Shown here one piece after another: positions 1-64,000 of a stretch of DNA of 64,000 bases. The stretch comes from Bdellovibrionales bacterium (GTDB lineage Bacteria > Bdellovibrionota > Bdellovibrionia > Bdellovibrionales > UBA1609). Below the pieces are notes generated by a model, which ran no database searches, was not told the DNA's origin, and saw nothing but the letters and a program-made list of their open reading frames with translations. Numbering within the stretch: position 1 is the first letter of the stretch; every line of letters starts with the position of its first letter. Both the position numbers and the translations under genes were made by a program. The stretch covers positions 2,607-66,606 of the forward strand of contig JAAOIH010000005.1 in assembly GCA_015163875.1 (NCBI GenBank), in the 5' to 3' direction.

Positions 1-3000
1 GATAATGACTAGGAAAACCAGGCAAAAAAGAAGCGTAACTTTCTTTAATAGATTTTAAAATATCTAGGGGGCTGTTTGATATAGGTGTAAAAGGATTTAA
101 TACATTGGTGGAATTTTCTGAACTATTAAATCCACTAATTACAGATCTCCACCCAGAGCCCTTGTCTTTTCTTAGAGAGTTTAAGAAAACTAAAATATCT
201 CTTGGCCCTCTCATTCTAATTAACCAAGGATGGTTATACAAAGCTCCCATATCTAGCTGATCTCCTGGAGTAAAATGTTGAGACACATAGTAGTATTTTT
301 CTAATAAACTTTTTTTAGCAGTTTGTAATTTTCCACATAATACAATTCCACTAGCTACCCCAGATAATCTTACTACTGTGCATTTTTTATAAGATAACAA
401 ATTAAAAATTACAGAGGATTCTTGTATAGATAATAAAACTTGAGATGTTAAAGTAAATCCATTTTCTGTAGATTTAGTAAATCCAATTTTATAAGGAACT
501 CCCCCTATGCCTAATATTTTTGACGGATCAACATCAAAGCGAGATGCAAAACTTTGCCTTAAACTAAAGTTTGTCCCGATATTTACATTAAAAGATTGTC
601 CTTCTTTATAAGAAGAACTTTCTGAATTTACTTTATAAATTTTATAAAAACTAGATATTTTAATGTCATTATTAGCCCAGTTAACTGTGTCACACAAAAA
701 AGAATTTCCACGCAATTGTTCTTTAGAAAAAGTTTTTAACTCTTCTCTTTTCTTTTTTAAATTTTCTTCGCTAAGCTTAGTATATTTATTAAGATCAAAA
801 TTTATTAATTGTTCGTGACTTAATCTGTCTACCATATATCTACATAAACGAGTCTTCATAAAACTTTTTTTAATTTTTCCTGTAGTTAAAATATCTTTAA
901 TATTTTTTACAGTAGCAGATTTTAAATCATTTAATAAATGTGTTAATTTATATCTAATTTTTCTAAATTTAGAAAAAGGTTTATTTAATTGATTTTTAAA
1001 ACTATTAAAATCCATTTGTTTAATTTCTGGATCTAAAGTTTGTTGCCCTAAATCTTGATTTTTAAATTTAACATTACAATTTTTTTTAACATTATTACCC
1101 TTAAAACAATTATCATTTTTTTCTAATACATTGTAATCAGAAATATAATCTAAACCATATAGTCTGGTATAAAGATTAAAACTAGAATTTTTTATATTTA
1201 TTTGTTCTTGATTTTTATGTAAAATTTTTTGCTGTTTTATTAAATCGTCTACATGAATATTTGCTAGTCTATTTTCACTTTCAAAATATTCGTGAGTTAA
1301 TTTAGATTCCCCTCCAGATGCTCTGATAGCTTCTACTTTATTTAATAAATTTCCTACAGACAAAGATGCCCTGTATGTTATGCCTGCACCAATAAGACAC
1401 TCTTGATTTCCACAATTATTTAACAGCATAGAATCTGTTGGACGCATATACGAACTATTGTCATATTGAACCAAAGTAACTGGCGCAATAAATGTACGCC
1501 TTTCAAGACCTGAATCTTTAATTAAAAATTTATTAGGATCTAAAATAGATTTTCCATTAATTTTCATAAAATTATTTTCTTCAACTTCTTCTATGTCTGC
1601 CTGAGAAAATGAAAACTCTTTTAATAAATCTTTTAAATCTTCTGGTAAATTAGCAGAATCTAAGCTATCAGAATTATTTTTTAAATCTGCAGCTCTCTTT
1701 TTAAGCAATCTAATTAGCCTGCTTAGTCGTCCTTGCTTATAGCCTACAAATTCCTGTAGATCTTTCTCTTTGTGTTCGTCTCTGAGCAACAGCTTAATTT
1801 TTTCTATTTCTTTTAAAGACTTTTCTGGATTTATAGTATTATTAAAAAACTTTTTTGCTTCATAAGAAACTTTTTGATCAAATATACGCGCTACTTGCAA
1901 TGCTTTTTCGTCAATAGCCTCTAGTTGAATAAGTAATTGTCCCCTGATTTTCATTAAAATAGGATTATTAATTTTTAATGCCACCGGCTCTATAATTAAT
2001 CCATTTTGAACTTTAATTAATTTTTGATAAGCAGTTATATACTCTATTGCTTTAGTTAATTTAGGTTTTACTGACTTAGATTGAAAATTATCTTGTATTC
2101 CTAACAATCTGGACTCTAAATTAGATTCATTAAATACAGAGGAATTAATTCCTGTAATATTTAAATTAAAAAATATTTTATTTTTTCTGGATAAATCTTT
2201 AATTTGTGATTGAAGTGCGTGTCTATTTTTTTGCGGAATTTTTTCAATAATGCTTTGCACTCTATCACTTGTTCCATCTTCATTTTCTTGTGTAGAAGAT
2301 ATAGTAATGCCAACAGCTGCTGGCTTTAAATAAGTTTTTTGAAAAGCCACCTTCATTAAATAAACCCCGTCTCTTAAAGATTTGTGGTGTTCATCTCTGG
2401 CATAAGATAGTGAATTATACCTTAGTGCAAATGGTTGCAAAACTAATAACAATCTTTTTCTAATATCTAAATTTAAATATTCGTCTATTTTATATTTAAA
2501 CCCTAAAGTATTATAAGAAAAGTTTTGTAAAAAAAATATAGATTTTAATCTTTTTTCATCAGCTATTTTTGTTCCTCCATATCTATTATCAAATCCAAAA
2601 TTCGTAATTTTTTCGTCCCACGGATTTATACTAAAAGATATTTCTTTATTAAATCTATTATATTTGTTTTTTATATTGATAAAGTTTTTAGATGTTATTG
2701 TATGATCAGGGTCATGATAAATATGAAATTTTTTAATAAAATATTTTTGTGGTTTATAAACTTTATGAAAGACTGTTCCGCTAACAGGCAAGCAGCCTTC
2801 TCTGTTTGTATAAAAACCTGTATTTTTTATAAGTTTAGATTCATAAGTAATAAAAAAATGTTCATTAACAACTGGTGCATCTGTTAAAGTATGCTTAAGA
2901 CAAAACTCAGTTCTAAACCTAACAGTTCTAGATATTGCTGTTTCTCCTGGTAAAATAGATTGATGCTTTGGTATTGCCTCTAAAATTCTAAATGGCCTTA

Positions 3001-4141
3001 TCCCCTCTAAATATCTTTTACTTTTTAATGTTTTAATATTGCTAGAAAGTTTTAAAAATTCTGAATAAGAAAACTTTTCTTTTAATTTAGATAAAGCTTC
3101 ATTAGAGTTTTCTTCTAAAATTAATGACGAGCTTCCTAATAATTTTCTATAAGAGCCAAGAGAATACAAGGCATCAAATGTAGACAGACTAACATTTTCT
3201 GGAATTAAGCGAACAGCTATTGCAAAATTACCCCTAAGAGCCTTGTGACTAAAAACTCCTTTATAAGAAATAATACCTCTATTTTGTGCAGTAAATTTAA
3301 CAAACAAAGGTTTGCTAGAGTGAAATAAAATAGCATGCTCTTTACTACTTTTACCCATATTTGTAGCTATTAATGAAACAAAAGCTCTAACTTTTCCTGA
3401 TTTTATTTTATATAAAGTTTTTTCTCCATAAGCGTCTTTTAACTTAGCTAATAAATCCATTTCTAATCTTACTTCTAAATCAAGCTTGTTATTATATTCT
3501 TTAATTTGAGAAATAAAAACTTTAGCATTAGCTATGTCTAATGGATAATGCTTTTTAATGCTTTTTTCAAAACCAAGTTTAGATTTACTAACTTGCTCTT
3601 TTCCAAAAGATAATAAATTTACAGGCAGTCTGTCTTTTTTATCTAAATGTACAAAACTTGGATAATTAGATCTAAAAATTGCCCATGGATTAATTGCAAT
3701 CTCTACAGGATAAAATCCTTGATGCAATCCCCTTCCAATAATTTCTCTTTTTAAAACTAAATAAGATGGGTTATTAGAAAAAAAGTTAAAAGCAACATCT
3801 TCGTGCCACTCAAGCCAACCGCTTGCTTTTGTAATTTCTTTAATTATTGTTCCGTCTTCTTTTTTTATATAAAATTCATGACCAATAATTGTTCTAGCAT
3901 CTTTTTGCGAAATAACTTTAACTCTAAATTTATAGCGCAAGCTATGTGGAATTTTCCATATACCTTTGTTTAAAATAGGAACTGCAGAGCTGTTGCTTAC
4001 CTCTGCAACTCTAAATGTTGCTTTAATATATTTTCGGCCAGCAAGCCCATTAAGTATAGTTTCATTTTTTTTAGAAGGCCCCCAACAAGACACAGAAAAA
4101 ACTAAAATAATAAAAAGAAAACTTTTTTTAAAAGACATCAT
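1..4141 (-). CDS. Very large (>=1380 aa) putative lipoprotein, hypothetical; 3' end lies beyond the window start
   Basis: Absent from the ORF track, consistent with no stop inside the window. Manual translation from ATG 4141 (ATGA overlap with the upstream stop) gives MMSFKKSFLFIILVFSVSC-WGPSKK, a lipobox. Spot checks at 2-720 in the same frame are open (YYYVSQHFTPGDQLDMGALYNHPWLIRMRG). The middle was not read codon by codon. Confidence 0.85.
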   Translation of the reverse strand, partial: MMSFKKSFLFIILVFSVSCWGPSKKNETILNGLAGRKYIKATFRVAEVSNSSAVPILNKGIWKIPHSLRYKFRVKVISQKDARTIIGHEFYIKKEDGTIIKEITKASGWLEWHEDVAFNFFSNNPSYLVLKREIIGRGLHQGFYPVEIAINPWAIFRSNYPSFVHLDKKDRLPVNLLSFGKEQVSKSKLGFEKSIKKHYPLDIANAKVFISQIKEYNNKLDLEVRLEMDLLAKLKDAYGEKTLYKIKSGKVRAFVSLIATNMGKSSKEHAILFHSSKPLFVKFTAQNRGIISYKGVFSHKALRGNFAIAVRLIPENVSLSTFDALYSLGSYRKLLGSSSLILEENSNEALSKLKEKFSYSEFLKLSSNIKTLKSKRYLEGIRPFRILEAIPKHQSILPGETAISRTVRFRTEFCLKHTLTDAPVVNEHFFITYESKLIKNTGFYTNREGCLPVSGTVFHKVYKPQKYFIKKFHIYHDPDHTITSKNFINIKNKYNRFNKEISFSINPWDEKITNFGFDNRYGGTKIADEKRLKSIFFLQNFSYNTLGFKYKIDEYLNLDIRKRLLLVLQPFALRYNSLSYARDEHHKSLRDGVYLMKVAFQKTYLKPAAVGITISSTQENEDGTSDRVQSIIEKIPQKNRHALQSQIKDLSRKNKIFFNLNITGINSSVFNESNLESRLLGIQDNFQSKSVKPKLTKAIEYITAYQKLIKVQNGLIIEPVALKINNPILMKIRGQLLIQLEAIDEKALQVARIFDQKVSYEAKKFFNNTINPEKSLKEIEKIKLLLRDEHKEKDLQEFVGYKQGRLSRLIRLLKKRAADLKNNSDSLDSANLPEDLKDLLKEFSFSQADIEEVEENNFMKINGKSILDPNKFLIKDSGLERRTFIAPVTLVQYDNSSYMRPTDSMLLNNCGNQECLIGAGITYRASLSVGNLLNKVEAIRASGGESKLTHEYFESENRLANIHVDDLIKQQKILHKNQEQINIKNSSFNLYTRLYGLDYISDYNVLEKNDNCFKGNNVKKNCNVKFKNQDLGQQTLDPEIKQMDFNSFKNQLNKPFSKFRKIRYKLTHLLNDLKSATVKNIKDILTTGKIKKSFMKTRLCRYMVDRLSHEQLINFDLNKYTKLSEENLKKKREELKTFSKEQLRGNSFLCDTVNWANNDIKISSFYKIYKVNSESSSYKEGQSFNVNIGTNFSLRQSFASRFDVDPSKILGIGGVPYKIGFTKSTENGFTLTSQVLLSIQESSVIFNLLSYKKCTVVRLSGVASGIVLCGKLQTAKKSLLEKYYYVSQHFTPGDQLDMGALYNHPWLIRMRGPRDILVFLNSLRKDKGSGWRSVISGFNSSENSTNVLNPFTPISNSPLDILKSIKESYASFLPGFPSHY

Positions 4142-5283
4142 ATTTTAGACTCCAAACCCAAAGACACTGACTGTAGTTTTTCTTGAAAAGCATCTATATT
4201 AATTACACTAGATTGAATATACTTTAATCCTATTTTGCTAAAGTTATTTATTTTCCATGACAAAGATACCGAAAAACCCTCTCTGTTATTATTTCCGTAA
4301 GCTGCACTATTATAATATGATATAGTGGCATCAGGCTCAACAAAGAAGTTTTCAAACACTAGTGATAGGTCTTGAGAAAACAAAGAAATTTTATCAAAAT
4401 ATAATTTTAAAAATCTAGCATTAGCAACGCTTTTGTCTGCTGCATAATTAAAAAATAAATAAGACTCTAGTCCAGCTCCAAAAAGTGGATAATATAAATT
4501 TATACCTGATCCAACAATTTTAAAATCAAAATCAAAACTACTGTTACTAGCCGCATCTCCCCTAGTGCTATTTCCAAGAAGTCCACTTTGAAATGCTACA
4601 ATAGATGGTAAATTAAAATATTGAGTATAAAATAAATTATATTTTAAGTTCCATTGTTTTTTTTTATAACCTATATCCCAATCTATATCCCATTGAGACA
4701 TAAAAAAATAAGGAAGTTTTTCATTATTTAATCTATAACTATCGTTACTATCTGATGGAGGTGTGCTTTGTTCTAAATTCCAATTTACAGATATATTTTT
4801 TATATTTAATATATGCCATGATTGTCTAAAACCAATAAATGAACTAGAAGAGCTAATAAGCAAATTTTTATTCCAAAAAGATTCTGATAAAATTCCTGCC
4901 TCAATAAATAAATTTTTAGTTGGAATGCCTATTAGTTTTGCACTTCTTAAAGAGTAAACTCCAGAATCATTGCTTCCAAAAATATGTTGTTGCAAACGCT
5001 TTTTAGAAGCTTTTAAATCAACTGATGCCTGAAAAAGTAAATTAGGTAGTAATTCTTTTTCCCAATTAATTTTTACATTAAGCAACACTCCCAAAGAATC
5101 ATTTAATCCTTCTTTCCACCTCCAAGAAGAAAGCCCCCACTCATAATTTAAATTAGAAGATTTAAGAAATCTAGGTTTATAATTTTTAGAATTTGAATTA
5201 AATTTTTTAGCCTCTAAATTAAAACCAAAGCCTAAAACAAACATCAAAATAGAAAAATGCACAAAAATAATATTTTTTAACAT
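4138..5283 (-). CDS. Putative outer-membrane beta-barrel protein
   Basis: The ORF track starts at 5409, but ATG 5283 gives a clean signal peptide (MLKNIIFVHFSILMFVLGFGFNLEA-K). It has alternating aromatic/hydrophobic strands and a beta-signal-like C-terminus (SVSLGLESKI). Confidence 0.7.
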   Translation of the reverse strand: MLKNIIFVHFSILMFVLGFGFNLEAKKFNSNSKNYKPRFLKSSNLNYEWGLSSWRWKEGLNDSLGVLLNVKINWEKELLPNLLFQASVDLKASKKRLQQHIFGSNDSGVYSLRSAKLIGIPTKNLFIEAGILSESFWNKNLLISSSSSFIGFRQSWHILNIKNISVNWNLEQSTPPSDSNDSYRLNNEKLPYFFMSQWDIDWDIGYKKKQWNLKYNLFYTQYFNLPSIVAFQSGLLGNSTRGDAASNSSFDFDFKIVGSGINLYYPLFGAGLESYLFFNYAADKSVANARFLKLYFDKISLFSQDLSLVFENFFVEPDATISYYNSAAYGNNNREGFSVSLSWKINNFSKIGLKYIQSSVINIDAFQEKLQSVSLGLESKI

Positions 5284-5361
5284 ACAAATACTACGCTTTT
5301 TTAATAACATTAAAGCTAATCTGTTTAAAGCTTGTAAGTTATAAAAATACCTACAAATTTC

Positions 5362-5409
5362 AAACTGGTCTACAATAATGGTCATAAACTGGTCTACAAT
5401 AATGGTCAC
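5362..5409. repeat. 24-bp tandem direct repeat (2 copies) with an inverted third copy at 5554-5580
   Basis: AAACTGGTCTACAATAATGGTCAT / AAACTGGTCTACAATAATGGTCAC. Bases 5360-5386 match the reverse complement of 5554-5580 at 23/27 positions. Confidence 0.9.
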
Positions 5410-5466
5410 AAAAAAGGCCTGTATTGGGGCTTAGCCAGGGTTTTTATAGGATTTTATGTTTTTAGC

Positions 5467-5496
5467 TGGACATTTCAGGCAAGAAAGCTCCATAAT
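5467..5496 (+). promoter_or_regulatory. Candidate sigma70-type promoter for the enoyl-ACP reductase gene
   Basis: TGGACA-18 bp-CATAAT, about 60 bp upstream of ATG 5555. Confidence 0.35.
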
Positions 5497-5554
5497 GGCT
5501 TTAAAGCGTATAAGAGACTGTCATCAGCGCTTAATTAAGAGTTGAAAAAATCCT

Positions 5555-6889
5555 ATGACCACTAAAGTAGACCAGCTTGATGTTTTTATTGTTTTTGGGG
5601 AGGTATTCCATGGGGGGTATATTCAGGGGCTTTTGGCTCAGGCAAAAAAAAATTCTGCCTCTATTATTTACAGCACTATGGGAAGGCGAGATTCTGATCA
5701 AAAATTAAGACCCCTTAATAAAGAAGAATTGTTAAAAAAAAACAAAGAACTAAATTTGTCTAACAATGACTTGCTAATAAATATTCCACTAGAGGCGGGT
5801 TTTGATTTAGAGATTTATCAAGAGCAAACACTTGTTGATTGCATTAATAAATATGGGTTAAAAAATTGGGAAAATTTTGTAATAGATGATGATTTTTTAC
5901 TTACTGTTAAAAAAGAAGCTAGCATTAAATTTAAAAAACAAATTAAAAAATTTTTAATTCAAGTAAGTTCTCACATAAAAGAAAATACAAAAAATATTTA
6001 TTTCATACATACCATGGCTGGTGGAATACCAAGGTCTAAGCTAGTAATGGCTGTTTTAAATAGGGTTTTAAAAGGTCGCGGAAAAAGATTTTATTCATCA
6101 GAGAAATTTTATAACACTGGTCTAGGAAAGGTCTCTTTAGAAAGTTTTAAATCTGTAACTGCAGAAAGTTTTAAAAATTTAATTACAGAAACAAAAGATT
6201 TAAGAAGCTTGTGGGCTAAAAAAAATATCAATGTATCTTATTCAGCTTTTGGCTATAGAGGTAACTCTATTTTAATTAAAAATCAATATCAATGGACAGC
6301 TTATGCTCCATACATACAAGGTTGGGCTAAGTTAGAGCTAGAAGATATTGCACAAAAAGCTAAAGATAATAATATTAATACTAATGTTTTTAATTGCCCA
6401 GAAGTTCTTACAAGATCGAGTCAAACTTTTTCTGGTATAGAAGTTTTTTTATATCCTTTTTTAAATTCTTTAAATTCTGCAAGCTCTGATTTAATTTTAA
6501 AAAAAATTGGTGATCTTAAAATTATACAAGATTTATTAAATCAACTAGGTTACAAGTCTTTAAAACAAGATAGTTTTATTAATTATTTTAATAAGGATTT
6601 TTCTTTTGTAAAATTAAAACAATTAACTGATAATTTTTTTACTGATTCAAGTCTTGAGAATCAACTTAATCATGACCTATGGCCTCAACATAATAACTCT
6701 AAGCAAATGGACTTAATGATAGAAGCAACTTTAGAGCTTAATAAATATATAATCCCTGAAACAAAATTACTTTTTCATACACAATTAAGCTTAATTTTAA
6801 TTTATCTAGCTGGAAATCAAATTTATAAACAATTAGGATCTAAAAAAACTGTGCAAAACTTAACTCATGAAAGTTTGTTGCATGAATAA
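5555..6889 (+). CDS. fabMG: Enoyl-ACP reductase, FabMG family
   Basis: Family motifs recognised: VFGEVFHGGY, STMGRR, INIPLEAGFD, HTMAGGIP, YSAFGY, YAPYIQGWAKLELE, FNCPE, WPQHN. Confidence 0.75.
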   Translation: MTTKVDQLDVFIVFGEVFHGGYIQGLLAQAKKNSASIIYSTMGRRDSDQKLRPLNKEELLKKNKELNLSNNDLLINIPLEAGFDLEIYQEQTLVDCINKYGLKNWENFVIDDDFLLTVKKEASIKFKKQIKKFLIQVSSHIKENTKNIYFIHTMAGGIPRSKLVMAVLNRVLKGRGKRFYSSEKFYNTGLGKVSLESFKSVTAESFKNLITETKDLRSLWAKKNINVSYSAFGYRGNSILIKNQYQWTAYAPYIQGWAKLELEDIAQKAKDNNINTNVFNCPEVLTRSSQTFSGIEVFLYPFLNSLNSASSDLILKKIGDLKIIQDLLNQLGYKSLKQDSFINYFNKDFSFVKLKQLTDNFFTDSSLENQLNHDLWPQHNNSKQMDLMIEATLELNKYIIPETKLLFHTQLSLILIYLAGNQIYKQLGSKKTVQNLTHESLLHE

Positions 6890-6914
6890 TTTTTTATTTT
6901 GGAGAAATAATTTT

Positions 6915-9182
6915 TTATTTTGGAGAAATAATTTTTGACAACACTCTTGTTAAAGACAGAGGGTCTGCTTGCAACACTGGAGGGTTAAATAAAAAATTTA
7001 TTTTATCAAATGCACTGGCGTCTAAAGGCATTGTTAAAACAAAATGAAAAGCTTGGTTGATAGAGTATTGATCTGTATCGCTTCCGTCGGCTTGTAATAA
7101 CTTAATAACAAGTCCTTTAAATATTAAAATAGCTTGTTTTAATTCATTTTTATCTAAAATTCCAGAATTATCTTTATCGTATCTTAGCATTACAGATTCT
7201 ATAAAATATAACAAAGTGTAAGTTAAAAATAATTTAGATTCTGTTAGCTCTTGATTACTATTAAAAATATTTTTATAAATAAGAGAAAAAAATTCTTTTT
7301 TAGAATCTGCAGAAGAATTATTAAAATAATTATCTACTATAAATAATCCAGACTTTTTTTCTATTTTTTTAAAAAAGAAATCTACGCAATTTGTGCTGCA
7401 TTCTTTATTTAAAATAATTATTTCTTGCTTAGCTTTTTTAATAGCAGAATGTGCAATGCTAAACAGTTCAAATACTTCTTTAAACGACACATCTTCAGAA
7501 ATTATTTGTTCAATATTAGTTACAGCAGGATTTCCAGAATAAACATCTGGGCAATAATACATGCAATCTATTGCTTTGGTTTCAACTAAATACCCTTTAG
7601 AGCTATAAGAAAAAAATTGAGAAAGAACTTGAACTAAACTAGAAATATTATCTATACTTGCTGGAATATAAATACCCAAAGATCTTAATAAAACAAAGGC
7701 ATCCTTGGTTAAGCTTTTAACTTCGCTAGATTTTAATTTTATATTAGATATATCAGATAAAGATTTATTTTTTATTACAGTGTTTGCATAGCTAAAACTA
7801 TAAGTATAAAAAATTTTTTCTACTAAGCTTAATAAGTTATTATGTACAAACAAATTATAAATTTTTGTTTTGTCTGCATTTGTAGCCTTGTAAATATTTG
7901 CAACTCCAGGACTTTTAAAAACATAAACGCTGTTTTTTGCAATAGACAATAATCTATCATAGTACCTAATATCTTGCGCAGATTTTTGTTTTCCAAGTTT
8001 ATCATAAACTTTTTTATTAACACTTCCAGATAAAATAACTTGAGCTCGTGCCCATTTATTTACTGTTTTTTTAATTTCTTTTAGTATTTTTATATTTAAA
8101 CCTGTATTGCTTGATTTATTTTTTAATGTAGTAAAATATTTACCAATATATATAGATAAAAATTCTTCATCTGCCCTAAAAGGAAGAATGGACCTGTCAT
8201 GAAATACTTCAAATATAGGAACTATCTTATCATAGGTAATAACATTGTTAGGCTGGACTTCTATTAAAGAGCTAACACTTTTAAAAACATTATTATACCA
8301 CAAAATAAAATAATCTAATTTTTTTACATTAAATAAACTTTGCTCATGCATAGTTAATCTATACTGTATAAATAAAGAGTATGTGTCTGAGAAAAAATTT
8401 AACATACTCTTCCACTGTTTTGGTGAGAATTGCTCATTAGTGTTTTTAGACAAAAGCAAGGTTTGCATAGAAGAAAAAAGCTTATTTTGTTTTTGTATAA
8501 ATTTTGAAAATTTAGTTTGAGCACCGTTATTAAAAAATAAACCTGTGTGCAATGTTAGCTCTTGAAAATTAGAATAAGAGTAAAAAGTTTTAGGGGTATT
8601 TTTACTAAATTGTTTTAAAACATTAACTAAAGTTGTTTTAGCTTGATCTAATCTAACTTCTATTTCGCTCCAAGAATATTTAGACAAAATATTTTTTACT
8701 GACATGTCTTGTGTAAATATATTGTAAAACTCCATATGTTTTAAAAGTTCTAACAAAGAAGGTGTCATTTTTTTTAATTCTTGTGAAATTTGTTGTAACT
8801 CTGATTTAGTAATCATGTCACTTCCACCAACTAACCATTTTTTAAATAATATAACCTCTTTCTTTAACTCTTTAGTCAAAGCAGGTGGATTTGTTAATAA
8901 TTTAGAAATATAATCTGCTATTTCTTCTACGGTAAATTGATCTTTATCTTTACCATTTACCGAATATGCAAACATTTCTATTGAATTAGAAAAGCATATC
9001 CAAAAATTTTTAAAATCTTGAGGAGAAATGTTAGCATCAAAGTAATTTATTACATTTTTATAAAAAGATTTTAAACACTTACTAGACTCAGATGGTTTTA
9101 CATATGTCTTTGCAGTTTCTGTAACTTTTAAATTACAAGAAACAGAACTAATAATAAAAATAAGAGAAAATATTAATTTCAT
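6915..9182 (-). CDS. Large alpha-helical lipoprotein with C-terminal EF-hand
   Basis: Lipobox SVS-C16 and a canonical EF-hand loop DKDNSGILDKNE. Paralogous to 10693-12990 (shared N-terminal C..F.K....YF...S......FWIC...SI). Confidence 0.75.
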   Translation of the reverse strand: MKLIFSLIFIISSVSCNLKVTETAKTYVKPSESSKCLKSFYKNVINYFDANISPQDFKNFWICFSNSIEMFAYSVNGKDKDQFTVEEIADYISKLLTNPPALTKELKKEVILFKKWLVGGSDMITKSELQQISQELKKMTPSLLELLKHMEFYNIFTQDMSVKNILSKYSWSEIEVRLDQAKTTLVNVLKQFSKNTPKTFYSYSNFQELTLHTGLFFNNGAQTKFSKFIQKQNKLFSSMQTLLLSKNTNEQFSPKQWKSMLNFFSDTYSLFIQYRLTMHEQSLFNVKKLDYFILWYNNVFKSVSSLIEVQPNNVITYDKIVPIFEVFHDRSILPFRADEEFLSIYIGKYFTTLKNKSSNTGLNIKILKEIKKTVNKWARAQVILSGSVNKKVYDKLGKQKSAQDIRYYDRLLSIAKNSVYVFKSPGVANIYKATNADKTKIYNLFVHNNLLSLVEKIFYTYSFSYANTVIKNKSLSDISNIKLKSSEVKSLTKDAFVLLRSLGIYIPASIDNISSLVQVLSQFFSYSSKGYLVETKAIDCMYYCPDVYSGNPAVTNIEQIISEDVSFKEVFELFSIAHSAIKKAKQEIIILNKECSTNCVDFFFKKIEKKSGLFIVDNYFNNSSADSKKEFFSLIYKNIFNSNQELTESKLFLTYTLLYFIESVMLRYDKDNSGILDKNELKQAILIFKGLVIKLLQADGSDTDQYSINQAFHFVLTMPLDASAFDKINFLFNPPVLQADPLSLTRVLSKIISPK

Positions 9183-9294
9183 AGGCTTGCCTTCTTATCG
9201 GGTGATTATACACTATACAGATTGGTAAAATCTTATATATTTTGTTATTTTTGTAATAATTGTAAGCATTTTAATATTATTATCACAATATGGG

Positions 9295-10668
9295 TTAAAG
9301 CTGATATTTCCATCCAATATAAATAAAGTCATTAGATACATTACTTGCAAATACACCTCCAACTTGCTCTGAAAATGGGTGTCCCAAAATGTCAAAACCT
9401 AGTGTTAAAATGTGGTTTTTTAGTGTTTTTGTATACTTAATAGACAATATGTCTACCTTAGAGCTTAAAATTTGAGTATATTTTACAAAAAATTCATCAG
9501 AAGCAAATAATATATTTTTTTGATTGGCTTTGACAAAAAATGCCGTTTTGTAAGGGTATCCATAAATGTCGTCTATACCCCTTAAATCCTTTTCAGCAGA
9601 AAATACAGATTGCTGAATAATGTTAAATTTTGTATAAATGCCACCAAAATTAATACCTCTAAATAAATTTTTATATTTAAATCCAAATGCTAGGATATTT
9701 TTATTAACTAAGGCAGAGTACTTAGCGTTATTTAAAAAAGAAAGCTTTTTAGGTTTATCAATTGCAACTGAAATATATTCAGAAAAGTTTTTTTGTTTTA
9801 ATTGCATTTCAAAAAAAGCAATATGATGCATTACTGATTTAATTTTTACTAGAACATCTAATGGCTTTGTTGTATCGCCAGCTTTGTCAGAAATATTAAC
9901 ATAAACATAAGGGTCTGAGTAAGGCTTATAAAAATAAGATGCAGTTAAATACATGGTTTGATTATTTTTTCTAGAGCCAAAATTAAATATTTTCTTTTTT
10001 GCCCATAATCCTAAACTCCATTTTTGTAAAAAATTATAAATATCAATATCTTGTAAACTATAGTTAATTTTTTTTCCAACTGCTGTGTCATAGTAAATAA
10101 AAGAGTTCCATCTGTTATGTACTTTAATGTTTCCATTTTTTAAATCAACTGCCCCTGATTGATGTGGTAAAAAAATAGGGCTAGCAAATAAGCGAAATAA
10201 AAAATTAGTAGTTACTTGTTTATAAAAAATACCAAACAAGCCTTGTTTTTCTGGTCGCAAAGGATTTGCATTAAAATAAGGCTCTAATAAACCTAACTTC
10301 CAATTTTCTTCTAACAAAGACCATTTTATTTTTTTTCTTCCAAATACTAAAGTTTTATTTTTAAATTTAGTAGATTTTAAATTATATAAAAAAAATAACT
10401 CTGGAATAATTGGATGACTGTCCAAAAGTTCTGAAGAAATTAAAGCCCCTATGTCTGCATAAAAATAATTAGATTTATTATTTTTTTTTGAAGAATAAAT
10501 GATTCTTGGCTTTATGTTTACAATAGTTTGGGATAAATTAGTAAATTGAACTGGTGACAAATAATAATTAAATTTTGTATCAAGTGAGGCCTTAAAAAAT
10601 GCACTTGCATTAAGCACAAAAAAGAATGTCGTTGCAAAAAATGTAGAGTAATAAGTATATTTTTTCAT
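9295..10668 (-). CDS. Putative outer-membrane beta-barrel protein
   Basis: Signal peptide ending LNASA, amphipathic strands and C-terminal FIYIGWKYQL. Paralog of 12980-14329. Confidence 0.7.
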   Translation of the reverse strand: MKKYTYYSTFFATTFFFVLNASAFFKASLDTKFNYYLSPVQFTNLSQTIVNIKPRIIYSSKKNNKSNYFYADIGALISSELLDSHPIIPELFFLYNLKSTKFKNKTLVFGRKKIKWSLLEENWKLGLLEPYFNANPLRPEKQGLFGIFYKQVTTNFLFRLFASPIFLPHQSGAVDLKNGNIKVHNRWNSFIYYDTAVGKKINYSLQDIDIYNFLQKWSLGLWAKKKIFNFGSRKNNQTMYLTASYFYKPYSDPYVYVNISDKAGDTTKPLDVLVKIKSVMHHIAFFEMQLKQKNFSEYISVAIDKPKKLSFLNNAKYSALVNKNILAFGFKYKNLFRGINFGGIYTKFNIIQQSVFSAEKDLRGIDDIYGYPYKTAFFVKANQKNILFASDEFFVKYTQILSSKVDILSIKYTKTLKNHILTLGFDILGHPFSEQVGGVFASNVSNDFIYIGWKYQL

Positions 10669-10692
10669 TTAATAATTTCCATTTTTATAATT

Positions 10693-12990
10693 TTAAAGAG
10701 AAAAAGACCTTAATGTTTTAAAAACTTTTAGAATTTGCAAAAAAGATGCGTTATATGTTTTGTCTGGATTTAAAGACCAATTAAGAAGGCGAAGTTGAGA
10801 TAAAATATCAGATTCAGGGTTAGGAAATTGTCCATTTTTTAATAAATAAGTATATAAATTTTTTAATTCCAAAGTGTCGTCTACTGGAAAAACTTCTTGT
10901 AAAGGTTTTTGCACTAAAGGAAAAAAGTATAAGCTTTCAAAGTAGGACAAATGCCAATCTTTATTAAGATCAAACTTATTAAAAATTGTGACAATATATT
11001 GTAATAACATTCCTGTTTTAAATAGATTTTTTTTATTAAAATACTCACCGCTTATATGTCCTGCTGCAATAGCTGTTATATCAAGGCTGCTTTTAGCTTT
11101 GTTTAAAAATGTTAATTTATATATTTGTTTAGGTAAAAATTTAAAATAAGATTTTTGATTTTTTAAAAATTGATCATATACACAAGAAGTTTTATAAAAA
11201 ATATCAAAATCATTTTTATAAATCTTGCAATGTTTATCTACTAAAATAGACCATTTGTTTTTTATATTTAATCCGCTAAAAATATAATGCAAATACTCTA
11301 AAGCCTCTTGCCTGTCTGTAACTAAATCAGGCTTGCTACTAGGCATAAATAAATTTGACTCTCTGTAAATAGTTTTTGGGACTGTATCACTTTTTGGATC
11401 TAATATTTTAGCAAAAATAAAAACTGATTTAAACTCATTAAAAGCTAATGTTATTTTTTTAAGATTCATGTTATTTTTTTTATCTGCATATAAAGAAAAC
11501 ATGATATCAACTAGCAAGCTTTCTATATTTAGCCTGGCTAAGTTGTTAAATAAAAAGACTTGATTGCGCAAATCAACAAACAATAGCCTTCCTTGATTGT
11601 CTATTTTTTGTTTTCCAATTTTTGTATTTGATAATTTAGTAAAAGATCTTTTGATTAAAGGTAAATTTAACTCCCCTATAATTTTATTTTTATCTTTTAC
11701 AAATAATACATCTGTAGAAAATAAAGATTTATTGCTAAGCCCTGCAAATTGTAAATTTAAATTTTGAATATAAATCCATTTTAAAAACAAGACTTTTAAA
11801 GATAGAATGTGTTGTCTAGAAAAAAACTTTAAATCTAATTTTAGATTGTCTTTTTTATACATATTGTTAGAAAGTAATTTATTTACACTAAGCCATGCAG
11901 AATCTAAAAATTTTAAAGTAATAACAAACTTGCTTGGTTTAATTTTTTGATAGTTTAATATTAAGGCTTTAATATCTTTTACTAAATAGCCTTTCGACTT
12001 AGTTTTAAGATTTGCTTGCTGAGTTTTAAGATTTGCTTGCTGAGTTTTAAGATTTGCTTGCTTAGCTGTTTGCTTAGTTACAGACTTTAAAAATAATTGC
12101 TCTACAAATTTAAAATATTTAAATTGAGCATTTAAATTATCAAAATTTGGACTTTTGTTATTTAAATAAAATAATTGAAAACCTCTGTAAGCAGAATAAA
12201 AAGATGCCAGTGGTGATATTAAGCTTGTCCATTCATTTTTTGTAATTTTTTTTGTTTTGTTTTTAGTTACAAGGGATTTTGCAGAAAAAACAAATTCTGC
12301 AATTTGTTTATGTTTTTTAGAAAATAATTTTAAAAATTTATTTAAAGAGGCGTAATCATAAGATGATTTACTAGTGATAAATATTTTTTCAATACTTTTA
12401 AAAGATTTTTGCAAAACCTTTGTTGCTTTTTCATACTCTAAATAAGACACAGAATTATCATTAAAATTAGAATTGGCATTGGCATTGGCATTGGCATTGG
12501 CATTGGCAAAAAATAAAGTTTTTCTATGTGGATATAAATCAAGTGATATTGTTTTTAATTTTTGAATACTTGATTTAAAAAAATTGATATCTTGCTTAGA
12601 TACAAAGTTTTTATTTTTAAAAAAAGATAAATCTTTTAATAAAGAAAAAATAGAGAATATTTTGCTTGCAGAATTTTCGTTTTTTAAAACTTTATATAAA
12701 ATACTTTTTATATCTAAATAAAGATATTTATTTTTTTCTTTGGGTTTTAAAACAGATGTAACCAAGTTTATGCTGTTATCTATACATATCCAAAATTTAT
12801 TAACTTCTTTTAAGCTCATTTTTTTGTTAAAATATTTATTAATAGTTTTAGAAAAATTAGCCCAACAAATATTTTGAACAGATACTAAGTTATTAATTTT
12901 TTTTATTGAATTATCAACTGGAGAAAGCTTTTTGCTACAGCTTAAAGAAGTTGAAATAATAAAAATAAATACCAATTTTTTAAAATTCAT
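10693..12990 (-). CDS. Large alpha-helical lipoprotein with C-terminal EF-hand-like loop
   Basis: Lipobox SLS-C18 and loop DLNKDWHLSYFE. Contains in-frame (AN)6 and QQANLKT repeats. Confidence 0.75.
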   Translation of the reverse strand: MNFKKLVFIFIISTSLSCSKKLSPVDNSIKKINNLVSVQNICWANFSKTINKYFNKKMSLKEVNKFWICIDNSINLVTSVLKPKEKNKYLYLDIKSILYKVLKNENSASKIFSIFSLLKDLSFFKNKNFVSKQDINFFKSSIQKLKTISLDLYPHRKTLFFANANANANANANSNFNDNSVSYLEYEKATKVLQKSFKSIEKIFITSKSSYDYASLNKFLKLFSKKHKQIAEFVFSAKSLVTKNKTKKITKNEWTSLISPLASFYSAYRGFQLFYLNNKSPNFDNLNAQFKYFKFVEQLFLKSVTKQTAKQANLKTQQANLKTQQANLKTKSKGYLVKDIKALILNYQKIKPSKFVITLKFLDSAWLSVNKLLSNNMYKKDNLKLDLKFFSRQHILSLKVLFLKWIYIQNLNLQFAGLSNKSLFSTDVLFVKDKNKIIGELNLPLIKRSFTKLSNTKIGKQKIDNQGRLLFVDLRNQVFLFNNLARLNIESLLVDIMFSLYADKKNNMNLKKITLAFNEFKSVFIFAKILDPKSDTVPKTIYRESNLFMPSSKPDLVTDRQEALEYLHYIFSGLNIKNKWSILVDKHCKIYKNDFDIFYKTSCVYDQFLKNQKSYFKFLPKQIYKLTFLNKAKSSLDITAIAAGHISGEYFNKKNLFKTGMLLQYIVTIFNKFDLNKDWHLSYFESLYFFPLVQKPLQEVFPVDDTLELKNLYTYLLKNGQFPNPESDILSQLRLLNWSLNPDKTYNASFLQILKVFKTLRSFSL
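12001..12063. repeat. 21-bp in-frame tandem repeat x3 (QQANLKT)
   Basis: AGTTTTAAGATTTGCTTGCTG repeated three times; the last base of copy 3 differs. Confidence 0.95.
12472..12507. repeat. Hexanucleotide microsatellite (ATTGGC)6 encoding (AN)6
   Basis: Six perfect ATTGGC copies. Confidence 0.95.
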
Positions 12991-14329
12991 ATTTTACCCC
13001 TACTTGAATAAAATTATTATTTGAAAATTTATGTAAAAAAAAGTTAGAATTATATTCTGCTTTTTTGCTTTTATAAAAATTAGTCACATTAAGTAATAAT
13101 CTAACCTGTGGTTTTATCTTCCATAATAAGTTAGATGACAACATAGATGCTTTTTGTTTAAAATCATATGTTACTTGTAATTTGTATTCAGAACCTAAAA
13201 TATTAAAAAAATTATTTACTATCACGCCTGCTGTAACTGCATCTAGATAATTATATATATAAGAAAATAAACTTTCTTGTAGCTCTATGTACTCGTTGTA
13301 AGATTTTTTTTTATATCCTGATACTTTTTGATAGGATGTAAAGATACTATGTCCTTGATTATTTTTTATAGAATAATAAATATTATATAAAAAAACATTA
13401 GAGAGTTTATCAAAAAAATAATCTTTTTCTACTTTCTTTTTTTTGTAAGCTCTGTATGAAGATGATAATAGTAAGCTCCAAAATTCTTTTTTAACTCCAG
13501 TTTCTATTGTTGCTAAAGATTCTGTAATTGCATAAGGCTTAATATTTACATTTAAGGCGTCTGCACTTAGAGCTGGCTTTAACCCTATAAAAATAAAGTT
13601 ACTTGGTTTATAAGAAAATGCAGAGTTAATAAAAACTTTAGAATCTGCTTTGTATTTAATTTGAAATGCTATGCTGTTTTTAGCTATTAGTTTTATAGTA
13701 GAAAATTTATCTACTTTATATTGAATTGGTAAATTATTAAATTGCACAGGAACAGAATGCAGCCACGGAGTAAAAGATCTAATTAAATTAGATTTAATAC
13801 TTATGTTAGATGAATATCTTGGTAAAAATACAGGGCTAAAAAAAACATAATAAGACATTTTGTTATATTGTTTTTGTAAATGTAAACCTAATAGGCCCAT
13901 TGATACAGGCTGTGATGGGTTTTGATAAAATTCTGCTTGCCATAAATTATTTTTCCATACTGAATCAGCCCAGCTCCATAAATGTTTTTTTTGTCCTATA
14001 AACCATGGTTTATAATCTAAAAATAATTCTTCAGATTTTACATAAAACACTGATTCATAAGCGCTATAAAATAATTCTTGTTTAAAATTTAGTTTTTTAT
14101 ATTTTCCAACCCCTCCAAAGCCAATTTTACCAATTTTATTTGAGTACTTAGAATCAATATTCCAAAAATAATTATTTTGCAGGTAAATAAAAAATGTTGA
14201 ATCTGTTTTTGAGCTAAGCAGTGATGGCCTGTTAATATTATTAACTATTATTTTGGCGTTACTGTTTGTGGGTGTAAAAAATAGAAAAAAATAGAAAATA
14301 CAAAATAAAATAGAATAGTTATTATGCAT
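12980..14329 (-). CDS. Putative outer-membrane beta-barrel protein
   Basis: Signal peptide ending SNA and C-terminal beta-signal FIQVGVKYEF. Its motif GQKKHLWS...W...F..NP..P...GLLG...FFSPVFLP is shared with 9295-10668. Confidence 0.75.
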   Translation of the reverse strand: MHNNYSILFCIFYFFLFFTPTNSNAKIIVNNINRPSLLSSKTDSTFFIYLQNNYFWNIDSKYSNKIGKIGFGGVGKYKKLNFKQELFYSAYESVFYVKSEELFLDYKPWFIGQKKHLWSWADSVWKNNLWQAEFYQNPSQPVSMGLLGLHLQKQYNKMSYYVFFSPVFLPRYSSNISIKSNLIRSFTPWLHSVPVQFNNLPIQYKVDKFSTIKLIAKNSIAFQIKYKADSKVFINSAFSYKPSNFIFIGLKPALSADALNVNIKPYAITESLATIETGVKKEFWSLLLSSSYRAYKKKKVEKDYFFDKLSNVFLYNIYYSIKNNQGHSIFTSYQKVSGYKKKSYNEYIELQESLFSYIYNYLDAVTAGVIVNNFFNILGSEYKLQVTYDFKQKASMLSSNLLWKIKPQVRLLLNVTNFYKSKKAEYNSNFFLHKFSNNNFIQVGVKYEF

Positions 14330-14378
14330 GTATATCTTTTAAAAGCATGGGCCTTTAAAGTCAAAAAAATTGTAAATA

Positions 14379-15446
14379 CTAAAGGGTTTTTTGTTTTGTA
14401 CGAATTGAAAAAAGTAAAAAAGTTAAGCTAATAGCGATAAAAGCAATGCTAAGCCATTGTCCCCTGGTTAATCCTAGCCATTGAAACCCAACCCCTAAAT
14501 CTGGCATTCTGTAAGCCTCGCCTATAATCCTTGCTATTGAGTAAAATAGTCCAAAACAGCCTGTGATAAATCCTACAGGGCGTGGTTTTTTCCAAATAAA
14601 AAAGCATAAAATAAACACTAATAATCCCTCTAAAAGAGCTTGAAAAATTTGGGAGGGGTACCTGACAGTTAAAATGCTTAAATGTTGTATCACCAATGGG
14701 TTAGAGGATTCTGATAATGTAATAATTTTATTAATCCACAGGCTTATTTTGTATTGTGCAGATGATGAAATAGATGCAGATTGGCTAGTTAATTCTGCAA
14801 CCAAAGAATTCCAAATTTCTGCAGTTATTTTTTGGCCAGGAATTCCAATATTATCATTTGACATTTTTTCAACTAGTGGCGCTAAAAGATTTAATTTGCT
14901 AGGCATTTCTTGCAGCCATCTATAAAGTTCTTGTGGAAATCTAACTCCAAAATAGCAAGCCTCTACACATGCTCTTCCATAAAGTTCTCCATTAATAAAA
15001 TTAGCTAAGCGTCCAAAAAATAAACCAACTCCTGCACTTAGTGATGCTAAATCTACTAAGTGTAAAAAGTTTAATTGTTTTTTTTTGGCATAAAAATAAC
15101 ATGCAGCAATTACTCCAAGCAGTCCTCCGTGACTTGCCATTCCGCCTTTGTGTAATTCTAAAATACCCCAAAAAGGAAAAGATGGGCTCCATTGTAAAAA
15201 TAAATGAGGTGCATAAAATAAACAGTAGCCTAGCCTGCCTCCAATTAAAATACCAAAAGCTGCAAAATAAACAAAATCAGATACATCTTTAATTTTTAGT
15301 AAAGATTCTGAATTTTTAATTTTCCACTTAATAATAAAAGTAGCAAAAATAAAAGCCGCAATATATGACAGGCCATACCATCGCAATCCAATCCCTTGTG
15401 AAACTTCTATAAAAAATGGACTTAGGCTATGAGTATAAACAGACAT
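14379..15446 (-). CDS. lgt: Prolipoprotein diacylglyceryl transferase
   Basis: LRWYGL, GGRLGY, GGMASHGG, GRLANFINGELYGR, YPSQ, R...E.YR.PD, GQWLS. Confidence 0.97.
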   Translation of the reverse strand: MSVYTHSLSPFFIEVSQGIGLRWYGLSYIAAFIFATFIIKWKIKNSESLLKIKDVSDFVYFAAFGILIGGRLGYCLFYAPHLFLQWSPSFPFWGILELHKGGMASHGGLLGVIAACYFYAKKKQLNFLHLVDLASLSAGVGLFFGRLANFINGELYGRACVEACYFGVRFPQELYRWLQEMPSKLNLLAPLVEKMSNDNIGIPGQKITAEIWNSLVAELTSQSASISSSAQYKISLWINKIITLSESSNPLVIQHLSILTVRYPSQIFQALLEGLLVFILCFFIWKKPRPVGFITGCFGLFYSIARIIGEAYRMPDLGVGFQWLGLTRGQWLSIAFIAISLTFLLFSIRTKQKTL

Positions 15447-15623
15447 TAGATTAAGTCTTTCATGCTTCTTAATTGCTGTAAATTATGCAAAGCGTTGTTT
15501 TGTTTTAAAAAATATTTTGCTTTATTTTTTAATTTTAGTTTTGTAAGTTTAACTAGTAAGAGGTTTTTAAGCGCTTATTTAAAGTAAATTAAAAGTACAT
15601 AAAAAAAATACAAAGGACAAAAT

Positions 15624-15875
15624 ATGGATAATCAATCTTTACCTGCAAATTTATCAACATTAATTATGTCTTTGGCATCTTCGGCAACAGTTTCTATGGG
15701 CTTGAGCCCTAATCCAGAAACAGAAAAAACTGAAGTAAATAAAAAAATGGCAGAATTTAATATTGATTTATTATTAACTATTAAAGAAAAAACAAAAAAC
15801 AATTTAACAGATGAAGAGTCTAAACTTTTAGATACAATTGTTAGTCAACTGCAAACTAACTTTGTGCAAATTTAA
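15624..15875 (+). CDS. DUF1844 family protein
   Basis: MSLASSA...G..PNP, IDLL..IKEKTKNNLT.EE..LL motif; SD AAGGA. Confidence 0.85.
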   Translation: MDNQSLPANLSTLIMSLASSATVSMGLSPNPETEKTEVNKKMAEFNIDLLLTIKEKTKNNLTDEESKLLDTIVSQLQTNFVQI

Positions 15876-15889
15876 ATATTAAATATATT

Positions 15890-17299
15890 ATGTATAAATT
15901 TTTATTTTCTTTTTGTTTATTTTTGACATTTAATGTTAGTGCTAAAATTATTTTGCCAAAGCTTTTACCTGGTGAAAAGCTACCTGCAGATCAATTTATA
16001 AAGCTTTATAAAATAATTAACCCAACTGTGGTTAATATTTCTAGCAAACTTAATAAAAAAACTTCTTATTACAATTTAAAAAACCCTTTGTTGCCATTTA
16101 TATTGCCTTACAACAATATTCCAAGAAGGGCAGAACCTTTGTCTTCTTTAGGTACCGGTTTTATTATCAGCGCTGATGGTTTAATTATTACAAACGCACA
16201 TGTTATATCTAATGCAAATATTATTAATGTTAAAGTTGCAGGTGATAATAAAGATTATGTTGCAAAAATTATAGGTCAAGATAAAAGCAGCGACATAGCT
16301 TTAATTAAAATAACCACTAAATATAAATTATCTTTTGCATCTTTGGGAAGCAGCCAATCTTTGCAAGTTGGACAATGGGTTGCTGCTTTTGGAAATCCTT
16401 ATGGCTATTCTCACACAATGACTAAGGGAATTATTTCTGCAAAAGGTCGCGAAATAGACGAGCTAAATCGTTTTCCTTTTTTACAAACAGATGCAAGTAT
16501 TAATAAAGGAAACTCTGGAGGACCGTTAGTAAATATGCAAGGAAAGGTTATAGGCGTAAACTCAGCCATTGACCCTAGAGCACAGGGAATTGGATTTGCA
16601 ATTCCTATAGATAATGTAAAATCTATTTTAAAAGAATTAAAAGAATATGGATTTGTAAAGCGAGGTTTTTTAGGCATATATATGCTAGATTTAACGCCAA
16701 GACTTGCAAGAAAAATAGGCAGTAATAAAAAAAGAGGAGCTTTAATTGTTGAAGTGTTAAAAAATAGCCCTTCAGAAAAAGGTGGACTAAAAGTTTATGA
16801 TATTATAACAAAATTTAATAAAAAAAATATTTTATCTTCAAAACATTTGTCAAAAGCAATCGGAAATAGTGCAAGCAATGCAAAAATTATATTAGGTGTT
16901 TATAGAAAAAATAAATTTTTACAACTAGAGGTTACTTTAAAACCTAATTCTCAAGATTTAAGGCGTAGCCCTTTAAATAAAAAAACATCTTCACAAAAAA
17001 TAAAAATTTACCAAGCCCCTTACAAGCTAGGTTTTAAATTAGTAAATGCAAATAAAAAATCTGCCAATCAATTGCGCATTCCCTATTTAGCAAGAGTAAA
17101 CAGACCTGTAGTTGTTGGAATATATAAACACTCCACTGCACATTTAGCAGGTCTTGCTTATTTAGATGTAATTTTAGATATTAATTTAAAAAAAGTAAAA
17201 ACTGTAAAACAGGTTTTTAATTCTTTGCGAAGAGGCACTAATTATGTTCGTATTTTAAGAAACAAACAGGTTTATTTGCTTCAAATGAGAGGAAGATAA
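15890..17299 (+). CDS. degP: Do/DegP (HtrA) family serine endoprotease with two PDZ domains
   Basis: LGTGFII, TNAHVI, DIALIK, QTDASINKGNSGGPL; C-terminal PDZ segments (RGFLGI). Confidence 0.92.
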   Translation: MYKFLFSFCLFLTFNVSAKIILPKLLPGEKLPADQFIKLYKIINPTVVNISSKLNKKTSYYNLKNPLLPFILPYNNIPRRAEPLSSLGTGFIISADGLIITNAHVISNANIINVKVAGDNKDYVAKIIGQDKSSDIALIKITTKYKLSFASLGSSQSLQVGQWVAAFGNPYGYSHTMTKGIISAKGREIDELNRFPFLQTDASINKGNSGGPLVNMQGKVIGVNSAIDPRAQGIGFAIPIDNVKSILKELKEYGFVKRGFLGIYMLDLTPRLARKIGSNKKRGALIVEVLKNSPSEKGGLKVYDIITKFNKKNILSSKHLSKAIGNSASNAKIILGVYRKNKFLQLEVTLKPNSQDLRRSPLNKKTSSQKIKIYQAPYKLGFKLVNANKKSANQLRIPYLARVNRPVVVGIYKHSTAHLAGLAYLDVILDINLKKVKTVKQVFNSLRRGTNYVRILRNKQVYLLQMRGR

Positions 17300-17301
17300 A
17301 A

Positions 17302-18048
17302 TTAAATTGCTATGCTAGCTTTGGTTGCAAAAACTGGCAACCTAACATCTGTCCAAAACCAACTTAACAAAGGGTCAGTAGATATAGATTCTAGCTCTGT
17401 AAATTTATTAGTAGATAGTTCAGAAAAATTAAGATTCATAGATTGCCCTGGGCCTAAATGCACAAAGCCCTCTAAGTTTTCTTTTAAAGTAAATTGCTCA
17501 AAACATGACTTAAAGCTTAAAGAATTTATTTTTTGATATTTTTTGTATTTTCCAGCAATTCTTTTAAAAACTGTATAAGAAAGTGGTAAATCTGTTTTTG
17601 GCAAATTACTTTCTAAAATACTTTGTATCATTTTTTTAACAGAGCTTTTCTTTAAAGAAACATCAATAGCTTTATAAGAATTAGAATCACACATCATAAA
17701 TTCAGGATAAGAACAAGATTTTATATATCTATCAAATAAACCTATTTGTGATACATAGCTTGCAATCAAGCTTAATTTTGTACGCAAAATCATTAAGTGT
17801 TCAGAATTGTTTGCAATAGACAGGTGACTTGTTTTTTTATTTTGTACTTTTAAGTGATTAGAAGCCCAATCACTTTGCATTATGCTAACTAAATCAACAT
17901 AACCTTTAAACTGATTGTCCATACTTATAATAATTCTTTCTGCCTCTTTTAATCTAATTAATACTTCTGGAATTCTAATTAAATTTTGTCTTATAGACAA
18001 AAAAGCAAAAGACTCTTTAACTGGCACAAAAAACACTAAAGACTTCAC
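17302..18048 (-). CDS. Hypothetical protein, possibly a degenerate acyltransferase (FabD-like) fold
   Basis: The ORF track starts at 18111; GTG 18048 has SD AAGGA and is the more likely start. Carries SQIGLFDRY and FVHLGPG motifs but no GHSxG. Confidence 0.6.
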   Translation of the reverse strand: MKSLVFFVPVKESFAFLSIRQNLIRIPEVLIRLKEAERIIISMDNQFKGYVDLVSIMQSDWASNHLKVQNKKTSHLSIANNSEHLMILRTKLSLIASYVSQIGLFDRYIKSCSYPEFMMCDSNSYKAIDVSLKKSSVKKMIQSILESNLPKTDLPLSYTVFKRIAGKYKKYQKINSLSFKSCFEQFTLKENLEGFVHLGPGQSMNLNFSELSTNKFTELESISTDPLLSWFWTDVRLPVFATKASIAI

Positions 18049-18237
18049 ATGTATTCCTTTGTTAAAATATAGAATACAAATATTTTTTAAAAAAAGGAAA
18101 AGAAAAAGCAAAATTGTATTTTTTATACAAAAATAAACAAGGCCTTGGTCTGATTATGAGTATAAACCTGCCTAATATCTAAAAGAATTGATAAGATTGC
18201 TTAGGCAATAAGAGATTTTCAACAAAGATATAAGCGT

Positions 18238-19134
18238 ATGAAAAAACTAAATAATCCTATTTATTTTAAAATTATTTTAGTTAGCTTGCTATCATATATT
18301 GTAGCCGACTTAGTGCAGCTTAAAATAAGACAAACTTTGTTTCCAAAAATTACAAGCTTAAGCCCTGGTGGACAAATTTTAAACTCCTCTTATGATAAAT
18401 CTAATCAATACTATTCTATTTTAGAAAGAAATATTTTTTCTTCAGACAATATTGTTCCAGATAGTTTGTCTAAAAAAGAAGCTCTTGCAGAAAATAAACC
18501 CACTCCTACTGGAGAGCCTGTTGCCTCTTCTTTAGGCATCAAGCTATTAGGGACAATTGTAAATTCTGTACCTGGTTATTCTGTTGCAACTATTAGTACT
18601 TCTAAAAACAAAACAGCAGAGGCTTACTCGGTAAATGATACTATTAAAAATTTAGCAACTCTTATAGAGATACGCAGAGGAAAAATTATTTTTACAAATT
18701 TAAACACTAATCGTTTAGAGTATATTAAAATTCCAGAAAAAACTAAATTTCAATTTTTTACAAAAAAACATTTAAATAATTCTAAAATTCAAGAAGAATC
18801 TCCAGGCTATTATAATATTTCTAAAGACACTGTAGACAATTTTCTTAAACCAAAAAATTTAAGAAAATTACTTAGACAGGCTCATGTTATTCCAAATATT
18901 GTTTCAAGAAATCCTTCAAAAACAGATGGATTTAGATTTTCACAAATAAAAAAGGGAAGTATTTTTGAAACCTTAGGCTTTAAAGTTAATGATGTTATTT
19001 TAGAAGTTGAAGGCTCTCCTGCTAATAGCACCCCTCCATGGGAGTTGTTTAATAAATTTAAAAGTAACTCTAATCTAAGACTAAAGATTAGACGAAATGG
19101 TAAAGAGAAGGAATTTACATATAATATAAACTAA
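18238..19134 (+). CDS. gspC: Type II secretion protein GspC (TM, HR domain, PDZ)
   Basis: N-terminal TM, RNIF, IKLLGTI, PDZ-like GFR...IKKGSIFETLGFKVNDVI; directly upstream of gspD. Confidence 0.88.
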   Translation: MKKLNNPIYFKIILVSLLSYIVADLVQLKIRQTLFPKITSLSPGGQILNSSYDKSNQYYSILERNIFSSDNIVPDSLSKKEALAENKPTPTGEPVASSLGIKLLGTIVNSVPGYSVATISTSKNKTAEAYSVNDTIKNLATLIEIRRGKIIFTNLNTNRLEYIKIPEKTKFQFFTKKHLNNSKIQEESPGYYNISKDTVDNFLKPKNLRKLLRQAHVIPNIVSRNPSKTDGFRFSQIKKGSIFETLGFKVNDVILEVEGSPANSTPPWELFNKFKSNSNLRLKIRRNGKEKEFTYNIN

Positions 19135-19159
19135 AGAAATATTAAGAAGGTTTTAACTT

Positions 19160-21415
19160 ATGAAAAAAACAACACTAAACATTTTATTAATAAATATTTT
19201 TTTTCTTATTAGTTTTTCTAATTTAAGTTTTGGACAAACTGATTTAAAAATAATAAAAAAATCTTTAAACACCCCTAGAAATTTATCAGCCACTGAGCAA
19301 GTTATTGAAAGCTTTGACTATCCTAATGCAGATATTAAAGAGGTTGCTAAAGCTATAAGCAAATTAATGAAGCGTAATTTTATTTTAGATCCAGCAGTAA
19401 GAGGGAAAATTACAATTATTGCACCTACGCAAATTACAGTAGAAGAAGCTTATAATGCCTTTCTTTCGGCACTAGCTTTAAATAATTTAACAATAGTTAA
19501 GAGTGGAAATTTTTATAAAATCAGACCAACGCGAGATGCCAAGCAAGATAGCATTGGTTTATATACAACAAAAAATTTTCCTAAAAATGATCAGCTTATT
19601 ACAAGAATTATAAAAATTCGTTATTTAAATGTTGATCAAATTCAAAAAAATATTACACAATTAATTTCTAAAATGGGACAAGTTAATGCTTATAAAAAAA
19701 CCAACTCTTTAATTATTACAGATTATGGAAATAATATTGCGCGAATAGTTGCTATTATGAAAGAGCTTGATGTTCCGGGTTTTGAAGAAAAGTTAGCAGT
19801 AATTTCTGTATATCACGCTAATGCTGAAAAAATGTCTAAACTTTTAAATCAAATTATTAATCCAAATAAATCTAGATCTGGCTCTAGTCGTTTTTCTAGA
19901 TTTTCTAGAAACAGCAGTTCAAGTTCTAATAAATCTGGGGCAGGATCTTATTCTTTAGTAGTCCCTGATGAAAGAAGCAATTCTATTGTAGTTGTTGGAA
20001 ACAAAAAAGGCATATCTAAAATAAGATCTTTAATAAAAAAATTAGACACAGAACTTTCTGCAGAAGATGCAGGTGGAGTTTATGTTTATTATGTTCGTCA
20101 CGCAGAAGCTGAAAAAATTGCCAATGTTCTAAATAATTTAGCTAAAAATATTAAGTCTACAAAAAAATCCATTACGCCAGGTACTAGAAACACTTTTTTT
20201 AGACCTAGATCATCTGCAGATAATAATAAAAAAGACACTAGTGTTTTAGGGGAAAATATTAAACTTACTGCAGACAAAGTTACTAACAGTTTAATTATCA
20301 CAGCAAACAAACAAGATTATCAAACTTTATTAGCTTTATTACAAAAATTAGATATTCCAAGAGATCAAGTTTTTGTAAAGGCAATTATAATGGAAATTTC
20401 TGCAGATAATAGTTTAAACTGGGGAATAAATGCTTTAAAATTTATAAAAACACCTGGCGGAGTTTCTAGAGTTGGTTTTAATACTTCTAGCTTGGCTAAT
20501 ATTTTAAATCCAATAAATTCAATTGGCGCAGTTTTAGGATTTGGAGGTGGAGCAGAAATTAAATTACCAAATGAAGTAAACGGAATAAAATCTGTTTCAA
20601 GCTTGATGGGTTTAGTTGAATTATTAAAAACAACTGCTCAGGGTAATGTACTTTATACTCCTCAAATTACAGCAATGGATAATGAAGAAGCTTTAATAAA
20701 AGTGGGATCTAAAGTTCCTGTTGCTAAAACTAGCTCATCTTCTGCTGCGGCAGGAGTATCTTCTGGAATAGAAAGAGAAGAAGTTGCTGTTGAGTTAAAA
20801 TTTACACCATATATTAATAGAGAAAATAATTCTGTTAGATTAAAAATAGATCAAAAAATACAATCAATATCTGACTTAGCTAATACAGATATTGAGAAAG
20901 GTGTAAAAACTAATATTAGACAATTAAAAACTTTGTTAACAATTAACGACAATGACACTGCCGTGCTTGGTGGATTAACTCAAAATGACAATAGTAATGT
21001 TGAAACTAAAATTCCTTTATTAGGCGACATACCTCTTATTGGATGGTTGTTTAAGGGTGTGAATAGAAATAAAGATAGAAAAAATATCATGGTTTTTATA
21101 ACTCCAAAAATTGTAAAAAATGAATCACAGCAAAATGATTTATTTTTAGAAAAATTAGAAGAGCGGCTAAGCTTTATTGATAAGTATTTAGGCAATTCAA
21201 AAAAAATTAAAAAAGAAACTCACAGAATATTAAATACAGAATTTAACAACTTTTCAAAAAAAGAAAACAATCAATACAAAAACTCAAGCAGCTCAACAAT
21301 AAACAAAACAGAACAAATAGAAGATGAATTATTAATAGAGGACACAAACGAAAACCAAAATTTTGAAGATGAAGAAGAGCTGCTAAAAGAAGACAACTTA
21401 GACTTACAAAACTAA
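19160..21415 (+). CDS. gspD: Type II secretion secretin GspD
   Basis: N-domains (FILDPAVRGKITI, TNSLII), LDIPRDQVFVKAIIME, KIPLLGDIPLIGWLFK. Confidence 0.96.
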   Translation: MKKTTLNILLINIFFLISFSNLSFGQTDLKIIKKSLNTPRNLSATEQVIESFDYPNADIKEVAKAISKLMKRNFILDPAVRGKITIIAPTQITVEEAYNAFLSALALNNLTIVKSGNFYKIRPTRDAKQDSIGLYTTKNFPKNDQLITRIIKIRYLNVDQIQKNITQLISKMGQVNAYKKTNSLIITDYGNNIARIVAIMKELDVPGFEEKLAVISVYHANAEKMSKLLNQIINPNKSRSGSSRFSRFSRNSSSSSNKSGAGSYSLVVPDERSNSIVVVGNKKGISKIRSLIKKLDTELSAEDAGGVYVYYVRHAEAEKIANVLNNLAKNIKSTKKSITPGTRNTFFRPRSSADNNKKDTSVLGENIKLTADKVTNSLIITANKQDYQTLLALLQKLDIPRDQVFVKAIIMEISADNSLNWGINALKFIKTPGGVSRVGFNTSSLANILNPINSIGAVLGFGGGAEIKLPNEVNGIKSVSSLMGLVELLKTTAQGNVLYTPQITAMDNEEALIKVGSKVPVAKTSSSSAAAGVSSGIEREEVAVELKFTPYINRENNSVRLKIDQKIQSISDLANTDIEKGVKTNIRQLKTLLTINDNDTAVLGGLTQNDNSNVETKIPLLGDIPLIGWLFKGVNRNKDRKNIMVFITPKIVKNESQQNDLFLEKLEERLSFIDKYLGNSKKIKKETHRILNTEFNNFSKKENNQYKNSSSSTINKTEQIEDELLIEDTNENQNFEDEEELLKEDNLDLQN

Positions 21416-23088
21416 TGAATATAAAAAGCATTTTATTAAAAAATACTAAATTATCAGAATTACAAGTTACTAATTTATTAAAATTAGAAGGCCCGCTGTC
21501 TGGTCTTAATTTATCTCAAGATAAATCTAGTAAATCAATACAGGGTAAAATATTAAAAGCTCTTTCTGAGCAGTTGTCTATTCCGTTTATAGAGGAATTA
21601 AACTATAATGAAATTTCTGCTGATTTAATTAAAGATATTCCAATTCAATATGCAAAAAACAATTCTGTTTTAGCTTTTAAAAAAGACAATGATGGCACTC
21701 ATGTTATTAGCGCCGAGGCTTTTAATTCTCATTTATTATCTGATTTAAAAAATATTTTTAACACACCTATTCATTTTTATCTTAGCTCCCCTGCACTATT
21801 ACAAGAAGCCATTAATCATGTTTATGAAAAAAATGCTACAGCCCTTGAAGCTATTGATGGAATCGAAGACGAAGAAATGGATTTAGATGACCCAATTATT
21901 GATTTACTAGAATCTGACGACGACGCCCCTGTTGTAAAATTTGTAAACACTTTGCTTGCAAGAGCTGTTAAAGAAAAAGCTTCTGATATTCATATTGAAC
22001 CATACGAAAAAAAACTTGCAATCAGGTTTAGAATTGATGGTGCTTTATATGATGTTTCTCAACCTCCAAAAAGATTACAAAACTCAATTGCATCTCGTAT
22101 AAAAGTAATGGCAAATTTAGATATTGCAGAAAAAAGAATGCCTCAAGATGGTAGATTTCCTTTAAAGGTTGCTGGAAAAGCTATTGATATTCGTCTTAGT
22201 ACTTTGCCTACTACTTTTGGAGAGCGAATAGTAATGCGTTTGCAAGATCAGTCCAACACTATTTTAAAACTTTCAGAACTTGGAGTTTCAAAAAATAGTT
22301 TAAAAGATATTAAAGAAATTTTAAATCAAACATACGGTATTTTTTTAGTAACGGGCCCCACAGGGAGTGGTAAAACATCTACCTTGTATGCGGCTTTATC
22401 ACAAATTAACAGCATTGATAAAAATATTTTAACTATCGAAGAACCAGTGGAGCAAAGAATTCCAGGTGTTGGACAAATGCAAGTTAATTCTAAAATTGGG
22501 TTAAGTTTTGCTTCTGGATTAAGATCTATTTTACGACAAGACCCTAATGTTATTATGATTGGTGAGATTAGAGATTTAGAAACTGCAAAAATTGCAATAC
22601 AATCTTCCCTTACTGGTCATTTAGTTTTATCTACTATTCATACTAACGACGCTGCTTCTGCATTTCCTCGTTTAATGGATATGGGCTGTGAACCTTTTTT
22701 AATTGCAACATCTTTGTCTGGAATTATGGCACAAAGATTAATAAGAACATTATGTAAAAACTGCAAAGAAGCTTACCAACCTACAGATAATGAATTAGCA
22801 GATTTACAATTATCTAATGAGCAAACTAAAGGTGTTATATTTTATAAAGCTAAATCATGCCCTCAATGTAATCACAAAGGATATATTGGTCGTACAATGA
22901 TACAAGAACTTTTATTAGTTACTGATAATATTCGTAGTTTAATTATGCAAAAAAATAACAGTAGTCTTATAAAAGCAGCTGCTTTAAAAGATGGAATGCA
23001 AACTTTTAGAGACCACGGTATAACAAAAATATTAGAAGGCGTTACTACGATAGAAGAAATTTTAACCAACACTCAAGTTGATCATTAA
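21415..23088 (+). CDS. gspE: Type II secretion ATPase GspE
   Basis: ASDIHIEP, DIAEKRMPQDG, Walker A GPTGSGKT, LRQDPNVIMIGEIRD, two CxxC motifs. Confidence 0.96.
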   Translation: MNIKSILLKNTKLSELQVTNLLKLEGPLSGLNLSQDKSSKSIQGKILKALSEQLSIPFIEELNYNEISADLIKDIPIQYAKNNSVLAFKKDNDGTHVISAEAFNSHLLSDLKNIFNTPIHFYLSSPALLQEAINHVYEKNATALEAIDGIEDEEMDLDDPIIDLLESDDDAPVVKFVNTLLARAVKEKASDIHIEPYEKKLAIRFRIDGALYDVSQPPKRLQNSIASRIKVMANLDIAEKRMPQDGRFPLKVAGKAIDIRLSTLPTTFGERIVMRLQDQSNTILKLSELGVSKNSLKDIKEILNQTYGIFLVTGPTGSGKTSTLYAALSQINSIDKNILTIEEPVEQRIPGVGQMQVNSKIGLSFASGLRSILRQDPNVIMIGEIRDLETAKIAIQSSLTGHLVLSTIHTNDAASAFPRLMDMGCEPFLIATSLSGIMAQRLIRTLCKNCKEAYQPTDNELADLQLSNEQTKGVIFYKAKSCPQCNHKGYIGRTMIQELLLVTDNIRSLIMQKNNSSLIKAAALKDGMQTFRDHGITKILEGVTTIEEILTNTQVDH

Positions 23089-23094
23089 AATATT

Positions 23095-24306
23095 ATGCCA
23101 ACTTTTCAATACCAAGCTCTTGATAAAACTGGAAAAAATAAAAAAGGCCAGATTGAATCAGAAAATATAAAAAGAGCAAGGGCGCAGCTTAAAACAAAAA
23201 ATCTTTATGTTTTAAAAATTTCTAACAACCAAGATAAAAGTAATAAAAATACTTTATTTTCATCTAAATCAGTTAGCACAAAAGAGTTGTCTTTAATGAC
23301 TAGGCAACTTGCAACATTGCTTAAATCTCATATTCCAATTGTTGATTCTATTAATGCAACTGCCGAACAAACTGAAAATATTTATTTATCTTCTATATTG
23401 TTTCAAGTAAAAACAGAAATTAACGAGGGCTCTGATTTACATAAAGCTTTAAAAAAATATCCTAAAATTTTTGATTTAACTTTTTTATCTATGATCGAAG
23501 CTGGCGAAAGCTCTGGTACTTTAGATGTTATTTTATTAAGACTTGCAGAATTTACTGAAACACAAAGTGCCTTAATTAGCAGAGTAAAATCAGCAATGAT
23601 GTATCCTGTTTTAATGATGCTTGTGATGATGGCTTTAATGGTATTTTTATTTACAGTAATTATTCCAAAAATTACTGGCATTTTTGATTCAACTCCAGAT
23701 TTAACTTTAGAGTGGTACACTGTAGCTGTTATTGATTTTAGTAATTTTTTAATAACACAATGGCCATTAATTATTTTAGGAATAGGTGTTTTTATTTTTA
23801 GTTTTCGTAACTGGAAAAGCTCTGTTAAAGGCCGAAGAAGATGGAATGCAATTATATTAAAGATTCCTGTTATGGGAAAAATGATTCGCATGCTTGCAGT
23901 TTCTAGATTTGCAAGAACACTTTCTACATTACTTAATGGAGGCGTGCCGATGCTTGAGTCATTAAACATTGTAAGAAATGTTGTAAATAACGACATTATT
24001 GCCGAGGCAATAGATCAGGCGCGTGAAAATATTAAAGAAGGTGAATCAATTGCAGATCCGCTTAGAGAGTCTGGACAATTTCCGCCAATGTTAATTCATA
24101 TGGTAAACATTGGAGAAAAAACAGGAAACTTAGAAGAAATGTTATCACAAGTTAGTGATGCTTATGACTTTCAAGTTAATACTTCAATTGATGGGTTAAC
24201 GGCTTTGTTAGAGCCTTTAATGATTGTTGCCATGGGTGGTTTAGTGGGGGCTATTGTATTTGCTGTTATTATGCCTATTTTGCAGCTTTCTAATTTGGGG
24301 GGGTAG
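23095..24306 (+). CDS. gspF: Type II secretion inner-membrane platform GspF
   Basis: TRQLATLL, AGESSGTL, AMMYP, GEKTGNL, LLEP. Confidence 0.96.
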   Translation: MPTFQYQALDKTGKNKKGQIESENIKRARAQLKTKNLYVLKISNNQDKSNKNTLFSSKSVSTKELSLMTRQLATLLKSHIPIVDSINATAEQTENIYLSSILFQVKTEINEGSDLHKALKKYPKIFDLTFLSMIEAGESSGTLDVILLRLAEFTETQSALISRVKSAMMYPVLMMLVMMALMVFLFTVIIPKITGIFDSTPDLTLEWYTVAVIDFSNFLITQWPLIILGIGVFIFSFRNWKSSVKGRRRWNAIILKIPVMGKMIRMLAVSRFARTLSTLLNGGVPMLESLNIVRNVVNNDIIAEAIDQARENIKEGESIADPLRESGQFPPMLIHMVNIGEKTGNLEEMLSQVSDAYDFQVNTSIDGLTALLEPLMIVAMGGLVGAIVFAVIMPILQLSNLGG

Positions 24307-24315
24307 TGTTGCTTT

Positions 24316-24472
24316 GTTTTGCTTTGCCACAGACTAAGTCAAAAAAAGCTACGCATTCGCACAGCCCTGTGGGCTGAACGCTTTTTTTGACTTAGTCTGT
24401 GGCAAAGCAAAGCGTTCGTGCAGATTTTTGGGATTAATGTTTTTTTTGACTTGGTTTTTGGCAAAGCAAAAC
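24316..24472. repeat. Long palindromic element: perfect 32-bp inverted repeat plus a degenerate third arm
   Basis: 24318-24349 and 24380-24411 are exact reverse complements around a 30-nt GC-rich loop. 24441-24472 is the reverse complement of 24316-24347 at 29/32 positions. Confidence 0.92.
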
Positions 24473-24500
24473 GGATTTAATTATTATTTATTAATAATAA

Positions 24501-24537
24501 AAACAAAAAAGACCCACTGGTGGATCTTTTTTTGTTT
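24501..24537. terminator. Putative bidirectional intrinsic terminator
   Basis: AAACAAAAAA-GACCCA-CTGG-TGGATC-TTTTTTTGTTT between convergent genes. Confidence 0.65.
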
Positions 24538-24591
24538 AATTTAAAATTTTATTTTTTTTATATGTAAGGATTAGTTACAAATCTAAAAAAA

Positions 24592-25227
24592 TTAATAAGA
24601 AAAAACTTTTTTAAAATAATAACAGTTTGCATAAACGCTGCCAGCTGAGCCAGAATCATAATCTACAAGGGCGGTTAATTGTCCAACAAAATAATCTTTA
24701 TACTTTCTTATTGAGAATTTCAAATTACCAAGTTCATACCTAGATGCTAAAGAACCATTTTCTTTTTGAGCTAAAACTTTTCTTTCTTCAGGTTTTTCTA
24801 TATAATTTTTAAGGCTATCTTTCTGATTAGAAATGTCGTCATAAAAGTCTGCAGGTTTTCCTAATGCTTCTCCAATTAGCATTTGATGTGCATATTTTGC
24901 AGGAAAAGCAGGTCCATTATTTGTTCCAACTTTAATTGATCGTGAGGCAAGCAGAGAGTTTTTTGGAATTTTTTGATCTGTTGACATATAACATCTGCCT
25001 GACCACCAGCCATAAGTTGATTTTTTTGTTGGTAGTTTGCCTTTAGTAAACATATCTCCTAGCTGATTAAAAATACTGTCTGAATTATTCATCTTAGGGT
25101 GATTTGTAGAGCTATTTACTTCATTTGCTATACTAGTTGTTGATAACAAAGAAATATTAAAATCACTTCCATAAGCATTGCTGAATGCCAAGAATAGTAA
25201 AATTACAATAAACATAGATTTCTTCAT
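24592..25227 (-). CDS. Secreted hypothetical protein
   Basis: Signal peptide ending AYG, SD AAGGAG, two Cys (WSGRCY, ANCYYF). Confidence 0.8.
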   Translation of the reverse strand: MKKSMFIVILLFLAFSNAYGSDFNISLLSTTSIANEVNSSTNHPKMNNSDSIFNQLGDMFTKGKLPTKKSTYGWWSGRCYMSTDQKIPKNSLLASRSIKVGTNNGPAFPAKYAHQMLIGEALGKPADFYDDISNQKDSLKNYIEKPEERKVLAQKENGSLASRYELGNLKFSIRKYKDYFVGQLTALVDYDSGSAGSVYANCYYFKKVFSY

Positions 25228-25268
25228 AGATATTCTCCTTATGGTTTTTTACAAGCTTTGCTAATAAT

Positions 25269-28200
25269 TTACTTAGTAATTATTTTTAAATTCTTACAAC
25301 TAAATGCTTGAGTTTGTATTTGTTTAAAAGCCTCTTCTATATTGTCTGAATTAGAATCAAATACATCACACTCATCTTCGTCTCCGTATTCATCATCACA
25401 TCCACCTCCAAGATCTTCTAAAGCCTCTGCAAATAATTTTTCTATATTTATATTGTTACAAAAATTTTGAACATATTTTATTCCAAAATCTAAATTATCT
25501 TTTATTTTTAATTCATATAAAATAGCAGAAAGGTTTTGATCTGCAAAATCATATAGTCTTTTTACATCTTTTTGATACTTAGGTACTTCTTTACAGTTAT
25601 ATAAATACATCCACTCTTTAGCTAATATTTCTGATCTTCCATTATTGTTCCAGCTAATATGATTATCAAAAAAACTTTCCATATTTTGTTTAACAGATAC
25701 AGCTTTATTTTTTACAGAAACACAAGCTCTCCAATTAATATGTTCTGTAATTTTATTATAAAGAGGATGTGCATTGTTATAAGCATTGTTAATAACAGAT
25801 GACTCTAAAGATAACTTAGATTCTAAAGAACTTAATTTATTTTTTTTAGTATCACTTGCTTCAATTTCATCTATGCTAGCATTAGCATATTCTTTAATAG
25901 TGCCTCGGCTTTGTTTTAAAATAATATTTAAGCGATCAATAACATTTGCAATAGATATAGATAATTGTTTTAAATTATCAATGTCTTTTTGTGTAGAGTT
26001 AATATGTTTAAAATATTTTTTTGCATCTGGAATAGTTTTAGTATTTATATTACTTATTAATATTTTAGAGTTATCAATAACTTTTACTAATTTAACAATC
26101 CATGAATTTGCCTTATCAATTAAAAACTTTCTGTCTTTTACAACTTTTTCTCTTTTTACAATTACAGACAAATGTTTATCAAGTATATTTTGTAATGCCA
26201 GTCTAGGCGAAGCTAAAGTTTTGGTTAGTTTGTTTAAATATGGTATTAATGGCTCTAGCTTTAAACGAAACTTGTCTAAATCTTTAGGTCGCCTTTGATT
26301 GTTAAGTGTCTTAACTGCAATTTGTACATTATTAATACTGTTAATAACTTTATTGTTAACTTTTATAGCTCTTGATTTAAAAGATTCAATTTTTGACACA
26401 ATGTTTGGTTTTTCTACAGCCTTTGCTCTACCTTGCATTGAATTTGCTTTTAATATAGTCGAAGACATTTGAGTTGTTAGATTAAGGGCAGAATTTAAAG
26501 ATACAGAAGCTTTATCTAAAACATTTTGTGCAAGCTTTTGAGCTTTAGCTAATATTTTTTCACCTTTAACAATATTAGCCGTTTCGTTTAAAACAGTTTT
26601 GGCTAAATATTCAGTAACTTTTTTTAAATCTTTTTGTAAATTAATTAAATTTGGCAAATAAGAATTTAAATTTTTAGTTTGAATGTCAACATCTGTAGGG
26701 TATGAAGCTACAACTAAATAATTTAAAAAATTCTCTACTGTATTTGTTTGCAATTTTAAACTGTATAAAGTCTTATCACTAATATTTTTTTTATCAGAAA
26801 TTCTTTTAATAGAGCTGTCTACATAAGCTTTATTTGCTCTGTCTAACATAACAGATGCATGGCTTGAAACTTTTGTATTTTCTAAAAAAATAGGCTCACC
26901 GGTATTTAATATAGACCTTGCTCTTGTAACTGATTTGTTTAATGCAGCTTTAGCAATTATTAATTCTTGTACAATTTCTGCCTCTCTGATGGCAATTTTA
27001 TTTTCTTCTTGTGGTATCCATGTGCTTAAATTATTTAACTCTCTATTAAAAGAATATTCTTCTGAATCTAAATTATTATAATTTGATTCTACATTAGGTA
27101 TTAATCTTTTTATAGCATTTGTATATCTAGCATTTTTTAAAGACCTAACAGAATTAGTTAAATCATAAACAAGATTTTTTATTTTATCATCAGAGTTTTT
27201 GCTTAATTCTATTTTTTTGTCTAAACTATTAATATTTTTATTCATACGAGCAAGCTCTGCCCTGTTAAGCAAAGATTCTAATTTATTTAAATATCTTTCC
27301 ATTCTTAATTGCATGTCATACCAGTCAGATAACAAGGTAGATGCTCTATTTACAGTTTGTCTTCTTTTTCTTTTAGCCTCTACTAATTCTTTTTCCATTT
27401 GTATAATAATTTTATTTTTATTATAAATTATTGACTCTAAATAATCTGATTCATTATCAATATTTGATGCAAAATTTTGATCATAAAAATATTTATACTC
27501 TTGTTTTAAAGATTTGCGTCTATCTTTAATATCTTGAGGCCAAGCATCAGAATTTGATCTAATAAATTGTCTTAATCTATTAGCTTTATGATTAATGTCT
27601 TGTTTATGTCTTCTTGCTCTCTTTATTTTGTTATATAAATAATCTACTTGTTTATCTAATACAGAAATAATATTTTTAGCATTTACACTTTGTGCTCTTC
27701 GCTTTAAATTGTCTGCTCTTCGTATTTCAAATTCTGCATCACTAATAGAGTTAAGAGTATTTTTAACTTCGTTGTGAACTTTTTTAATTAAATGCTTAGA
27801 TGATTTAACCTCTTCTGTTCTAAATTGATCAATATATGCCTGCCTGTTACTAACTTTAACATTTAAAGAATTTAAAGTTGCCTGATAACTATTTAAACTA
27901 TTTAAACTAGATGCATTAAGATTTTTTAATTTTTTAGAATGTTTTTTTAATATATCTTTATTTCGATTAAGATCATTTATATTAGAAGAAGACTTTACTG
28001 AATTTATAGCTGGGTTAATTTTATTAATTTTATTTTGCAGATTATTAAAAGTATTATTTTTGTTATCTTCTAATGTTCTTAATTGAGCAACCAAAGAGTT
28101 TTCGCGTAATTTTTTAGCTTGTTTTTTTGTTTGAGTTATTTGATAACCTAAATTAGTTAAACTTTGCTGTATACTCTGCCCAGCCCTGTATCTATTTTTA

Positions 28201-28535
28201 GCTTTGTTAATATCTGATTCTGCATCTGCCTTAGCCCTTGAAAGCTCTCTCTCTTTATTAGCCCTTGCATCTCTTTCAGCCTTAGCCCTTGCATCTCTTT
28301 CAGCCTTAGCCCTTGCATCTCTTTCAGCCTTAGCCCTTGCATCTCTTTCAGCCTTAGCCCTTGCATCTCTTTCATTTCTTTCTTTTTTCTTCTTATCTTT
28401 TTTTACATTTTCTTTTGGAAGGGTAGTTGAATAAGCAGTTGTTGTTAAAATAAAGCTAGTTCCTAAAATAACTGACAAACTTATGCTGAAAGTAATAATT
28501 ATTTTAGATGCAAAATACACAAATATTTTTTTCAC
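25269..28535 (-). CDS. Secreted 1088-aa helical/coiled-coil repeat protein
   Basis: GTG start with SD AAGGAG, long signal peptide, ERDARAKA repeats, degenerate long helical repeats and a Cys-containing acidic C-terminal domain. Confidence 0.85.
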   Translation of the reverse strand: MKKIFVYFASKIIITFSISLSVILGTSFILTTTAYSTTLPKENVKKDKKKKERNERDARAKAERDARAKAERDARAKAERDARAKAERDARANKERELSRAKADAESDINKAKNRYRAGQSIQQSLTNLGYQITQTKKQAKKLRENSLVAQLRTLEDNKNNTFNNLQNKINKINPAINSVKSSSNINDLNRNKDILKKHSKKLKNLNASSLNSLNSYQATLNSLNVKVSNRQAYIDQFRTEEVKSSKHLIKKVHNEVKNTLNSISDAEFEIRRADNLKRRAQSVNAKNIISVLDKQVDYLYNKIKRARRHKQDINHKANRLRQFIRSNSDAWPQDIKDRRKSLKQEYKYFYDQNFASNIDNESDYLESIIYNKNKIIIQMEKELVEAKRKRRQTVNRASTLLSDWYDMQLRMERYLNKLESLLNRAELARMNKNINSLDKKIELSKNSDDKIKNLVYDLTNSVRSLKNARYTNAIKRLIPNVESNYNNLDSEEYSFNRELNNLSTWIPQEENKIAIREAEIVQELIIAKAALNKSVTRARSILNTGEPIFLENTKVSSHASVMLDRANKAYVDSSIKRISDKKNISDKTLYSLKLQTNTVENFLNYLVVASYPTDVDIQTKNLNSYLPNLINLQKDLKKVTEYLAKTVLNETANIVKGEKILAKAQKLAQNVLDKASVSLNSALNLTTQMSSTILKANSMQGRAKAVEKPNIVSKIESFKSRAIKVNNKVINSINNVQIAVKTLNNQRRPKDLDKFRLKLEPLIPYLNKLTKTLASPRLALQNILDKHLSVIVKREKVVKDRKFLIDKANSWIVKLVKVIDNSKILISNINTKTIPDAKKYFKHINSTQKDIDNLKQLSISIANVIDRLNIILKQSRGTIKEYANASIDEIEASDTKKNKLSSLESKLSLESSVINNAYNNAHPLYNKITEHINWRACVSVKNKAVSVKQNMESFFDNHISWNNNGRSEILAKEWMYLYNCKEVPKYQKDVKRLYDFADQNLSAILYELKIKDNLDFGIKYVQNFCNNINIEKLFAEALEDLGGGCDDEYGDEDECDVFDSNSDNIEEAFKQIQTQAFSCKNLKIITK
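28258..28374. repeat. 24-bp in-frame tandem repeat, about 4.9 copies (ERDARAKA)
   Basis: TTAGCCCTTGCATCTCTTTCAGCC repeated perfectly. Confidence 0.95.
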
Positions 28536-28558
28536 TTAAAAACTCCTTATGATTAAAT

Positions 28559-28603
28559 CATAATTATTAAATATTATGCCTTTGGCAGCATTTAATAATT
28601 ATG
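28559..28603. promoter_or_regulatory. Inverted repeat (operator or 5'-UTR hairpin)
   Basis: CATAATTATTAAAT ... ATTTAATAATTATG, perfect 14-bp arms with an inner TGCC-TTT-GGCA. Confidence 0.5.
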
Positions 28604-28819
28604 TATATTAAAACAGACTAAAGTCTATGATTTTGGCTAAATACGCCTATTTTTATTAAAATAACTATATTTTTGACAGAAAATTAAAAGTTTTGCTTAT
28701 ACTTTGTAGAAAAAAACATAAAAACTATCCGAATAGATAGTTGTAAGCATACTTAATAACTAAACATACTAAAAAAATTAAACTGAATTAAAAAAATCAC
28801 AAATATAAAAAAGGTAATT

Positions 28820-29836
28820 ATGGCCTGCACACCTGCACAAGAAGAATTTCAAAAAAATAAAGTAGCAAAGCTTATACAAAACTCTCAAAGTTTTATTATC
28901 ACAACTCATAAGCAGTGCGATGCTGACGGCCTAGGCTCTGCCTTGGGAATGCTTTACGCTCTTAAAAAAATAGGCAAATCTGCTAGACTGTTGTTGGTAG
29001 ACGACCTGCCTAATCGTTATAATTTTTTAAACCAAGATTTATTAGTTGAAACCTACAATAGCCCTCACACACCTATTGAAGATACAGATGTTGCCTTAAT
29101 TTTTGATACAAACGCTGAAAGTCTTATACAGCCTTTGTATAAAGAATTAAAAAAACATTGCAAACATATTTCTTTTATAGATCATCACCCTTTTGGTGAC
29201 AATCTTCCAACAGAGTATTCATTTATAAAAGTAAATTCAGCAAGTACTGGTGAGCTGGTTTTTGATTTAATTAAATCTTTAAATATTGATTTAGATAAAA
29301 AAATTGCTAGAAGTATTTATAGCAGTATTGCTTTTGATACTCAGGTATTTAGATACATTCGTGGCTCTTCTCGTTCTTTAGTTATTTGTGCAGAGCTTTT
29401 AGAATACGAAAAAGAACCAGAAAAAATTCATAGTTATTTATTTGCATCTTACTCTAAAGATAAAATTAAACTTTTGTCAGAAGTTTTTGCAAAAGTAGAA
29501 TATCCATGCTCAGAGGTGGTTATTGCTAAAGTTAACTTAAAGGATTTAAAAAAACATAATTTAAAAATGGATGATGTTCGTGATATTTTAGATTTTTTAA
29601 TGAGTATTAATGAAATTAAAATTGGTGCATTTTTTAGAGAAGACTCTACAAATGAATTTAAATTAAGTTTAAGAAGCAAAGATTATTTATACATAAATCA
29701 TATTGCAAAATTATTTGGAGGCGGAGGTCATAAACAGGCCGCTGGAGCTTTATTAAAAGGCGATTATCAAAAAGTAAAAGAGCAAGTCTTAACAGAAATT
29801 CTAAAAACTTTAGACACTAAAAAAAAAGCCTGCTAA
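28820..29836 (+). CDS. nrnA: DHH/DHHA1 family phosphoesterase (NrnA-like oligoribonuclease/pAp phosphatase)
   Basis: TTH...DADGLGS, IFDT, IDHH, FDT, KLSLRS, GGGGHKQAAG. Confidence 0.88.
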   Translation: MACTPAQEEFQKNKVAKLIQNSQSFIITTHKQCDADGLGSALGMLYALKKIGKSARLLLVDDLPNRYNFLNQDLLVETYNSPHTPIEDTDVALIFDTNAESLIQPLYKELKKHCKHISFIDHHPFGDNLPTEYSFIKVNSASTGELVFDLIKSLNIDLDKKIARSIYSSIAFDTQVFRYIRGSSRSLVICAELLEYEKEPEKIHSYLFASYSKDKIKLLSEVFAKVEYPCSEVVIAKVNLKDLKKHNLKMDDVRDILDFLMSINEIKIGAFFREDSTNEFKLSLRSKDYLYINHIAKLFGGGGHKQAAGALLKGDYQKVKEQVLTEILKTLDTKKKAC

Positions 29837-29866
29837 CTACAAACTGTCTCACAATAACAAGAAGAC

Positions 29867-31402
29867 CTAAAAAATAGGTCCGCCGTTTTTAATAACTTCG
29901 TTACTAATAACTTTTTGTCCTAAGCTTTCTGCATTTTTAATAAATTTTGCAGCAAGTTTTGTAACAACTTTTCCTTCTGGAATTTGCAAATATTTACTAT
30001 CTATTAATTTACACTCTGTTGGCACATCAAAGCCAAAAACAGGATGCTTTTTCATAGTTGCATTATTTAATTCTCCAGATTGAATTGCTTTTAATATATT
30101 TCGACTAACAGAAATTGGAAATCTTTTTCCTTTATCATAACCGCCCTGCCAGCCAGTATTTACTATCCAAATTGTTACGCTATATTTTGTACTTAGTTCA
30201 GATAAAAGCTCTGCATAAACTTTTGCAGCTCTTGGCATAAATGGTGCGCCAAAACAAGAACTAAAAGTTGCTTCAGGCTTTGTTACTCCCATTTCTGTGC
30301 CTGCAATTTTTGCAGTATATCCAGAAATAAAATGATATTGAGTTTGCCATTGATTAAGTTTTGCAACAGCAGGTAATGCTCCAAATGCATCTGCTGTTAA
30401 AAAAATAATACTTTTAGGGTGCTGTGACTCTATGTCTTGTTTAAAAACTTTATCTAATGCTTCTAAACTATAAGAGCCTCTTGTGTTTTCTGTATGCAAG
30501 CTGCTTGTAAAATCAATATTTTTATTTTTATCATAGTCTATATTTTCTAAAATAGAACCTTCTCTATGAATAGCTTTATAAATTTCTGGCTCTTTGTTTT
30601 GTTCTAAATTAATTAATTTTGCATAACAGCCACCTTCCATATTAGACAAACCTTTATGTGACCATACAATTTCGTCATCACCAATTAAATATCTGTCAGG
30701 ATCTGCTGATAAAGTAGTTTTGCCTGTTCCTGAAAGTCCAAATAAAATACAAGATTCCTTTCCATCTTTATTGCAATTAGCTGATGCGTGCATTGGAAAT
30801 ATTTTATCTTCTGGAAATTTATAATTACACATAGAAAAGGCAGATTTTTTAATTTCGCCAGCATAAGCAGTTCCAACAATACTTACTTGGCCTTTTGTTG
30901 GATCTAAAACAACTCCTCTTTCTTCAAATGGAAATGTAAAATCAGATTTTAATTCTGATCTAAGATCTTTTACAGAAATATTTGGTGCATGCCAAATCTG
31001 AATTTTAAAATCTCCATTAGTTTGCTTAAGTAAAGATTCAACTTGTTGAGTTCTAAACATATTATAAGCAAAAGCCACATGCCATGGCGAGGTGGAGTAA
31101 ACTTCCACTGGAAAACATCCAACAAAAGCTTTCATTGAATAATGTTTTTTTGATAACACATATTTTTTTACATTATCAATAAAATTAATTCCAGTTTTAG
31201 AATCTAAAGATTTGTTAATGCTTCCCCAAAAAAAATTATCTTTAGTGTCTTCATGCTCTACTAAAAATCTTTCTTTTGTAGACCTTCCAGTACATTCTCC
31301 AGTGTTTACTAAAAAAGCACCGCCTGGCCCCTCTTCGCCTAAAGAATCTAAAACACTTTGTTTAATTAATTTTTTTTGAACATTTTGTGTTTCGCCGTTC
31401 AT
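29867..31402 (-). CDS. pckA: Phosphoenolpyruvate carboxykinase (ATP)
   Basis: TGRS, YAGEIKK, MHASAN, FGLSGTGKTTLSADP, LIGDDE, EGGCYAK, TENTR. Confidence 0.96.
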   Translation of the reverse strand: MNGETQNVQKKLIKQSVLDSLGEEGPGGAFLVNTGECTGRSTKERFLVEHEDTKDNFFWGSINKSLDSKTGINFIDNVKKYVLSKKHYSMKAFVGCFPVEVYSTSPWHVAFAYNMFRTQQVESLLKQTNGDFKIQIWHAPNISVKDLRSELKSDFTFPFEERGVVLDPTKGQVSIVGTAYAGEIKKSAFSMCNYKFPEDKIFPMHASANCNKDGKESCILFGLSGTGKTTLSADPDRYLIGDDEIVWSHKGLSNMEGGCYAKLINLEQNKEPEIYKAIHREGSILENIDYDKNKNIDFTSSLHTENTRGSYSLEALDKVFKQDIESQHPKSIIFLTADAFGALPAVAKLNQWQTQYHFISGYTAKIAGTEMGVTKPEATFSSCFGAPFMPRAAKVYAELLSELSTKYSVTIWIVNTGWQGGYDKGKRFPISVSRNILKAIQSGELNNATMKKHPVFGFDVPTECKLIDSKYLQIPEGKVVTKLAAKFIKNAESLGQKVISNEVIKNGGPIF

Positions 31403-31520
31403 ATTGTCTCCAAATTATCATATTAGTTGTAATTTTTGATAACTATTGTGAAGCTTTTTAAAGCTTATACTAAAAAAATTAAGCCTGTCCAGAGGTTTAA
31501 ATGCGTGTTATTTTTATAAA

Positions 31521-32303
31521 ATGATTGAAGAAAATAAATTTTTAAATTTTTCTGTTTTTACTATTCCTGTGCTTAATGATAATTATATTTTTGTTGCAAA
31601 AGCACACAAAACTTCTCAAACTTGGGTGATAGATCCAGCCTTGGCCAAGCCTGTAATAAATTTTTTACAAGATAAAAAATATAAGCTCACAGCTGTTGTA
31701 AATACTCATCATCACCTAGATCATACTGGAGGTAATTTAGAGTTAAAAAATTATTATAATGCTTTAATTTTAGCTCCAAAAAACGACCCAATTACAGCTG
31801 ATAAAAAATTAGATACTAATAGTAAGCTTAGCTTTGCTGGCGAAGCTGTACAAATTATAGAGGCTCCAGGGCATACTCTAGGTCATATTTTATATTATTT
31901 TACAGAGTCTAAGGTTTTATTTGCTGGCGATTGTCTGTTTTCGCTTGGATGCGGCAGATTATTTGAAGGTAGCCCTCAACAAATGACAAATAGCTTAAAT
32001 AAAATTTTGCAACTACCTGATAATACACAAGTTTTTTGTGCTCATGAATATAGTCTGGATAATTCTAAATTTGCTTTAAGCGTGGATTCTGCTAATTTAG
32101 CTTTGCAAAAAAAAACTACACAAATACAAAATTTACGCAATCAAAATAAATTTAGCATTCCTTTTAAACTAGGCATAGAAAAACAATGTAATCCTTTTTT
32201 AAGAAGCAACGCACCTGAAATTAAAAAATATTTAAATTTATCAAGCTCCTGCTCTACAGTAGAAAGCTTTGCTAAGTTAAGAAAATTAAAAGATAATTTT
32301 TAG
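31521..32303 (+). CDS. gloB: Hydroxyacylglutathione hydrolase (glyoxalase II)
   Basis: DNY, THHHLDHTGG, PGHTLGH, GDCLF..GCGRLFEG, CAHEY, NPFLR, LRKLKDNF. Confidence 0.95.
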   Translation: MIEENKFLNFSVFTIPVLNDNYIFVAKAHKTSQTWVIDPALAKPVINFLQDKKYKLTAVVNTHHHLDHTGGNLELKNYYNALILAPKNDPITADKKLDTNSKLSFAGEAVQIIEAPGHTLGHILYYFTESKVLFAGDCLFSLGCGRLFEGSPQQMTNSLNKILQLPDNTQVFCAHEYSLDNSKFALSVDSANLALQKKTTQIQNLRNQNKFSIPFKLGIEKQCNPFLRSNAPEIKKYLNLSSSCSTVESFAKLRKLKDNF

Positions 32304-32431
32304 TGTTACAATTTAATACCTTAAATCTTCTAGTTTTTAATACAAATGTTAAAATTAAAAATAGCCTTGTCATTGAGTATTTTTTATATTAAAAAATAAG
32401 ACTGATATTGATGCTTTAATAGGAGTAAGTC

Positions 32432-32614
32432 ATGGCCAAAAAAAAGGGTAAAGTTAGAATCATTACATTAGAATGTACAGAAGCTCGCAAATTAGGGCAA
32501 ACTCCTTCTAGATACACCTCTACTAAAAATATACAAAATCATCCAGAAAGAATAGAGCTTAAAAAGTATAATCCTTTTATGAAAAAACATACTGTTCACA
32601 AAGAGATAAAATAA
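32432..32614 (+). CDS. rpmG: 50S ribosomal protein L33 (type lacking the 4-Cys Zn ribbon)
   Basis: [34 protein letters not shown]; SD AGGAG. Confidence 0.97.
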
Positions 32615-33498
32615 AAGTTTTACTTAATGTTTCTTACGACGGCAGTCTTTTTAAAGGCTGGCAAAAACAATTAAAACAGCCTTCTGTGCAAGAAAGCTTA
32701 GAAAAACTTTTATCTAATTTATTTAAAGAAGATATTGCTTTGCAAAGCTCTGGGCGAACAGATGCTGGGGTTCATGCATTTAGTCAAATGGCTCATTTTT
32801 GTTTACCAAAAATTACTTCTATTAACTCTGACTTTAAAAATTTAAAAAAAACAGATGATTTAAAAATATTGATACATCGTTTAGAGTGTTTGCTTAAGGC
32901 TGTAAAAAAACTTTGCCCTGCAAATATTCAAATAAAAGAAGCTTTTTTGGTAGATGATAATTTTCACGCATTAAGGTCTGCTGTAAATAAAACTTATACA
33001 TATTTTATTAGTAATGAAACTTCGCCTTTTAATTCATCTCAAATTTATAATGTATCTTGTGAGGTGTTTGATAATTTAAAAAATAATATAAATTTACTTA
33101 ATCAAATGTCGTCTTACTTGGTAGGAGCAAAAGACTTTAAAGCTTTTCAAAATACAGGCACAGATGTTAAAACCACTGTTAGAGAAATTTATCAAAGCTC
33201 TTGGAAGTTACATAAATTAAAAAAATCTAAATTAGAGCCGATTTCGCTTTTAGGTGCACCTCAAGAATATTTAGAATTTAATATCACTGGTAATGGATTT
33301 TTAAAACAAATGGTTCGTAATATTGTAGGCTGTCAGATGTATTTAGCTCAAAAAACATCAGAGCCTTTAATCGGGTTTAAAGACATTATTAGGTTGGCAA
33401 AAACACAAAAAATCTTTGCCCCAGCCCCTCCTCAAGGTCTGTATTTAAAGCAAATTAACTACCCTGCATCACTTGACAAATTAGCCTTAAAAATTTAA
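32611..33498 (+). CDS. truA: tRNA pseudouridine(38-40) synthase TruA; the conserved N-terminus extends upstream of the track's GTG 32686
   Basis: [35 protein letters not shown]. In-frame upstream [20 protein letters not shown] begins at ATA 32611; the start codon is uncertain. Confidence 0.9.
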
Positions 33499-33502
33499 TA
33501 CT
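33473..33502 (+). promoter_or_regulatory. Candidate sigma70 promoter for rplM-rpsI within the truA 3' end
   Basis: Perfect -35 TTGACA at 33473-33478 and TAATAC/AATACT 17-18 bp downstream. Confidence 0.5.
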
Positions 33503-33549
33503 GTTCTGGTTATAAGACTCAAATTCAGAATTGAAGTTAAGGAACACAA

Positions 33550-33981
33550 ATGCATAAAACATGGATGGCTAAAAAAGAAGAATCTAAAAGAGAGTGGAGA
33601 TTAATAGATGCCACTGATCAAACATTAGGAAGACTTGCTACGACTGTTGCAAATATTTTGCGCGGAAAAAATAAAGTAGAATATACACCTCATGTTGATG
33701 TTGGTGATTTTGTTGTAATTATTAATAGTGATAAAATTAAAATGTCTGGTAGAAAACTAGAGCAAAAAAAATACTATCGTCATACTGGTTTTTTTGGTGG
33801 AATTAAAGAAAAAACTATGAAAAATATTATGCAAGAAGATTCTACTCAAATAATTATATCTGCAGTAAAAGGAATGCTTCCAAATAATCGTCTAAATCGC
33901 TTAGTATTAAAAAAATTAAATGTTTACAAAGATGAAGAGCATCCGCATAAGGCACAAAAAGTAACTGTTGTTAGTTTATAA
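33550..33981 (+). CDS. rplM: 50S ribosomal protein L13
   Basis: W.LIDA...LGRLA, LRGKNK..YTPHVD.GD, YYRHTGF.GG, VKGMLP. Confidence 0.98.
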   Translation: MHKTWMAKKEESKREWRLIDATDQTLGRLATTVANILRGKNKVEYTPHVDVGDFVVIINSDKIKMSGRKLEQKKYYRHTGFFGGIKEKTMKNIMQEDSTQIIISAVKGMLPNNRLNRLVLKKLNVYKDEEHPHKAQKVTVVSL

Positions 33982-33996
33982 CAAGGGAAATTAATT

Positions 33997-34398
33997 ATGA
34001 CAAAATCTACAACACCTGTTTATTACGCTGGAGGAAGTCGTAAAACTAGTCATGCTCGTATTTTTTTAAAAGCAGGTACTGGAAAATTTACTGTTAACAA
34101 AAAATCTCCAGAAGATTATTTTAAATCTAAAATTTATTTTAATTCTTTGTTTTCTCCTTTTCAGGTGACTAAAACAGAAAATCAATGGGATGCTTACATT
34201 ACTGTTAAAGGCGGCGGAAGCACTGGGCAACTAGAAGCTATTCGTCACGGAATTTCTAGAGCTTTAGTTATTGCAGAAGAGTCACACAAGCCAAGTTTAA
34301 AATCTGCAGGCTTTTTAACTCGTGATTCCAGAATGGTTGAACGGAAAAAATACGGCCTTCATAAAGCTCGTAAAAGTACTCAATTCTCTAAACGATAA
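33997..34398 (+). CDS. rpsI: 30S ribosomal protein S9
   Basis: VKGGG..GQ..AIRHGISRAL, LTRDSRMVERKKYGLHKARKSTQFSKR. Confidence 0.98.
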   Translation: MTKSTTPVYYAGGSRKTSHARIFLKAGTGKFTVNKKSPEDYFKSKIYFNSLFSPFQVTKTENQWDAYITVKGGGSTGQLEAIRHGISRALVIAEESHKPSLKSAGFLTRDSRMVERKKYGLHKARKSTQFSKR

Positions 34399-34484
34399 AA
34401 TCTATTATTTTTTTAAGAAAATTAAATTCTTTAAAACTATAAAAATAGTTTTTACTAGTTAAAATATTACTAGTTAAACTAATA

Positions 34485-36293
34485 CTATTTTTTAAAGCGT
34501 TTTCTTTCGTTTTCGGTTAATAATTTTTTGCGAATACGAATTGAGGTGGGAGTTACCTCTACTAGTTCGTCATCATTAATAAATTCTATTGCTTGCTCTA
34601 AACTAAATTTTATAGGTGGAGTTAAAATAGCATTTTCATCTGTACCTGCCGATCGCATATTTGTTAATTGTTTTCCCTTCATAGGGTTAACTACTAAGTC
34701 GTTATCACGAGCATGAATTCCTATAATCATTCCCTCATAAACTTGAGTGGCGTGATCAATTAATAATTTTCCACGATTTTGTAAATTAAATAACATATAA
34801 GCTAAAGCTTTTCCCTGTCCTATTGAAATTAATACTCCGTTAATTCTTTGACCAACATCATTTTTTTTCATATCTCCATAATGAGAAAACAAACTATATA
34901 TTAATCCAGAGCCTTGAGTTAAAGTTAAAAAATCTGTGCGAAATCCAATTAAGCCACGGGCAGGCATTAAATATTCTAAGCGAATTCTACCTTTTCCGTC
35001 TGGGGTCATGTTTTTTAATTCACCTCCCCTTTCACCTAATTTTTCAATCACAGATCCTTGATGTTGTTCTTCGATGTCCACTGTTACATCTTCATAAGGC
35101 TCTAAAGTTTTATCTCCTTCTTTTTTTAAAATTACTTCTGGGCGAGAAACTCCTAATTCAAAACCTTCTCTTCTCATAGTTTCAATTAAAATTCCTAAAT
35201 GAAGTTCGCCACGACCGGATACTCTAAATTTATTTGGATCTTCTGTAGGCTCTACTCTTAGTGCAACATTATGAATTAATTCTTTATCTAATCTTTCACT
35301 AATTTGTCTGCTAGTTAAAAGTTTTCCCTCTTGCCCAGCAAAGGGTGAAGTGTTTACTTGAAATGTCATGCTAACAGTAGGCTCATCAACTGATAAAGCT
35401 GGTAATGCTTTTACTTCATTTATGTCGCACAAAGTGTCTGATATACTTAAAGTTTCTACTCCGCTAAAAGTAATAATGTCTCCAGCGGTGGCCTCGGTTG
35501 TTTCGATTCTTTCTAATCCCATAAAACCCATAATTTTTAAAATTTTTCCACTTCTGGTTTTTCCCTTTGTATCTATAATTGTTACAGGTGTGTTTATTTT
35601 AATTTTTCCTCTAGACACTCGTCCAATTCCAATTACTCCAACATAACTACTATAATCTAAAGCACTTACTTGTAATTGAAATGGACCGTTAACATCTACT
35701 TTTGGTGCCGAAACATTATCTACAATTGATTGAAACAAAGGTTGCATATCACCGCTAGAAACTGCTTCATCTAAGCCTGAAAATCCTTCTAAAGCTGAAG
35801 CATATACTATAGGAAAATCTAATTGTTCGTCAGTTGCCTCTAGATTAGAAAATAAATCAAAAGTTTGGTCTACAACCCAAGAAGGTCTTGCGCTTGGCCT
35901 GTCTACTTTGTTAATTACAACAATTGGTTTTAAGCCTAGCGCTAAAGCTTTTTTTGTAACAAATCTTGTTTGTGGCATTGGTCCGTCAACTGCATCTACT
36001 AAAAGTAAAACAGAATCCACCATAGATAAAACTCTTTCAACTTCGCCTCCAAAATCTGCATGTCCTGGAGTATCTACAATATTAATATGATAACCTTTCC
36101 ATTTAATGGCTGTGTTTTTTGCTAAAATAGTGATGCCTCTTTCTTTTTCTAAATCATTAGAGTCCATAAGTCGTTCATCAGAGGGGCCTCTGTCGCCTAA
36201 AGTTCCAGACTGTTGTAAAAGTTTATCTACTAATGTAGTTTTTCCATGATCTACATGGGCAATGATTGCAATGTTTCTTAATTTTTCTATCAT
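34485..36293 (-). CDS. typA: Translational GTPase TypA/BipA
   Basis: RNIAIIAHVDHGKTTLVD, ERGITILAK, GRGELHL, KQLTNMR, DELVEVTP. Confidence 0.98.
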   Translation of the reverse strand: MIEKLRNIAIIAHVDHGKTTLVDKLLQQSGTLGDRGPSDERLMDSNDLEKERGITILAKNTAIKWKGYHINIVDTPGHADFGGEVERVLSMVDSVLLLVDAVDGPMPQTRFVTKKALALGLKPIVVINKVDRPSARPSWVVDQTFDLFSNLEATDEQLDFPIVYASALEGFSGLDEAVSSGDMQPLFQSIVDNVSAPKVDVNGPFQLQVSALDYSSYVGVIGIGRVSRGKIKINTPVTIIDTKGKTRSGKILKIMGFMGLERIETTEATAGDIITFSGVETLSISDTLCDINEVKALPALSVDEPTVSMTFQVNTSPFAGQEGKLLTSRQISERLDKELIHNVALRVEPTEDPNKFRVSGRGELHLGILIETMRREGFELGVSRPEVILKKEGDKTLEPYEDVTVDIEEQHQGSVIEKLGERGGELKNMTPDGKGRIRLEYLMPARGLIGFRTDFLTLTQGSGLIYSLFSHYGDMKKNDVGQRINGVLISIGQGKALAYMLFNLQNRGKLLIDHATQVYEGMIIGIHARDNDLVVNPMKGKQLTNMRSAGTDENAILTPPIKFSLEQAIEFINDDELVEVTPTSIRIRKKLLTENERKRFKK

Positions 36294-36305
36294 GGAAGGT
36301 TTTCC

Positions 36306-37907
36306 TTAGTCTGCTTTATTTATTGTTTTTAATACTTGCTCTGCTCTGTTAATTAAATTACTTACTAAAATTAAAGGTATTATTTCTTTTAACTCTGCTC
36401 CATGAGGTTTGCCAATTACAGCTACTCTAAGTGGCATAAATAATGTTTTACCTTTTACTTTGCAAGTTTGTTTTATTTTATCTTGTATATCTATAAATTC
36501 TTCTTCTGTTAAGTAGATTTCTGTTTTTATATTTAATTGTTTAATCCAAAATTCTAAAACATCTTTTGCTTCATTCCAAGATAAAACTTCATTAGATTCG
36601 TCTGTGATATTTAATTGTCCAAAAATTAAATTTAATATTCCTTTAGCCTCTACTAAAGTTTTAATAGAGTTTTGAAGAATAGAAATTTGAGTGTTTCTTA
36701 ACGTGTTAGATGAAGCTTTTCTTTGTGAAACATCTGCACTGCCAGAGGTTGTGTTAAGTAATGTAAAAAATTGATCAATATGATTATTATTTGGGCTATG
36801 CTTGTTTAATTTGTTCTTCAAGTCATCTGGGCTTAATTTTTTAATATACTCGCCATTCATCCAAAGAAGTTTTTTTGTGTCAAAAACTGCTGGCGCTGAG
36901 TTTAGTCTTTTTAAATCAAAAACTTTTGCAGCCTCTTGTATGCTAAAAATTTCTTTAGACTCAGGGTGAGACCAGCCAAGTAGGCATAAAAAATTAATTA
37001 ATGCTTCTGGCAGATAACCCTCTTTAATATAATCTTCTACAGAAGTTGCTCCGTGCCTTTTACTTAGTTTTTTTTTGTCTTCTCCTAATATTAAAGACAT
37101 ATGTGCAAATTGTGGAATTGTAAAATTTAAAGCTTCATAAATCATTAATTGTCTTAATGTATTGCTTAAATGTTCTTCTGCTCTAAGCACATGAGTAATG
37201 TTCATTAAAGCGTCATCAACAACGCAGCAAAAATTATACACAGGCATGCCGTTAGATCTTTGAATTACAAAGTCTCCTACCATATTTGATGGAAGTTTTA
37301 CCTCGCCTCTAACTAAATCTTTAATAATATATTCAGGTTTCGCGCTGATTGTATTAAACCTAATGCTTGGTTTTAATCCTTTAGATATTTTTTCTGTGGC
37401 TTCTAAATTTTTTGTTTTTGCATCTTCTAAATTTTTTGGCCTATAAGGGCTTGTTATTTGTTGAGTGCTTTTGCTTTCTTTTGCTAATGTTTTTTGTGTA
37501 TCAATTTCTTCATCTGTTAAAAAACAATAATAAGCTAAGCCATTTTGTAATAAAAAATCAATTTTTTCTTTGTAAATATTTAATTCTGATCTTTTACTTT
37601 GTTTATAAGATTTTGTACTTTTTGAATCTAAAATATTATTATTATCGTCTTTTTCTTTTATATCATCACCATCTAAAAAAACACCTTCATCTGGAGTTAT
37701 CCCAAGACTATTTAAATCTTTTAATTGAGATTTTAAAAATTCCTGACTGCTTCGCTCTTTGTCGGTGTCTTCTACTCGCAATATAAATTTAGAATCTTTT
37801 GAAATAGATTTAGCAAACAAATAATTAAATAATGCAGTTCTTGCTCCTCCAACATGTAAATGCCCAGTCGGGCTCGGAGCAAATCTTACTCTAACATTAT
37901 TATTCAT
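36306..37907 (-). CDS. gltX: Glutamate--tRNA ligase
   Basis: RFAPSPTG, HVGG (HIGH), LRVEDTD, KLSKR (KMSKS), anticodon domain LFMPLR. Confidence 0.96.
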   Translation of the reverse strand: MNNNVRVRFAPSPTGHLHVGGARTALFNYLFAKSISKDSKFILRVEDTDKERSSQEFLKSQLKDLNSLGITPDEGVFLDGDDIKEKDDNNNILDSKSTKSYKQSKRSELNIYKEKIDFLLQNGLAYYCFLTDEEIDTQKTLAKESKSTQQITSPYRPKNLEDAKTKNLEATEKISKGLKPSIRFNTISAKPEYIIKDLVRGEVKLPSNMVGDFVIQRSNGMPVYNFCCVVDDALMNITHVLRAEEHLSNTLRQLMIYEALNFTIPQFAHMSLILGEDKKKLSKRHGATSVEDYIKEGYLPEALINFLCLLGWSHPESKEIFSIQEAAKVFDLKRLNSAPAVFDTKKLLWMNGEYIKKLSPDDLKNKLNKHSPNNNHIDQFFTLLNTTSGSADVSQRKASSNTLRNTQISILQNSIKTLVEAKGILNLIFGQLNITDESNEVLSWNEAKDVLEFWIKQLNIKTEIYLTEEEFIDIQDKIKQTCKVKGKTLFMPLRVAVIGKPHGAELKEIIPLILVSNLINRAEQVLKTINKAD

Positions 37908-37908
37908 T

Positions 37909-39564
37909 TTAAGACTCTATTTCGTGTTTAACATAGTATAATGGATTAATCATCAACTCTGCAATATGACGATATTCTGATAAAATATCAAGATAAATAT
38001 TAGTTAAATTAATATTAAATTTTTTCTCTACTTCTGGGCGACAATTATTAATATGATCCACTCTAAAAGTATATTCTGCATGCCTGATATCTTTTTTTTG
38101 TTTTTTTAATTCTTTTAAAATATTTATGTCTTTTGAGTCAAAATAAGTCATAGATAGTATAACAATATTAGTTACTGCATTTTGTAATTTTATTAAATTT
38201 TTTTGATCTAAGTCAGAAAAAGAAATATGTAATTTTTGTTTTTTAGATGCTAATTTTATTAAATTTTTATCTACAGAGTCAGCTGCGCTTTCGATGTCAG
38301 ACGAAAAAGAAATTGCCTCTAAGATATTAATTTTTTCTAATTCTGTGCCATCTTCTTCTTCGTTTTCTTTATTAGATTTTTCCATTAATGCTAATAAAAA
38401 TCTATTAGTTTCGGCACATAATAAATCAACATTATTGTCTTCTTCTTTAATTTTAAAAAATGCTTTTTTTTCACCAATATTAAATAAAAATAATGATCGG
38501 TTTAGCATGCTTTGCATAATATCGCCCATTCTTAAAATTTCTCTTTTTGCTTGAGCAAAGGCAACCGCAGTGCTTAAATCTCTAATGTCTTTAAATACAA
38601 AGTGCTTTACTCCAAATTTTTTTATGTCTTTTGGTTTGGGGATTAAATATTCAATAAATTTTACAGCATAATTAATAAATGGATAAAATATAATTACACT
38701 TAAAATATTAAATAGAGTATGAAAGTTTGCAACTCCTCTAAGATTTGAAAAGCTGCTTATAATTAATGGTAAAATAAGTGGAGTTAATACAAAAAAAATA
38801 GAAACACTTGCTATTTTAAATAAAAAATGTGCCCATGCTACTCTTTTGCCAATATAATTTCCAGATAAAGATGACATAATTGCAGTAGCTGTTGTGCCTA
38901 GATTAGCTCCATACACCCAATAAATACAATGCTCTAAAGAAAAGTAACCAGCAGACATTAAGCTAATAGCTATACCAATAGTTACAACACTGCTTTGCAC
39001 TAAGGCTGTAAAACTTGCTGCAACTAATAATATAACAATAGGGCTGTTAATAAAAAAGTGTAAAAACTCTAAAAATATTCCTGCATCTTTTAAATGCAGA
39101 CTTCCAATGCTGATAAGCTCTAAGCCAAAAAACATTAAGCCAAAACCAAAACATACACGAAAAATTCTTTTTGTTTTTTTTGTTTTGATAAAAAAATAAG
39201 ATATTAAATAAAAAATAGAAAATAGTGCTAATCCAAAATGAGAAATTTTAAAACTTAAAATTTGTACAATCAAAGTGCTACCAATTGCTGAGCCTAAAAT
39301 AATTCCCATAACTTGAAATAAAGTTAAAACACCAGAGGACCCCAAGCTAGCTAGCATAGAAACAACAGCTGCAGAACTTTGAATACTAAAGGCTAATAAT
39401 ATTCCAAAAAATATTCCAAAAATAGGCTTGTTAGACATTTTTGATAATAAATTTTGTATTAAGTTTCCAGAAATTTTTTGTAAATTTTTACTAATGGTTT
39501 TTAATCCATATAAAAAAAATGCAAGACCTGCTAAAGCATAAATAAAAGCTGTGTGAGTTAACAT
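37909..39564 (-). CDS. Na/Pi cotransporter family protein with PhoU-like C-terminal domains
   Basis: Duplicated QSS motifs (IQSSAA, VQSSVV), GANLGTT, multiple TMs, REILRMG. Confidence 0.9.
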   Translation of the reverse strand: MLTHTAFIYALAGLAFFLYGLKTISKNLQKISGNLIQNLLSKMSNKPIFGIFFGILLAFSIQSSAAVVSMLASLGSSGVLTLFQVMGIILGSAIGSTLIVQILSFKISHFGLALFSIFYLISYFFIKTKKTKRIFRVCFGFGLMFFGLELISIGSLHLKDAGIFLEFLHFFINSPIVILLVAASFTALVQSSVVTIGIAISLMSAGYFSLEHCIYWVYGANLGTTATAIMSSLSGNYIGKRVAWAHFLFKIASVSIFFVLTPLILPLIISSFSNLRGVANFHTLFNILSVIIFYPFINYAVKFIEYLIPKPKDIKKFGVKHFVFKDIRDLSTAVAFAQAKREILRMGDIMQSMLNRSLFLFNIGEKKAFFKIKEEDNNVDLLCAETNRFLLALMEKSNKENEEEDGTELEKINILEAISFSSDIESAADSVDKNLIKLASKKQKLHISFSDLDQKNLIKLQNAVTNIVILSMTYFDSKDINILKELKKQKKDIRHAEYTFRVDHINNCRPEVEKKFNINLTNIYLDILSEYRHIAELMINPLYYVKHEIES

Positions 39565-39565
39565 G

Positions 39566-40504
39566 CTATTGCCCCTGTCCGCCCATTAATGCGGATACAA
39601 AATTATTAGGATTAAATTTTTGAATATCTGACAAAGCCTCTCCCATGCCTAAAAATAAAACTGGTAATTTTAAATCTTTAGCTAAGCTAATTGCCACCCC
39701 TCCCTTAGAGCTGCCGTCTAGTTTGGTTAAAATAACTCCTGTAATATTTAAAATGCTATGAAAATTTTTTGCCTGCACACAAGCGTTTTGACCAGAATTA
39801 GCATCTAATACTAAAAAAGATTCTTGAGGAGATTTTGGCAATAGATTTCCAATTACTTTTTTAATTTTTTCTAATTCATTCATTAAGTTAGATTGCGTGT
39901 GCAATCTTCCTGCTGTGTCTATTAAAACTAAATCATAATTTTGTGCTTTTGCTTTTTGACATGCATTATAGGCAACAGCTGATGGGTCTTTCATATCTTC
40001 TGGTGCAAAAATAAATACACCTGCTTTTTTGCTCCAAGATATTAATTGATCTTGTGCTGCTGCTCTAAAAGTATCTGCAGATGCCATTAAAACTTTATAT
40101 CCTTTAAGGTTTGCCATATAAGCTAACTTTCCAATTGATGTTGTTTTGCCAGCGCCATTTACGCCAGACACTAACCAAACAACAGGCTCTGTTCTGTTTG
40201 TGTCATTTAGTGACTCCCAAATAGAGTCTGCATCTCTGTAGGCTAAGTTTAGTGAATTTAACATTTCTGATTTTAAAGAAGTAAGTAATACAGAATAATT
40301 TAAATTTTTTTCTTTTTTAATTGTTTCTAAAAAATAATGAGCAGTGCTAGGTCCAAGATCGCTTCCATAAAGCAGCTCTTCTAAAGATTCCATGTCTTGG
40401 TCTGTTAAAAAGTTTTTTTTATCTGAAAAAATTTTAAGTTTATCTGACCATGAATTACGAGATTTTTCTAAAATAGAAAATAAATCTTTAGATTTTGTTT
40501 TCAT
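39566..40504 (-). CDS. ftsY: Signal recognition particle receptor FtsY
   Basis: GVNGAGKTTSIGKLA, DTFRAAA, DTAGRLH, TKLDGSSKGG. Confidence 0.97.
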   Translation of the reverse strand: MKTKSKDLFSILEKSRNSWSDKLKIFSDKKNFLTDQDMESLEELLYGSDLGPSTAHYFLETIKKEKNLNYSVLLTSLKSEMLNSLNLAYRDADSIWESLNDTNRTEPVVWLVSGVNGAGKTTSIGKLAYMANLKGYKVLMASADTFRAAAQDQLISWSKKAGVFIFAPEDMKDPSAVAYNACQKAKAQNYDLVLIDTAGRLHTQSNLMNELEKIKKVIGNLLPKSPQESFLVLDANSGQNACVQAKNFHSILNITGVILTKLDGSSKGGVAISLAKDLKLPVLFLGMGEALSDIQKFNPNNFVSALMGGQGQ

Positions 40505-40508
40505 TTTA

Positions 40509-43500
40509 TTAAGACCAAGTTTCTATTTTATCAAAATCTACTGATAATAGTTTAGAAACCCCTTTTTCTTGCATAGTAACACCAAAAAGTTTATCTAAAC
40601 TTTTCATAGTTTGTTTGTTGTGTGTAACAACAATAATTTGTGTATATTTTGACATCTCTTTAATTAAATCATTAAACCTTATTACATTTGCTTCATCTAA
40701 TGGAGCATCTACCTCGTCTAGTAAACAAAATGGTGACGGATTTACCAAAAATAAAGAAAAAATAAATGCTACAGCAGACAAAGCTTTTTCTCCGCCAGAT
40801 AATAATTGGATTCGTTCTAATTTTTTACCAGGAGGGCAAACCATAATATCTACTCCCTCTTCACCTGTTTTTTCATTTGGGATTAAGCTTAATTTAGCAT
40901 GACCCCCTCCAAATAAAGCTGGAAAAACTTTAGTAAATTTATCATTAATTTTTTCAAAAGTTGTTTTAAATCTTTCTTCACAAATTCCATCTATTTTAAT
41001 AACAACTTTATTCAGTTTATCTTTTGCTGATAATAAATCTGTATGTTGCTCTTCTAAAAAAGTAAATTCTTTTAACTGATCTTCATATTGTTCAGCCGCT
41101 ACTAAGTTTACTTCTCCAATGCGGCGTAATTTAGAATAATCTTTTTCTATTTCTTCTTCTATATTTTTAAAAAATATAGACATATCTTTATTATTATCAA
41201 ATACAGATTGCAGCTCTTCTTCTTTTTTGTTTACAAAATCTGGCAGGTCTACTAAATATTTTTCTTTAGCTTGTTCTACAAAATTATTTTGTTGCAACAA
41301 AAAAGCTTCTAGGTTTAATTTTAAATTATGAGTTTTTTCTTTCCAAGAAAATTGTTTTGATCTTAATGTTTTTAAATTTAAATCTTTTTTGTCTAAATTA
41401 GATTTTTCGATTTCATAATTATTTACTAGATTAGATTGTTTTAATTGTAATTTCTCTAAACTGCCAAGCTTGTTTGATAAAGACTCTCTTTGAACTTTGA
41501 TAGATTCTTCATAAGCTTTAATAGATGAAACATTGCCTGTAATTTGATTTTTTGCTTGATTTTGTTCTATATTTAATTCTTTTAACGAGGCAAGTAATAA
41601 TTCTTTTTGTTTTATTAGTCCATCATGTTCTTTTTCAAATTGAGTAAACTTAATATTAATATTTTGTTTTTCATTTTGTATTAAAACAAAGTCTTCTTCT
41701 AAAGATAAAAGCTGTGCTCCAAGTGACTCTAATTGTTCTTTTTTTTCTTTTACTTTTTTAGATAATTCTGTGTTTTTTTCTTTAAAATTACTTAGCCTGT
41801 CAGATTGCTCTTTTTCTTGATTAGTCAGAATGCTAATTTCTTGATATATAGAATTTACTTTGTCATTAAAATGTCCAAATTTTAATTCTAATTCTTTTTT
41901 ATCTCTTTGTAGGTGTAATAAAATATTTTGCTTATCTGATTGAATTTTTTGAGCGTCTTCATAAGAGCCTTCTAATAATTTTGTTTGCTCAACAATTTTT
42001 TCATATTGTTTTTTAGCTAATGTTAACTTAGCCTGAGCCTCTACTTTAGAAGCTAGTAATTCTTTAATTTCGCGATTTCTACTTAATAAGTTAGATTCTT
42101 CTTCTTTGCCAGAGCCACCTGATAAAATTCCCTCAGAATTTAAAGAGTCTCCGTCTTTTGTTACAAAAGAGCATTGCGGGTAATCTTTAATTAAGTTCCA
42201 TGCTAAGCTCATATTTTCTACTAAAACTGTTTTGTCAAAAATATATTTAACTGCATCTGTGTAACTTTGGTCACTTTTTATAAAATCTATTAATAATCCG
42301 CTTACTCCTTCTTTTTTCATTAAAACTTTTTTGTCAGAGTCAGAAAAAGATTTATTAAAAGAGTCTGGTATAAATTCTTTATTAAAAAATTGAGAGTGTC
42401 CTTGGTTGCTTTTTTTAAGATAACTTAAGGCCTGTAAAGACTCCTCTTTGTTAGAAGATAATAATAATTGCTCTTTATGACCAAGTGATGCAGAAACTGC
42501 TTTTTCTAAATCTTCTGGAACTTCTAAAACTTCTGCAATGGGCGCAAAGCTTGTGCTGCCATCAGCATGATGTAAAGTTTGTTTTTGCCAAAGAAGTACA
42601 TTTTTAACTCCTTTTTGAAATCCAGCCCAATTAGACGATAAATCTTCTAAGCTTTTTAATTTACTACTTATAGAAAGATAGTTTTCTTTTTGTTGATCTA
42701 TAAAATTTTGTGCTGATAAACTTTTATCTTTTAAAATTTTTAAATTAGCATCAATATTATTTTTATCTTTTGATAAATTTAAACTAGTTTGATTTTCTTC
42801 ATCAATATTTTTAATTAAAATTTTAAATTCATTTCTGTTTTTCTTTTGCAAGTCTTCTACTTCTGTTTTTTCTGCTTTGTACTTAATTAACCTGTCTGCA
42901 GTCCATTGTAGTTTTTCTTCTAAAGATTGTTTTTGGCTAAAAAAATGTGAGTTTTCTTGTGATAAAATTAATAAGCTTTCTTGGTCTAGTGCAAAATCTT
43001 TCTTTTTAGTGTCTAAATAATTTTTTGCATTATCAAATTTATCTTGTGAATCTTTTAGCAAGGCATCTACATTTTTATTAGATTCTACTAATTTATTTAT
43101 GTTGATGCTAATGTCTTCAATTTGTTTAGAAAAATTATCTTGACGAGTTTTATATTTTGTTAAAAAATTTTCTGATTGCTCTTTGTTTTCTTTTTCTCTT
43201 AATAAAATATGTTCTAAATCTTTGCTTGCAAGTTCTTTTTCTCTAATAATACTCTGTATTCCAGATAGCTCTTGTTGAGATACATTAATTTCTTTTTCTT
43301 TTTTTAATAAATTTAAAGATACTTCTTCTTTTCCTGCCTCTAAAGAAGTTAGTTGTGTTTGAAATTCTAATTCTTCTTTTTCAATGCAGGACAAAGATTG
43401 TTTGTCAGCAAGCGAGGTGTTTTCAATATTTTTATACTGCAATGCTTGTTTAAATAAATCTTTTTCTTCTATATCAGTTTTTACTTTTTTATATTTTTCT

Positions 43501-44144
43501 GCCTTGCTAGCTTGTGACTCTAAAGTTTTTAAAGATTTTTTTTGCTCTGACAAAATATCTTGTAGGCGTAATAAATTTTGTTCAGTAAGAATTAATTTTC
43601 TTTCTGACTCTCGTTTTTTTACTTTAAATTTACTTAAACCAGCAACATCTTCTATAAAAGTTCTTCTTTCTTCAGGTTTTGACAAAATCATTCTGCTAAT
43701 TTGCCCTTGCTCTACAATAGAAAAACCTTTAGCCCCTGCTCCTGTGTCCATAAATAGTTCTTGTATATCTTTTAAACGAACTTGCTCTTTGTTAATTAAA
43801 TATTCTGTTTCAGAAGATTTATGAATTCTGCGAGTAACAGTAATTTCTGAATGCTTTGCATATTTTACAGGAAAGCTGCCTCCGTTGTTTTCTAAAACAA
43901 TAGAAGCCTCTGCAAAAGATACTGGTGCATATTTTTGTGTTCCAGAAAAAATAACATCAGACATTGCAGACCCGCGCAAAGCCTTTGGAGATGTTGAACC
44001 CATCACCCATAAAATTGCATCTACAACATTAGATTTTCCACAACCATTTGGTCCAACAATACCTGTGCGGTCTTTATCAAAACTTATAATTGTTTTGTCT
44101 TTAAAAGATTTAAAGCCATACAATTCTAAATGTTTAATTTTCAA
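40509..44144 (-). CDS. smc: Chromosome segregation protein SMC
   Basis: GFKSF, GPNGCGKSN, coiled coils and hinge, LSGGEKAL, LDEVDAPLD; TTG start with SD AAGGAG. Confidence 0.97.
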   Translation of the reverse strand: MKIKHLELYGFKSFKDKTIISFDKDRTGIVGPNGCGKSNVVDAILWVMGSTSPKALRGSAMSDVIFSGTQKYAPVSFAEASIVLENNGGSFPVKYAKHSEITVTRRIHKSSETEYLINKEQVRLKDIQELFMDTGAGAKGFSIVEQGQISRMILSKPEERRTFIEDVAGLSKFKVKKRESERKLILTEQNLLRLQDILSEQKKSLKTLESQASKAEKYKKVKTDIEEKDLFKQALQYKNIENTSLADKQSLSCIEKEELEFQTQLTSLEAGKEEVSLNLLKKEKEINVSQQELSGIQSIIREKELASKDLEHILLREKENKEQSENFLTKYKTRQDNFSKQIEDISININKLVESNKNVDALLKDSQDKFDNAKNYLDTKKKDFALDQESLLILSQENSHFFSQKQSLEEKLQWTADRLIKYKAEKTEVEDLQKKNRNEFKILIKNIDEENQTSLNLSKDKNNIDANLKILKDKSLSAQNFIDQQKENYLSISSKLKSLEDLSSNWAGFQKGVKNVLLWQKQTLHHADGSTSFAPIAEVLEVPEDLEKAVSASLGHKEQLLLSSNKEESLQALSYLKKSNQGHSQFFNKEFIPDSFNKSFSDSDKKVLMKKEGVSGLLIDFIKSDQSYTDAVKYIFDKTVLVENMSLAWNLIKDYPQCSFVTKDGDSLNSEGILSGGSGKEEESNLLSRNREIKELLASKVEAQAKLTLAKKQYEKIVEQTKLLEGSYEDAQKIQSDKQNILLHLQRDKKELELKFGHFNDKVNSIYQEISILTNQEKEQSDRLSNFKEKNTELSKKVKEKKEQLESLGAQLLSLEEDFVLIQNEKQNINIKFTQFEKEHDGLIKQKELLLASLKELNIEQNQAKNQITGNVSSIKAYEESIKVQRESLSNKLGSLEKLQLKQSNLVNNYEIEKSNLDKKDLNLKTLRSKQFSWKEKTHNLKLNLEAFLLQQNNFVEQAKEKYLVDLPDFVNKKEEELQSVFDNNKDMSIFFKNIEEEIEKDYSKLRRIGEVNLVAAEQYEDQLKEFTFLEEQHTDLLSAKDKLNKVVIKIDGICEERFKTTFEKINDKFTKVFPALFGGGHAKLSLIPNEKTGEEGVDIMVCPPGKKLERIQLLSGGEKALSAVAFIFSLFLVNPSPFCLLDEVDAPLDEANVIRFNDLIKEMSKYTQIIVVTHNKQTMKSLDKLFGVTMQEKGVSKLLSVDFDKIETWS

Positions 44145-44367
44145 ACCAAGCTCCTTATTTTCTTTAAGAGCTAGTTTTTTAAGCTAGATCTAAACTATAA
44201 AAATAAATTAAGTGTCTATTATAGTTACCCTATTATTACTCCAAACCTAAGTTCAGTCCAGTCAGAATTGCCAAAAAAGCCTTATAGCTAAAACACATAT
44301 TTTGCAATGCGTTATTTTGTGTTTTAATTTTATTATTTAGTATTGACAAATATAGCTCAAAACTAGT

Positions 44368-44388
44368 TTATGCCTTATGCCTTATGCC
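44368..44388 (+). repeat. Heptanucleotide repeat (TTATGCC)3 spanning the nusB start
   Basis: TTATGCC TTATGCC TTATGCC; ATGs at 44370, 44377 and 44384. Confidence 0.9.
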
Positions 44389-44784
44389 AGTTTACGCAGA
44401 CAATCTAGAGAGTTAGCCCTAAAGCTACTGCATCAAATAGATTTTACAAAAACAGCACTTCCTCAATCTTTTGAGGATTTTAAATCTGCATTTGTTTTTT
44501 CTGATAAAGTTTGGCCTTATGCTACTGATTTAATTTTAGGAGTACAAAAAAACAAAGAAGATATTTTAAAAATTATTGAAGATAAATCTAAAAATTGGAA
44601 GCTTAGCCGCATAGCTACAGTTGATTTACATATTTTAAGTATTGCAGTTTTTGAATTAAAATTCTCTAAAGAAAACACTGACAAAGCTACAATTATTGAC
44701 GAGGCTCTAGAAGTTGCCAAAAAATATTCTTCAGAAAAATCATCTTCTTTTATTAATGGAATTTTAGACCAAGTACAAAAATGA
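44377..44784 (+). CDS. nusB: Transcription antitermination factor NusB
   Basis: RRQSRELAL, NWKLSRI..VD..IL, IIDEALEVAKKY, FINGILD. Confidence 0.95.
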   Translation: MPYASLRRQSRELALKLLHQIDFTKTALPQSFEDFKSAFVFSDKVWPYATDLILGVQKNKEDILKIIEDKSKNWKLSRIATVDLHILSIAVFELKFSKENTDKATIIDEALEVAKKYSSEKSSSFINGILDQVQK

Positions 44785-45155
44785 TTAGAGAAATTCACTT
44801 AAGCAGCGCTTTTTCTTTAGGCTCAAACCTTTGGGTTACGCCTCATACAAACCGCACATCTGTAATAAAGCAGCTTGATTATTTTACACAATTTCAGTTA
44901 AGCCAAAATAGCAATCAACCAATATTTATGCTTTATAATCATCCACTTTTACCATGTAATGCTATTATTCAAACAAACTACAATGAATCTAAAAAAGAGG
45001 ATTGGATTAAAGAAATTTTTAATATCTGGGAACAACAAAAAAAAGAAAGTTTGCGTATTTTTTTACCAGAAGATTTTGAAACACAATTATCTAAAAAATA
45101 TTTAGCAGATATTTTTCCTAACAATACTGATATTTCTTTAGTCTGTGAGGATTAG
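44781..45155 (+). CDS. Hypothetical protein, translationally coupled to nusB
   Basis: 124-aa ORF overlapping the nusB stop by 4 bp; SLRIFLP motif; no family recognised. Confidence 0.7.
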   Translation: MIREIHLSSAFSLGSNLWVTPHTNRTSVIKQLDYFTQFQLSQNSNQPIFMLYNHPLLPCNAIIQTNYNESKKEDWIKEIFNIWEQQKKESLRIFLPEDFETQLSKKYLADIFPNNTDISLVCED

Positions 45156-45198
45156 ATTATTATTTTTAATTTAAGTGTTATTTTTATAACTTAATAAA

Positions 45199-45912
45199 TT
45201 AAAATAACAAGTCTTCATCTTCGTATAATTCACTATCTATTACAGAAATTTTACCAAATAATGAACTTAAAGGGTTTATAAATTCTATTTTGTTATTTTG
45301 TATTGTCCATTTTGCAAAAATGTCTAAAAAAGTAATAGAAGAAGATATTTCTTTTATTTCTTTGTAATCATAATACTTATCTAACTTTGATTTAGCTTTG
45401 TTTAACAATGCCTTAATAATTGCTTTATGCAAATTTTGAAAAGGTTTTAAATCATTATTATTTGTATTTTCTAAAACCACTTTTTGTCCTGCTAAATATT
45501 TTGACCAACTTCCCTTAGTAAAATTTGCAACAATAGAAAATCTATTATTTAATTTAACAGGTGCTGATTTATAATTTTGATTTACTCTTACAATAAACTC
45601 CATTTTTGCTTTTAAATTGTCGCCTTTTACAGGGCTTAGTATAATTTTATACTCACCATTTGATTTATACCAGTCTGCAACTTTCATTGTGTAATCTTTG
45701 TTTTTTGATGCAAAAGACAGACCGCCTGTTCCTTTGCGAACTTCGTGTCCTTCTTCTATGCTAGATTGTATATAAAAACTATTAGAGCTTTTATCTTTGT
45801 AAAAAGTTTGAACAAATTTACTCATATTTCGAGTTAAAGTTACCTGGCTTTCAGATGCAAAGGCAGAATTGCTTACTAAAAACAACATCATATAACAAAT
45901 TATTTTATACAT
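45199..45912 (-). CDS. Secreted hypothetical protein
   Basis: Signal peptide ending AFA; SD GAGG. Confidence 0.75.
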   Translation of the reverse strand: MYKIICYMMLFLVSNSAFASESQVTLTRNMSKFVQTFYKDKSSNSFYIQSSIEEGHEVRKGTGGLSFASKNKDYTMKVADWYKSNGEYKIILSPVKGDNLKAKMEFIVRVNQNYKSAPVKLNNRFSIVANFTKGSWSKYLAGQKVVLENTNNNDLKPFQNLHKAIIKALLNKAKSKLDKYYDYKEIKEISSSITFLDIFAKWTIQNNKIEFINPLSSLFGKISVIDSELYEDEDLLF

Positions 45913-45982
45913 ACATTAACCTCAATATTTAATTAACTTATAAAAATAATATCATGTTATTGTAATATAACAATATTTTTAA

Positions 45983-47503
45983 TTATTTTGAAAATTTTTC
46001 TTGTATTTTTTTATAAATATTATCAAAACTGCCGTTGCTCATAATAACTACCACATCATTTGCTTTTAAGTTTTCTTGTAAAAATTTAATTATAGAATCT
46101 GTGTCTTTTATATATTTAGCTTTTTTGCAATCTTTGTAGTTTATGTCGTCTATATTATTAATATCATTGACTAATTTACTAGAAGAAAACCTATCTTGTT
46201 CTGTAATTTTTTCTTGATAATAAGCCTGTGCAATAATAACTTTATCTGCCTTATCAAAAGCTAGTACAAAATCTTTTTGAAAGGTATCTCGCCTAGATGT
46301 AGCAGATCTAGGCTCAAATACGGCAAACACTCGTCCATTGTTAGTGTCTATTTTTTTATTAGAAAAATATTGGTTTTGAACAGCATCTAAAGTTAAGTTT
46401 ACAGCGGTTGGGTGATGTGCAAAATCTTCTATAAAAGTTATGTTGTTTGTTTTAAAAAAAATATCTTGCCTTCTTTTTATTCCTTTAAATTCTTGCATTG
46501 CTTTTAAAACTTTATCTTGTGATATTTTTATCTCTTTATTGTCAATTAGCTCAGAGCATAAAACCCATACCGCTAAATTATTTAATATATTGTGTTTACC
46601 AAACAAAGTTGACTGTAGATTAACTTGTTTGTTTTTGTTAATATTTTTTATCTTAATATTTTGAAAAGTTTTTGTATATTGATAATCACTAACTTGATAA
46701 TAGTTAGATATAAACTCCATTTTATCTATTTTATTAAAACCAAAACCGACAATTTTAGATTTAATATTAGATAAAGTTAAAAGTTTTTTAATATTTTTGT
46801 CATCACTGTTAACAATTAATAATCCATTTTCTGGAATTAGCTCGACTAATTTTTTAAAAGATTCTAAAATTTGATCTAAGCTTTCATAAATATCAGCATG
46901 GTCAAATTCTATTCCTGTTAAAATTACAAGGTTTGGCTTATAGTGTAAAAACTTAGGCCCTTTGTCAAAAAAAGCTGTGTCGTATTCATCTCCCTCTATA
47001 ATAAAATAATTTCCATTTTGTTCTAAAAAAGATTGGCTAAAGTTTTTAGCAATACCTCCAATTAAAAAACTAGGTTTTAAATTACAGGACTGAAAAACCC
47101 AAGACATTAAAGATGTAGTCGTAGTTTTTCCATGAGTACCTGCTATAATAATACTTTTTTTATCTTTTATAAAAAAACTAGATATTGCTTGTGGCAAACT
47201 TACATAAGGTATTTTTAATTTTTGCATCTCTACAGCTTCTGTAAAATTTTTGCTAATTACATTTCCAACAATAATTAAATCAGGTTTTGTACTTAAATTA
47301 TTAGCCGAGTATGGAATTTTAACACTAATGCCTAAATTTTTTAATTGGTCAGACATTGGAGGGTAAGCTGCGGAGTCGCTACCGCTAATTAAAAAACCCT
47401 TAGCTTGTAACAGGCCTGCAAGACTTGCCATAGCTGTACCACAAATACCCATTAAATAAATAGATGAACCTGGCTTTAATTTATTTAAATTAGTATTGTT
47501 CAT
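45983..47503 (-). CDS. mpl: Murein peptide ligase (UDP-MurNAc:L-Ala-gamma-D-Glu-mDAP ligase), MurC superfamily
   Basis: GICGTAMASLA, YPPMS, AGTHGKTTTT, EGDEYDTAFFDK.PKF, EFDHADIY, DFAHHPTA, FEPRS, MSNG.F (Mpl-type signatures). Confidence 0.85.
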   Translation of the reverse strand: MNNTNLNKLKPGSSIYLMGICGTAMASLAGLLQAKGFLISGSDSAAYPPMSDQLKNLGISVKIPYSANNLSTKPDLIIVGNVISKNFTEAVEMQKLKIPYVSLPQAISSFFIKDKKSIIIAGTHGKTTTTSLMSWVFQSCNLKPSFLIGGIAKNFSQSFLEQNGNYFIIEGDEYDTAFFDKGPKFLHYKPNLVILTGIEFDHADIYESLDQILESFKKLVELIPENGLLIVNSDDKNIKKLLTLSNIKSKIVGFGFNKIDKMEFISNYYQVSDYQYTKTFQNIKIKNINKNKQVNLQSTLFGKHNILNNLAVWVLCSELIDNKEIKISQDKVLKAMQEFKGIKRRQDIFFKTNNITFIEDFAHHPTAVNLTLDAVQNQYFSNKKIDTNNGRVFAVFEPRSATSRRDTFQKDFVLAFDKADKVIIAQAYYQEKITEQDRFSSSKLVNDINNIDDINYKDCKKAKYIKDTDSIIKFLQENLKANDVVVIMSNGSFDNIYKKIQEKFSK

Positions 47504-47514
47504 TTTTAATTTAG

Positions 47515-47606
47515 TATTTTTAAAATTTTATTTTTTTATTTATTTTTTTATTTTTTTATTTATTTTTTTATTTTTAATTTTTTAATTTATTTAATTTTTT
47601 AAAATT
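47515..47606. repeat. 92-bp tract containing only A/T, with a 20-bp tandem duplication
   Basis: No G or C between 47515 and 47606; TTTTTTTATTTATTTTTTTA occurs at 47531-47550 and 47551-47570. Confidence 0.9.
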
Positions 47607-48408
47607 CACAAAGCACAGGGCAGTGGTCAGAGCCTAGCTGTGTGCTTAAAATATCTGCTTTTGTAATTTTTTTTGATATTTTTTTTGTACTACAAATATA
47701 ATCTAATCTCCAGCCTTTATTATTTTGCCTAGCTAAGCTTCGATAAGACCACCAGCTATATTTTTCTTTTTTGTTTGGATACATATTTCGATAAGAATCA
47801 ACAAAGCCTGAGCTTAAAAACGAATCAAACCATTGTCTTTCTTCTGGTAAAAATCCGCTAGTATCAGCAAGCCTAACAGGGTCGTGAATATCTATAGCTT
47901 TATGGGCAATGTTATAATCACCTACTACAATAATTTCAAAACCTTCTTTTATTTTTTTTTGCAAATGTTTTAAAAATTTTTTTAAAAACTCTTGTTTAAA
48001 ATCATGTCTTTCTTCTCTTGCAGCACCATTTGGAAAATAAACATTGTATAATAAAAATTTTTGAGCATTTTTTTTATACTCATGGATAATAAAGCGTCCT
48101 TCTATGTCAAATTTTTTAATACCAATGCCAAAAGTTGTTTTAACACTAGGAACTAAGTCTGATTTAATATAACTTGCAACACCTGAGTAACCTTTTTGAT
48201 CTGCCGAGGACCACAAAGATTGGTAATTAGCTTTTGATAAAATTTCTTTACCCCATGTTGGAGATAATAATTCTAAACTTAGTTGATCTTCATGAGCTTT
48301 GCTTTCTTGAATACATAAAAAATCAGGATTTTGTGTTTTTAAAAATTTTAAAAATCCCTTTTTTTCGCAAGCTCTAATGCCATTAACATTCCAAGAAATA
48401 ATTTTCAT
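47599..48408 (-). CDS. xth: Exodeoxyribonuclease III / AP endonuclease
   Basis: SWNVNGIRA, QESK, GYSGV, YFPNG, GDYNIAH, WWSYR, GWRLDY, SDHCP. Confidence 0.95.
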   Translation of the reverse strand: MKIISWNVNGIRACEKKGFLKFLKTQNPDFLCIQESKAHEDQLSLELLSPTWGKEILSKANYQSLWSSADQKGYSGVASYIKSDLVPSVKTTFGIGIKKFDIEGRFIIHEYKKNAQKFLLYNVYFPNGAAREERHDFKQEFLKKFLKHLQKKIKEGFEIIVVGDYNIAHKAIDIHDPVRLADTSGFLPEERQWFDSFLSSGFVDSYRNMYPNKKEKYSWWSYRSLARQNNKGWRLDYICSTKKISKKITKADILSTQLGSDHCPVLCEF

Positions 48409-48441
48409 ATAAAAACCTCAAGTGCATAAAAAAAATTTATT

Positions 48442-50598
48442 TTATACTCTTCCTAAAAATTTATCTATTAATTTTTTAGGAACAACATTGTAATCTAAAA
48501 ATTCCATAGAAAAAGACGCTCTACCCTGACTTAAAGATCTTACATTAGTTGCATATCCAAATAAATGATACAGCGGAACTTCTGCGGTTACAAAATTAAG
48601 ATCTTCTTTCATTTCTGTATTTTGAATTTTTCCTCTACGAGAATTTAAGTCTCCAATAATTGCTCCTATAAATTCTCCAGGGCTTCTAACTTCTAATTTA
48701 AAAATCGGCTCCATTAATATAGATTCATTACTTTTTAAAGCTTCTCTAAAAGCTAAACTTCCTGCAACTTTAACTGACATTGCAGAGCTGTCTTCTGTAA
48801 TATCTACTTGAGTAACACATACACTTACTCCAACTAAAGGGTAACTAGCTAGCAGGCCTGCGCCTGCTGCCTCTTTTAATCCATTTTCTAGACTTTCTAA
48901 AAATTCAGGTAAAAGATTTTTAGACACTGCTGATAAATCAACAAAAAGCGGGCCTTTGTCTTTGCTTAAATTAATTTCTAATTTTACTTTTGCGTAATGT
49001 AATTTTTCTGCAATTTCTTTTTCAAAAACAGCTTGCCCTGTTGAAGATTTAGTAATGCCTTCTCTAAAAGAAACTTGTGGAGCTCCTGCATTAATTTTAA
49101 TTTTATATTCTCTTAACAATCTATCAATTAAAATTTCTAAATGTAACTCTCCCATTCCGTAAAGTAATAACTGTGCAGTTTCTGAATGAGTTTTAACTTG
49201 GCATGATGGGTCCTCTTTTTGTAGCTGGTCTAAGGCTTCTAACATTTTTTTTTGATCTGCTGTACTTTTTGCCTCAATTGCAACAGATATTACAGGTAGT
49301 GGTAAGTTTATTGACTCTAAAACAACCGGATTTGCAGCTTCGCACAAAGTGTCCCCTGTAACGCTAAATTTTAAGCCAATTACTGCTCCAATGTCGCCTG
49401 CTTTTAATTCTTTTAATTCTTGCCTAGAGTTAGAATGCATTTTTACAATTTTATTAATTTTTTCTTTTTTTTGAGCTCGAGGGTTAAATAAACTTTGCCC
49501 CTCTTTTAAAACTCCTGAGTAAACACGAATATAAGTTAAATATCCAGAAAAACTATCTTTTGCTAATTTAAATACTAATGCAACAACTGGCTCTTTAAAA
49601 TCAGTTTTAATTAAAACTACTTTTGGATTTTCTTCTTTTTTTTGAAGACTTCTTAAAGAAAATGATTCAGCTGGTGGAACATCTAATGGATTTGGCAAAT
49701 AATCTAAAATTGCATCTAATAAAGTTTGCACTCCTTTATTTTTAAATGCAGATCCGCATAAAACAGGAAAAACTTTTTGCTCACAAGTTAATTTTCTTAT
49801 TAATTTTTTAATTTCTTCTTCAGAAAAGTTACCTTCTGTTAAAAATTTTTCCATAAAATTTTCGTCAAAATCTGATAAATTTTCTAGTAAATTGTTACGA
49901 GATTTATTAATTTGTGATTCTAAATTTTTAAGTTCTAAATCAGATAATCCACAATTAGTAGAAGAGTTTTTAATATCTTCTATTGAGTAAATATTATATT
50001 CTTTTCCAAGCTCTTCATTTTTCCATAATAAAATTTTTTGTAAAACTATATCGTAAAAACCTTTAAAATCTGCTTCTTTTCCAATGGGTATATGCAAAGT
50101 TAATGTTTTAGCTTTTAATTTTTTTTCAATCGAAGCTATGCTTTCTAAATAATCAGCTCCAACCCTATCCATTTTATTAATAAAACAAATTCTAGGAACT
50201 TTGTAGCGATTAGCTTGTCTCCAAACAGTTTCAGATTGTGCTTCTACTCCATTTACTCCGTCAAAAACTACTACCCCTCCATCTAAAACTCTTAAAGATC
50301 TTTCTACTTCTATGGTAAAATCTACATGTCCTGGAGTATCAATAATATTAATTGATTGATTGTTCCAAAATAAAGATGTTGCAGCCGAGGTGATTGTAAT
50401 ACCCCTTTCTTGCTCTTGCTCCATCCAGTCCATAATAGCATTTCCGTCATGAACTTCTCCAATTTTATGACTTCTTCCAGAGTAATATAAAATTCTTTCT
50501 GTTGTAGTTGTTTTTCCAGCATCAATATGAGCCATAACTCCAATATTGCGGAGGCGTTTTAAATCTTCTGATTTTTTTAAAGTAAATAAAGAAGACAT
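48442..50598 (-). CDS. fusA: Elongation factor G paralog with divergent domain IV
   Basis: [42 protein letters not shown]. Not in an rpsL-rpsG-fusA-tuf operon. Confidence 0.93.
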
Positions 50599-50619
50599 AA
50601 TAAAAACTTTTGAAATTTA

Positions 50620-51063
50620 TTAATAAGAATCTAATACGCCAGGAAAATTTTTATCCGCCTGTTTAACAAATTGTTTTTTGTTAACTAACCACTTAGATTT
50701 AATTCTTTTGTCGTAGTTTAAATATAATTTTTTGTTGTAAATGCTCCACTGCAAAGGGCTTCCTTTTGCAGTTTTGTTTTTAGCAACAGCCCAAGCACAA
50801 TAACCACCATATTGAGGTGCATATTTTTTAGGATTTGCTTTAAATTTTTTTAAATTTTTTAAACTAGAAAAATGCCACACCACAGATTTATATTTTGTTT
50901 TATATTTTTTACTTCCCTTAACTGGTTTATTTTTAGAAAAATAAGCTACAGTGTCGTACCCCTCAACAGCTATGTTAGAAAAAAAACTAGTATAAATATC
51001 TGCTTTTTTTGCAAAAATATTAATAGTGAAAAAAAAGAAAATAGAAAAAAATAAATACTTCAT
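50620..51063 (-). CDS. Secreted YHS-domain protein
   Basis: AVEGYDTVAYF, F.S..N...F..NP.KYAPQYGGYCAWAV, KLYLNY; signal peptide. Confidence 0.88.
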   Translation of the reverse strand: MKYLFFSIFFFFTINIFAKKADIYTSFFSNIAVEGYDTVAYFSKNKPVKGSKKYKTKYKSVVWHFSSLKNLKKFKANPKKYAPQYGGYCAWAVAKNKTAKGSPLQWSIYNKKLYLNYDKRIKSKWLVNKKQFVKQADKNFPGVLDSY

Positions 51064-51137
51064 TTTATGCCCTTTGCTGTTGATTATTAAGCATTAGGAT
51101 AAAAGTATTTTGCTATCAATACAACAAAAAATTACAT

Positions 51138-52055
51138 CTATTCGCTTGTAGCTTGATGCTTTAGGGCCAAATAAAGTACTTTTAAAGCTTCTGTGTTTGG
51201 GTTATCAACAGAGTGATACATATATAATTTTGTAGAATAATCTAAAGATTTAACCAAAATATGATTTAATCTTCTTGCTCTTACTTGTTTTTTAATAGCA
51301 TGAGAAGGCAAAAATCCCCATCCCATATTTGATTCAATAACTTTTTTTAATGTTCCTGCGTTGTCAGATGTAAAAACAGGATTTAATTTTAACTGAGCTT
51401 CTTTTAATTTTTTACTTAATTGTATTTCAAATTGAGGGTAAAGGTCAGAAAATACAACCATTGGGTGTTTTGATAATTCTTCTAATTCTATAGAGGCTTT
51501 TTCAATAGACTCTTTTCCAGAGCAAACTAACCAAATGTCATCTTCTGTTAAAAATTGAGATTGAAATTGGCTTAATTCAAAACCAGCCTCTGCTCTTAAA
51601 TCTGGTAAAATGCCAACATCTACATCGTTGTTTCGCATAGAGTTTACAACTTGATTATAAGACCCGTACATTAAATTAATTTGTAACTTTGGGTTGTTTC
51701 GCAATAATATTCCTATAATTGGACTTACTAAATATAAACCAAGCGAATTAAGTGTAGCAATTCTAATTTTTCCAGAAATATTACCACTAACTGTTTGCAT
51801 GGCCGCCCTTGCTTGGTGGCTTAAATTTAAAATTTGTTTTGCATAATCAAATAATAGCTGAGCCTGAGCTGTTGGCTTAACCATTTTGCTTCCTCTTTCT
51901 AAAAGAATAACTCCGAGTTGTTTTTCTAAGCCTTTAATTTGCTGACTTACAGCTGGTTGAGTTAATGACAATTTGCTTCCAGCAGCTGTCATACTTCCTT
52001 CTGTTAAAACGGTGCAAAATGTTACTAAATGTTGCAAATTTAATGGAGTATTCAT
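51138..52055 (-). CDS. LysR-family transcriptional regulator
   Basis: HTH GSMTAAG..L.LTQPAVSQQIKGLEKQLG..LLER plus a substrate-binding domain. Confidence 0.95.
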   Translation of the reverse strand: MNTPLNLQHLVTFCTVLTEGSMTAAGSKLSLTQPAVSQQIKGLEKQLGVILLERGSKMVKPTAQAQLLFDYAKQILNLSHQARAAMQTVSGNISGKIRIATLNSLGLYLVSPIIGILLRNNPKLQINLMYGSYNQVVNSMRNNDVDVGILPDLRAEAGFELSQFQSQFLTEDDIWLVCSGKESIEKASIELEELSKHPMVVFSDLYPQFEIQLSKKLKEAQLKLNPVFTSDNAGTLKKVIESNMGWGFLPSHAIKKQVRARRLNHILVKSLDYSTKLYMYHSVDNPNTEALKVLYLALKHQATSE

Positions 52056-52066
52056 ATTAGATGACT

Positions 52067-52081
52067 ATAAGCTTTTTTTAT
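52067..52081. promoter_or_regulatory. Candidate LysR recognition box (T-N11-A)
   Basis: ATAA-GCTTTTT-TTAT just upstream of the LysR start. A second palindrome TTTTAC-TAT-GTAAAA lies at 52146-52160. The AT-rich background lowers confidence. Confidence 0.35.
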
Positions 52082-52219
52082 AAAAAAGTAAAACTTTCTT
52101 TATGGATACTAAGATATACTGCTTTTAATTGTATTTTTATGCATATTTTACTATGTAAAAAATATAAAAAAATACTTATCTTTGATCATTTTAAATTTTG
52201 TAGTTAAAAATTAACTTCA

Positions 52220-53749
52220 ATGAAAGTTTTAATTTTTATTCTTTTTTTTATCTCTTTAAGTATTAATTTTTTAATAGGCAACCTGCATGCAAAAACATTA
52301 AAAGATTATCCTAATTATTTGCAAAGCAAACTTAAATCTTTAGATTGTTATAATATAAAAAACAAATTTATTAATGTTCAAAATTTTTACTCTTATGACT
52401 ACGACGACGATGATGATGTCCAAAAAAATTCTTCGTATATTTTAGACAAAAGCCCTTTAGATAGAAATTTATTTCATAAAAATATTGTAAAAAAAGGGAA
52501 TTTTATAGATTACCAATTTTTTAAAGGCTATGATCAAAAAAATAGTTTAGAGACAAGTTATACTTGGGCGCTTTTTTATAATTTACAATTACCTAACAGC
52601 TCTATTACAAAAAATTTAAATCATTTTAAAATTTATCCAAAAGAATTAGGTGAGCATGAACTTTTTTTAATTCAAAAAACTAATAAAAATTCTTGCCTGC
52701 TTTCTTATGTTAGCTCTTTTTATGTTACAGATAACCCTAGCTACAAAACTATTACAGAAAAAAAATTTAAAAAATCTTTTTCTTGTTATCAAACATTTTT
52801 ACAAAATAAACAAAACAAACACTGCAAAAATCTTCCATCACTAGATGAGCTTTATCATTTAAAACAAATTGATGCTCCAAAAGCTTGGAATATTAGCACA
52901 GGCAGCGGTGTTAAAGTTGCACTTATTGATACTGGAATTAATTATTTACATCCATATCTAAAAGAACAAATTATTGTTCCAAATAATAATCAAAATTCTG
53001 ATAAATCTTTTGGCCCTTATGATTTTGAGTTTTCTGATCTTTTTGCTTTTGATGAAGTCGGACACGGTAGCCAAATGGCAGGTTTTATTTCTTCTCCTTT
53101 TGGAGTTGCACCAGAGTCTAAAACTCTTGTTTTAAAAATTAACCCAAGAAGCATACAAACTATTATTAATGCATTTAAAGCTAGTATTAAAAATAAAGTT
53201 CATATAATTAATTTTTCGTTAGTATTTTCTAAATATGAAGTAAAAATAAGCGACAAAGAAATGAGTGATTTAATATCAGTTTTAGACAAGCTTTTAGAAA
53301 ATGATATTTTAGTAATACAGGCTGCAGGAAATCATAATCAAAATTTAGACATACCAGAATATCAGAATTTTTATTCACAATTTAATTATCCTAATTGGGT
53401 AAAAGTTGCAGCCTATGATGAAAATTTTAAACTTTCTAGATACTCTAATTATTCAAACATCAATGTAGACATAATTGCACCTGGAGGTAGTTTAGAAAAA
53501 CCACTTTTGTCTACTTTTATAAGTAATCAGCAAGGAGTTTTGCTTGCAAGCAATAAAGGGACATCTCAAGCTGCTGCAATTACAAGTGGCATTGCAGCTT
53601 TAATTAGAAGTCAAAAACCTTATTTAAGTGCTGTTGAGGTAAAAGAAATTTTACTTAAATCAGGCAGACTTTCAAAAGATTTATCACTTACAGTTAAGTC
53701 TGGTCGTATTTTAAATGCACTAGATGCTTTGCAAATTGATTTGCAATAA
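52220..53749 (+). CDS. Secreted S8 (subtilase) serine peptidase
   Basis: Catalytic motifs VALIDTG, GHGSQMAG, AAGN, GTSQAA; signal peptide ending LHA. Confidence 0.92.
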   Translation: MKVLIFILFFISLSINFLIGNLHAKTLKDYPNYLQSKLKSLDCYNIKNKFINVQNFYSYDYDDDDDVQKNSSYILDKSPLDRNLFHKNIVKKGNFIDYQFFKGYDQKNSLETSYTWALFYNLQLPNSSITKNLNHFKIYPKELGEHELFLIQKTNKNSCLLSYVSSFYVTDNPSYKTITEKKFKKSFSCYQTFLQNKQNKHCKNLPSLDELYHLKQIDAPKAWNISTGSGVKVALIDTGINYLHPYLKEQIIVPNNNQNSDKSFGPYDFEFSDLFAFDEVGHGSQMAGFISSPFGVAPESKTLVLKINPRSIQTIINAFKASIKNKVHIINFSLVFSKYEVKISDKEMSDLISVLDKLLENDILVIQAAGNHNQNLDIPEYQNFYSQFNYPNWVKVAAYDENFKLSRYSNYSNINVDIIAPGGSLEKPLLSTFISNQQGVLLASNKGTSQAAAITSGIAALIRSQKPYLSAVEVKEILLKSGRLSKDLSLTVKSGRILNALDALQIDLQ

Positions 53750-53765
53750 TTGACTATAAGCTTGA

Positions 53766-54464
53766 TTAAAATTTGCGCTTTGTATACCAAATTAAAATAC
53801 CAGATAATAATAAAAATAATAAACCTAATATTTTACCTTTAGAACTTTTCTTTTTTTGTATCACTGGCTCATCTGGAATATTAATATTTTGAGATAATAT
53901 TCCTGCAACAGGAGCTCCCAAACTTTCGTTTCTTCCTCTAAGTTCGCTTGGTCTAAAATTTTTACTTTTTTGATTAATTAATCTTAAACTTTGTATAGAT
54001 TTAATAAACTCATTACTATACTTAGTGTAAAAGTTTTTATGCGAGCTAAAAGTAACTAAAACAGCAATTCTTCCATGAGTGGTTGCCAAATATCTAGTCC
54101 AAAAATTTAAAGACTCACTTCCTTGATGCAAAGAATCTATCCATAAATGATGATTAATTTTACGCTGAGAAGCATTTAAAATTTTTGATATTTTAGTTTT
54201 TGATTTCATTTTTAAAGTTACGGGTTTTTTTAAATGTGCCTCATATAAACTAAGTGAATCTGCAGGGCCTCTTTCTTTTGCTGTTAAAATAATAATTGCT
54301 GTATTAGATCCTTTGCTTTTAGAGGAGTTAACACAAACCCATGATGTGTTTTCTAGCTTGCAACTCCAGTCTTTTTTTAACTCAAAGCTTACATAAGAAT
54401 TACGAAAAATTTTTGCCTCTACATTAAAAGAAAACAATAAAAAAATAATTAATATTTTATACAC
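53766..54464 (-). CDS. Exported hypothetical protein with C-terminal membrane anchor
   Basis: Signal peptide ending VEA, W.C....W.C motif, C-terminal hydrophobic helix followed by a basic tail. Confidence 0.8.
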   Translation of the reverse strand: MYKILIIFLLFSFNVEAKIFRNSYVSFELKKDWSCKLENTSWVCVNSSKSKGSNTAIIILTAKERGPADSLSLYEAHLKKPVTLKMKSKTKISKILNASQRKINHHLWIDSLHQGSESLNFWTRYLATTHGRIAVLVTFSSHKNFYTKYSNEFIKSIQSLRLINQKSKNFRPSELRGRNESLGAPVAGILSQNINIPDEPVIQKKKSSKGKILGLLFLLLSGILIWYTKRKF

Positions 54465-54478
54465 AAAAAATTCCTTTG

Positions 54479-55987
54479 TTAATAGTTAATATCTTTATAA
54501 TCTTTTATATCTAAATCTTTATGAGATATAAATTCTTTAGAAAAATTATTTAGCTGCTCTATAATAGTAAAGCTTCCTTTGTTTTTAGGGTTAGACTCAC
54601 CGCCTTTAGAGTCTTTATTGGCTAAAACAAAAATTTTCATATCCTTTGGGTTAAAATATTTTTTTATAACCATATTTACTGTATTTAAATCTATTTTTTT
54701 AATTTTACTAGAAAAAGTTTCAAAATAATTTACTGGGTCTATGTTCATTCCAGATAAACTTAAAAAAGAATCCATTAAAGTTTCTTTTTTTTCTAAACCT
54801 CTAAACAAACTATTGCTATAATATAACTTTGAAAAATCTAATTCTGCCTTGCTTACTCCGTTATTATAAAAATTAGTTAATTCTTGAAATGTTGCTTTTA
54901 ATAATTTTTCTAAACTTCCTTGATTAGTGCTAGAAACTATTTGAAAGGCTCCGGAGTTTTTTAAAAAACCAAAGCCAGAGTATATTGCATAAGTAAGTCC
55001 GTCTTTTTTTCTTACTCTGTCCATTAATCTAGAGTTAAAGCCACCTCCGCCTAAGCTAAAATTAGCTAGTTTTACAGCTAAATTATCTGGATGCCCTGAT
55101 GACAAGTTAACTGGATTTCCAATTATCACATTTGCCTGAATAGAATCTGTTTTGTTAATTAAAGTAATTGAAGAGTTAAATGTATTTTTGCTTTTTATAA
55201 TAGTCGAAGCTACGCTATCTTTTGTTTTCCAGTTAGAAAATTTTTGTATAATATCTTTTTTTAACTTATCTGTGTACTGACCTAAAACTAATAAACTGGC
55301 AGATTCTGGTTGATAATGTTTATTGTAAAATTTAATTAAATTATCTCTTTTTAAAGCATTAACAGATTGTCTAGATTCTCCCTTATAAACAGTTTTGTTA
55401 TATATAAAATCATCAAAAATATTTTTTAAAAATTTATTTGGGCTATTTGGCAATCTTTCTAATTCTGTTAAAATAATTTGTTTTTCTTTTTGCCATTCTT
55501 TGTCTAAAAAAACTGGCTCTGTTAATAATTTAAAAAATAAATTCATTAAATCTGTTTCATTTTTTGCAAGAGATGATGCCTCTATCCAAGAAAACTCTTG
55601 TCCTGCGCTTGCAGAAAAAGATGCCCCTATTTTATCTAAAATACTTAAAATTTCTTCTCTATTTAAAGTAGAGGTTCCTTTGTCTAATAAGCTTGCAACT
55701 GATTCAGCGGCTCCTTCTAAATCTTCAAACCTTTGTCCTGCGTTTAATCTTAATTTAAAATGAATATATGGCAAATTATCTGGCATAAAAATAATTTGTA
55801 ATTTATTATCTAAAGTTATGACTTTGTGATCTGGTAATTTATAAAATATTTCAGTAGATTTAAGCTTAATATCATTAATAATTTTTTCTAACAACATATT
55901 AGAGCCTTTGGTGTTTGTTGTATTTTTTTTAGCAAAGCAAGATACAAGGCATAAAATAAAACTTAGTATCAATATTTTTTTTATCAT
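54479..55987 (-). CDS. M16B peptidase, non-catalytic subunit (putative lipoprotein)
   Basis: M16 fold (LDKGT, LGGGGFNSRL..RVR...GLTY), no HxxEH, lipobox LVS-C17. Confidence 0.88.
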   Translation of the reverse strand: MIKKILILSFILCLVSCFAKKNTTNTKGSNMLLEKIINDIKLKSTEIFYKLPDHKVITLDNKLQIIFMPDNLPYIHFKLRLNAGQRFEDLEGAAESVASLLDKGTSTLNREEILSILDKIGASFSASAGQEFSWIEASSLAKNETDLMNLFFKLLTEPVFLDKEWQKEKQIILTELERLPNSPNKFLKNIFDDFIYNKTVYKGESRQSVNALKRDNLIKFYNKHYQPESASLLVLGQYTDKLKKDIIQKFSNWKTKDSVASTIIKSKNTFNSSITLINKTDSIQANVIIGNPVNLSSGHPDNLAVKLANFSLGGGGFNSRLMDRVRKKDGLTYAIYSGFGFLKNSGAFQIVSSTNQGSLEKLLKATFQELTNFYNNGVSKAELDFSKLYYSNSLFRGLEKKETLMDSFLSLSGMNIDPVNYFETFSSKIKKIDLNTVNMVIKKYFNPKDMKIFVLANKDSKGGESNPKNKGSFTIIEQLNNFSKEFISHKDLDIKDYKDINY

Positions 55988-56061
55988 AGTTTAACCTTCT
56001 GCACTTATATATTAATTTTTAAATCAAATTTATCTTTATCGCTGTTGTTATGTTTTAGTAA

Positions 56062-57558
56062 TTACTTAGCTATTGCCTTAACTAAAATTCTACTTTCTAA
56101 TCGTAAATATTTTTTTGCTACTCTTTGAACATCTGATGCTGTAACTAAATTATATTTTTCTAATTTAGTAAAAAAATTATTATAATCACCCTCAAGCACC
56201 TCAGCTGAAATTAAATTCATTGTTTTTTTATAAACTGTTTTTATTTCATCAACTTCTAAAAACTGTAATTGATTTATAGCAATTTGTAACTCTTCTTTAG
56301 AAACTCCATTTTTTTGTAAATTTTTAATTTCTTGTTGAATAATATCTAAAACTTCTTTAACAGAAGATTTAGGTAAAATATTAGCTCCAAAATATATAGC
56401 CCCAACTCTGTTTAAAGGGTAATTTCCTGCATAAATATCACTTACTAAGTTTTTTTGAACATATATAATTTTATCTAGCCTTGAAGATGTACTTCCTGAT
56501 AAAATGTGCATTAAAATATCTATTGCATATTTATCTTTATGAGTAATAAAAACTCCTGGATAGGCAAAAATAAATTGCGATTGTAAAACTTTTTTAAATT
56601 TATATTTATTATTTTTTAATTGTTTTTCTTTTTGAATATCTTTAAAATCAATATCTTTAGCTTTTACAAAATCAGGCTTTGTAAACTTAAGCCTATTTAT
56701 TTTACTTGATTCTATGCTGTCATAATATTTATAAATCCATTTTTTAGCCTGACTAGGGTCAAAATCTCCTCCAATTGCAATGACAGTATTATTTGGACTG
56801 TAATATTTTTTATAAAAATCATGAAAGTCTTGTAAAGTAGATTTGTTTAAGTCTTCCATGCTTCCGATTATAGAATGTGAATAGCCAGAGCCTTTATATA
56901 AATTTTGCAACAAAGACTTAAACATTAAGCTTGAAACGCTGCTTTCTCCTCTAATTTTTTCGTCAGTAACAGCTCCTCTTTCGCTATTAATTAAGGCTTC
57001 AGCCTCTGATTTTTTAGATGGGTCAAATAATATTAATTTTTTCATTCTTTCAGACTCTGACTTAATTGCCCACTCTAATTGAACATTAGATAAATTCATA
57101 TGATAAACTGTTGAGTCATAATTTGTAAAAGCATTGTTGCTTCCACCTAAAACAGAGGTTGTAATTTCAAATTCTTCTGAGCTAATATTTTCTGTTCCTT
57201 TAAATAAAAGATGTTCAAAAAAATGTGCGTAGCCTGTTTGTCCGCTTGGCTCATCACTTGATCCAGTTTTTACCCATTGAACATAAGTTAACAAAGTTGG
57301 GGTTGAGTGATCTTCGCATAGTAACACTGTTAATCCATTATTTAATACAAATTTTTCTACTTTTAAATTCAATACAGCTCCTAAAGAAGATAAGTTTCTA
57401 TTTTTATTGTTTGTGTTTAAGTGTTGGTTTTTAGTATAAGTTTTTTTTGTTGTAGTCTTATAGTATAAGTTAGCAAAATAACTTACACTAACTAAAGCTG
57501 CAAATAAAATAAAAATTTTTTTTTTATTGTATGTGTTTTTTTTAAAACAGCTTTTCAT
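56062..57558 (-). CDS. M16B zinc peptidase, catalytic subunit
   Basis: GYAHFFEHLLFKGT, NAFT, YYSPNN; N-terminal TM anchor. Confidence 0.93.
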   Translation of the reverse strand: MKSCFKKNTYNKKKIFILFAALVSVSYFANLYYKTTTKKTYTKNQHLNTNNKNRNLSSLGAVLNLKVEKFVLNNGLTVLLCEDHSTPTLLTYVQWVKTGSSDEPSGQTGYAHFFEHLLFKGTENISSEEFEITTSVLGGSNNAFTNYDSTVYHMNLSNVQLEWAIKSESERMKKLILFDPSKKSEAEALINSERGAVTDEKIRGESSVSSLMFKSLLQNLYKGSGYSHSIIGSMEDLNKSTLQDFHDFYKKYYSPNNTVIAIGGDFDPSQAKKWIYKYYDSIESSKINRLKFTKPDFVKAKDIDFKDIQKEKQLKNNKYKFKKVLQSQFIFAYPGVFITHKDKYAIDILMHILSGSTSSRLDKIIYVQKNLVSDIYAGNYPLNRVGAIYFGANILPKSSVKEVLDIIQQEIKNLQKNGVSKEELQIAINQLQFLEVDEIKTVYKKTMNLISAEVLEGDYNNFFTKLEKYNLVTASDVQRVAKKYLRLESRILVKAIAK

Positions 57559-57749
57559 AAAAATCCTTTTTTGATTTTTTTAATTTACAGCCACAGGCTA
57601 ACAAAAATTACACACCTTGCATAGATATAAATATTTAAAAATAATACAAATGCTAGACTATAGGCTATTGCAAAAAAAAGAACCTTATATTTTTTTAAAA
57701 ACTCTATAAACTCTATAAAGTAATAGAAACTATTCATCTGGAGAAAACT

Positions 57750-58397
57750 ATGGATTTTACAAATGCTTTTTTTAATATAGCAAAATGGGGACATGAAATT
57801 ACTTTGTATCTTTTAATTTTATTAAGCATTGCAAGCATAGCTTTTATTTTAGAGCGTTGGTTTTTTTTAAAAAATATTCTTTTAAAAAGCAAAGTTGCAA
57901 AAAGTAATATAAACAGCATAATACAAACCGGTGAATTAAAAAGTTTAGAAAATTTAGCTTACGACAAAAGCTCTTTAGAGGGAGAAATTACCTCCTACAC
58001 TCTTTCATATATTAAAAAAAATAGCAAAAAAGGTATAAGCGAATTATTTTCGGCCTTTATACAAGATAAAAAACAATTATTAGACAAGCGCTTAAGTTTT
58101 TTAGCAAGCGTAGGGTCAAACGCTCCGTTTATTGGTTTATTAGGAACTGTTTTTGGAATCATGGACGCGTTTAAAGAATTGGCAAAATCTCAAGGTGATG
58201 CAAGTGGAGTTATGCTTGGAATATCTAAAGCTCTTTTGGCAACTGCTGTTGGGTTAATTGTAGCAATACCTGCAGTAATAGCTTTTAACTTTTTTAAAGC
58301 AAGGGTTGGTGAAATTTGTAGCAATTTACATAATCTTCAAGATTTATTTGTTGCCTATGGTCACAACTATGAAAGCTTACAAGACAAACAATCTTAA
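57750..58397 (+). CDS. exbB: MotA/TolQ/ExbB proton channel family protein
   Basis: APFIGLLGTVFGIM.AF, GIS.AL.ATAVGLIVAIPA..AFN. Confidence 0.9.
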   Translation: MDFTNAFFNIAKWGHEITLYLLILLSIASIAFILERWFFLKNILLKSKVAKSNINSIIQTGELKSLENLAYDKSSLEGEITSYTLSYIKKNSKKGISELFSAFIQDKKQLLDKRLSFLASVGSNAPFIGLLGTVFGIMDAFKELAKSQGDASGVMLGISKALLATAVGLIVAIPAVIAFNFFKARVGEICSNLHNLQDLFVAYGHNYESLQDKQS

Positions 58398-58419
58398 ATA
58401 AAAAACTAAGGACTAAATA

Positions 58420-58824
58420 ATGGGAGCCTCTATAAACAATAGCGATGATCAAATTGCAGAGATTAATATTGTCCCTTTTGTAGATATTATTTTAGTTGTT
58501 TTAATTATATTTATGGTAACTGCACCCATGATTATAACCCCTAGCATTAAAGTAAATTTACCTAAAGCTAGCTCTGGAACAAAAACTGCAGCTTCGCCAT
58601 TAAATATTAGTATAAGCAGAACTGGCAAAGTTAGGATTAATGGCAGAGTAATTAGCACACGACATATTGTTTCTAAAATAAAAAAAATGTTAAAAAAAAA
58701 TAAAAAACTACAAGCTATTATTTCTGCTGACAAAAGAGTAGCTCATGGTAAAGTTATTTCTGTTATAGACAAAGTAAAATCAGCTGGTGTTTTTAAATTT
58801 GCTATTTCTATAGATAAAAAATAA
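58420..58824 (+). CDS. exbD: ExbD/TolR family protein
   Basis: EINIVPFVDIILVVLIIFMVTAP, VNLPKA, ISADK...HG.VI.VID. Confidence 0.9.
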   Translation: MGASINNSDDQIAEINIVPFVDIILVVLIIFMVTAPMIITPSIKVNLPKASSGTKTAASPLNISISRTGKVRINGRVISTRHIVSKIKKMLKKNKKLQAIISADKRVAHGKVISVIDKVKSAGVFKFAISIDKK

Positions 58825-58839
58825 ATAAAGGACTATGTA

Positions 58840-59277
58840 ATGAAAAATATTTTAACTTTTTTACCTATTAAAAATACTATTTTAAAAAATAATAAAGCAA
58901 TGACTCTTTTAGAGATTATGATTGTTTTAGCCATTGTTGCTTTAATGGCTTCTGTAATAGGGCCAAAATTGATAGGTCAGTTAAATAGCTCTAAAGTAAA
59001 AGAGGTAAAAATTCAAATATCAGAATTAAGTAAAACTTTAGATATTTTTTATACAGATTGTGGTTTTTACCCAGAAAATCTAGAAGATTTAATTAAAAAA
59101 CCAAGCAAATGTAAAAATTGGGGGCCTGATGCTTATATTAAAAAAATTCCAAAAGATGCGTGGGGCGAAGAATTTATTTACGAGCTAGAAGACAATAAAC
59201 CAATTATTATCTCTTACGGAGAAGACAGAAGAGAGGGTGGAACAAAAAACGCCACTGACTTATCTTCGGAAGACTAA
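58840..59277 (+). CDS. gspG: Major pseudopilin GspG
   Basis: KA-MTLLEIMIVL, D.FY.DCG.YP, PKDAWG..F.Y, SYGED..EGG...D. Confidence 0.93.
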   Translation: MKNILTFLPIKNTILKNNKAMTLLEIMIVLAIVALMASVIGPKLIGQLNSSKVKEVKIQISELSKTLDIFYTDCGFYPENLEDLIKKPSKCKNWGPDAYIKKIPKDAWGEEFIYELEDNKPIIISYGEDRREGGTKNATDLSSED

Positions 59278-59304
59278 AATAATTTTTATAAAAATAAAAA
59301 ATTT

Positions 59305-59925
59305 GTGAGATTAAAAAAAAAATATTGTTTTTTTTCACTTAATAACAATAAAGCATTTAGCCTTTTAGAGGTAATGATAGTGCTTGCTATTTTGGCATCA
59401 ATTGCAAGCCTTGCTATACCTCAATTATCTAGTCAAAATTATTCTAGAAAAAGTTTTTTTAGAAAACTTATTGCATTAGACAAACAGTTAAGAAGTTTGG
59501 CACAATTACAAAATCGTACATATAGAATTAATTTTAAAATAAAATCATCAGAAAAAAAAACACCTAGTCTTTTTTGGATAGATTATAAAAGCGGAAGAGA
59601 AACAATAATTATTGCAAAAAATAATCTTTTTAAAAACAAAGCTCCTGTTAACAATGGATGGGAAATGGCAAGCAAAATATTTAAAACAAAACAACAGCTA
59701 CCTCACCTGCTAGAAATTGTAAGTGTAGAGCTAGAAGGTTATAAAAAAGCATTGAGCTCTGGTTTAATTTCTATTTATTTTTTTCCAGAAGGAGTTACTC
59801 AAAAATCTGTAATACATTTTTCAGAAAACAAAAAGCATGAATGGTCATTTATAACACGAACTTTTATCAGTAAAGACAACTTACTGTTTAAAAATATTTC
59901 ATTTAAAGAAGCTTTTCAACAATAA
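59305..59925 (+). CDS. gspH: Minor pseudopilin GspH-like
   Basis: KA-FSLLEVMIVL, FFPEG; position after gspG. Confidence 0.75.
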   Translation: MRLKKKYCFFSLNNNKAFSLLEVMIVLAILASIASLAIPQLSSQNYSRKSFFRKLIALDKQLRSLAQLQNRTYRINFKIKSSEKKTPSLFWIDYKSGRETIIIAKNNLFKNKAPVNNGWEMASKIFKTKQQLPHLLEIVSVELEGYKKALSSGLISIYFFPEGVTQKSVIHFSENKKHEWSFITRTFISKDNLLFKNISFKEAFQQ

Positions 59926-59947
59926 AAAAACGGTTTAATATTAAATA

Positions 59948-60445
59948 ATGTATACAACTTCTAAAAACAAAGGTCTGACACTAATTGAAGTTTTAATTTC
60001 TGTAGCAATTTTAGTTGGTGGTGCTGTGGTTATTAGTAGCTCGTGGTCTGGTACTTTATTAAAAATTAGAAAGGCTAAAATTTATAACGAAGTTCATTAT
60101 TTACTACAAAAAAAAATGGCCGAAGTAGAAATTAAATACAAAAACACTCCTGTTAACGAAATACCAGATGAAAGTAATGGAACTTTTAAAAGTCCTTATA
60201 AAAAATATATATGGCAAATAAAATCACAAAATATGCCACTTCCTAATTTAAAATCTTTAATTGAAAGTCAAAACACAGACGAGCAGTCTCAAAATATTTT
60301 ATTAACTGCAATGTCTGGCTTAGCTAAAGCTGTTAAAGAAGTACAGGTGACAGTAATTCTTACTAATAAAAAAAATCCTATATCTTATAATTTAGCCACA
60401 TACTTTGTTGATTATAAAATAGCATCTAAAATAGGTGGCTTTTAA
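59948..60445 (+). CDS. gspI: Minor pseudopilin GspI-like
   Basis: KG-LTLIEVLISVAIL, V.EVQVTV; gene order. Confidence 0.75.
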   Translation: MYTTSKNKGLTLIEVLISVAILVGGAVVISSSWSGTLLKIRKAKIYNEVHYLLQKKMAEVEIKYKNTPVNEIPDESNGTFKSPYKKYIWQIKSQNMPLPNLKSLIESQNTDEQSQNILLTAMSGLAKAVKEVQVTVILTNKKNPISYNLATYFVDYKIASKIGGF

Positions 60446-61266
60446 TGCATGCATTAATATTTACAAATAACAAAGCTTTTACTTTAATTGAAACATTAAT
60501 TGCAACTACTATTTTAGCTTTTTTATCTATAAGCAGCTCTCAAAGTATTAGCCAAGCATTACATCAAAAAAAAAAGATACAAATGCGAATTGATAATAAT
60601 ACTAAAATACAACAAAGTCTTAACTTAATACAAAGAGACATAAATCTTATTTATAATTATTCTGATATACCAGAAGCTGTTAATCAATTAAGTCAATTTT
60701 CTAGTTGGAAAAAACAAATTTTAGCTAATAGAAAATTAAAGCCAAGCGAGCAATCTAATGTTATTAGGCCTAAAATTATTCCATTAAAATTTTTATATAA
60801 ATTTCAAGGCAGCGAAGAAAGAATTAATTTTATTAGTGCTAGCCAAGCTAGATTATTTGCTAATCAACAATTATCTAAATTACAAGAAGTTAGCTACTAT
60901 GTTGAAAGCTGCAACAAAGAAAACAAAGGTTTATGTTTGTGGCGAAGAAGCTCTGCTATAATTGATTCTAATATTGAATCTGGGGGAAGTGCCTTTAGTA
61001 TTTTACCCAATGTTAACAGTTTAAAATTTCGCTATATAGGAGGAGATGAAAAAACACCTGAATGGAAAACTGAATGGAAGTCTTCAAGCGAAGTTAATGT
61101 TTTAGACCAGCTTCCACACGCTGTTGAAATTATTTTAGAAATAAAAAATAAAGAAAAAATTTTAAAATTTAACAAAGTTGCTCTTATTCATCATTCTAAT
61201 ATTTTTTCTCCAAAAATTAAAATTCCAAAAATTAATTCTACAGAAAATTCAACCTCTAGAAAATAA
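60445..61266 (+). CDS. gspJ: Minor pseudopilin GspJ-like
   Basis: KA-FTLIETLIA, RDI, EVSY, L.FRY, W..EW, LP.AVEI. Confidence 0.82.
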   Translation: MHALIFTNNKAFTLIETLIATTILAFLSISSSQSISQALHQKKKIQMRIDNNTKIQQSLNLIQRDINLIYNYSDIPEAVNQLSQFSSWKKQILANRKLKPSEQSNVIRPKIIPLKFLYKFQGSEERINFISASQARLFANQQLSKLQEVSYYVESCNKENKGLCLWRRSSAIIDSNIESGGSAFSILPNVNSLKFRYIGGDEKTPEWKTEWKSSSEVNVLDQLPHAVEIILEIKNKEKILKFNKVALIHHSNIFSPKIKIPKINSTENSTSRK

Positions 61267-61278
61267 AAATTTAAAACT

Positions 61279-62517
61279 ATGAAAATAAAAATTTTATCTC
61301 CTTTTTTTATTCTTAAAAGCAATAAGGCTGTTGCTTTGTTATTAGCATTATTTAGTCTTACTATGAGCATTTGGGTGGCAACAGAAATTTCTTATGACTC
61401 TAATGTTGAATACATTCTTGCCTCTAGAAAATTACAAAAACTACAGGCATATTATGCTGCAAAATCTGGTGCAAATATTAGTTTATTAAGAATTTTTTTA
61501 TTTAAAAAAGCTGTTCAAACTTTTGCATCTAAAGCTGATATTTCTACATCTAGTTTTGAACCTATATGGAGCTTTCCACTAGCTTGGCCACCTAGTTTTT
61601 ACTTGCCTGATAAATTTTCTAAAAGCGATAAAGATAGTTTTATAACAAAAGAAGAAGAATCTTTTATAAAAGCTCAATACACTACTAGCATAAGCGTTGA
61701 AGATAATAAAATAGACATAAATGACATGGCTTCTCCTTCTAAAATTTTATCTGCATTTAGTTTTCAACAATTTATTAATATATTTAAATTAGAAATTGAA
61801 AACAATGAAAACTTTGCAAAAAAATATCGTGATTATAATTTTACTGAATTGGCAAATAATTTTAAAGATTGGATAGACAAAGACTCTGAAAGTTTAAATG
61901 GAGGAGACGAAAAATCTTTTTACAATAAATGGATTGATAAATATAAATTAGTTCAAGACGACTCAGAATATATTCCACCTAATCAAAGCTTTAAACATAT
62001 TAGCGAATTAAGAATGGTAAGCGGAATGAATGATGATTTTTTTCAACTATTAATAGATAAAATTACTTTATTTGGTAGTAAAAAAATTAATTTAAATCAT
62101 ATGGACATTGATTTGTTAAAAAGTTTTCCATGGGCTACTCCAGAGGTAGTTGCAGCATTTGAAGAAAAATTATCATCTCAAAGTTTTGTTAATACAGAAG
62201 ACTTTCAAACATTTTTAAAAGAGTTTGAATTACAAGAAAAAGTAAACACAAGTATTTTTAGCTTTGACTCTGGAGTAAACTTTCAAATTACTAGTACTGG
62301 AATAGTAAATAATACCTCTTACACAATTAAATTAATTACATACGATTTAAATGAAAGCAAAGAAAGATTAAGTGAAATTTTATTTACCGAAAGACAAGAA
62401 GAAATAAAAAAAGACGAAGAAGATAGTCAGATTGATAAAAACAAAGAAAAGTATAAAAAATCTAATTATTTTATACTAAACGAAAGCCCTGTTGTTGTGC
62501 ACTGGCAAGAGTTTTAA
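61279..62517 (+). CDS. gspK: Minor pseudopilin GspK
   Basis: KA-VALLLAL (no E5), QAYYAAKSG, KIDIN, DWID.D, SELRMV.G, KINLN. Confidence 0.88.
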   Translation: MKIKILSPFFILKSNKAVALLLALFSLTMSIWVATEISYDSNVEYILASRKLQKLQAYYAAKSGANISLLRIFLFKKAVQTFASKADISTSSFEPIWSFPLAWPPSFYLPDKFSKSDKDSFITKEEESFIKAQYTTSISVEDNKIDINDMASPSKILSAFSFQQFINIFKLEIENNENFAKKYRDYNFTELANNFKDWIDKDSESLNGGDEKSFYNKWIDKYKLVQDDSEYIPPNQSFKHISELRMVSGMNDDFFQLLIDKITLFGSKKINLNHMDIDLLKSFPWATPEVVAAFEEKLSSQSFVNTEDFQTFLKEFELQEKVNTSIFSFDSGVNFQITSTGIVNNTSYTIKLITYDLNESKERLSEILFTERQEEIKKDEEDSQIDKNKEKYKKSNYFILNESPVVVHWQEF

Positions 62518-62562
62518 AAAAAAGCTTTTATATTATAGCTTTTAAATGTTAAAATTTATCAA

Positions 62563-64000
62563 ATGAAGTATCTTGGACTAGACATTACATCAGAAGAAAT
62601 TAGAGCTATTTTGATTCAAAAAAATGCTTCAAAATATTCTGTTATAGAAACAAAAACTTTTGATATAGATGCAAAAACAAATCAAGATTTATCAAAAGTT
62701 TTGTTAAAAGTTCAATCATACTTTTGTTATGACGATATTCAAACTTGCGCTGGCATCGAAGCTAGTAAATGTTTTGTAAGAACAATGAAGCTGCCGTTTT
62801 TTCAAAAATTTAAACTTAATAAAATTTTACCATTTCAATTAGAAGAAGAACTGCCTATAGATCCTAACAACTTATCTACTGATATGCTGTTTTTAAATAA
62901 ATCTGTAGACTCTGATTCAAAAATTTTGGTAATAGCTACTAAAAAAAAAGAATTGCAGGCTTTAGCAAGCAATCTTAATGCTTTAAATTTTAATTTGGAA
63001 TCGGTGTCGCCATCTCAATTAAGTTTAACTAATGTAATTTTACCTAATGAAGAAAATAATGTTAAAACAAATATAAAAATTTATTTAAATTTGGATTTTC
63101 AATCTAGTTATTTAAATATAGCAAAAAGTTACAATAACCAATACTATATTACCCAATCAACAAGGTTAAATTATAATTTAAGCAGCCTTATTAAAGATTT
63201 GTCAGAAAAATATTCTATTAGCTTAGAACAAGCAAAAAAAGAATTTTTAAAAACAAGCTTTATTGTAATGCCTTCTAACTTAGATTCTATTAGCCCTGAG
63301 CAAAAAGAGTTTTCTAACTCAATTACTAATCATTTAAAGTCTTTGACTAAAGAAATACAAAAAGAATTTTTAAAATTAAAATTAAAAGGAAAATCTTTGT
63401 CATCTGTGGAGGTTTACGGCGAATCTTTATGTATAAAAAATTTAAAACCTTTTTTAAAGCAAGAGTTAAAGATACCTGTGATAAACTTTCAAACAGAAAT
63501 TTTAGAGCCAAAAGATGCATTAAGCCTTAATGGAGATTTTTACAATACTAAGTTTATAAATGCATTAAGCCTTGCTGTTAGTATAGCAAAGCCTTTAAAA
63601 CAAATAAATTTTTTACAAGGCGAACTATCACCAGGTAATCAAAAAATAAAAAAGTTTTGGTCTGCCAATAAATCTATTATGAAAATCGGACTTGCAACAT
63701 GGCTTATAGCTGTAATGTTTGGGCTGTTTAAACAAAGCATAACTTATAAAATGTCTGATGATAGCTATTTTGACTTAAAAAAAATTGCCAAAAAAACTAC
63801 TAATTTAAAAGGTAGAAAACTAAAAGTTAAAAGTATAAAAAAAATAGTTAAAACTTATAAAAAACAAAAAAAATCACAAGATTTTTTTTCTGATTTAAAC
63901 AAAACAAAGACTCCAATTTATTTTTTTAATAAAATATCAAATATACCAAAAAGTATTAATATTAATGTTACGCACATTAATATTTCTACAATAAAAAAGC
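62563..64000 (+). CDS. GspL/PilM-like actin-fold assembly protein, truncated by the window end
   Basis: Absent from the ORF track, consistent with no stop inside the window. ATG 62563 gives MKYLGLDITSEEIRAI..., later R.MKLPF, LPFQLEEELP, and INFLQGE before a TM helix; follows gspK. Confidence 0.82.
   Translation, partial: MKYLGLDITSEEIRAILIQKNASKYSVIETKTFDIDAKTNQDLSKVLLKVQSYFCYDDIQTCAGIEASKCFVRTMKLPFFQKFKLNKILPFQLEEELPIDPNNLSTDMLFLNKSVDSDSKILVIATKKKELQALASNLNALNFNLESVSPSQLSLTNVILPNEENNVKTNIKIYLNLDFQSSYLNIAKSYNNQYYITQSTRLNYNLSSLIKDLSEKYSISLEQAKKEFLKTSFIVMPSNLDSISPEQKEFSNSITNHLKSLTKEIQKEFLKLKLKGKSLSSVEVYGESLCIKNLKPFLKQELKIPVINFQTEILEPKDALSLNGDFYNTKFINALSLAVSIAKPLKQINFLQGELSPGNQKIKKFWSANKSIMKIGLATWLIAVMFGLFKQSITYKMSDDSYFDLKKIAKKTTNLKGRKLKVKSIKKIVKTYKKQKKSQDFFSDLNKTKTPIYFFNKISNIPKSININVTHINISTIKK

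Follow-up and report, generated by a model that had tools for sequence, protein, structure and literature searches.

A conserved gene pair for an outer-membrane β-barrel and a predicted EF-hand lipoprotein in Bdellovibrionota

Background

Assemblies of a β-barrel with a lipoprotein, such as SusCD, LptDE and Slam with its clients, are central to the way diderm bacteria feed and build their surface. The outer membrane of the Bdellovibrio group is otherwise poorly understood, and to our knowledge no assembly of this kind has been described for these predators. LptE and RcsF, which sit in or on a specific barrel, are small proteins, and the substrates of Slam are β-rich. For channels of the OprD/Occ type we know of no dedicated lipoprotein partner.

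Slam, in the account of PMC7857515 that we draw on, has two TPRs and a predicted 14-stranded barrel, its gene adjoins that of its lipoprotein substrate (TbpB, LbpB or HpuA), and paralogous Slam barrels serve different clients. PopA (Bd0427) is the major outer-membrane protein of Bdellovibrio, porin-like and predator-specific, with 353 aa and 16 strands, and forms a helix-plugged pentamer; a lipoprotein partner is not described for it in the part of PMC12228718 used here. The barrels reported below come from the same group of organisms as PopA but belong to a different family.

Results

The window, a stretch of 64,000 nucleotides from a Bdellovibrionales genome, carries five genes in a row on the minus strand. 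These are lgt (prolipoprotein diacylglyceryl transferase, 14379-15446), barrel A (12980-14329, 449 aa), lipoprotein A (10693-12990, 765 aa), barrel B (9295-10668, 457 aa) and lipoprotein B (6915-9182, 755 aa), and the order, strand and lengths that an earlier sequence-only reading had given for them match the coordinates of the open reading frames. The identity of lgt, which lies 49 nt upstream of barrel A, is backed by Pfam LGT (E 1.7e-54) and TIGR00544 (E 6.9e-56). Barrel A has a signal peptide and ends in a β-signal (...KYEF), and barrel B ends in ...WKYQL. Barrel A was also seen by that reading to overlap the start of its partner; the overlap is 11 nt (TATGAATTTTAA, 12980-12990, minus strand), the start codon of lipoprotein A is formed from the terminal Tyr codon of barrel A, and the junction is a candidate for translational coupling. 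The window's pair B has no overlap, and a gap of 112 nt separates barrel B from lipoprotein B. The genome is reduced (1.29 Mb) and holds exactly two copies of each gene, with both sets, A and B, retained; two copies each in so small a genome, together with recurrence in related genomes, argue that the pairing is not due to chance.

The two barrels are paralogues (24% identity over 205 residues, E 2e-11), and the motifs previously noticed in both, a G.KK..WS...W...F..NP..P...GL.G block and F.SP.FLP, lie inside this alignment, the one departure being the spacing after WS, which the earlier reading gave one residue short. Neither has a Pfam match at E<=1 or an NCBIfam match, the 36 members of the family that were scanned have no Pfam match at E<=0.1, TPR, POTRA, TonB plug and OprD included, and a search of the whole genome with PF03573 (OprD) returned 0 matches. 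Sequence searches with the family profile match no solved structure. The AF2 model of barrel A (pLDDT 86.9, pTM 0.83) is all-β from residue 43; the stretch ahead of the first strand is only about 40 residues long and mostly signal peptide. Its best superpositions (VIA) are the monomeric substrate channels OpdQ (Z 21.7; rmsd 3.5, 294 of 377 residues aligned), OccD2 (21.4), ChiP (20.8) and AlgE (20.1), all of them 18-stranded, while DSSP divides the model into about 22 strand segments. Foldseek agrees with these matches and has AlgE at rank 1 (E 1.3e-8). TonB-dependent barrels reach a Z of about 13 (13.9 for SusC BT1762). Conservation in the family is highest at residues ~100-260, a block that in the model is a long loop with a short helix and probably lines or constricts the pore.

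The OprD/Occ channels (Pseudomonas OpdQ and OccD2, Acinetobacter OccAB1-4), ChiP and AlgE are, like the barrel, stand-alone proteins of similar size without a plug or periplasmic domain. Over the 290-315 residues that can be aligned the rmsd is 3.5-4.3 Å, but the identity is just 8-11%, and the PF03573 match that marks OprD/Occ is missing from barrels A and B, from the 36 members and from the genome. Membership of a characterised porin family had been named beforehand as evidence that would speak against a dedicated lipoprotein partnership; the fold is indeed porin-like, of the OprD/Occ class, but by sequence the barrels fall into no such family.

Lipoproteins A and B share 27% identity across their first 160 residues (E 8e-10), and the N-terminal block common to both in the sequence-only reading (C..F.K....YF...S......FWIC...SI) is within this alignment. 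Both have a signal peptide and a lipobox Cys (...TSLSC in A, ...SSVSC in B); many homologues have the canonical L-[AS]-[GA]-C, and the window's two copies have a looser S-[LV]-S-C. In alignments of 32 and 52 rows, conservation reaches at least 90% at the lipobox Cys, at two pairs of Cys, at D669 and at E680, and with the lipobox Cys conserved and lgt present in the genome the proteins are predicted to be lipoproteins. Homologues are 692-1682 aa long, typically 700-1000 aa and rarely longer, and mean column identity is 10-15%, compared with 21-23% for the barrel. The AF2 model of lipoprotein B (pLDDT 79.9, pTM 0.78) is all-helical with about 37 helices, and a repeat of ~115 aa is found inside the protein (residues 32-150 against 160-280, hhalign probability 95.6%). 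None of the 32 members scanned has a TPR, Sel1, SusD-family, peptidoglycan-binding or other envelope domain of Pfam, so that the earlier remark that no TPR, POTRA or TonB plug was to be seen holds for the Pfam scans of both families.

At the C-terminus of lipoprotein B, residues ~580-755 resemble calpain domain IV, sorcin and ALG-2, all penta-EF-hand proteins, with Z scores of 6.6-7.5 over 131-168 residues, a range where helical models often match through the arrangement of their helices alone. The profile of the family, however, matches solved EF-hand proteins by sequence, NCS-1 with E 1.3e-5 and also ALG-2, and a loop of the canonical type is found at the same site in 44 of the 52 homologues. 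In lipoprotein B this loop is DKDNSGILDKNE (residues 669-680; 7143-7178, minus strand), with predicted ligands at positions 1, 3, 5 and 12 and flanking helices at 648-668 and 678-698. The corresponding loop of lipoprotein A is DLNKDWHLSYFE (residues 674-685; 10936-10971, minus strand), where Trp replaces the usual Gly at position 6. Single proteins stay below the Pfam threshold: lipoprotein B matches EF-hand_6 with E 2.3e-4 and 21 bits, under the cut-off of 25, lipoprotein A is weaker, and EF-hand_1 reaches E<=0.1 in 11 of the 32 members (best E 4.2e-4). The EF-hand-type loop proposed from the letters is thus sub-threshold in each copy and real at the level of the family, and we predict a Ca2+-binding, penta-EF-hand-like C-terminal domain with a single conserved loop. 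The described penta-EF-hand proteins are eukaryotic and cytosolic and have several active loops, unlike this bacterial protein of more than 700 aa, which is predicted to be secreted and lipidated.

Each of the 50 barrel genes inspected outside this genome adjoins a lipoprotein gene. The sample consists of 31 barrel genes in 20 related loci, where five of the partners were placed by position alone, and 19 in 18 distant loci, where the lipoprotein family HMM confirmed all 19. Across the phylum, 29 of 52 pairs have one and the same stop/start overlap of 11 nt, TATGnnnTTYTAA; several pairs besides the window's pair B have intergenic gaps instead, and at two distant loci the genes stand head to head. 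The barrel HMM matches 110 of 201 genomes of the phylum and the lipoprotein HMM likewise 110 of these 201; counted family by family the two agree, the only discordant genomes being G083 with the barrel only and G096 with the lipoprotein only, and about 45% (91 of 201 for each family) have no match. All 12 sampled genomes of the window's family have the module, which has so far been found only in Bdellovibrionota. As the pair has been kept together across predatory Bdellovibrio-type bacteria, the gene comparison indicates that the two proteins almost certainly work together. The sequence-only reading had proposed a cognate lipoprotein for each barrel, and this proposal is borne out by adjacency, overlap and co-occurrence as well as by the trees.

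Lipoprotein A falls within an A-type clade of 12 rows (SH-aLRT 98), barrel A is A-type, barrel B belongs to the B-type group of the barrel tree, and A-type barrels always accompany A-type lipoproteins. Patristic distances of barrels and lipoproteins are correlated (Spearman 0.77), a value that 0 of 2000 permutations reach. When partners are exchanged within a genome, the correlation drops in 14 of 15 genomes, and among 2000 sets of random swaps 2 attain the observed value. Mirrored trees point to common descent of the pair and not to contact, since linked genes share their history for other reasons too. In the Bdellovibrio family the A and B pairs lie 30-55 kb apart, and the duplication, as these trees place it, is older than the split from that family. 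It had earlier been pictured as the duplication of a unit next to lgt; the unit stands, but its origin beside lgt does not. Among 20 related loci, the gene for the lipidating enzyme directly borders the module in 1 only, and this adjacency is confined to the genus of the window (genomes G000 and G001), which leaves little of the link once drawn to it, and lgt is an incidental neighbour outside the conserved module. At other loci, genes for ribonucleotide reductase and acetyl-CoA synthetase lie upstream. The conserved neighbours are, with fabMG, housekeeping genes, none of which points to a substrate, and no polymer synthase, polymerase or glycosyltransferase is consistently linked at the loci compared. 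Beyond fabMG, one locus has a kdo-transferase-like gene.

Judged by these searches the pair is uncharacterised, with neither partner in any curated family. Its likeness to SusC/SusD of Bacteroidota lies in the barrel-then-lipoprotein order, the large all-helical lipoprotein, a cognate partner for each barrel and paralogous pairs within a genome. Unlike SusC, however, the barrels have no TonB box, plug or TonB_dep_Rec match and too few residues ahead of the first strand to accommodate a plug, and the lipoprotein is EF-hand-based where SusD is TPR-like, with no SusD-family Pfam match in the 32 members. SusD is absent among the fold matches listed, for which the query was the whole 755-aa helical model, so that a match to a domain may be missed. 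With Slam the pair shares the adjoining genes and paralogous barrels that each go with a lipoprotein of their own, but the barrel has no TPR, is much larger with far more than 14 strands, and its lipoprotein is helical instead of β-rich. LptD/LptE and RcsF-OmpA are likewise cases of one barrel and one lipoprotein, but the window's pairs and the members scanned have no sequence match to the LptD, LptE or RcsF families, and a lipoprotein of 692 aa or more could not sit inside the barrel as the small LptE and RcsF do.

Discussion

The explanation we favour, and put forward tentatively, is that barrel and lipoprotein are co-translated and form an obligate outer-membrane complex, the one as a substrate channel and the other as its accessory, stabilised by Ca2+. 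The window holds two sets, A and B, of a two-protein outer-membrane module, paralogous since ancient times. Its first component is a stand-alone barrel of ~450 aa in the large OprD/Occ-ChiP-AlgE structural class, and its second is a predicted lipoprotein, all-helical and made of repeated ~115-aa helical modules with a penta-EF-hand-like domain at its C-terminus. Both proteins would be made together in about equal amounts and would bind each other in a stable, possibly 1:1, barrel-lipoprotein complex. The barrel could act as a substrate-selective, energy-independent channel, and the lipoprotein, on whichever face of the membrane it may lie, as a cap, substrate binder or gate that is stabilised by Ca2+, so that the module would work like SusC/SusD without the TonB plug. 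From a time before the radiation at family level, the partners of the two sets have stayed apart, which points to different specificities. A bolder version, which we consider rather unlikely, is that the module is a private surface device of Bdellovibrio-type predators without any known counterpart, in which an OprD-like barrel displays and works with its own giant putative Ca2+-binding lipoprotein as a TonB-independent capture-and-channel unit or in contact with prey or host, A and B having different targets.

It could also be, in line with the sequence-only reading, that the main task of the barrel is to pass its own lipoprotein through the outer membrane or to keep it in place there, either as a Slam-like translocon or as a barrel into which the lipoprotein tether threads and in which it stays, in the manner of RcsF in OmpA/OmpC or LptE in LptD, the functional part being the exposed Ca2+-binding helical protein, for instance in prey or host contact. 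The pair's obligate linkage, its co-divergence and the single barrel for each lipoprotein repeat the genomic pattern of Slam and its substrates, as far as these are treated in PMC7857515. Compared with the barrel, the lipoprotein shows faster sequence evolution and a far wider spread of lengths, the perfect in-frame tandem repeats of lipoprotein A fit an exposed protein, and the motif C-x-[LI]-x-[VLTM]-[GN]-[ED], found directly after the lipidated Cys in many B-type lipoproteins, could be a threading or sorting signal. We nevertheless hold such dedicated display to be doubtful: the barrel has neither a TPR nor a Slam-type Pfam match and only ~40 residues before its first strand, its nearest structures are diffusion channels, and conservation is highest in an internal block of loop such as channel constrictions typically have. 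A private exporter would not be required either, since general routes for surface lipoproteins through LptDE (in the portions consulted of PMC12065857 and bioRxiv 10.64898/2026.10.03.756453) and BAM (likewise PMC7857515) are described. The opposite orientation, a lipoprotein suspended from the inner leaflet beneath its barrel, where it would be a scaffold or spacer that depends on Ca2+ and tethers or organises the outer membrane, with the barrel mainly as its anchor, would agree with the periplasmic face that Lol-delivered lipoproteins take by default (PMC7857515, within the same limits). Long modular helical repeats would suit a spacer, two conserved Cys pairs an oxidising compartment, and retention in reduced genomes an envelope housekeeping role. 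It seems distinctly unlikely all the same, for the window's lipoproteins and the 32 members scanned have no peptidoglycan-binding or other envelope domain, a mere anchor leaves the conserved pore-loop block and the large channel-class barrel unexplained, and the module, missing from some 45% of the sampled genomes of the phylum, is not a universal part of the envelope.

Export of a polysaccharide or other polymer by the barrel, with the helical lipoprotein as periplasmic docking partner, is brought to mind by AlgE among the top structural matches, as AlgK, the partner of AlgE, is an outer-membrane lipoprotein built of helical repeats. This we find highly improbable, because no member scanned has an Alginate_exp, TPR or Sel1 Pfam match, no gene for making a polymer is consistently linked, OprD/Occ channels match the barrel equally well or better, and the barrel-first order is unlike that of algK-algE. 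The intergenic gaps and the two head-to-head loci would in turn fit the absence of any physical complex, with independently acting envelope proteins, e.g. a porin and an unrelated Ca2+-binding lipoprotein required in the same circumstances, kept together only for co-expression. That is improbable given a single discordant genome each way, barrel types that have kept their own lipoprotein types despite the distance between the pairs, and an identical overlap in more than half of the pairs, which exceeds what co-regulation alone usually preserves.

The module stands out as important to these organisms, being found in about half of the sampled genomes of the phylum, duplicated in a genome as small as the window's, and marked by the same frame overlap across deep lineages. 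Two co-diverging sets in one cell are a natural experiment on partner specificity and, should the lipoprotein be surface-exposed, the pair would bear on how phyla without Slam place lipoproteins on their surface. A Porin_4 porin can also be recognised in the genome, as can a TonB-dependent receptor, so that the paired barrels are not required as the sole channels of the cell.

Genes of the module

The module consists of an outer-membrane barrel with its cognate lipoprotein, which is an arrangement of a known kind; both components are outside the curated families. Five genes follow each other on the minus strand: lgt (14379-15446; Pfam LGT, E 1.7e-54; TIGR00544, E 6.9e-56), barrel A (12980-14329, 449 aa), lipoprotein A (10693-12990, 765 aa), barrel B (9295-10668, 457 aa) and lipoprotein B (6915-9182, 755 aa). 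The ORF listing confirms the layout proposed in the sequence-only reading, including the overlap in pair A, where the end of the barrel gene shares 11 nt with the start of the lipoprotein gene, and the motifs that it had described as common to the paralogues are present in the pairwise alignments of barrels and of lipoproteins. In pair B the two genes do not overlap and are separated by a gap of 112 nt. The two barrels are paralogues of each other (24% identical in a 205-residue alignment, E 2e-11), and so are the two lipoproteins (27% identical in the first 160 residues, E 8e-10). Neither barrel matched a Pfam or NCBIfam family, and lipoprotein B has only sub-threshold Pfam EF-hand matches, located in residues 661-685 (E 2.3e-4; 21 bits, where the cut-off is 25), the matches in lipoprotein A being weaker. 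The G+C content is about 25% in the module region and about 26% in the window, and a scan of this AT-rich DNA found 64 promoter-like sites where 59.7 were expected and 3 terminator-like sites where 2.5 were expected. The genome, a 1.29-Mb assembly in 50 contigs that is 93% complete, contains only two copies each of the barrel and the lipoprotein.

Pairing of barrel and lipoprotein

Searches of 41 related genomes with single proteins gave a match to barrel A in 33 and to lipoprotein B in 29, on the same contigs. The barrel profile, built from 36 sequences, matched 110 of 201 genomes of the phylum at E<=1e-5, with 12/12 in the family of the window, 20/20 in the Bdellovibrio family (f10) and 32/35, 9/9 and 9/9 in three further families, and with 0/9, 0/14 and 1/32 in three others. 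The lipoprotein profile, built from 32 sequences, likewise matched 110 of the same 201 genomes, and the tallies per family were equal except for two; the discordant genomes are G083, with a barrel match only, and G096, with a weak lipoprotein match only. The co-occurrence is nearly perfect, but since the genomes are related the tallies do not amount to a statistical test.

The genes are also neighbours. All 31 barrel genes in 20 loci of related genomes adjoin an ORF of 692-1682 aa, and all 19 in another 18 loci, taken from distant families, adjoin a lipoprotein gene of the same family, downstream on the same strand in 17 and head to head in two. The two head-to-head pairs (loci L051 and L052, genomes G048 and G158) both belong to family f21; elsewhere, one locus (L053, G116) has a single barrel followed by two lipoprotein paralogues and another (L044, G029) has the lipoprotein in front of the barrel. 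The 11-nt overlap, TATGnnnTTYTAA, is identical in 29 of 52 pairs, and the ATG of the lipoprotein is there built from the Tyr codon of the terminal Y-x-F beta-signal of the barrel. The remaining overlaps are mostly longer than 11 nt, probably because ORF calling used the earliest in-frame start. An exhaustive profile search for the barrel gave 1838 representative clusters with E<=1e-3, 836 of them passing 1e-30, and the best 150 of the 1838 are all single-domain proteins of 439-568 aa, so there is no fused form among these.

Duplication and co-divergence

Phylogenies were made for 52 barrels and for the 52 lipoproteins encoded next to them. Among the lipoproteins, the A-type members from the family of the window form a clade of 12 rows (SH-aLRT 98) that joins one of the two paralogues of the Bdellovibrio family (15 rows, 95), and those of B type fall with the second paralogue. 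Resolution is lower in the barrel tree, but the partners are assigned to matching groups there; barrel A of the window is a long branch that lies outside the main A clade. The patristic distances of barrels and lipoproteins are correlated (Spearman 0.77), a value reached by none of 2000 label permutations. When the two lipoproteins were exchanged within a genome, which holds the species relationships fixed, the correlation dropped in 14 of 15 genomes with two pairs, and the observed value was reached by 2 of 2000 random sets of swaps. The grouping in the trees and the swap control thus show that the duplication took in the whole pair and preceded the divergence of the two families; duplication as a unit was part of the earlier proposal and is upheld. 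In some genomes pairs A and B now lie 30-55 kb apart, and judging from the phylogenies each barrel has, even there, kept its own lipoprotein since the duplication. Bdellovibrio bacteriovorus has one pair of each type (loci L048 and L049). Mirrored trees reflect a common history of linked partners, and do not by themselves imply contact.

The order seen in the window, with each barrel followed by its lipoprotein and pair A before pair B, is found in nine genomes (G001, G002, G010, G015, G004, G022, G020, G024 and G016), and in G018 the two pairs are back to back. The further suggestion that the duplication is tied to lgt did not hold across the 20 loci, since direct adjacency occurs only in G001, from the same genus. 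In G012 and G008 lgt is found about 4.5 kb upstream, past ribonucleotide reductase genes on the opposite strand, in G024 it is about 5 kb away, and the other loci have acetyl-CoA synthetase and ribonucleotide reductase genes upstream of the module. The adjacency is best explained as a side effect of the gene loss that accompanies genome reduction.

Structure of the barrel

The AlphaFold2 model of the barrel (36-row alignment; pLDDT 86.9, pTM 0.83) has a signal peptide and a short disordered stretch and is then all-beta from residue 43 to the C-terminus, with about 22 strand segments by DSSP. After the conserved G-R/Q-K-K...WS motif there is a long excursion with a short helix at about residues 115-145. 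The top Foldseek matches were AlgE, ChiP and the OprD/Occ proteins (E about 1e-8, TM about 0.5). An aligner independent of Foldseek gave the highest score to OpdQ (Z 21.7, rmsd 3.5 over 294 residues), with OccD2 and OccAB1-4 at 21.2-21.4, ChiP at 20.8, AlgE at 20.1, MOMP at 19.2 and Wzi at 18.0, compared with about 15 for classical 16-stranded porins and about 13-14 for TonB-dependent barrels and SusC. Identity to the structural matches is 8-11%, the family profile matched no solved structure by sequence, and a search of the window's genome with PF03573 gave no match. The barrel therefore constitutes its own family within the class of large monomeric substrate channels. Conservation peaks at about residues 100-260 and in the C-terminal signal, and by analogy with porins we infer that the conserved loop-helix block may line the pore or make a docking surface. 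The genome also encodes a Porin_4 porin, one TonB-dependent receptor and several small barrels, and the module is therefore not simply the sole porin of the cell.

Word-based protein searches found only five close relatives of barrel A, the nearest named one being a hypothetical protein from a "Bdellovibrionaceae bacterium" MAG. A complete 3.77-Mb genome of the same order encodes orthologues with about 83% identity to proteins labelled Bdellovibrio bacteriovorus, and from these names the phylum is taken to be Bdellovibrionota. The Bdellovibrio orthologue of the barrel gave 237 matches; among the best 120 of these there is no Pfam domain, and the source names are all "hypothetical protein" except for two UniRef "Transposase" labels. 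Full-text literature searches yielded nothing on the barrel/lipoprotein family, nor on a barrel that has an EF-hand lipoprotein as its partner. PopA, the one characterised Bdellovibrio porin-like protein, is a 16-stranded pentamer (PMC12228718) and a different protein from the barrel studied here.

Structure of the lipoprotein

Lipoprotein B is all-helical in its AlphaFold2 model (pLDDT 79.9, pTM 0.78), with about 37 helices and short beta bridges that recur between helix pairs. Foldseek found nothing for the whole protein at E<=1e-3. In a wide structural search the C-terminal approximately 170 residues aligned with penta-EF-hand domains at Z scores that are modest for a helical model: 7.5 for domain IV of calpain-13 (155 residues), 7.3 for sorcin, 7.1 for an ALG-2 homologue, 6.9 for m-calpain and 6.6 for ALG-2. 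The family profile matches NCS-1, GCAP-2 and ALG-2 (E 1.3e-5 to 7e-5), so predicted fold and sequence profile agree, and the ESM Atlas returned only EF-hand leads, at 0.80, which is below the trust level. Of 52 homologues, 44 have a loop with EF-hand ligand spacing in the corresponding position (DKDNSGILDKNE in lipoprotein B, DLNKDWHLSYFE in lipoprotein A); the eight without it include one truncated sequence. At least 90% conserved are the lipobox Cys, the Cys pairs C36/C63 and C595/C599, and E662, D669 and E680 (lipoprotein B numbering).

Slices of the family alignment identify residues 32-150 (N) and 160-280 (M1) as homologous repeats (hhalign 95.6%, E 1.2e-8, 100 columns), and the module behind them (M2) is a weaker repeat candidate at 43% to M1; M3 and the C-terminal domain (C) gave 35%. 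Between the N-terminal module and the C-terminal domain no relation was detectable by hhalign (1.5%), and the idea that the whole lipoprotein is a poly-EF-hand protein is thus borne out only in part.

Mean column identity is 10-15% in the lipoprotein against 21-23% in the barrel, and lipoprotein lengths span 692-1682 aa. Two long ones, of 1682 aa (L039 2948-7996, G027) and 1201 aa (L051 2554-6159, G048), retain the C-terminal EF loop. The A-type lipoprotein of G004 (L032 7725-10405) is seemingly split into ORFs of 142 aa, at the N-terminus, and 761 aa; either a frameshift or an error in the sequence may account for this. Lipoprotein A has two perfectly matching, in-frame tandem repeats at 12001-12062 and 12472-12508, one of 21 nt x 3.0 (QQANLKT three times) and one of 6 nt x 6.2 (an Asn-Ala run). 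The orthologue from the same genus has 30 aa fewer, and the repeat region is possibly variable in length. Many B-type lipoproteins have the motif C-x-[LI]-x-[VLTM]-[GN]-[ED] right behind the lipidated Cys (e.g. CGLKVGEK and CSIQVGEK; CNLKVTET in lipoprotein B of the window, residues 16-24, positions 9110-9137), which could be a sorting or docking signal and is not found in A-type lipoproteins.

Function of the pair

The fixed stop/start overlap, the obligate co-occurrence and the fidelity of partners after duplication are the signature of proteins that are made and act together. We tentatively favour, at slightly less than an even chance, that barrel and lipoprotein form a stable channel-accessory complex, in which the barrel would be a diffusion-type channel with a conserved internal loop and the lipoprotein a modular helical body with a single structural or regulatory Ca2+ site. 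The layout would be that of SusC/SusD, with the barrel first, a helical lipoprotein second and cognate sets, but the proposed complex would work without TonB energy. A complex prediction from paired 52-row alignments, for barrel B 25-457 and lipoprotein B 17-580 (without the C-terminal EF-hand domain) and run without controls, gave ipSAE values of 0.01 and 0.00, the mark being 0.32; this outcome speaks neither for nor against binding.

The original idea, that the barrel exports or displays its lipoprotein, would fit the one-to-one genomics, the variability of the lipoprotein, the perfect in-frame repeats of lipoprotein A and the short motif behind the Cys of B-type proteins, but the features of Slam, as given in PMC7857515, are absent from the barrel, and we regard the idea as unlikely. 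That the two proteins make up a periplasmic scaffold seems quite unlikely, co-expression without any contact is improbable, and export of a polymer through the barrel is hardly to be expected.

Genomic surroundings

The genome of the window is strongly reduced; members of its family mostly have 2.4-4.2 Mb, and several others 1.2-1.6 Mb. The small size suggests dependence on a host or on prey, and a loss of genes that is still under way. Divergent from lgt lies a gene for a DegP/HtrA-type periplasmic serine protease with PDZ (15890-17299, plus strand; Trypsin_2, E 2e-35; PDZ_2, E 2.2e-17), which adjoins lgt in the same-genus genome too. On the other side, fabMG for an enoyl-ACP reductase (5555-6889, plus strand; Pfam E 7e-112) often lies next to lipoprotein B, in convergent orientation, within the family of the window, and is found between the two pairs in one genus of the Bdellovibrio family; no functional link between fabMG and the module is evident.

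Beyond fabMG there is a third module on the minus strand (2-5409), where a barrel-like ORF of 423 aa (4138-5409; shorter if an internal start is used) shares 4 nt with the beginning of the gene for a 1384-aa lipoprotein, which has the signal ...VFSVSC and no Pfam match; the full gene lies at L066 2593-6747. The ORF was rejected as a member of the barrel family studied here (BLASTP E 0.15-0.6, hhalign probability 0.9%). Its own family recurs past fabMG in related genomes, again with a large overlapping ORF behind, and a barrel followed by a giant lipoprotein is perhaps a general theme in this group of bacteria.
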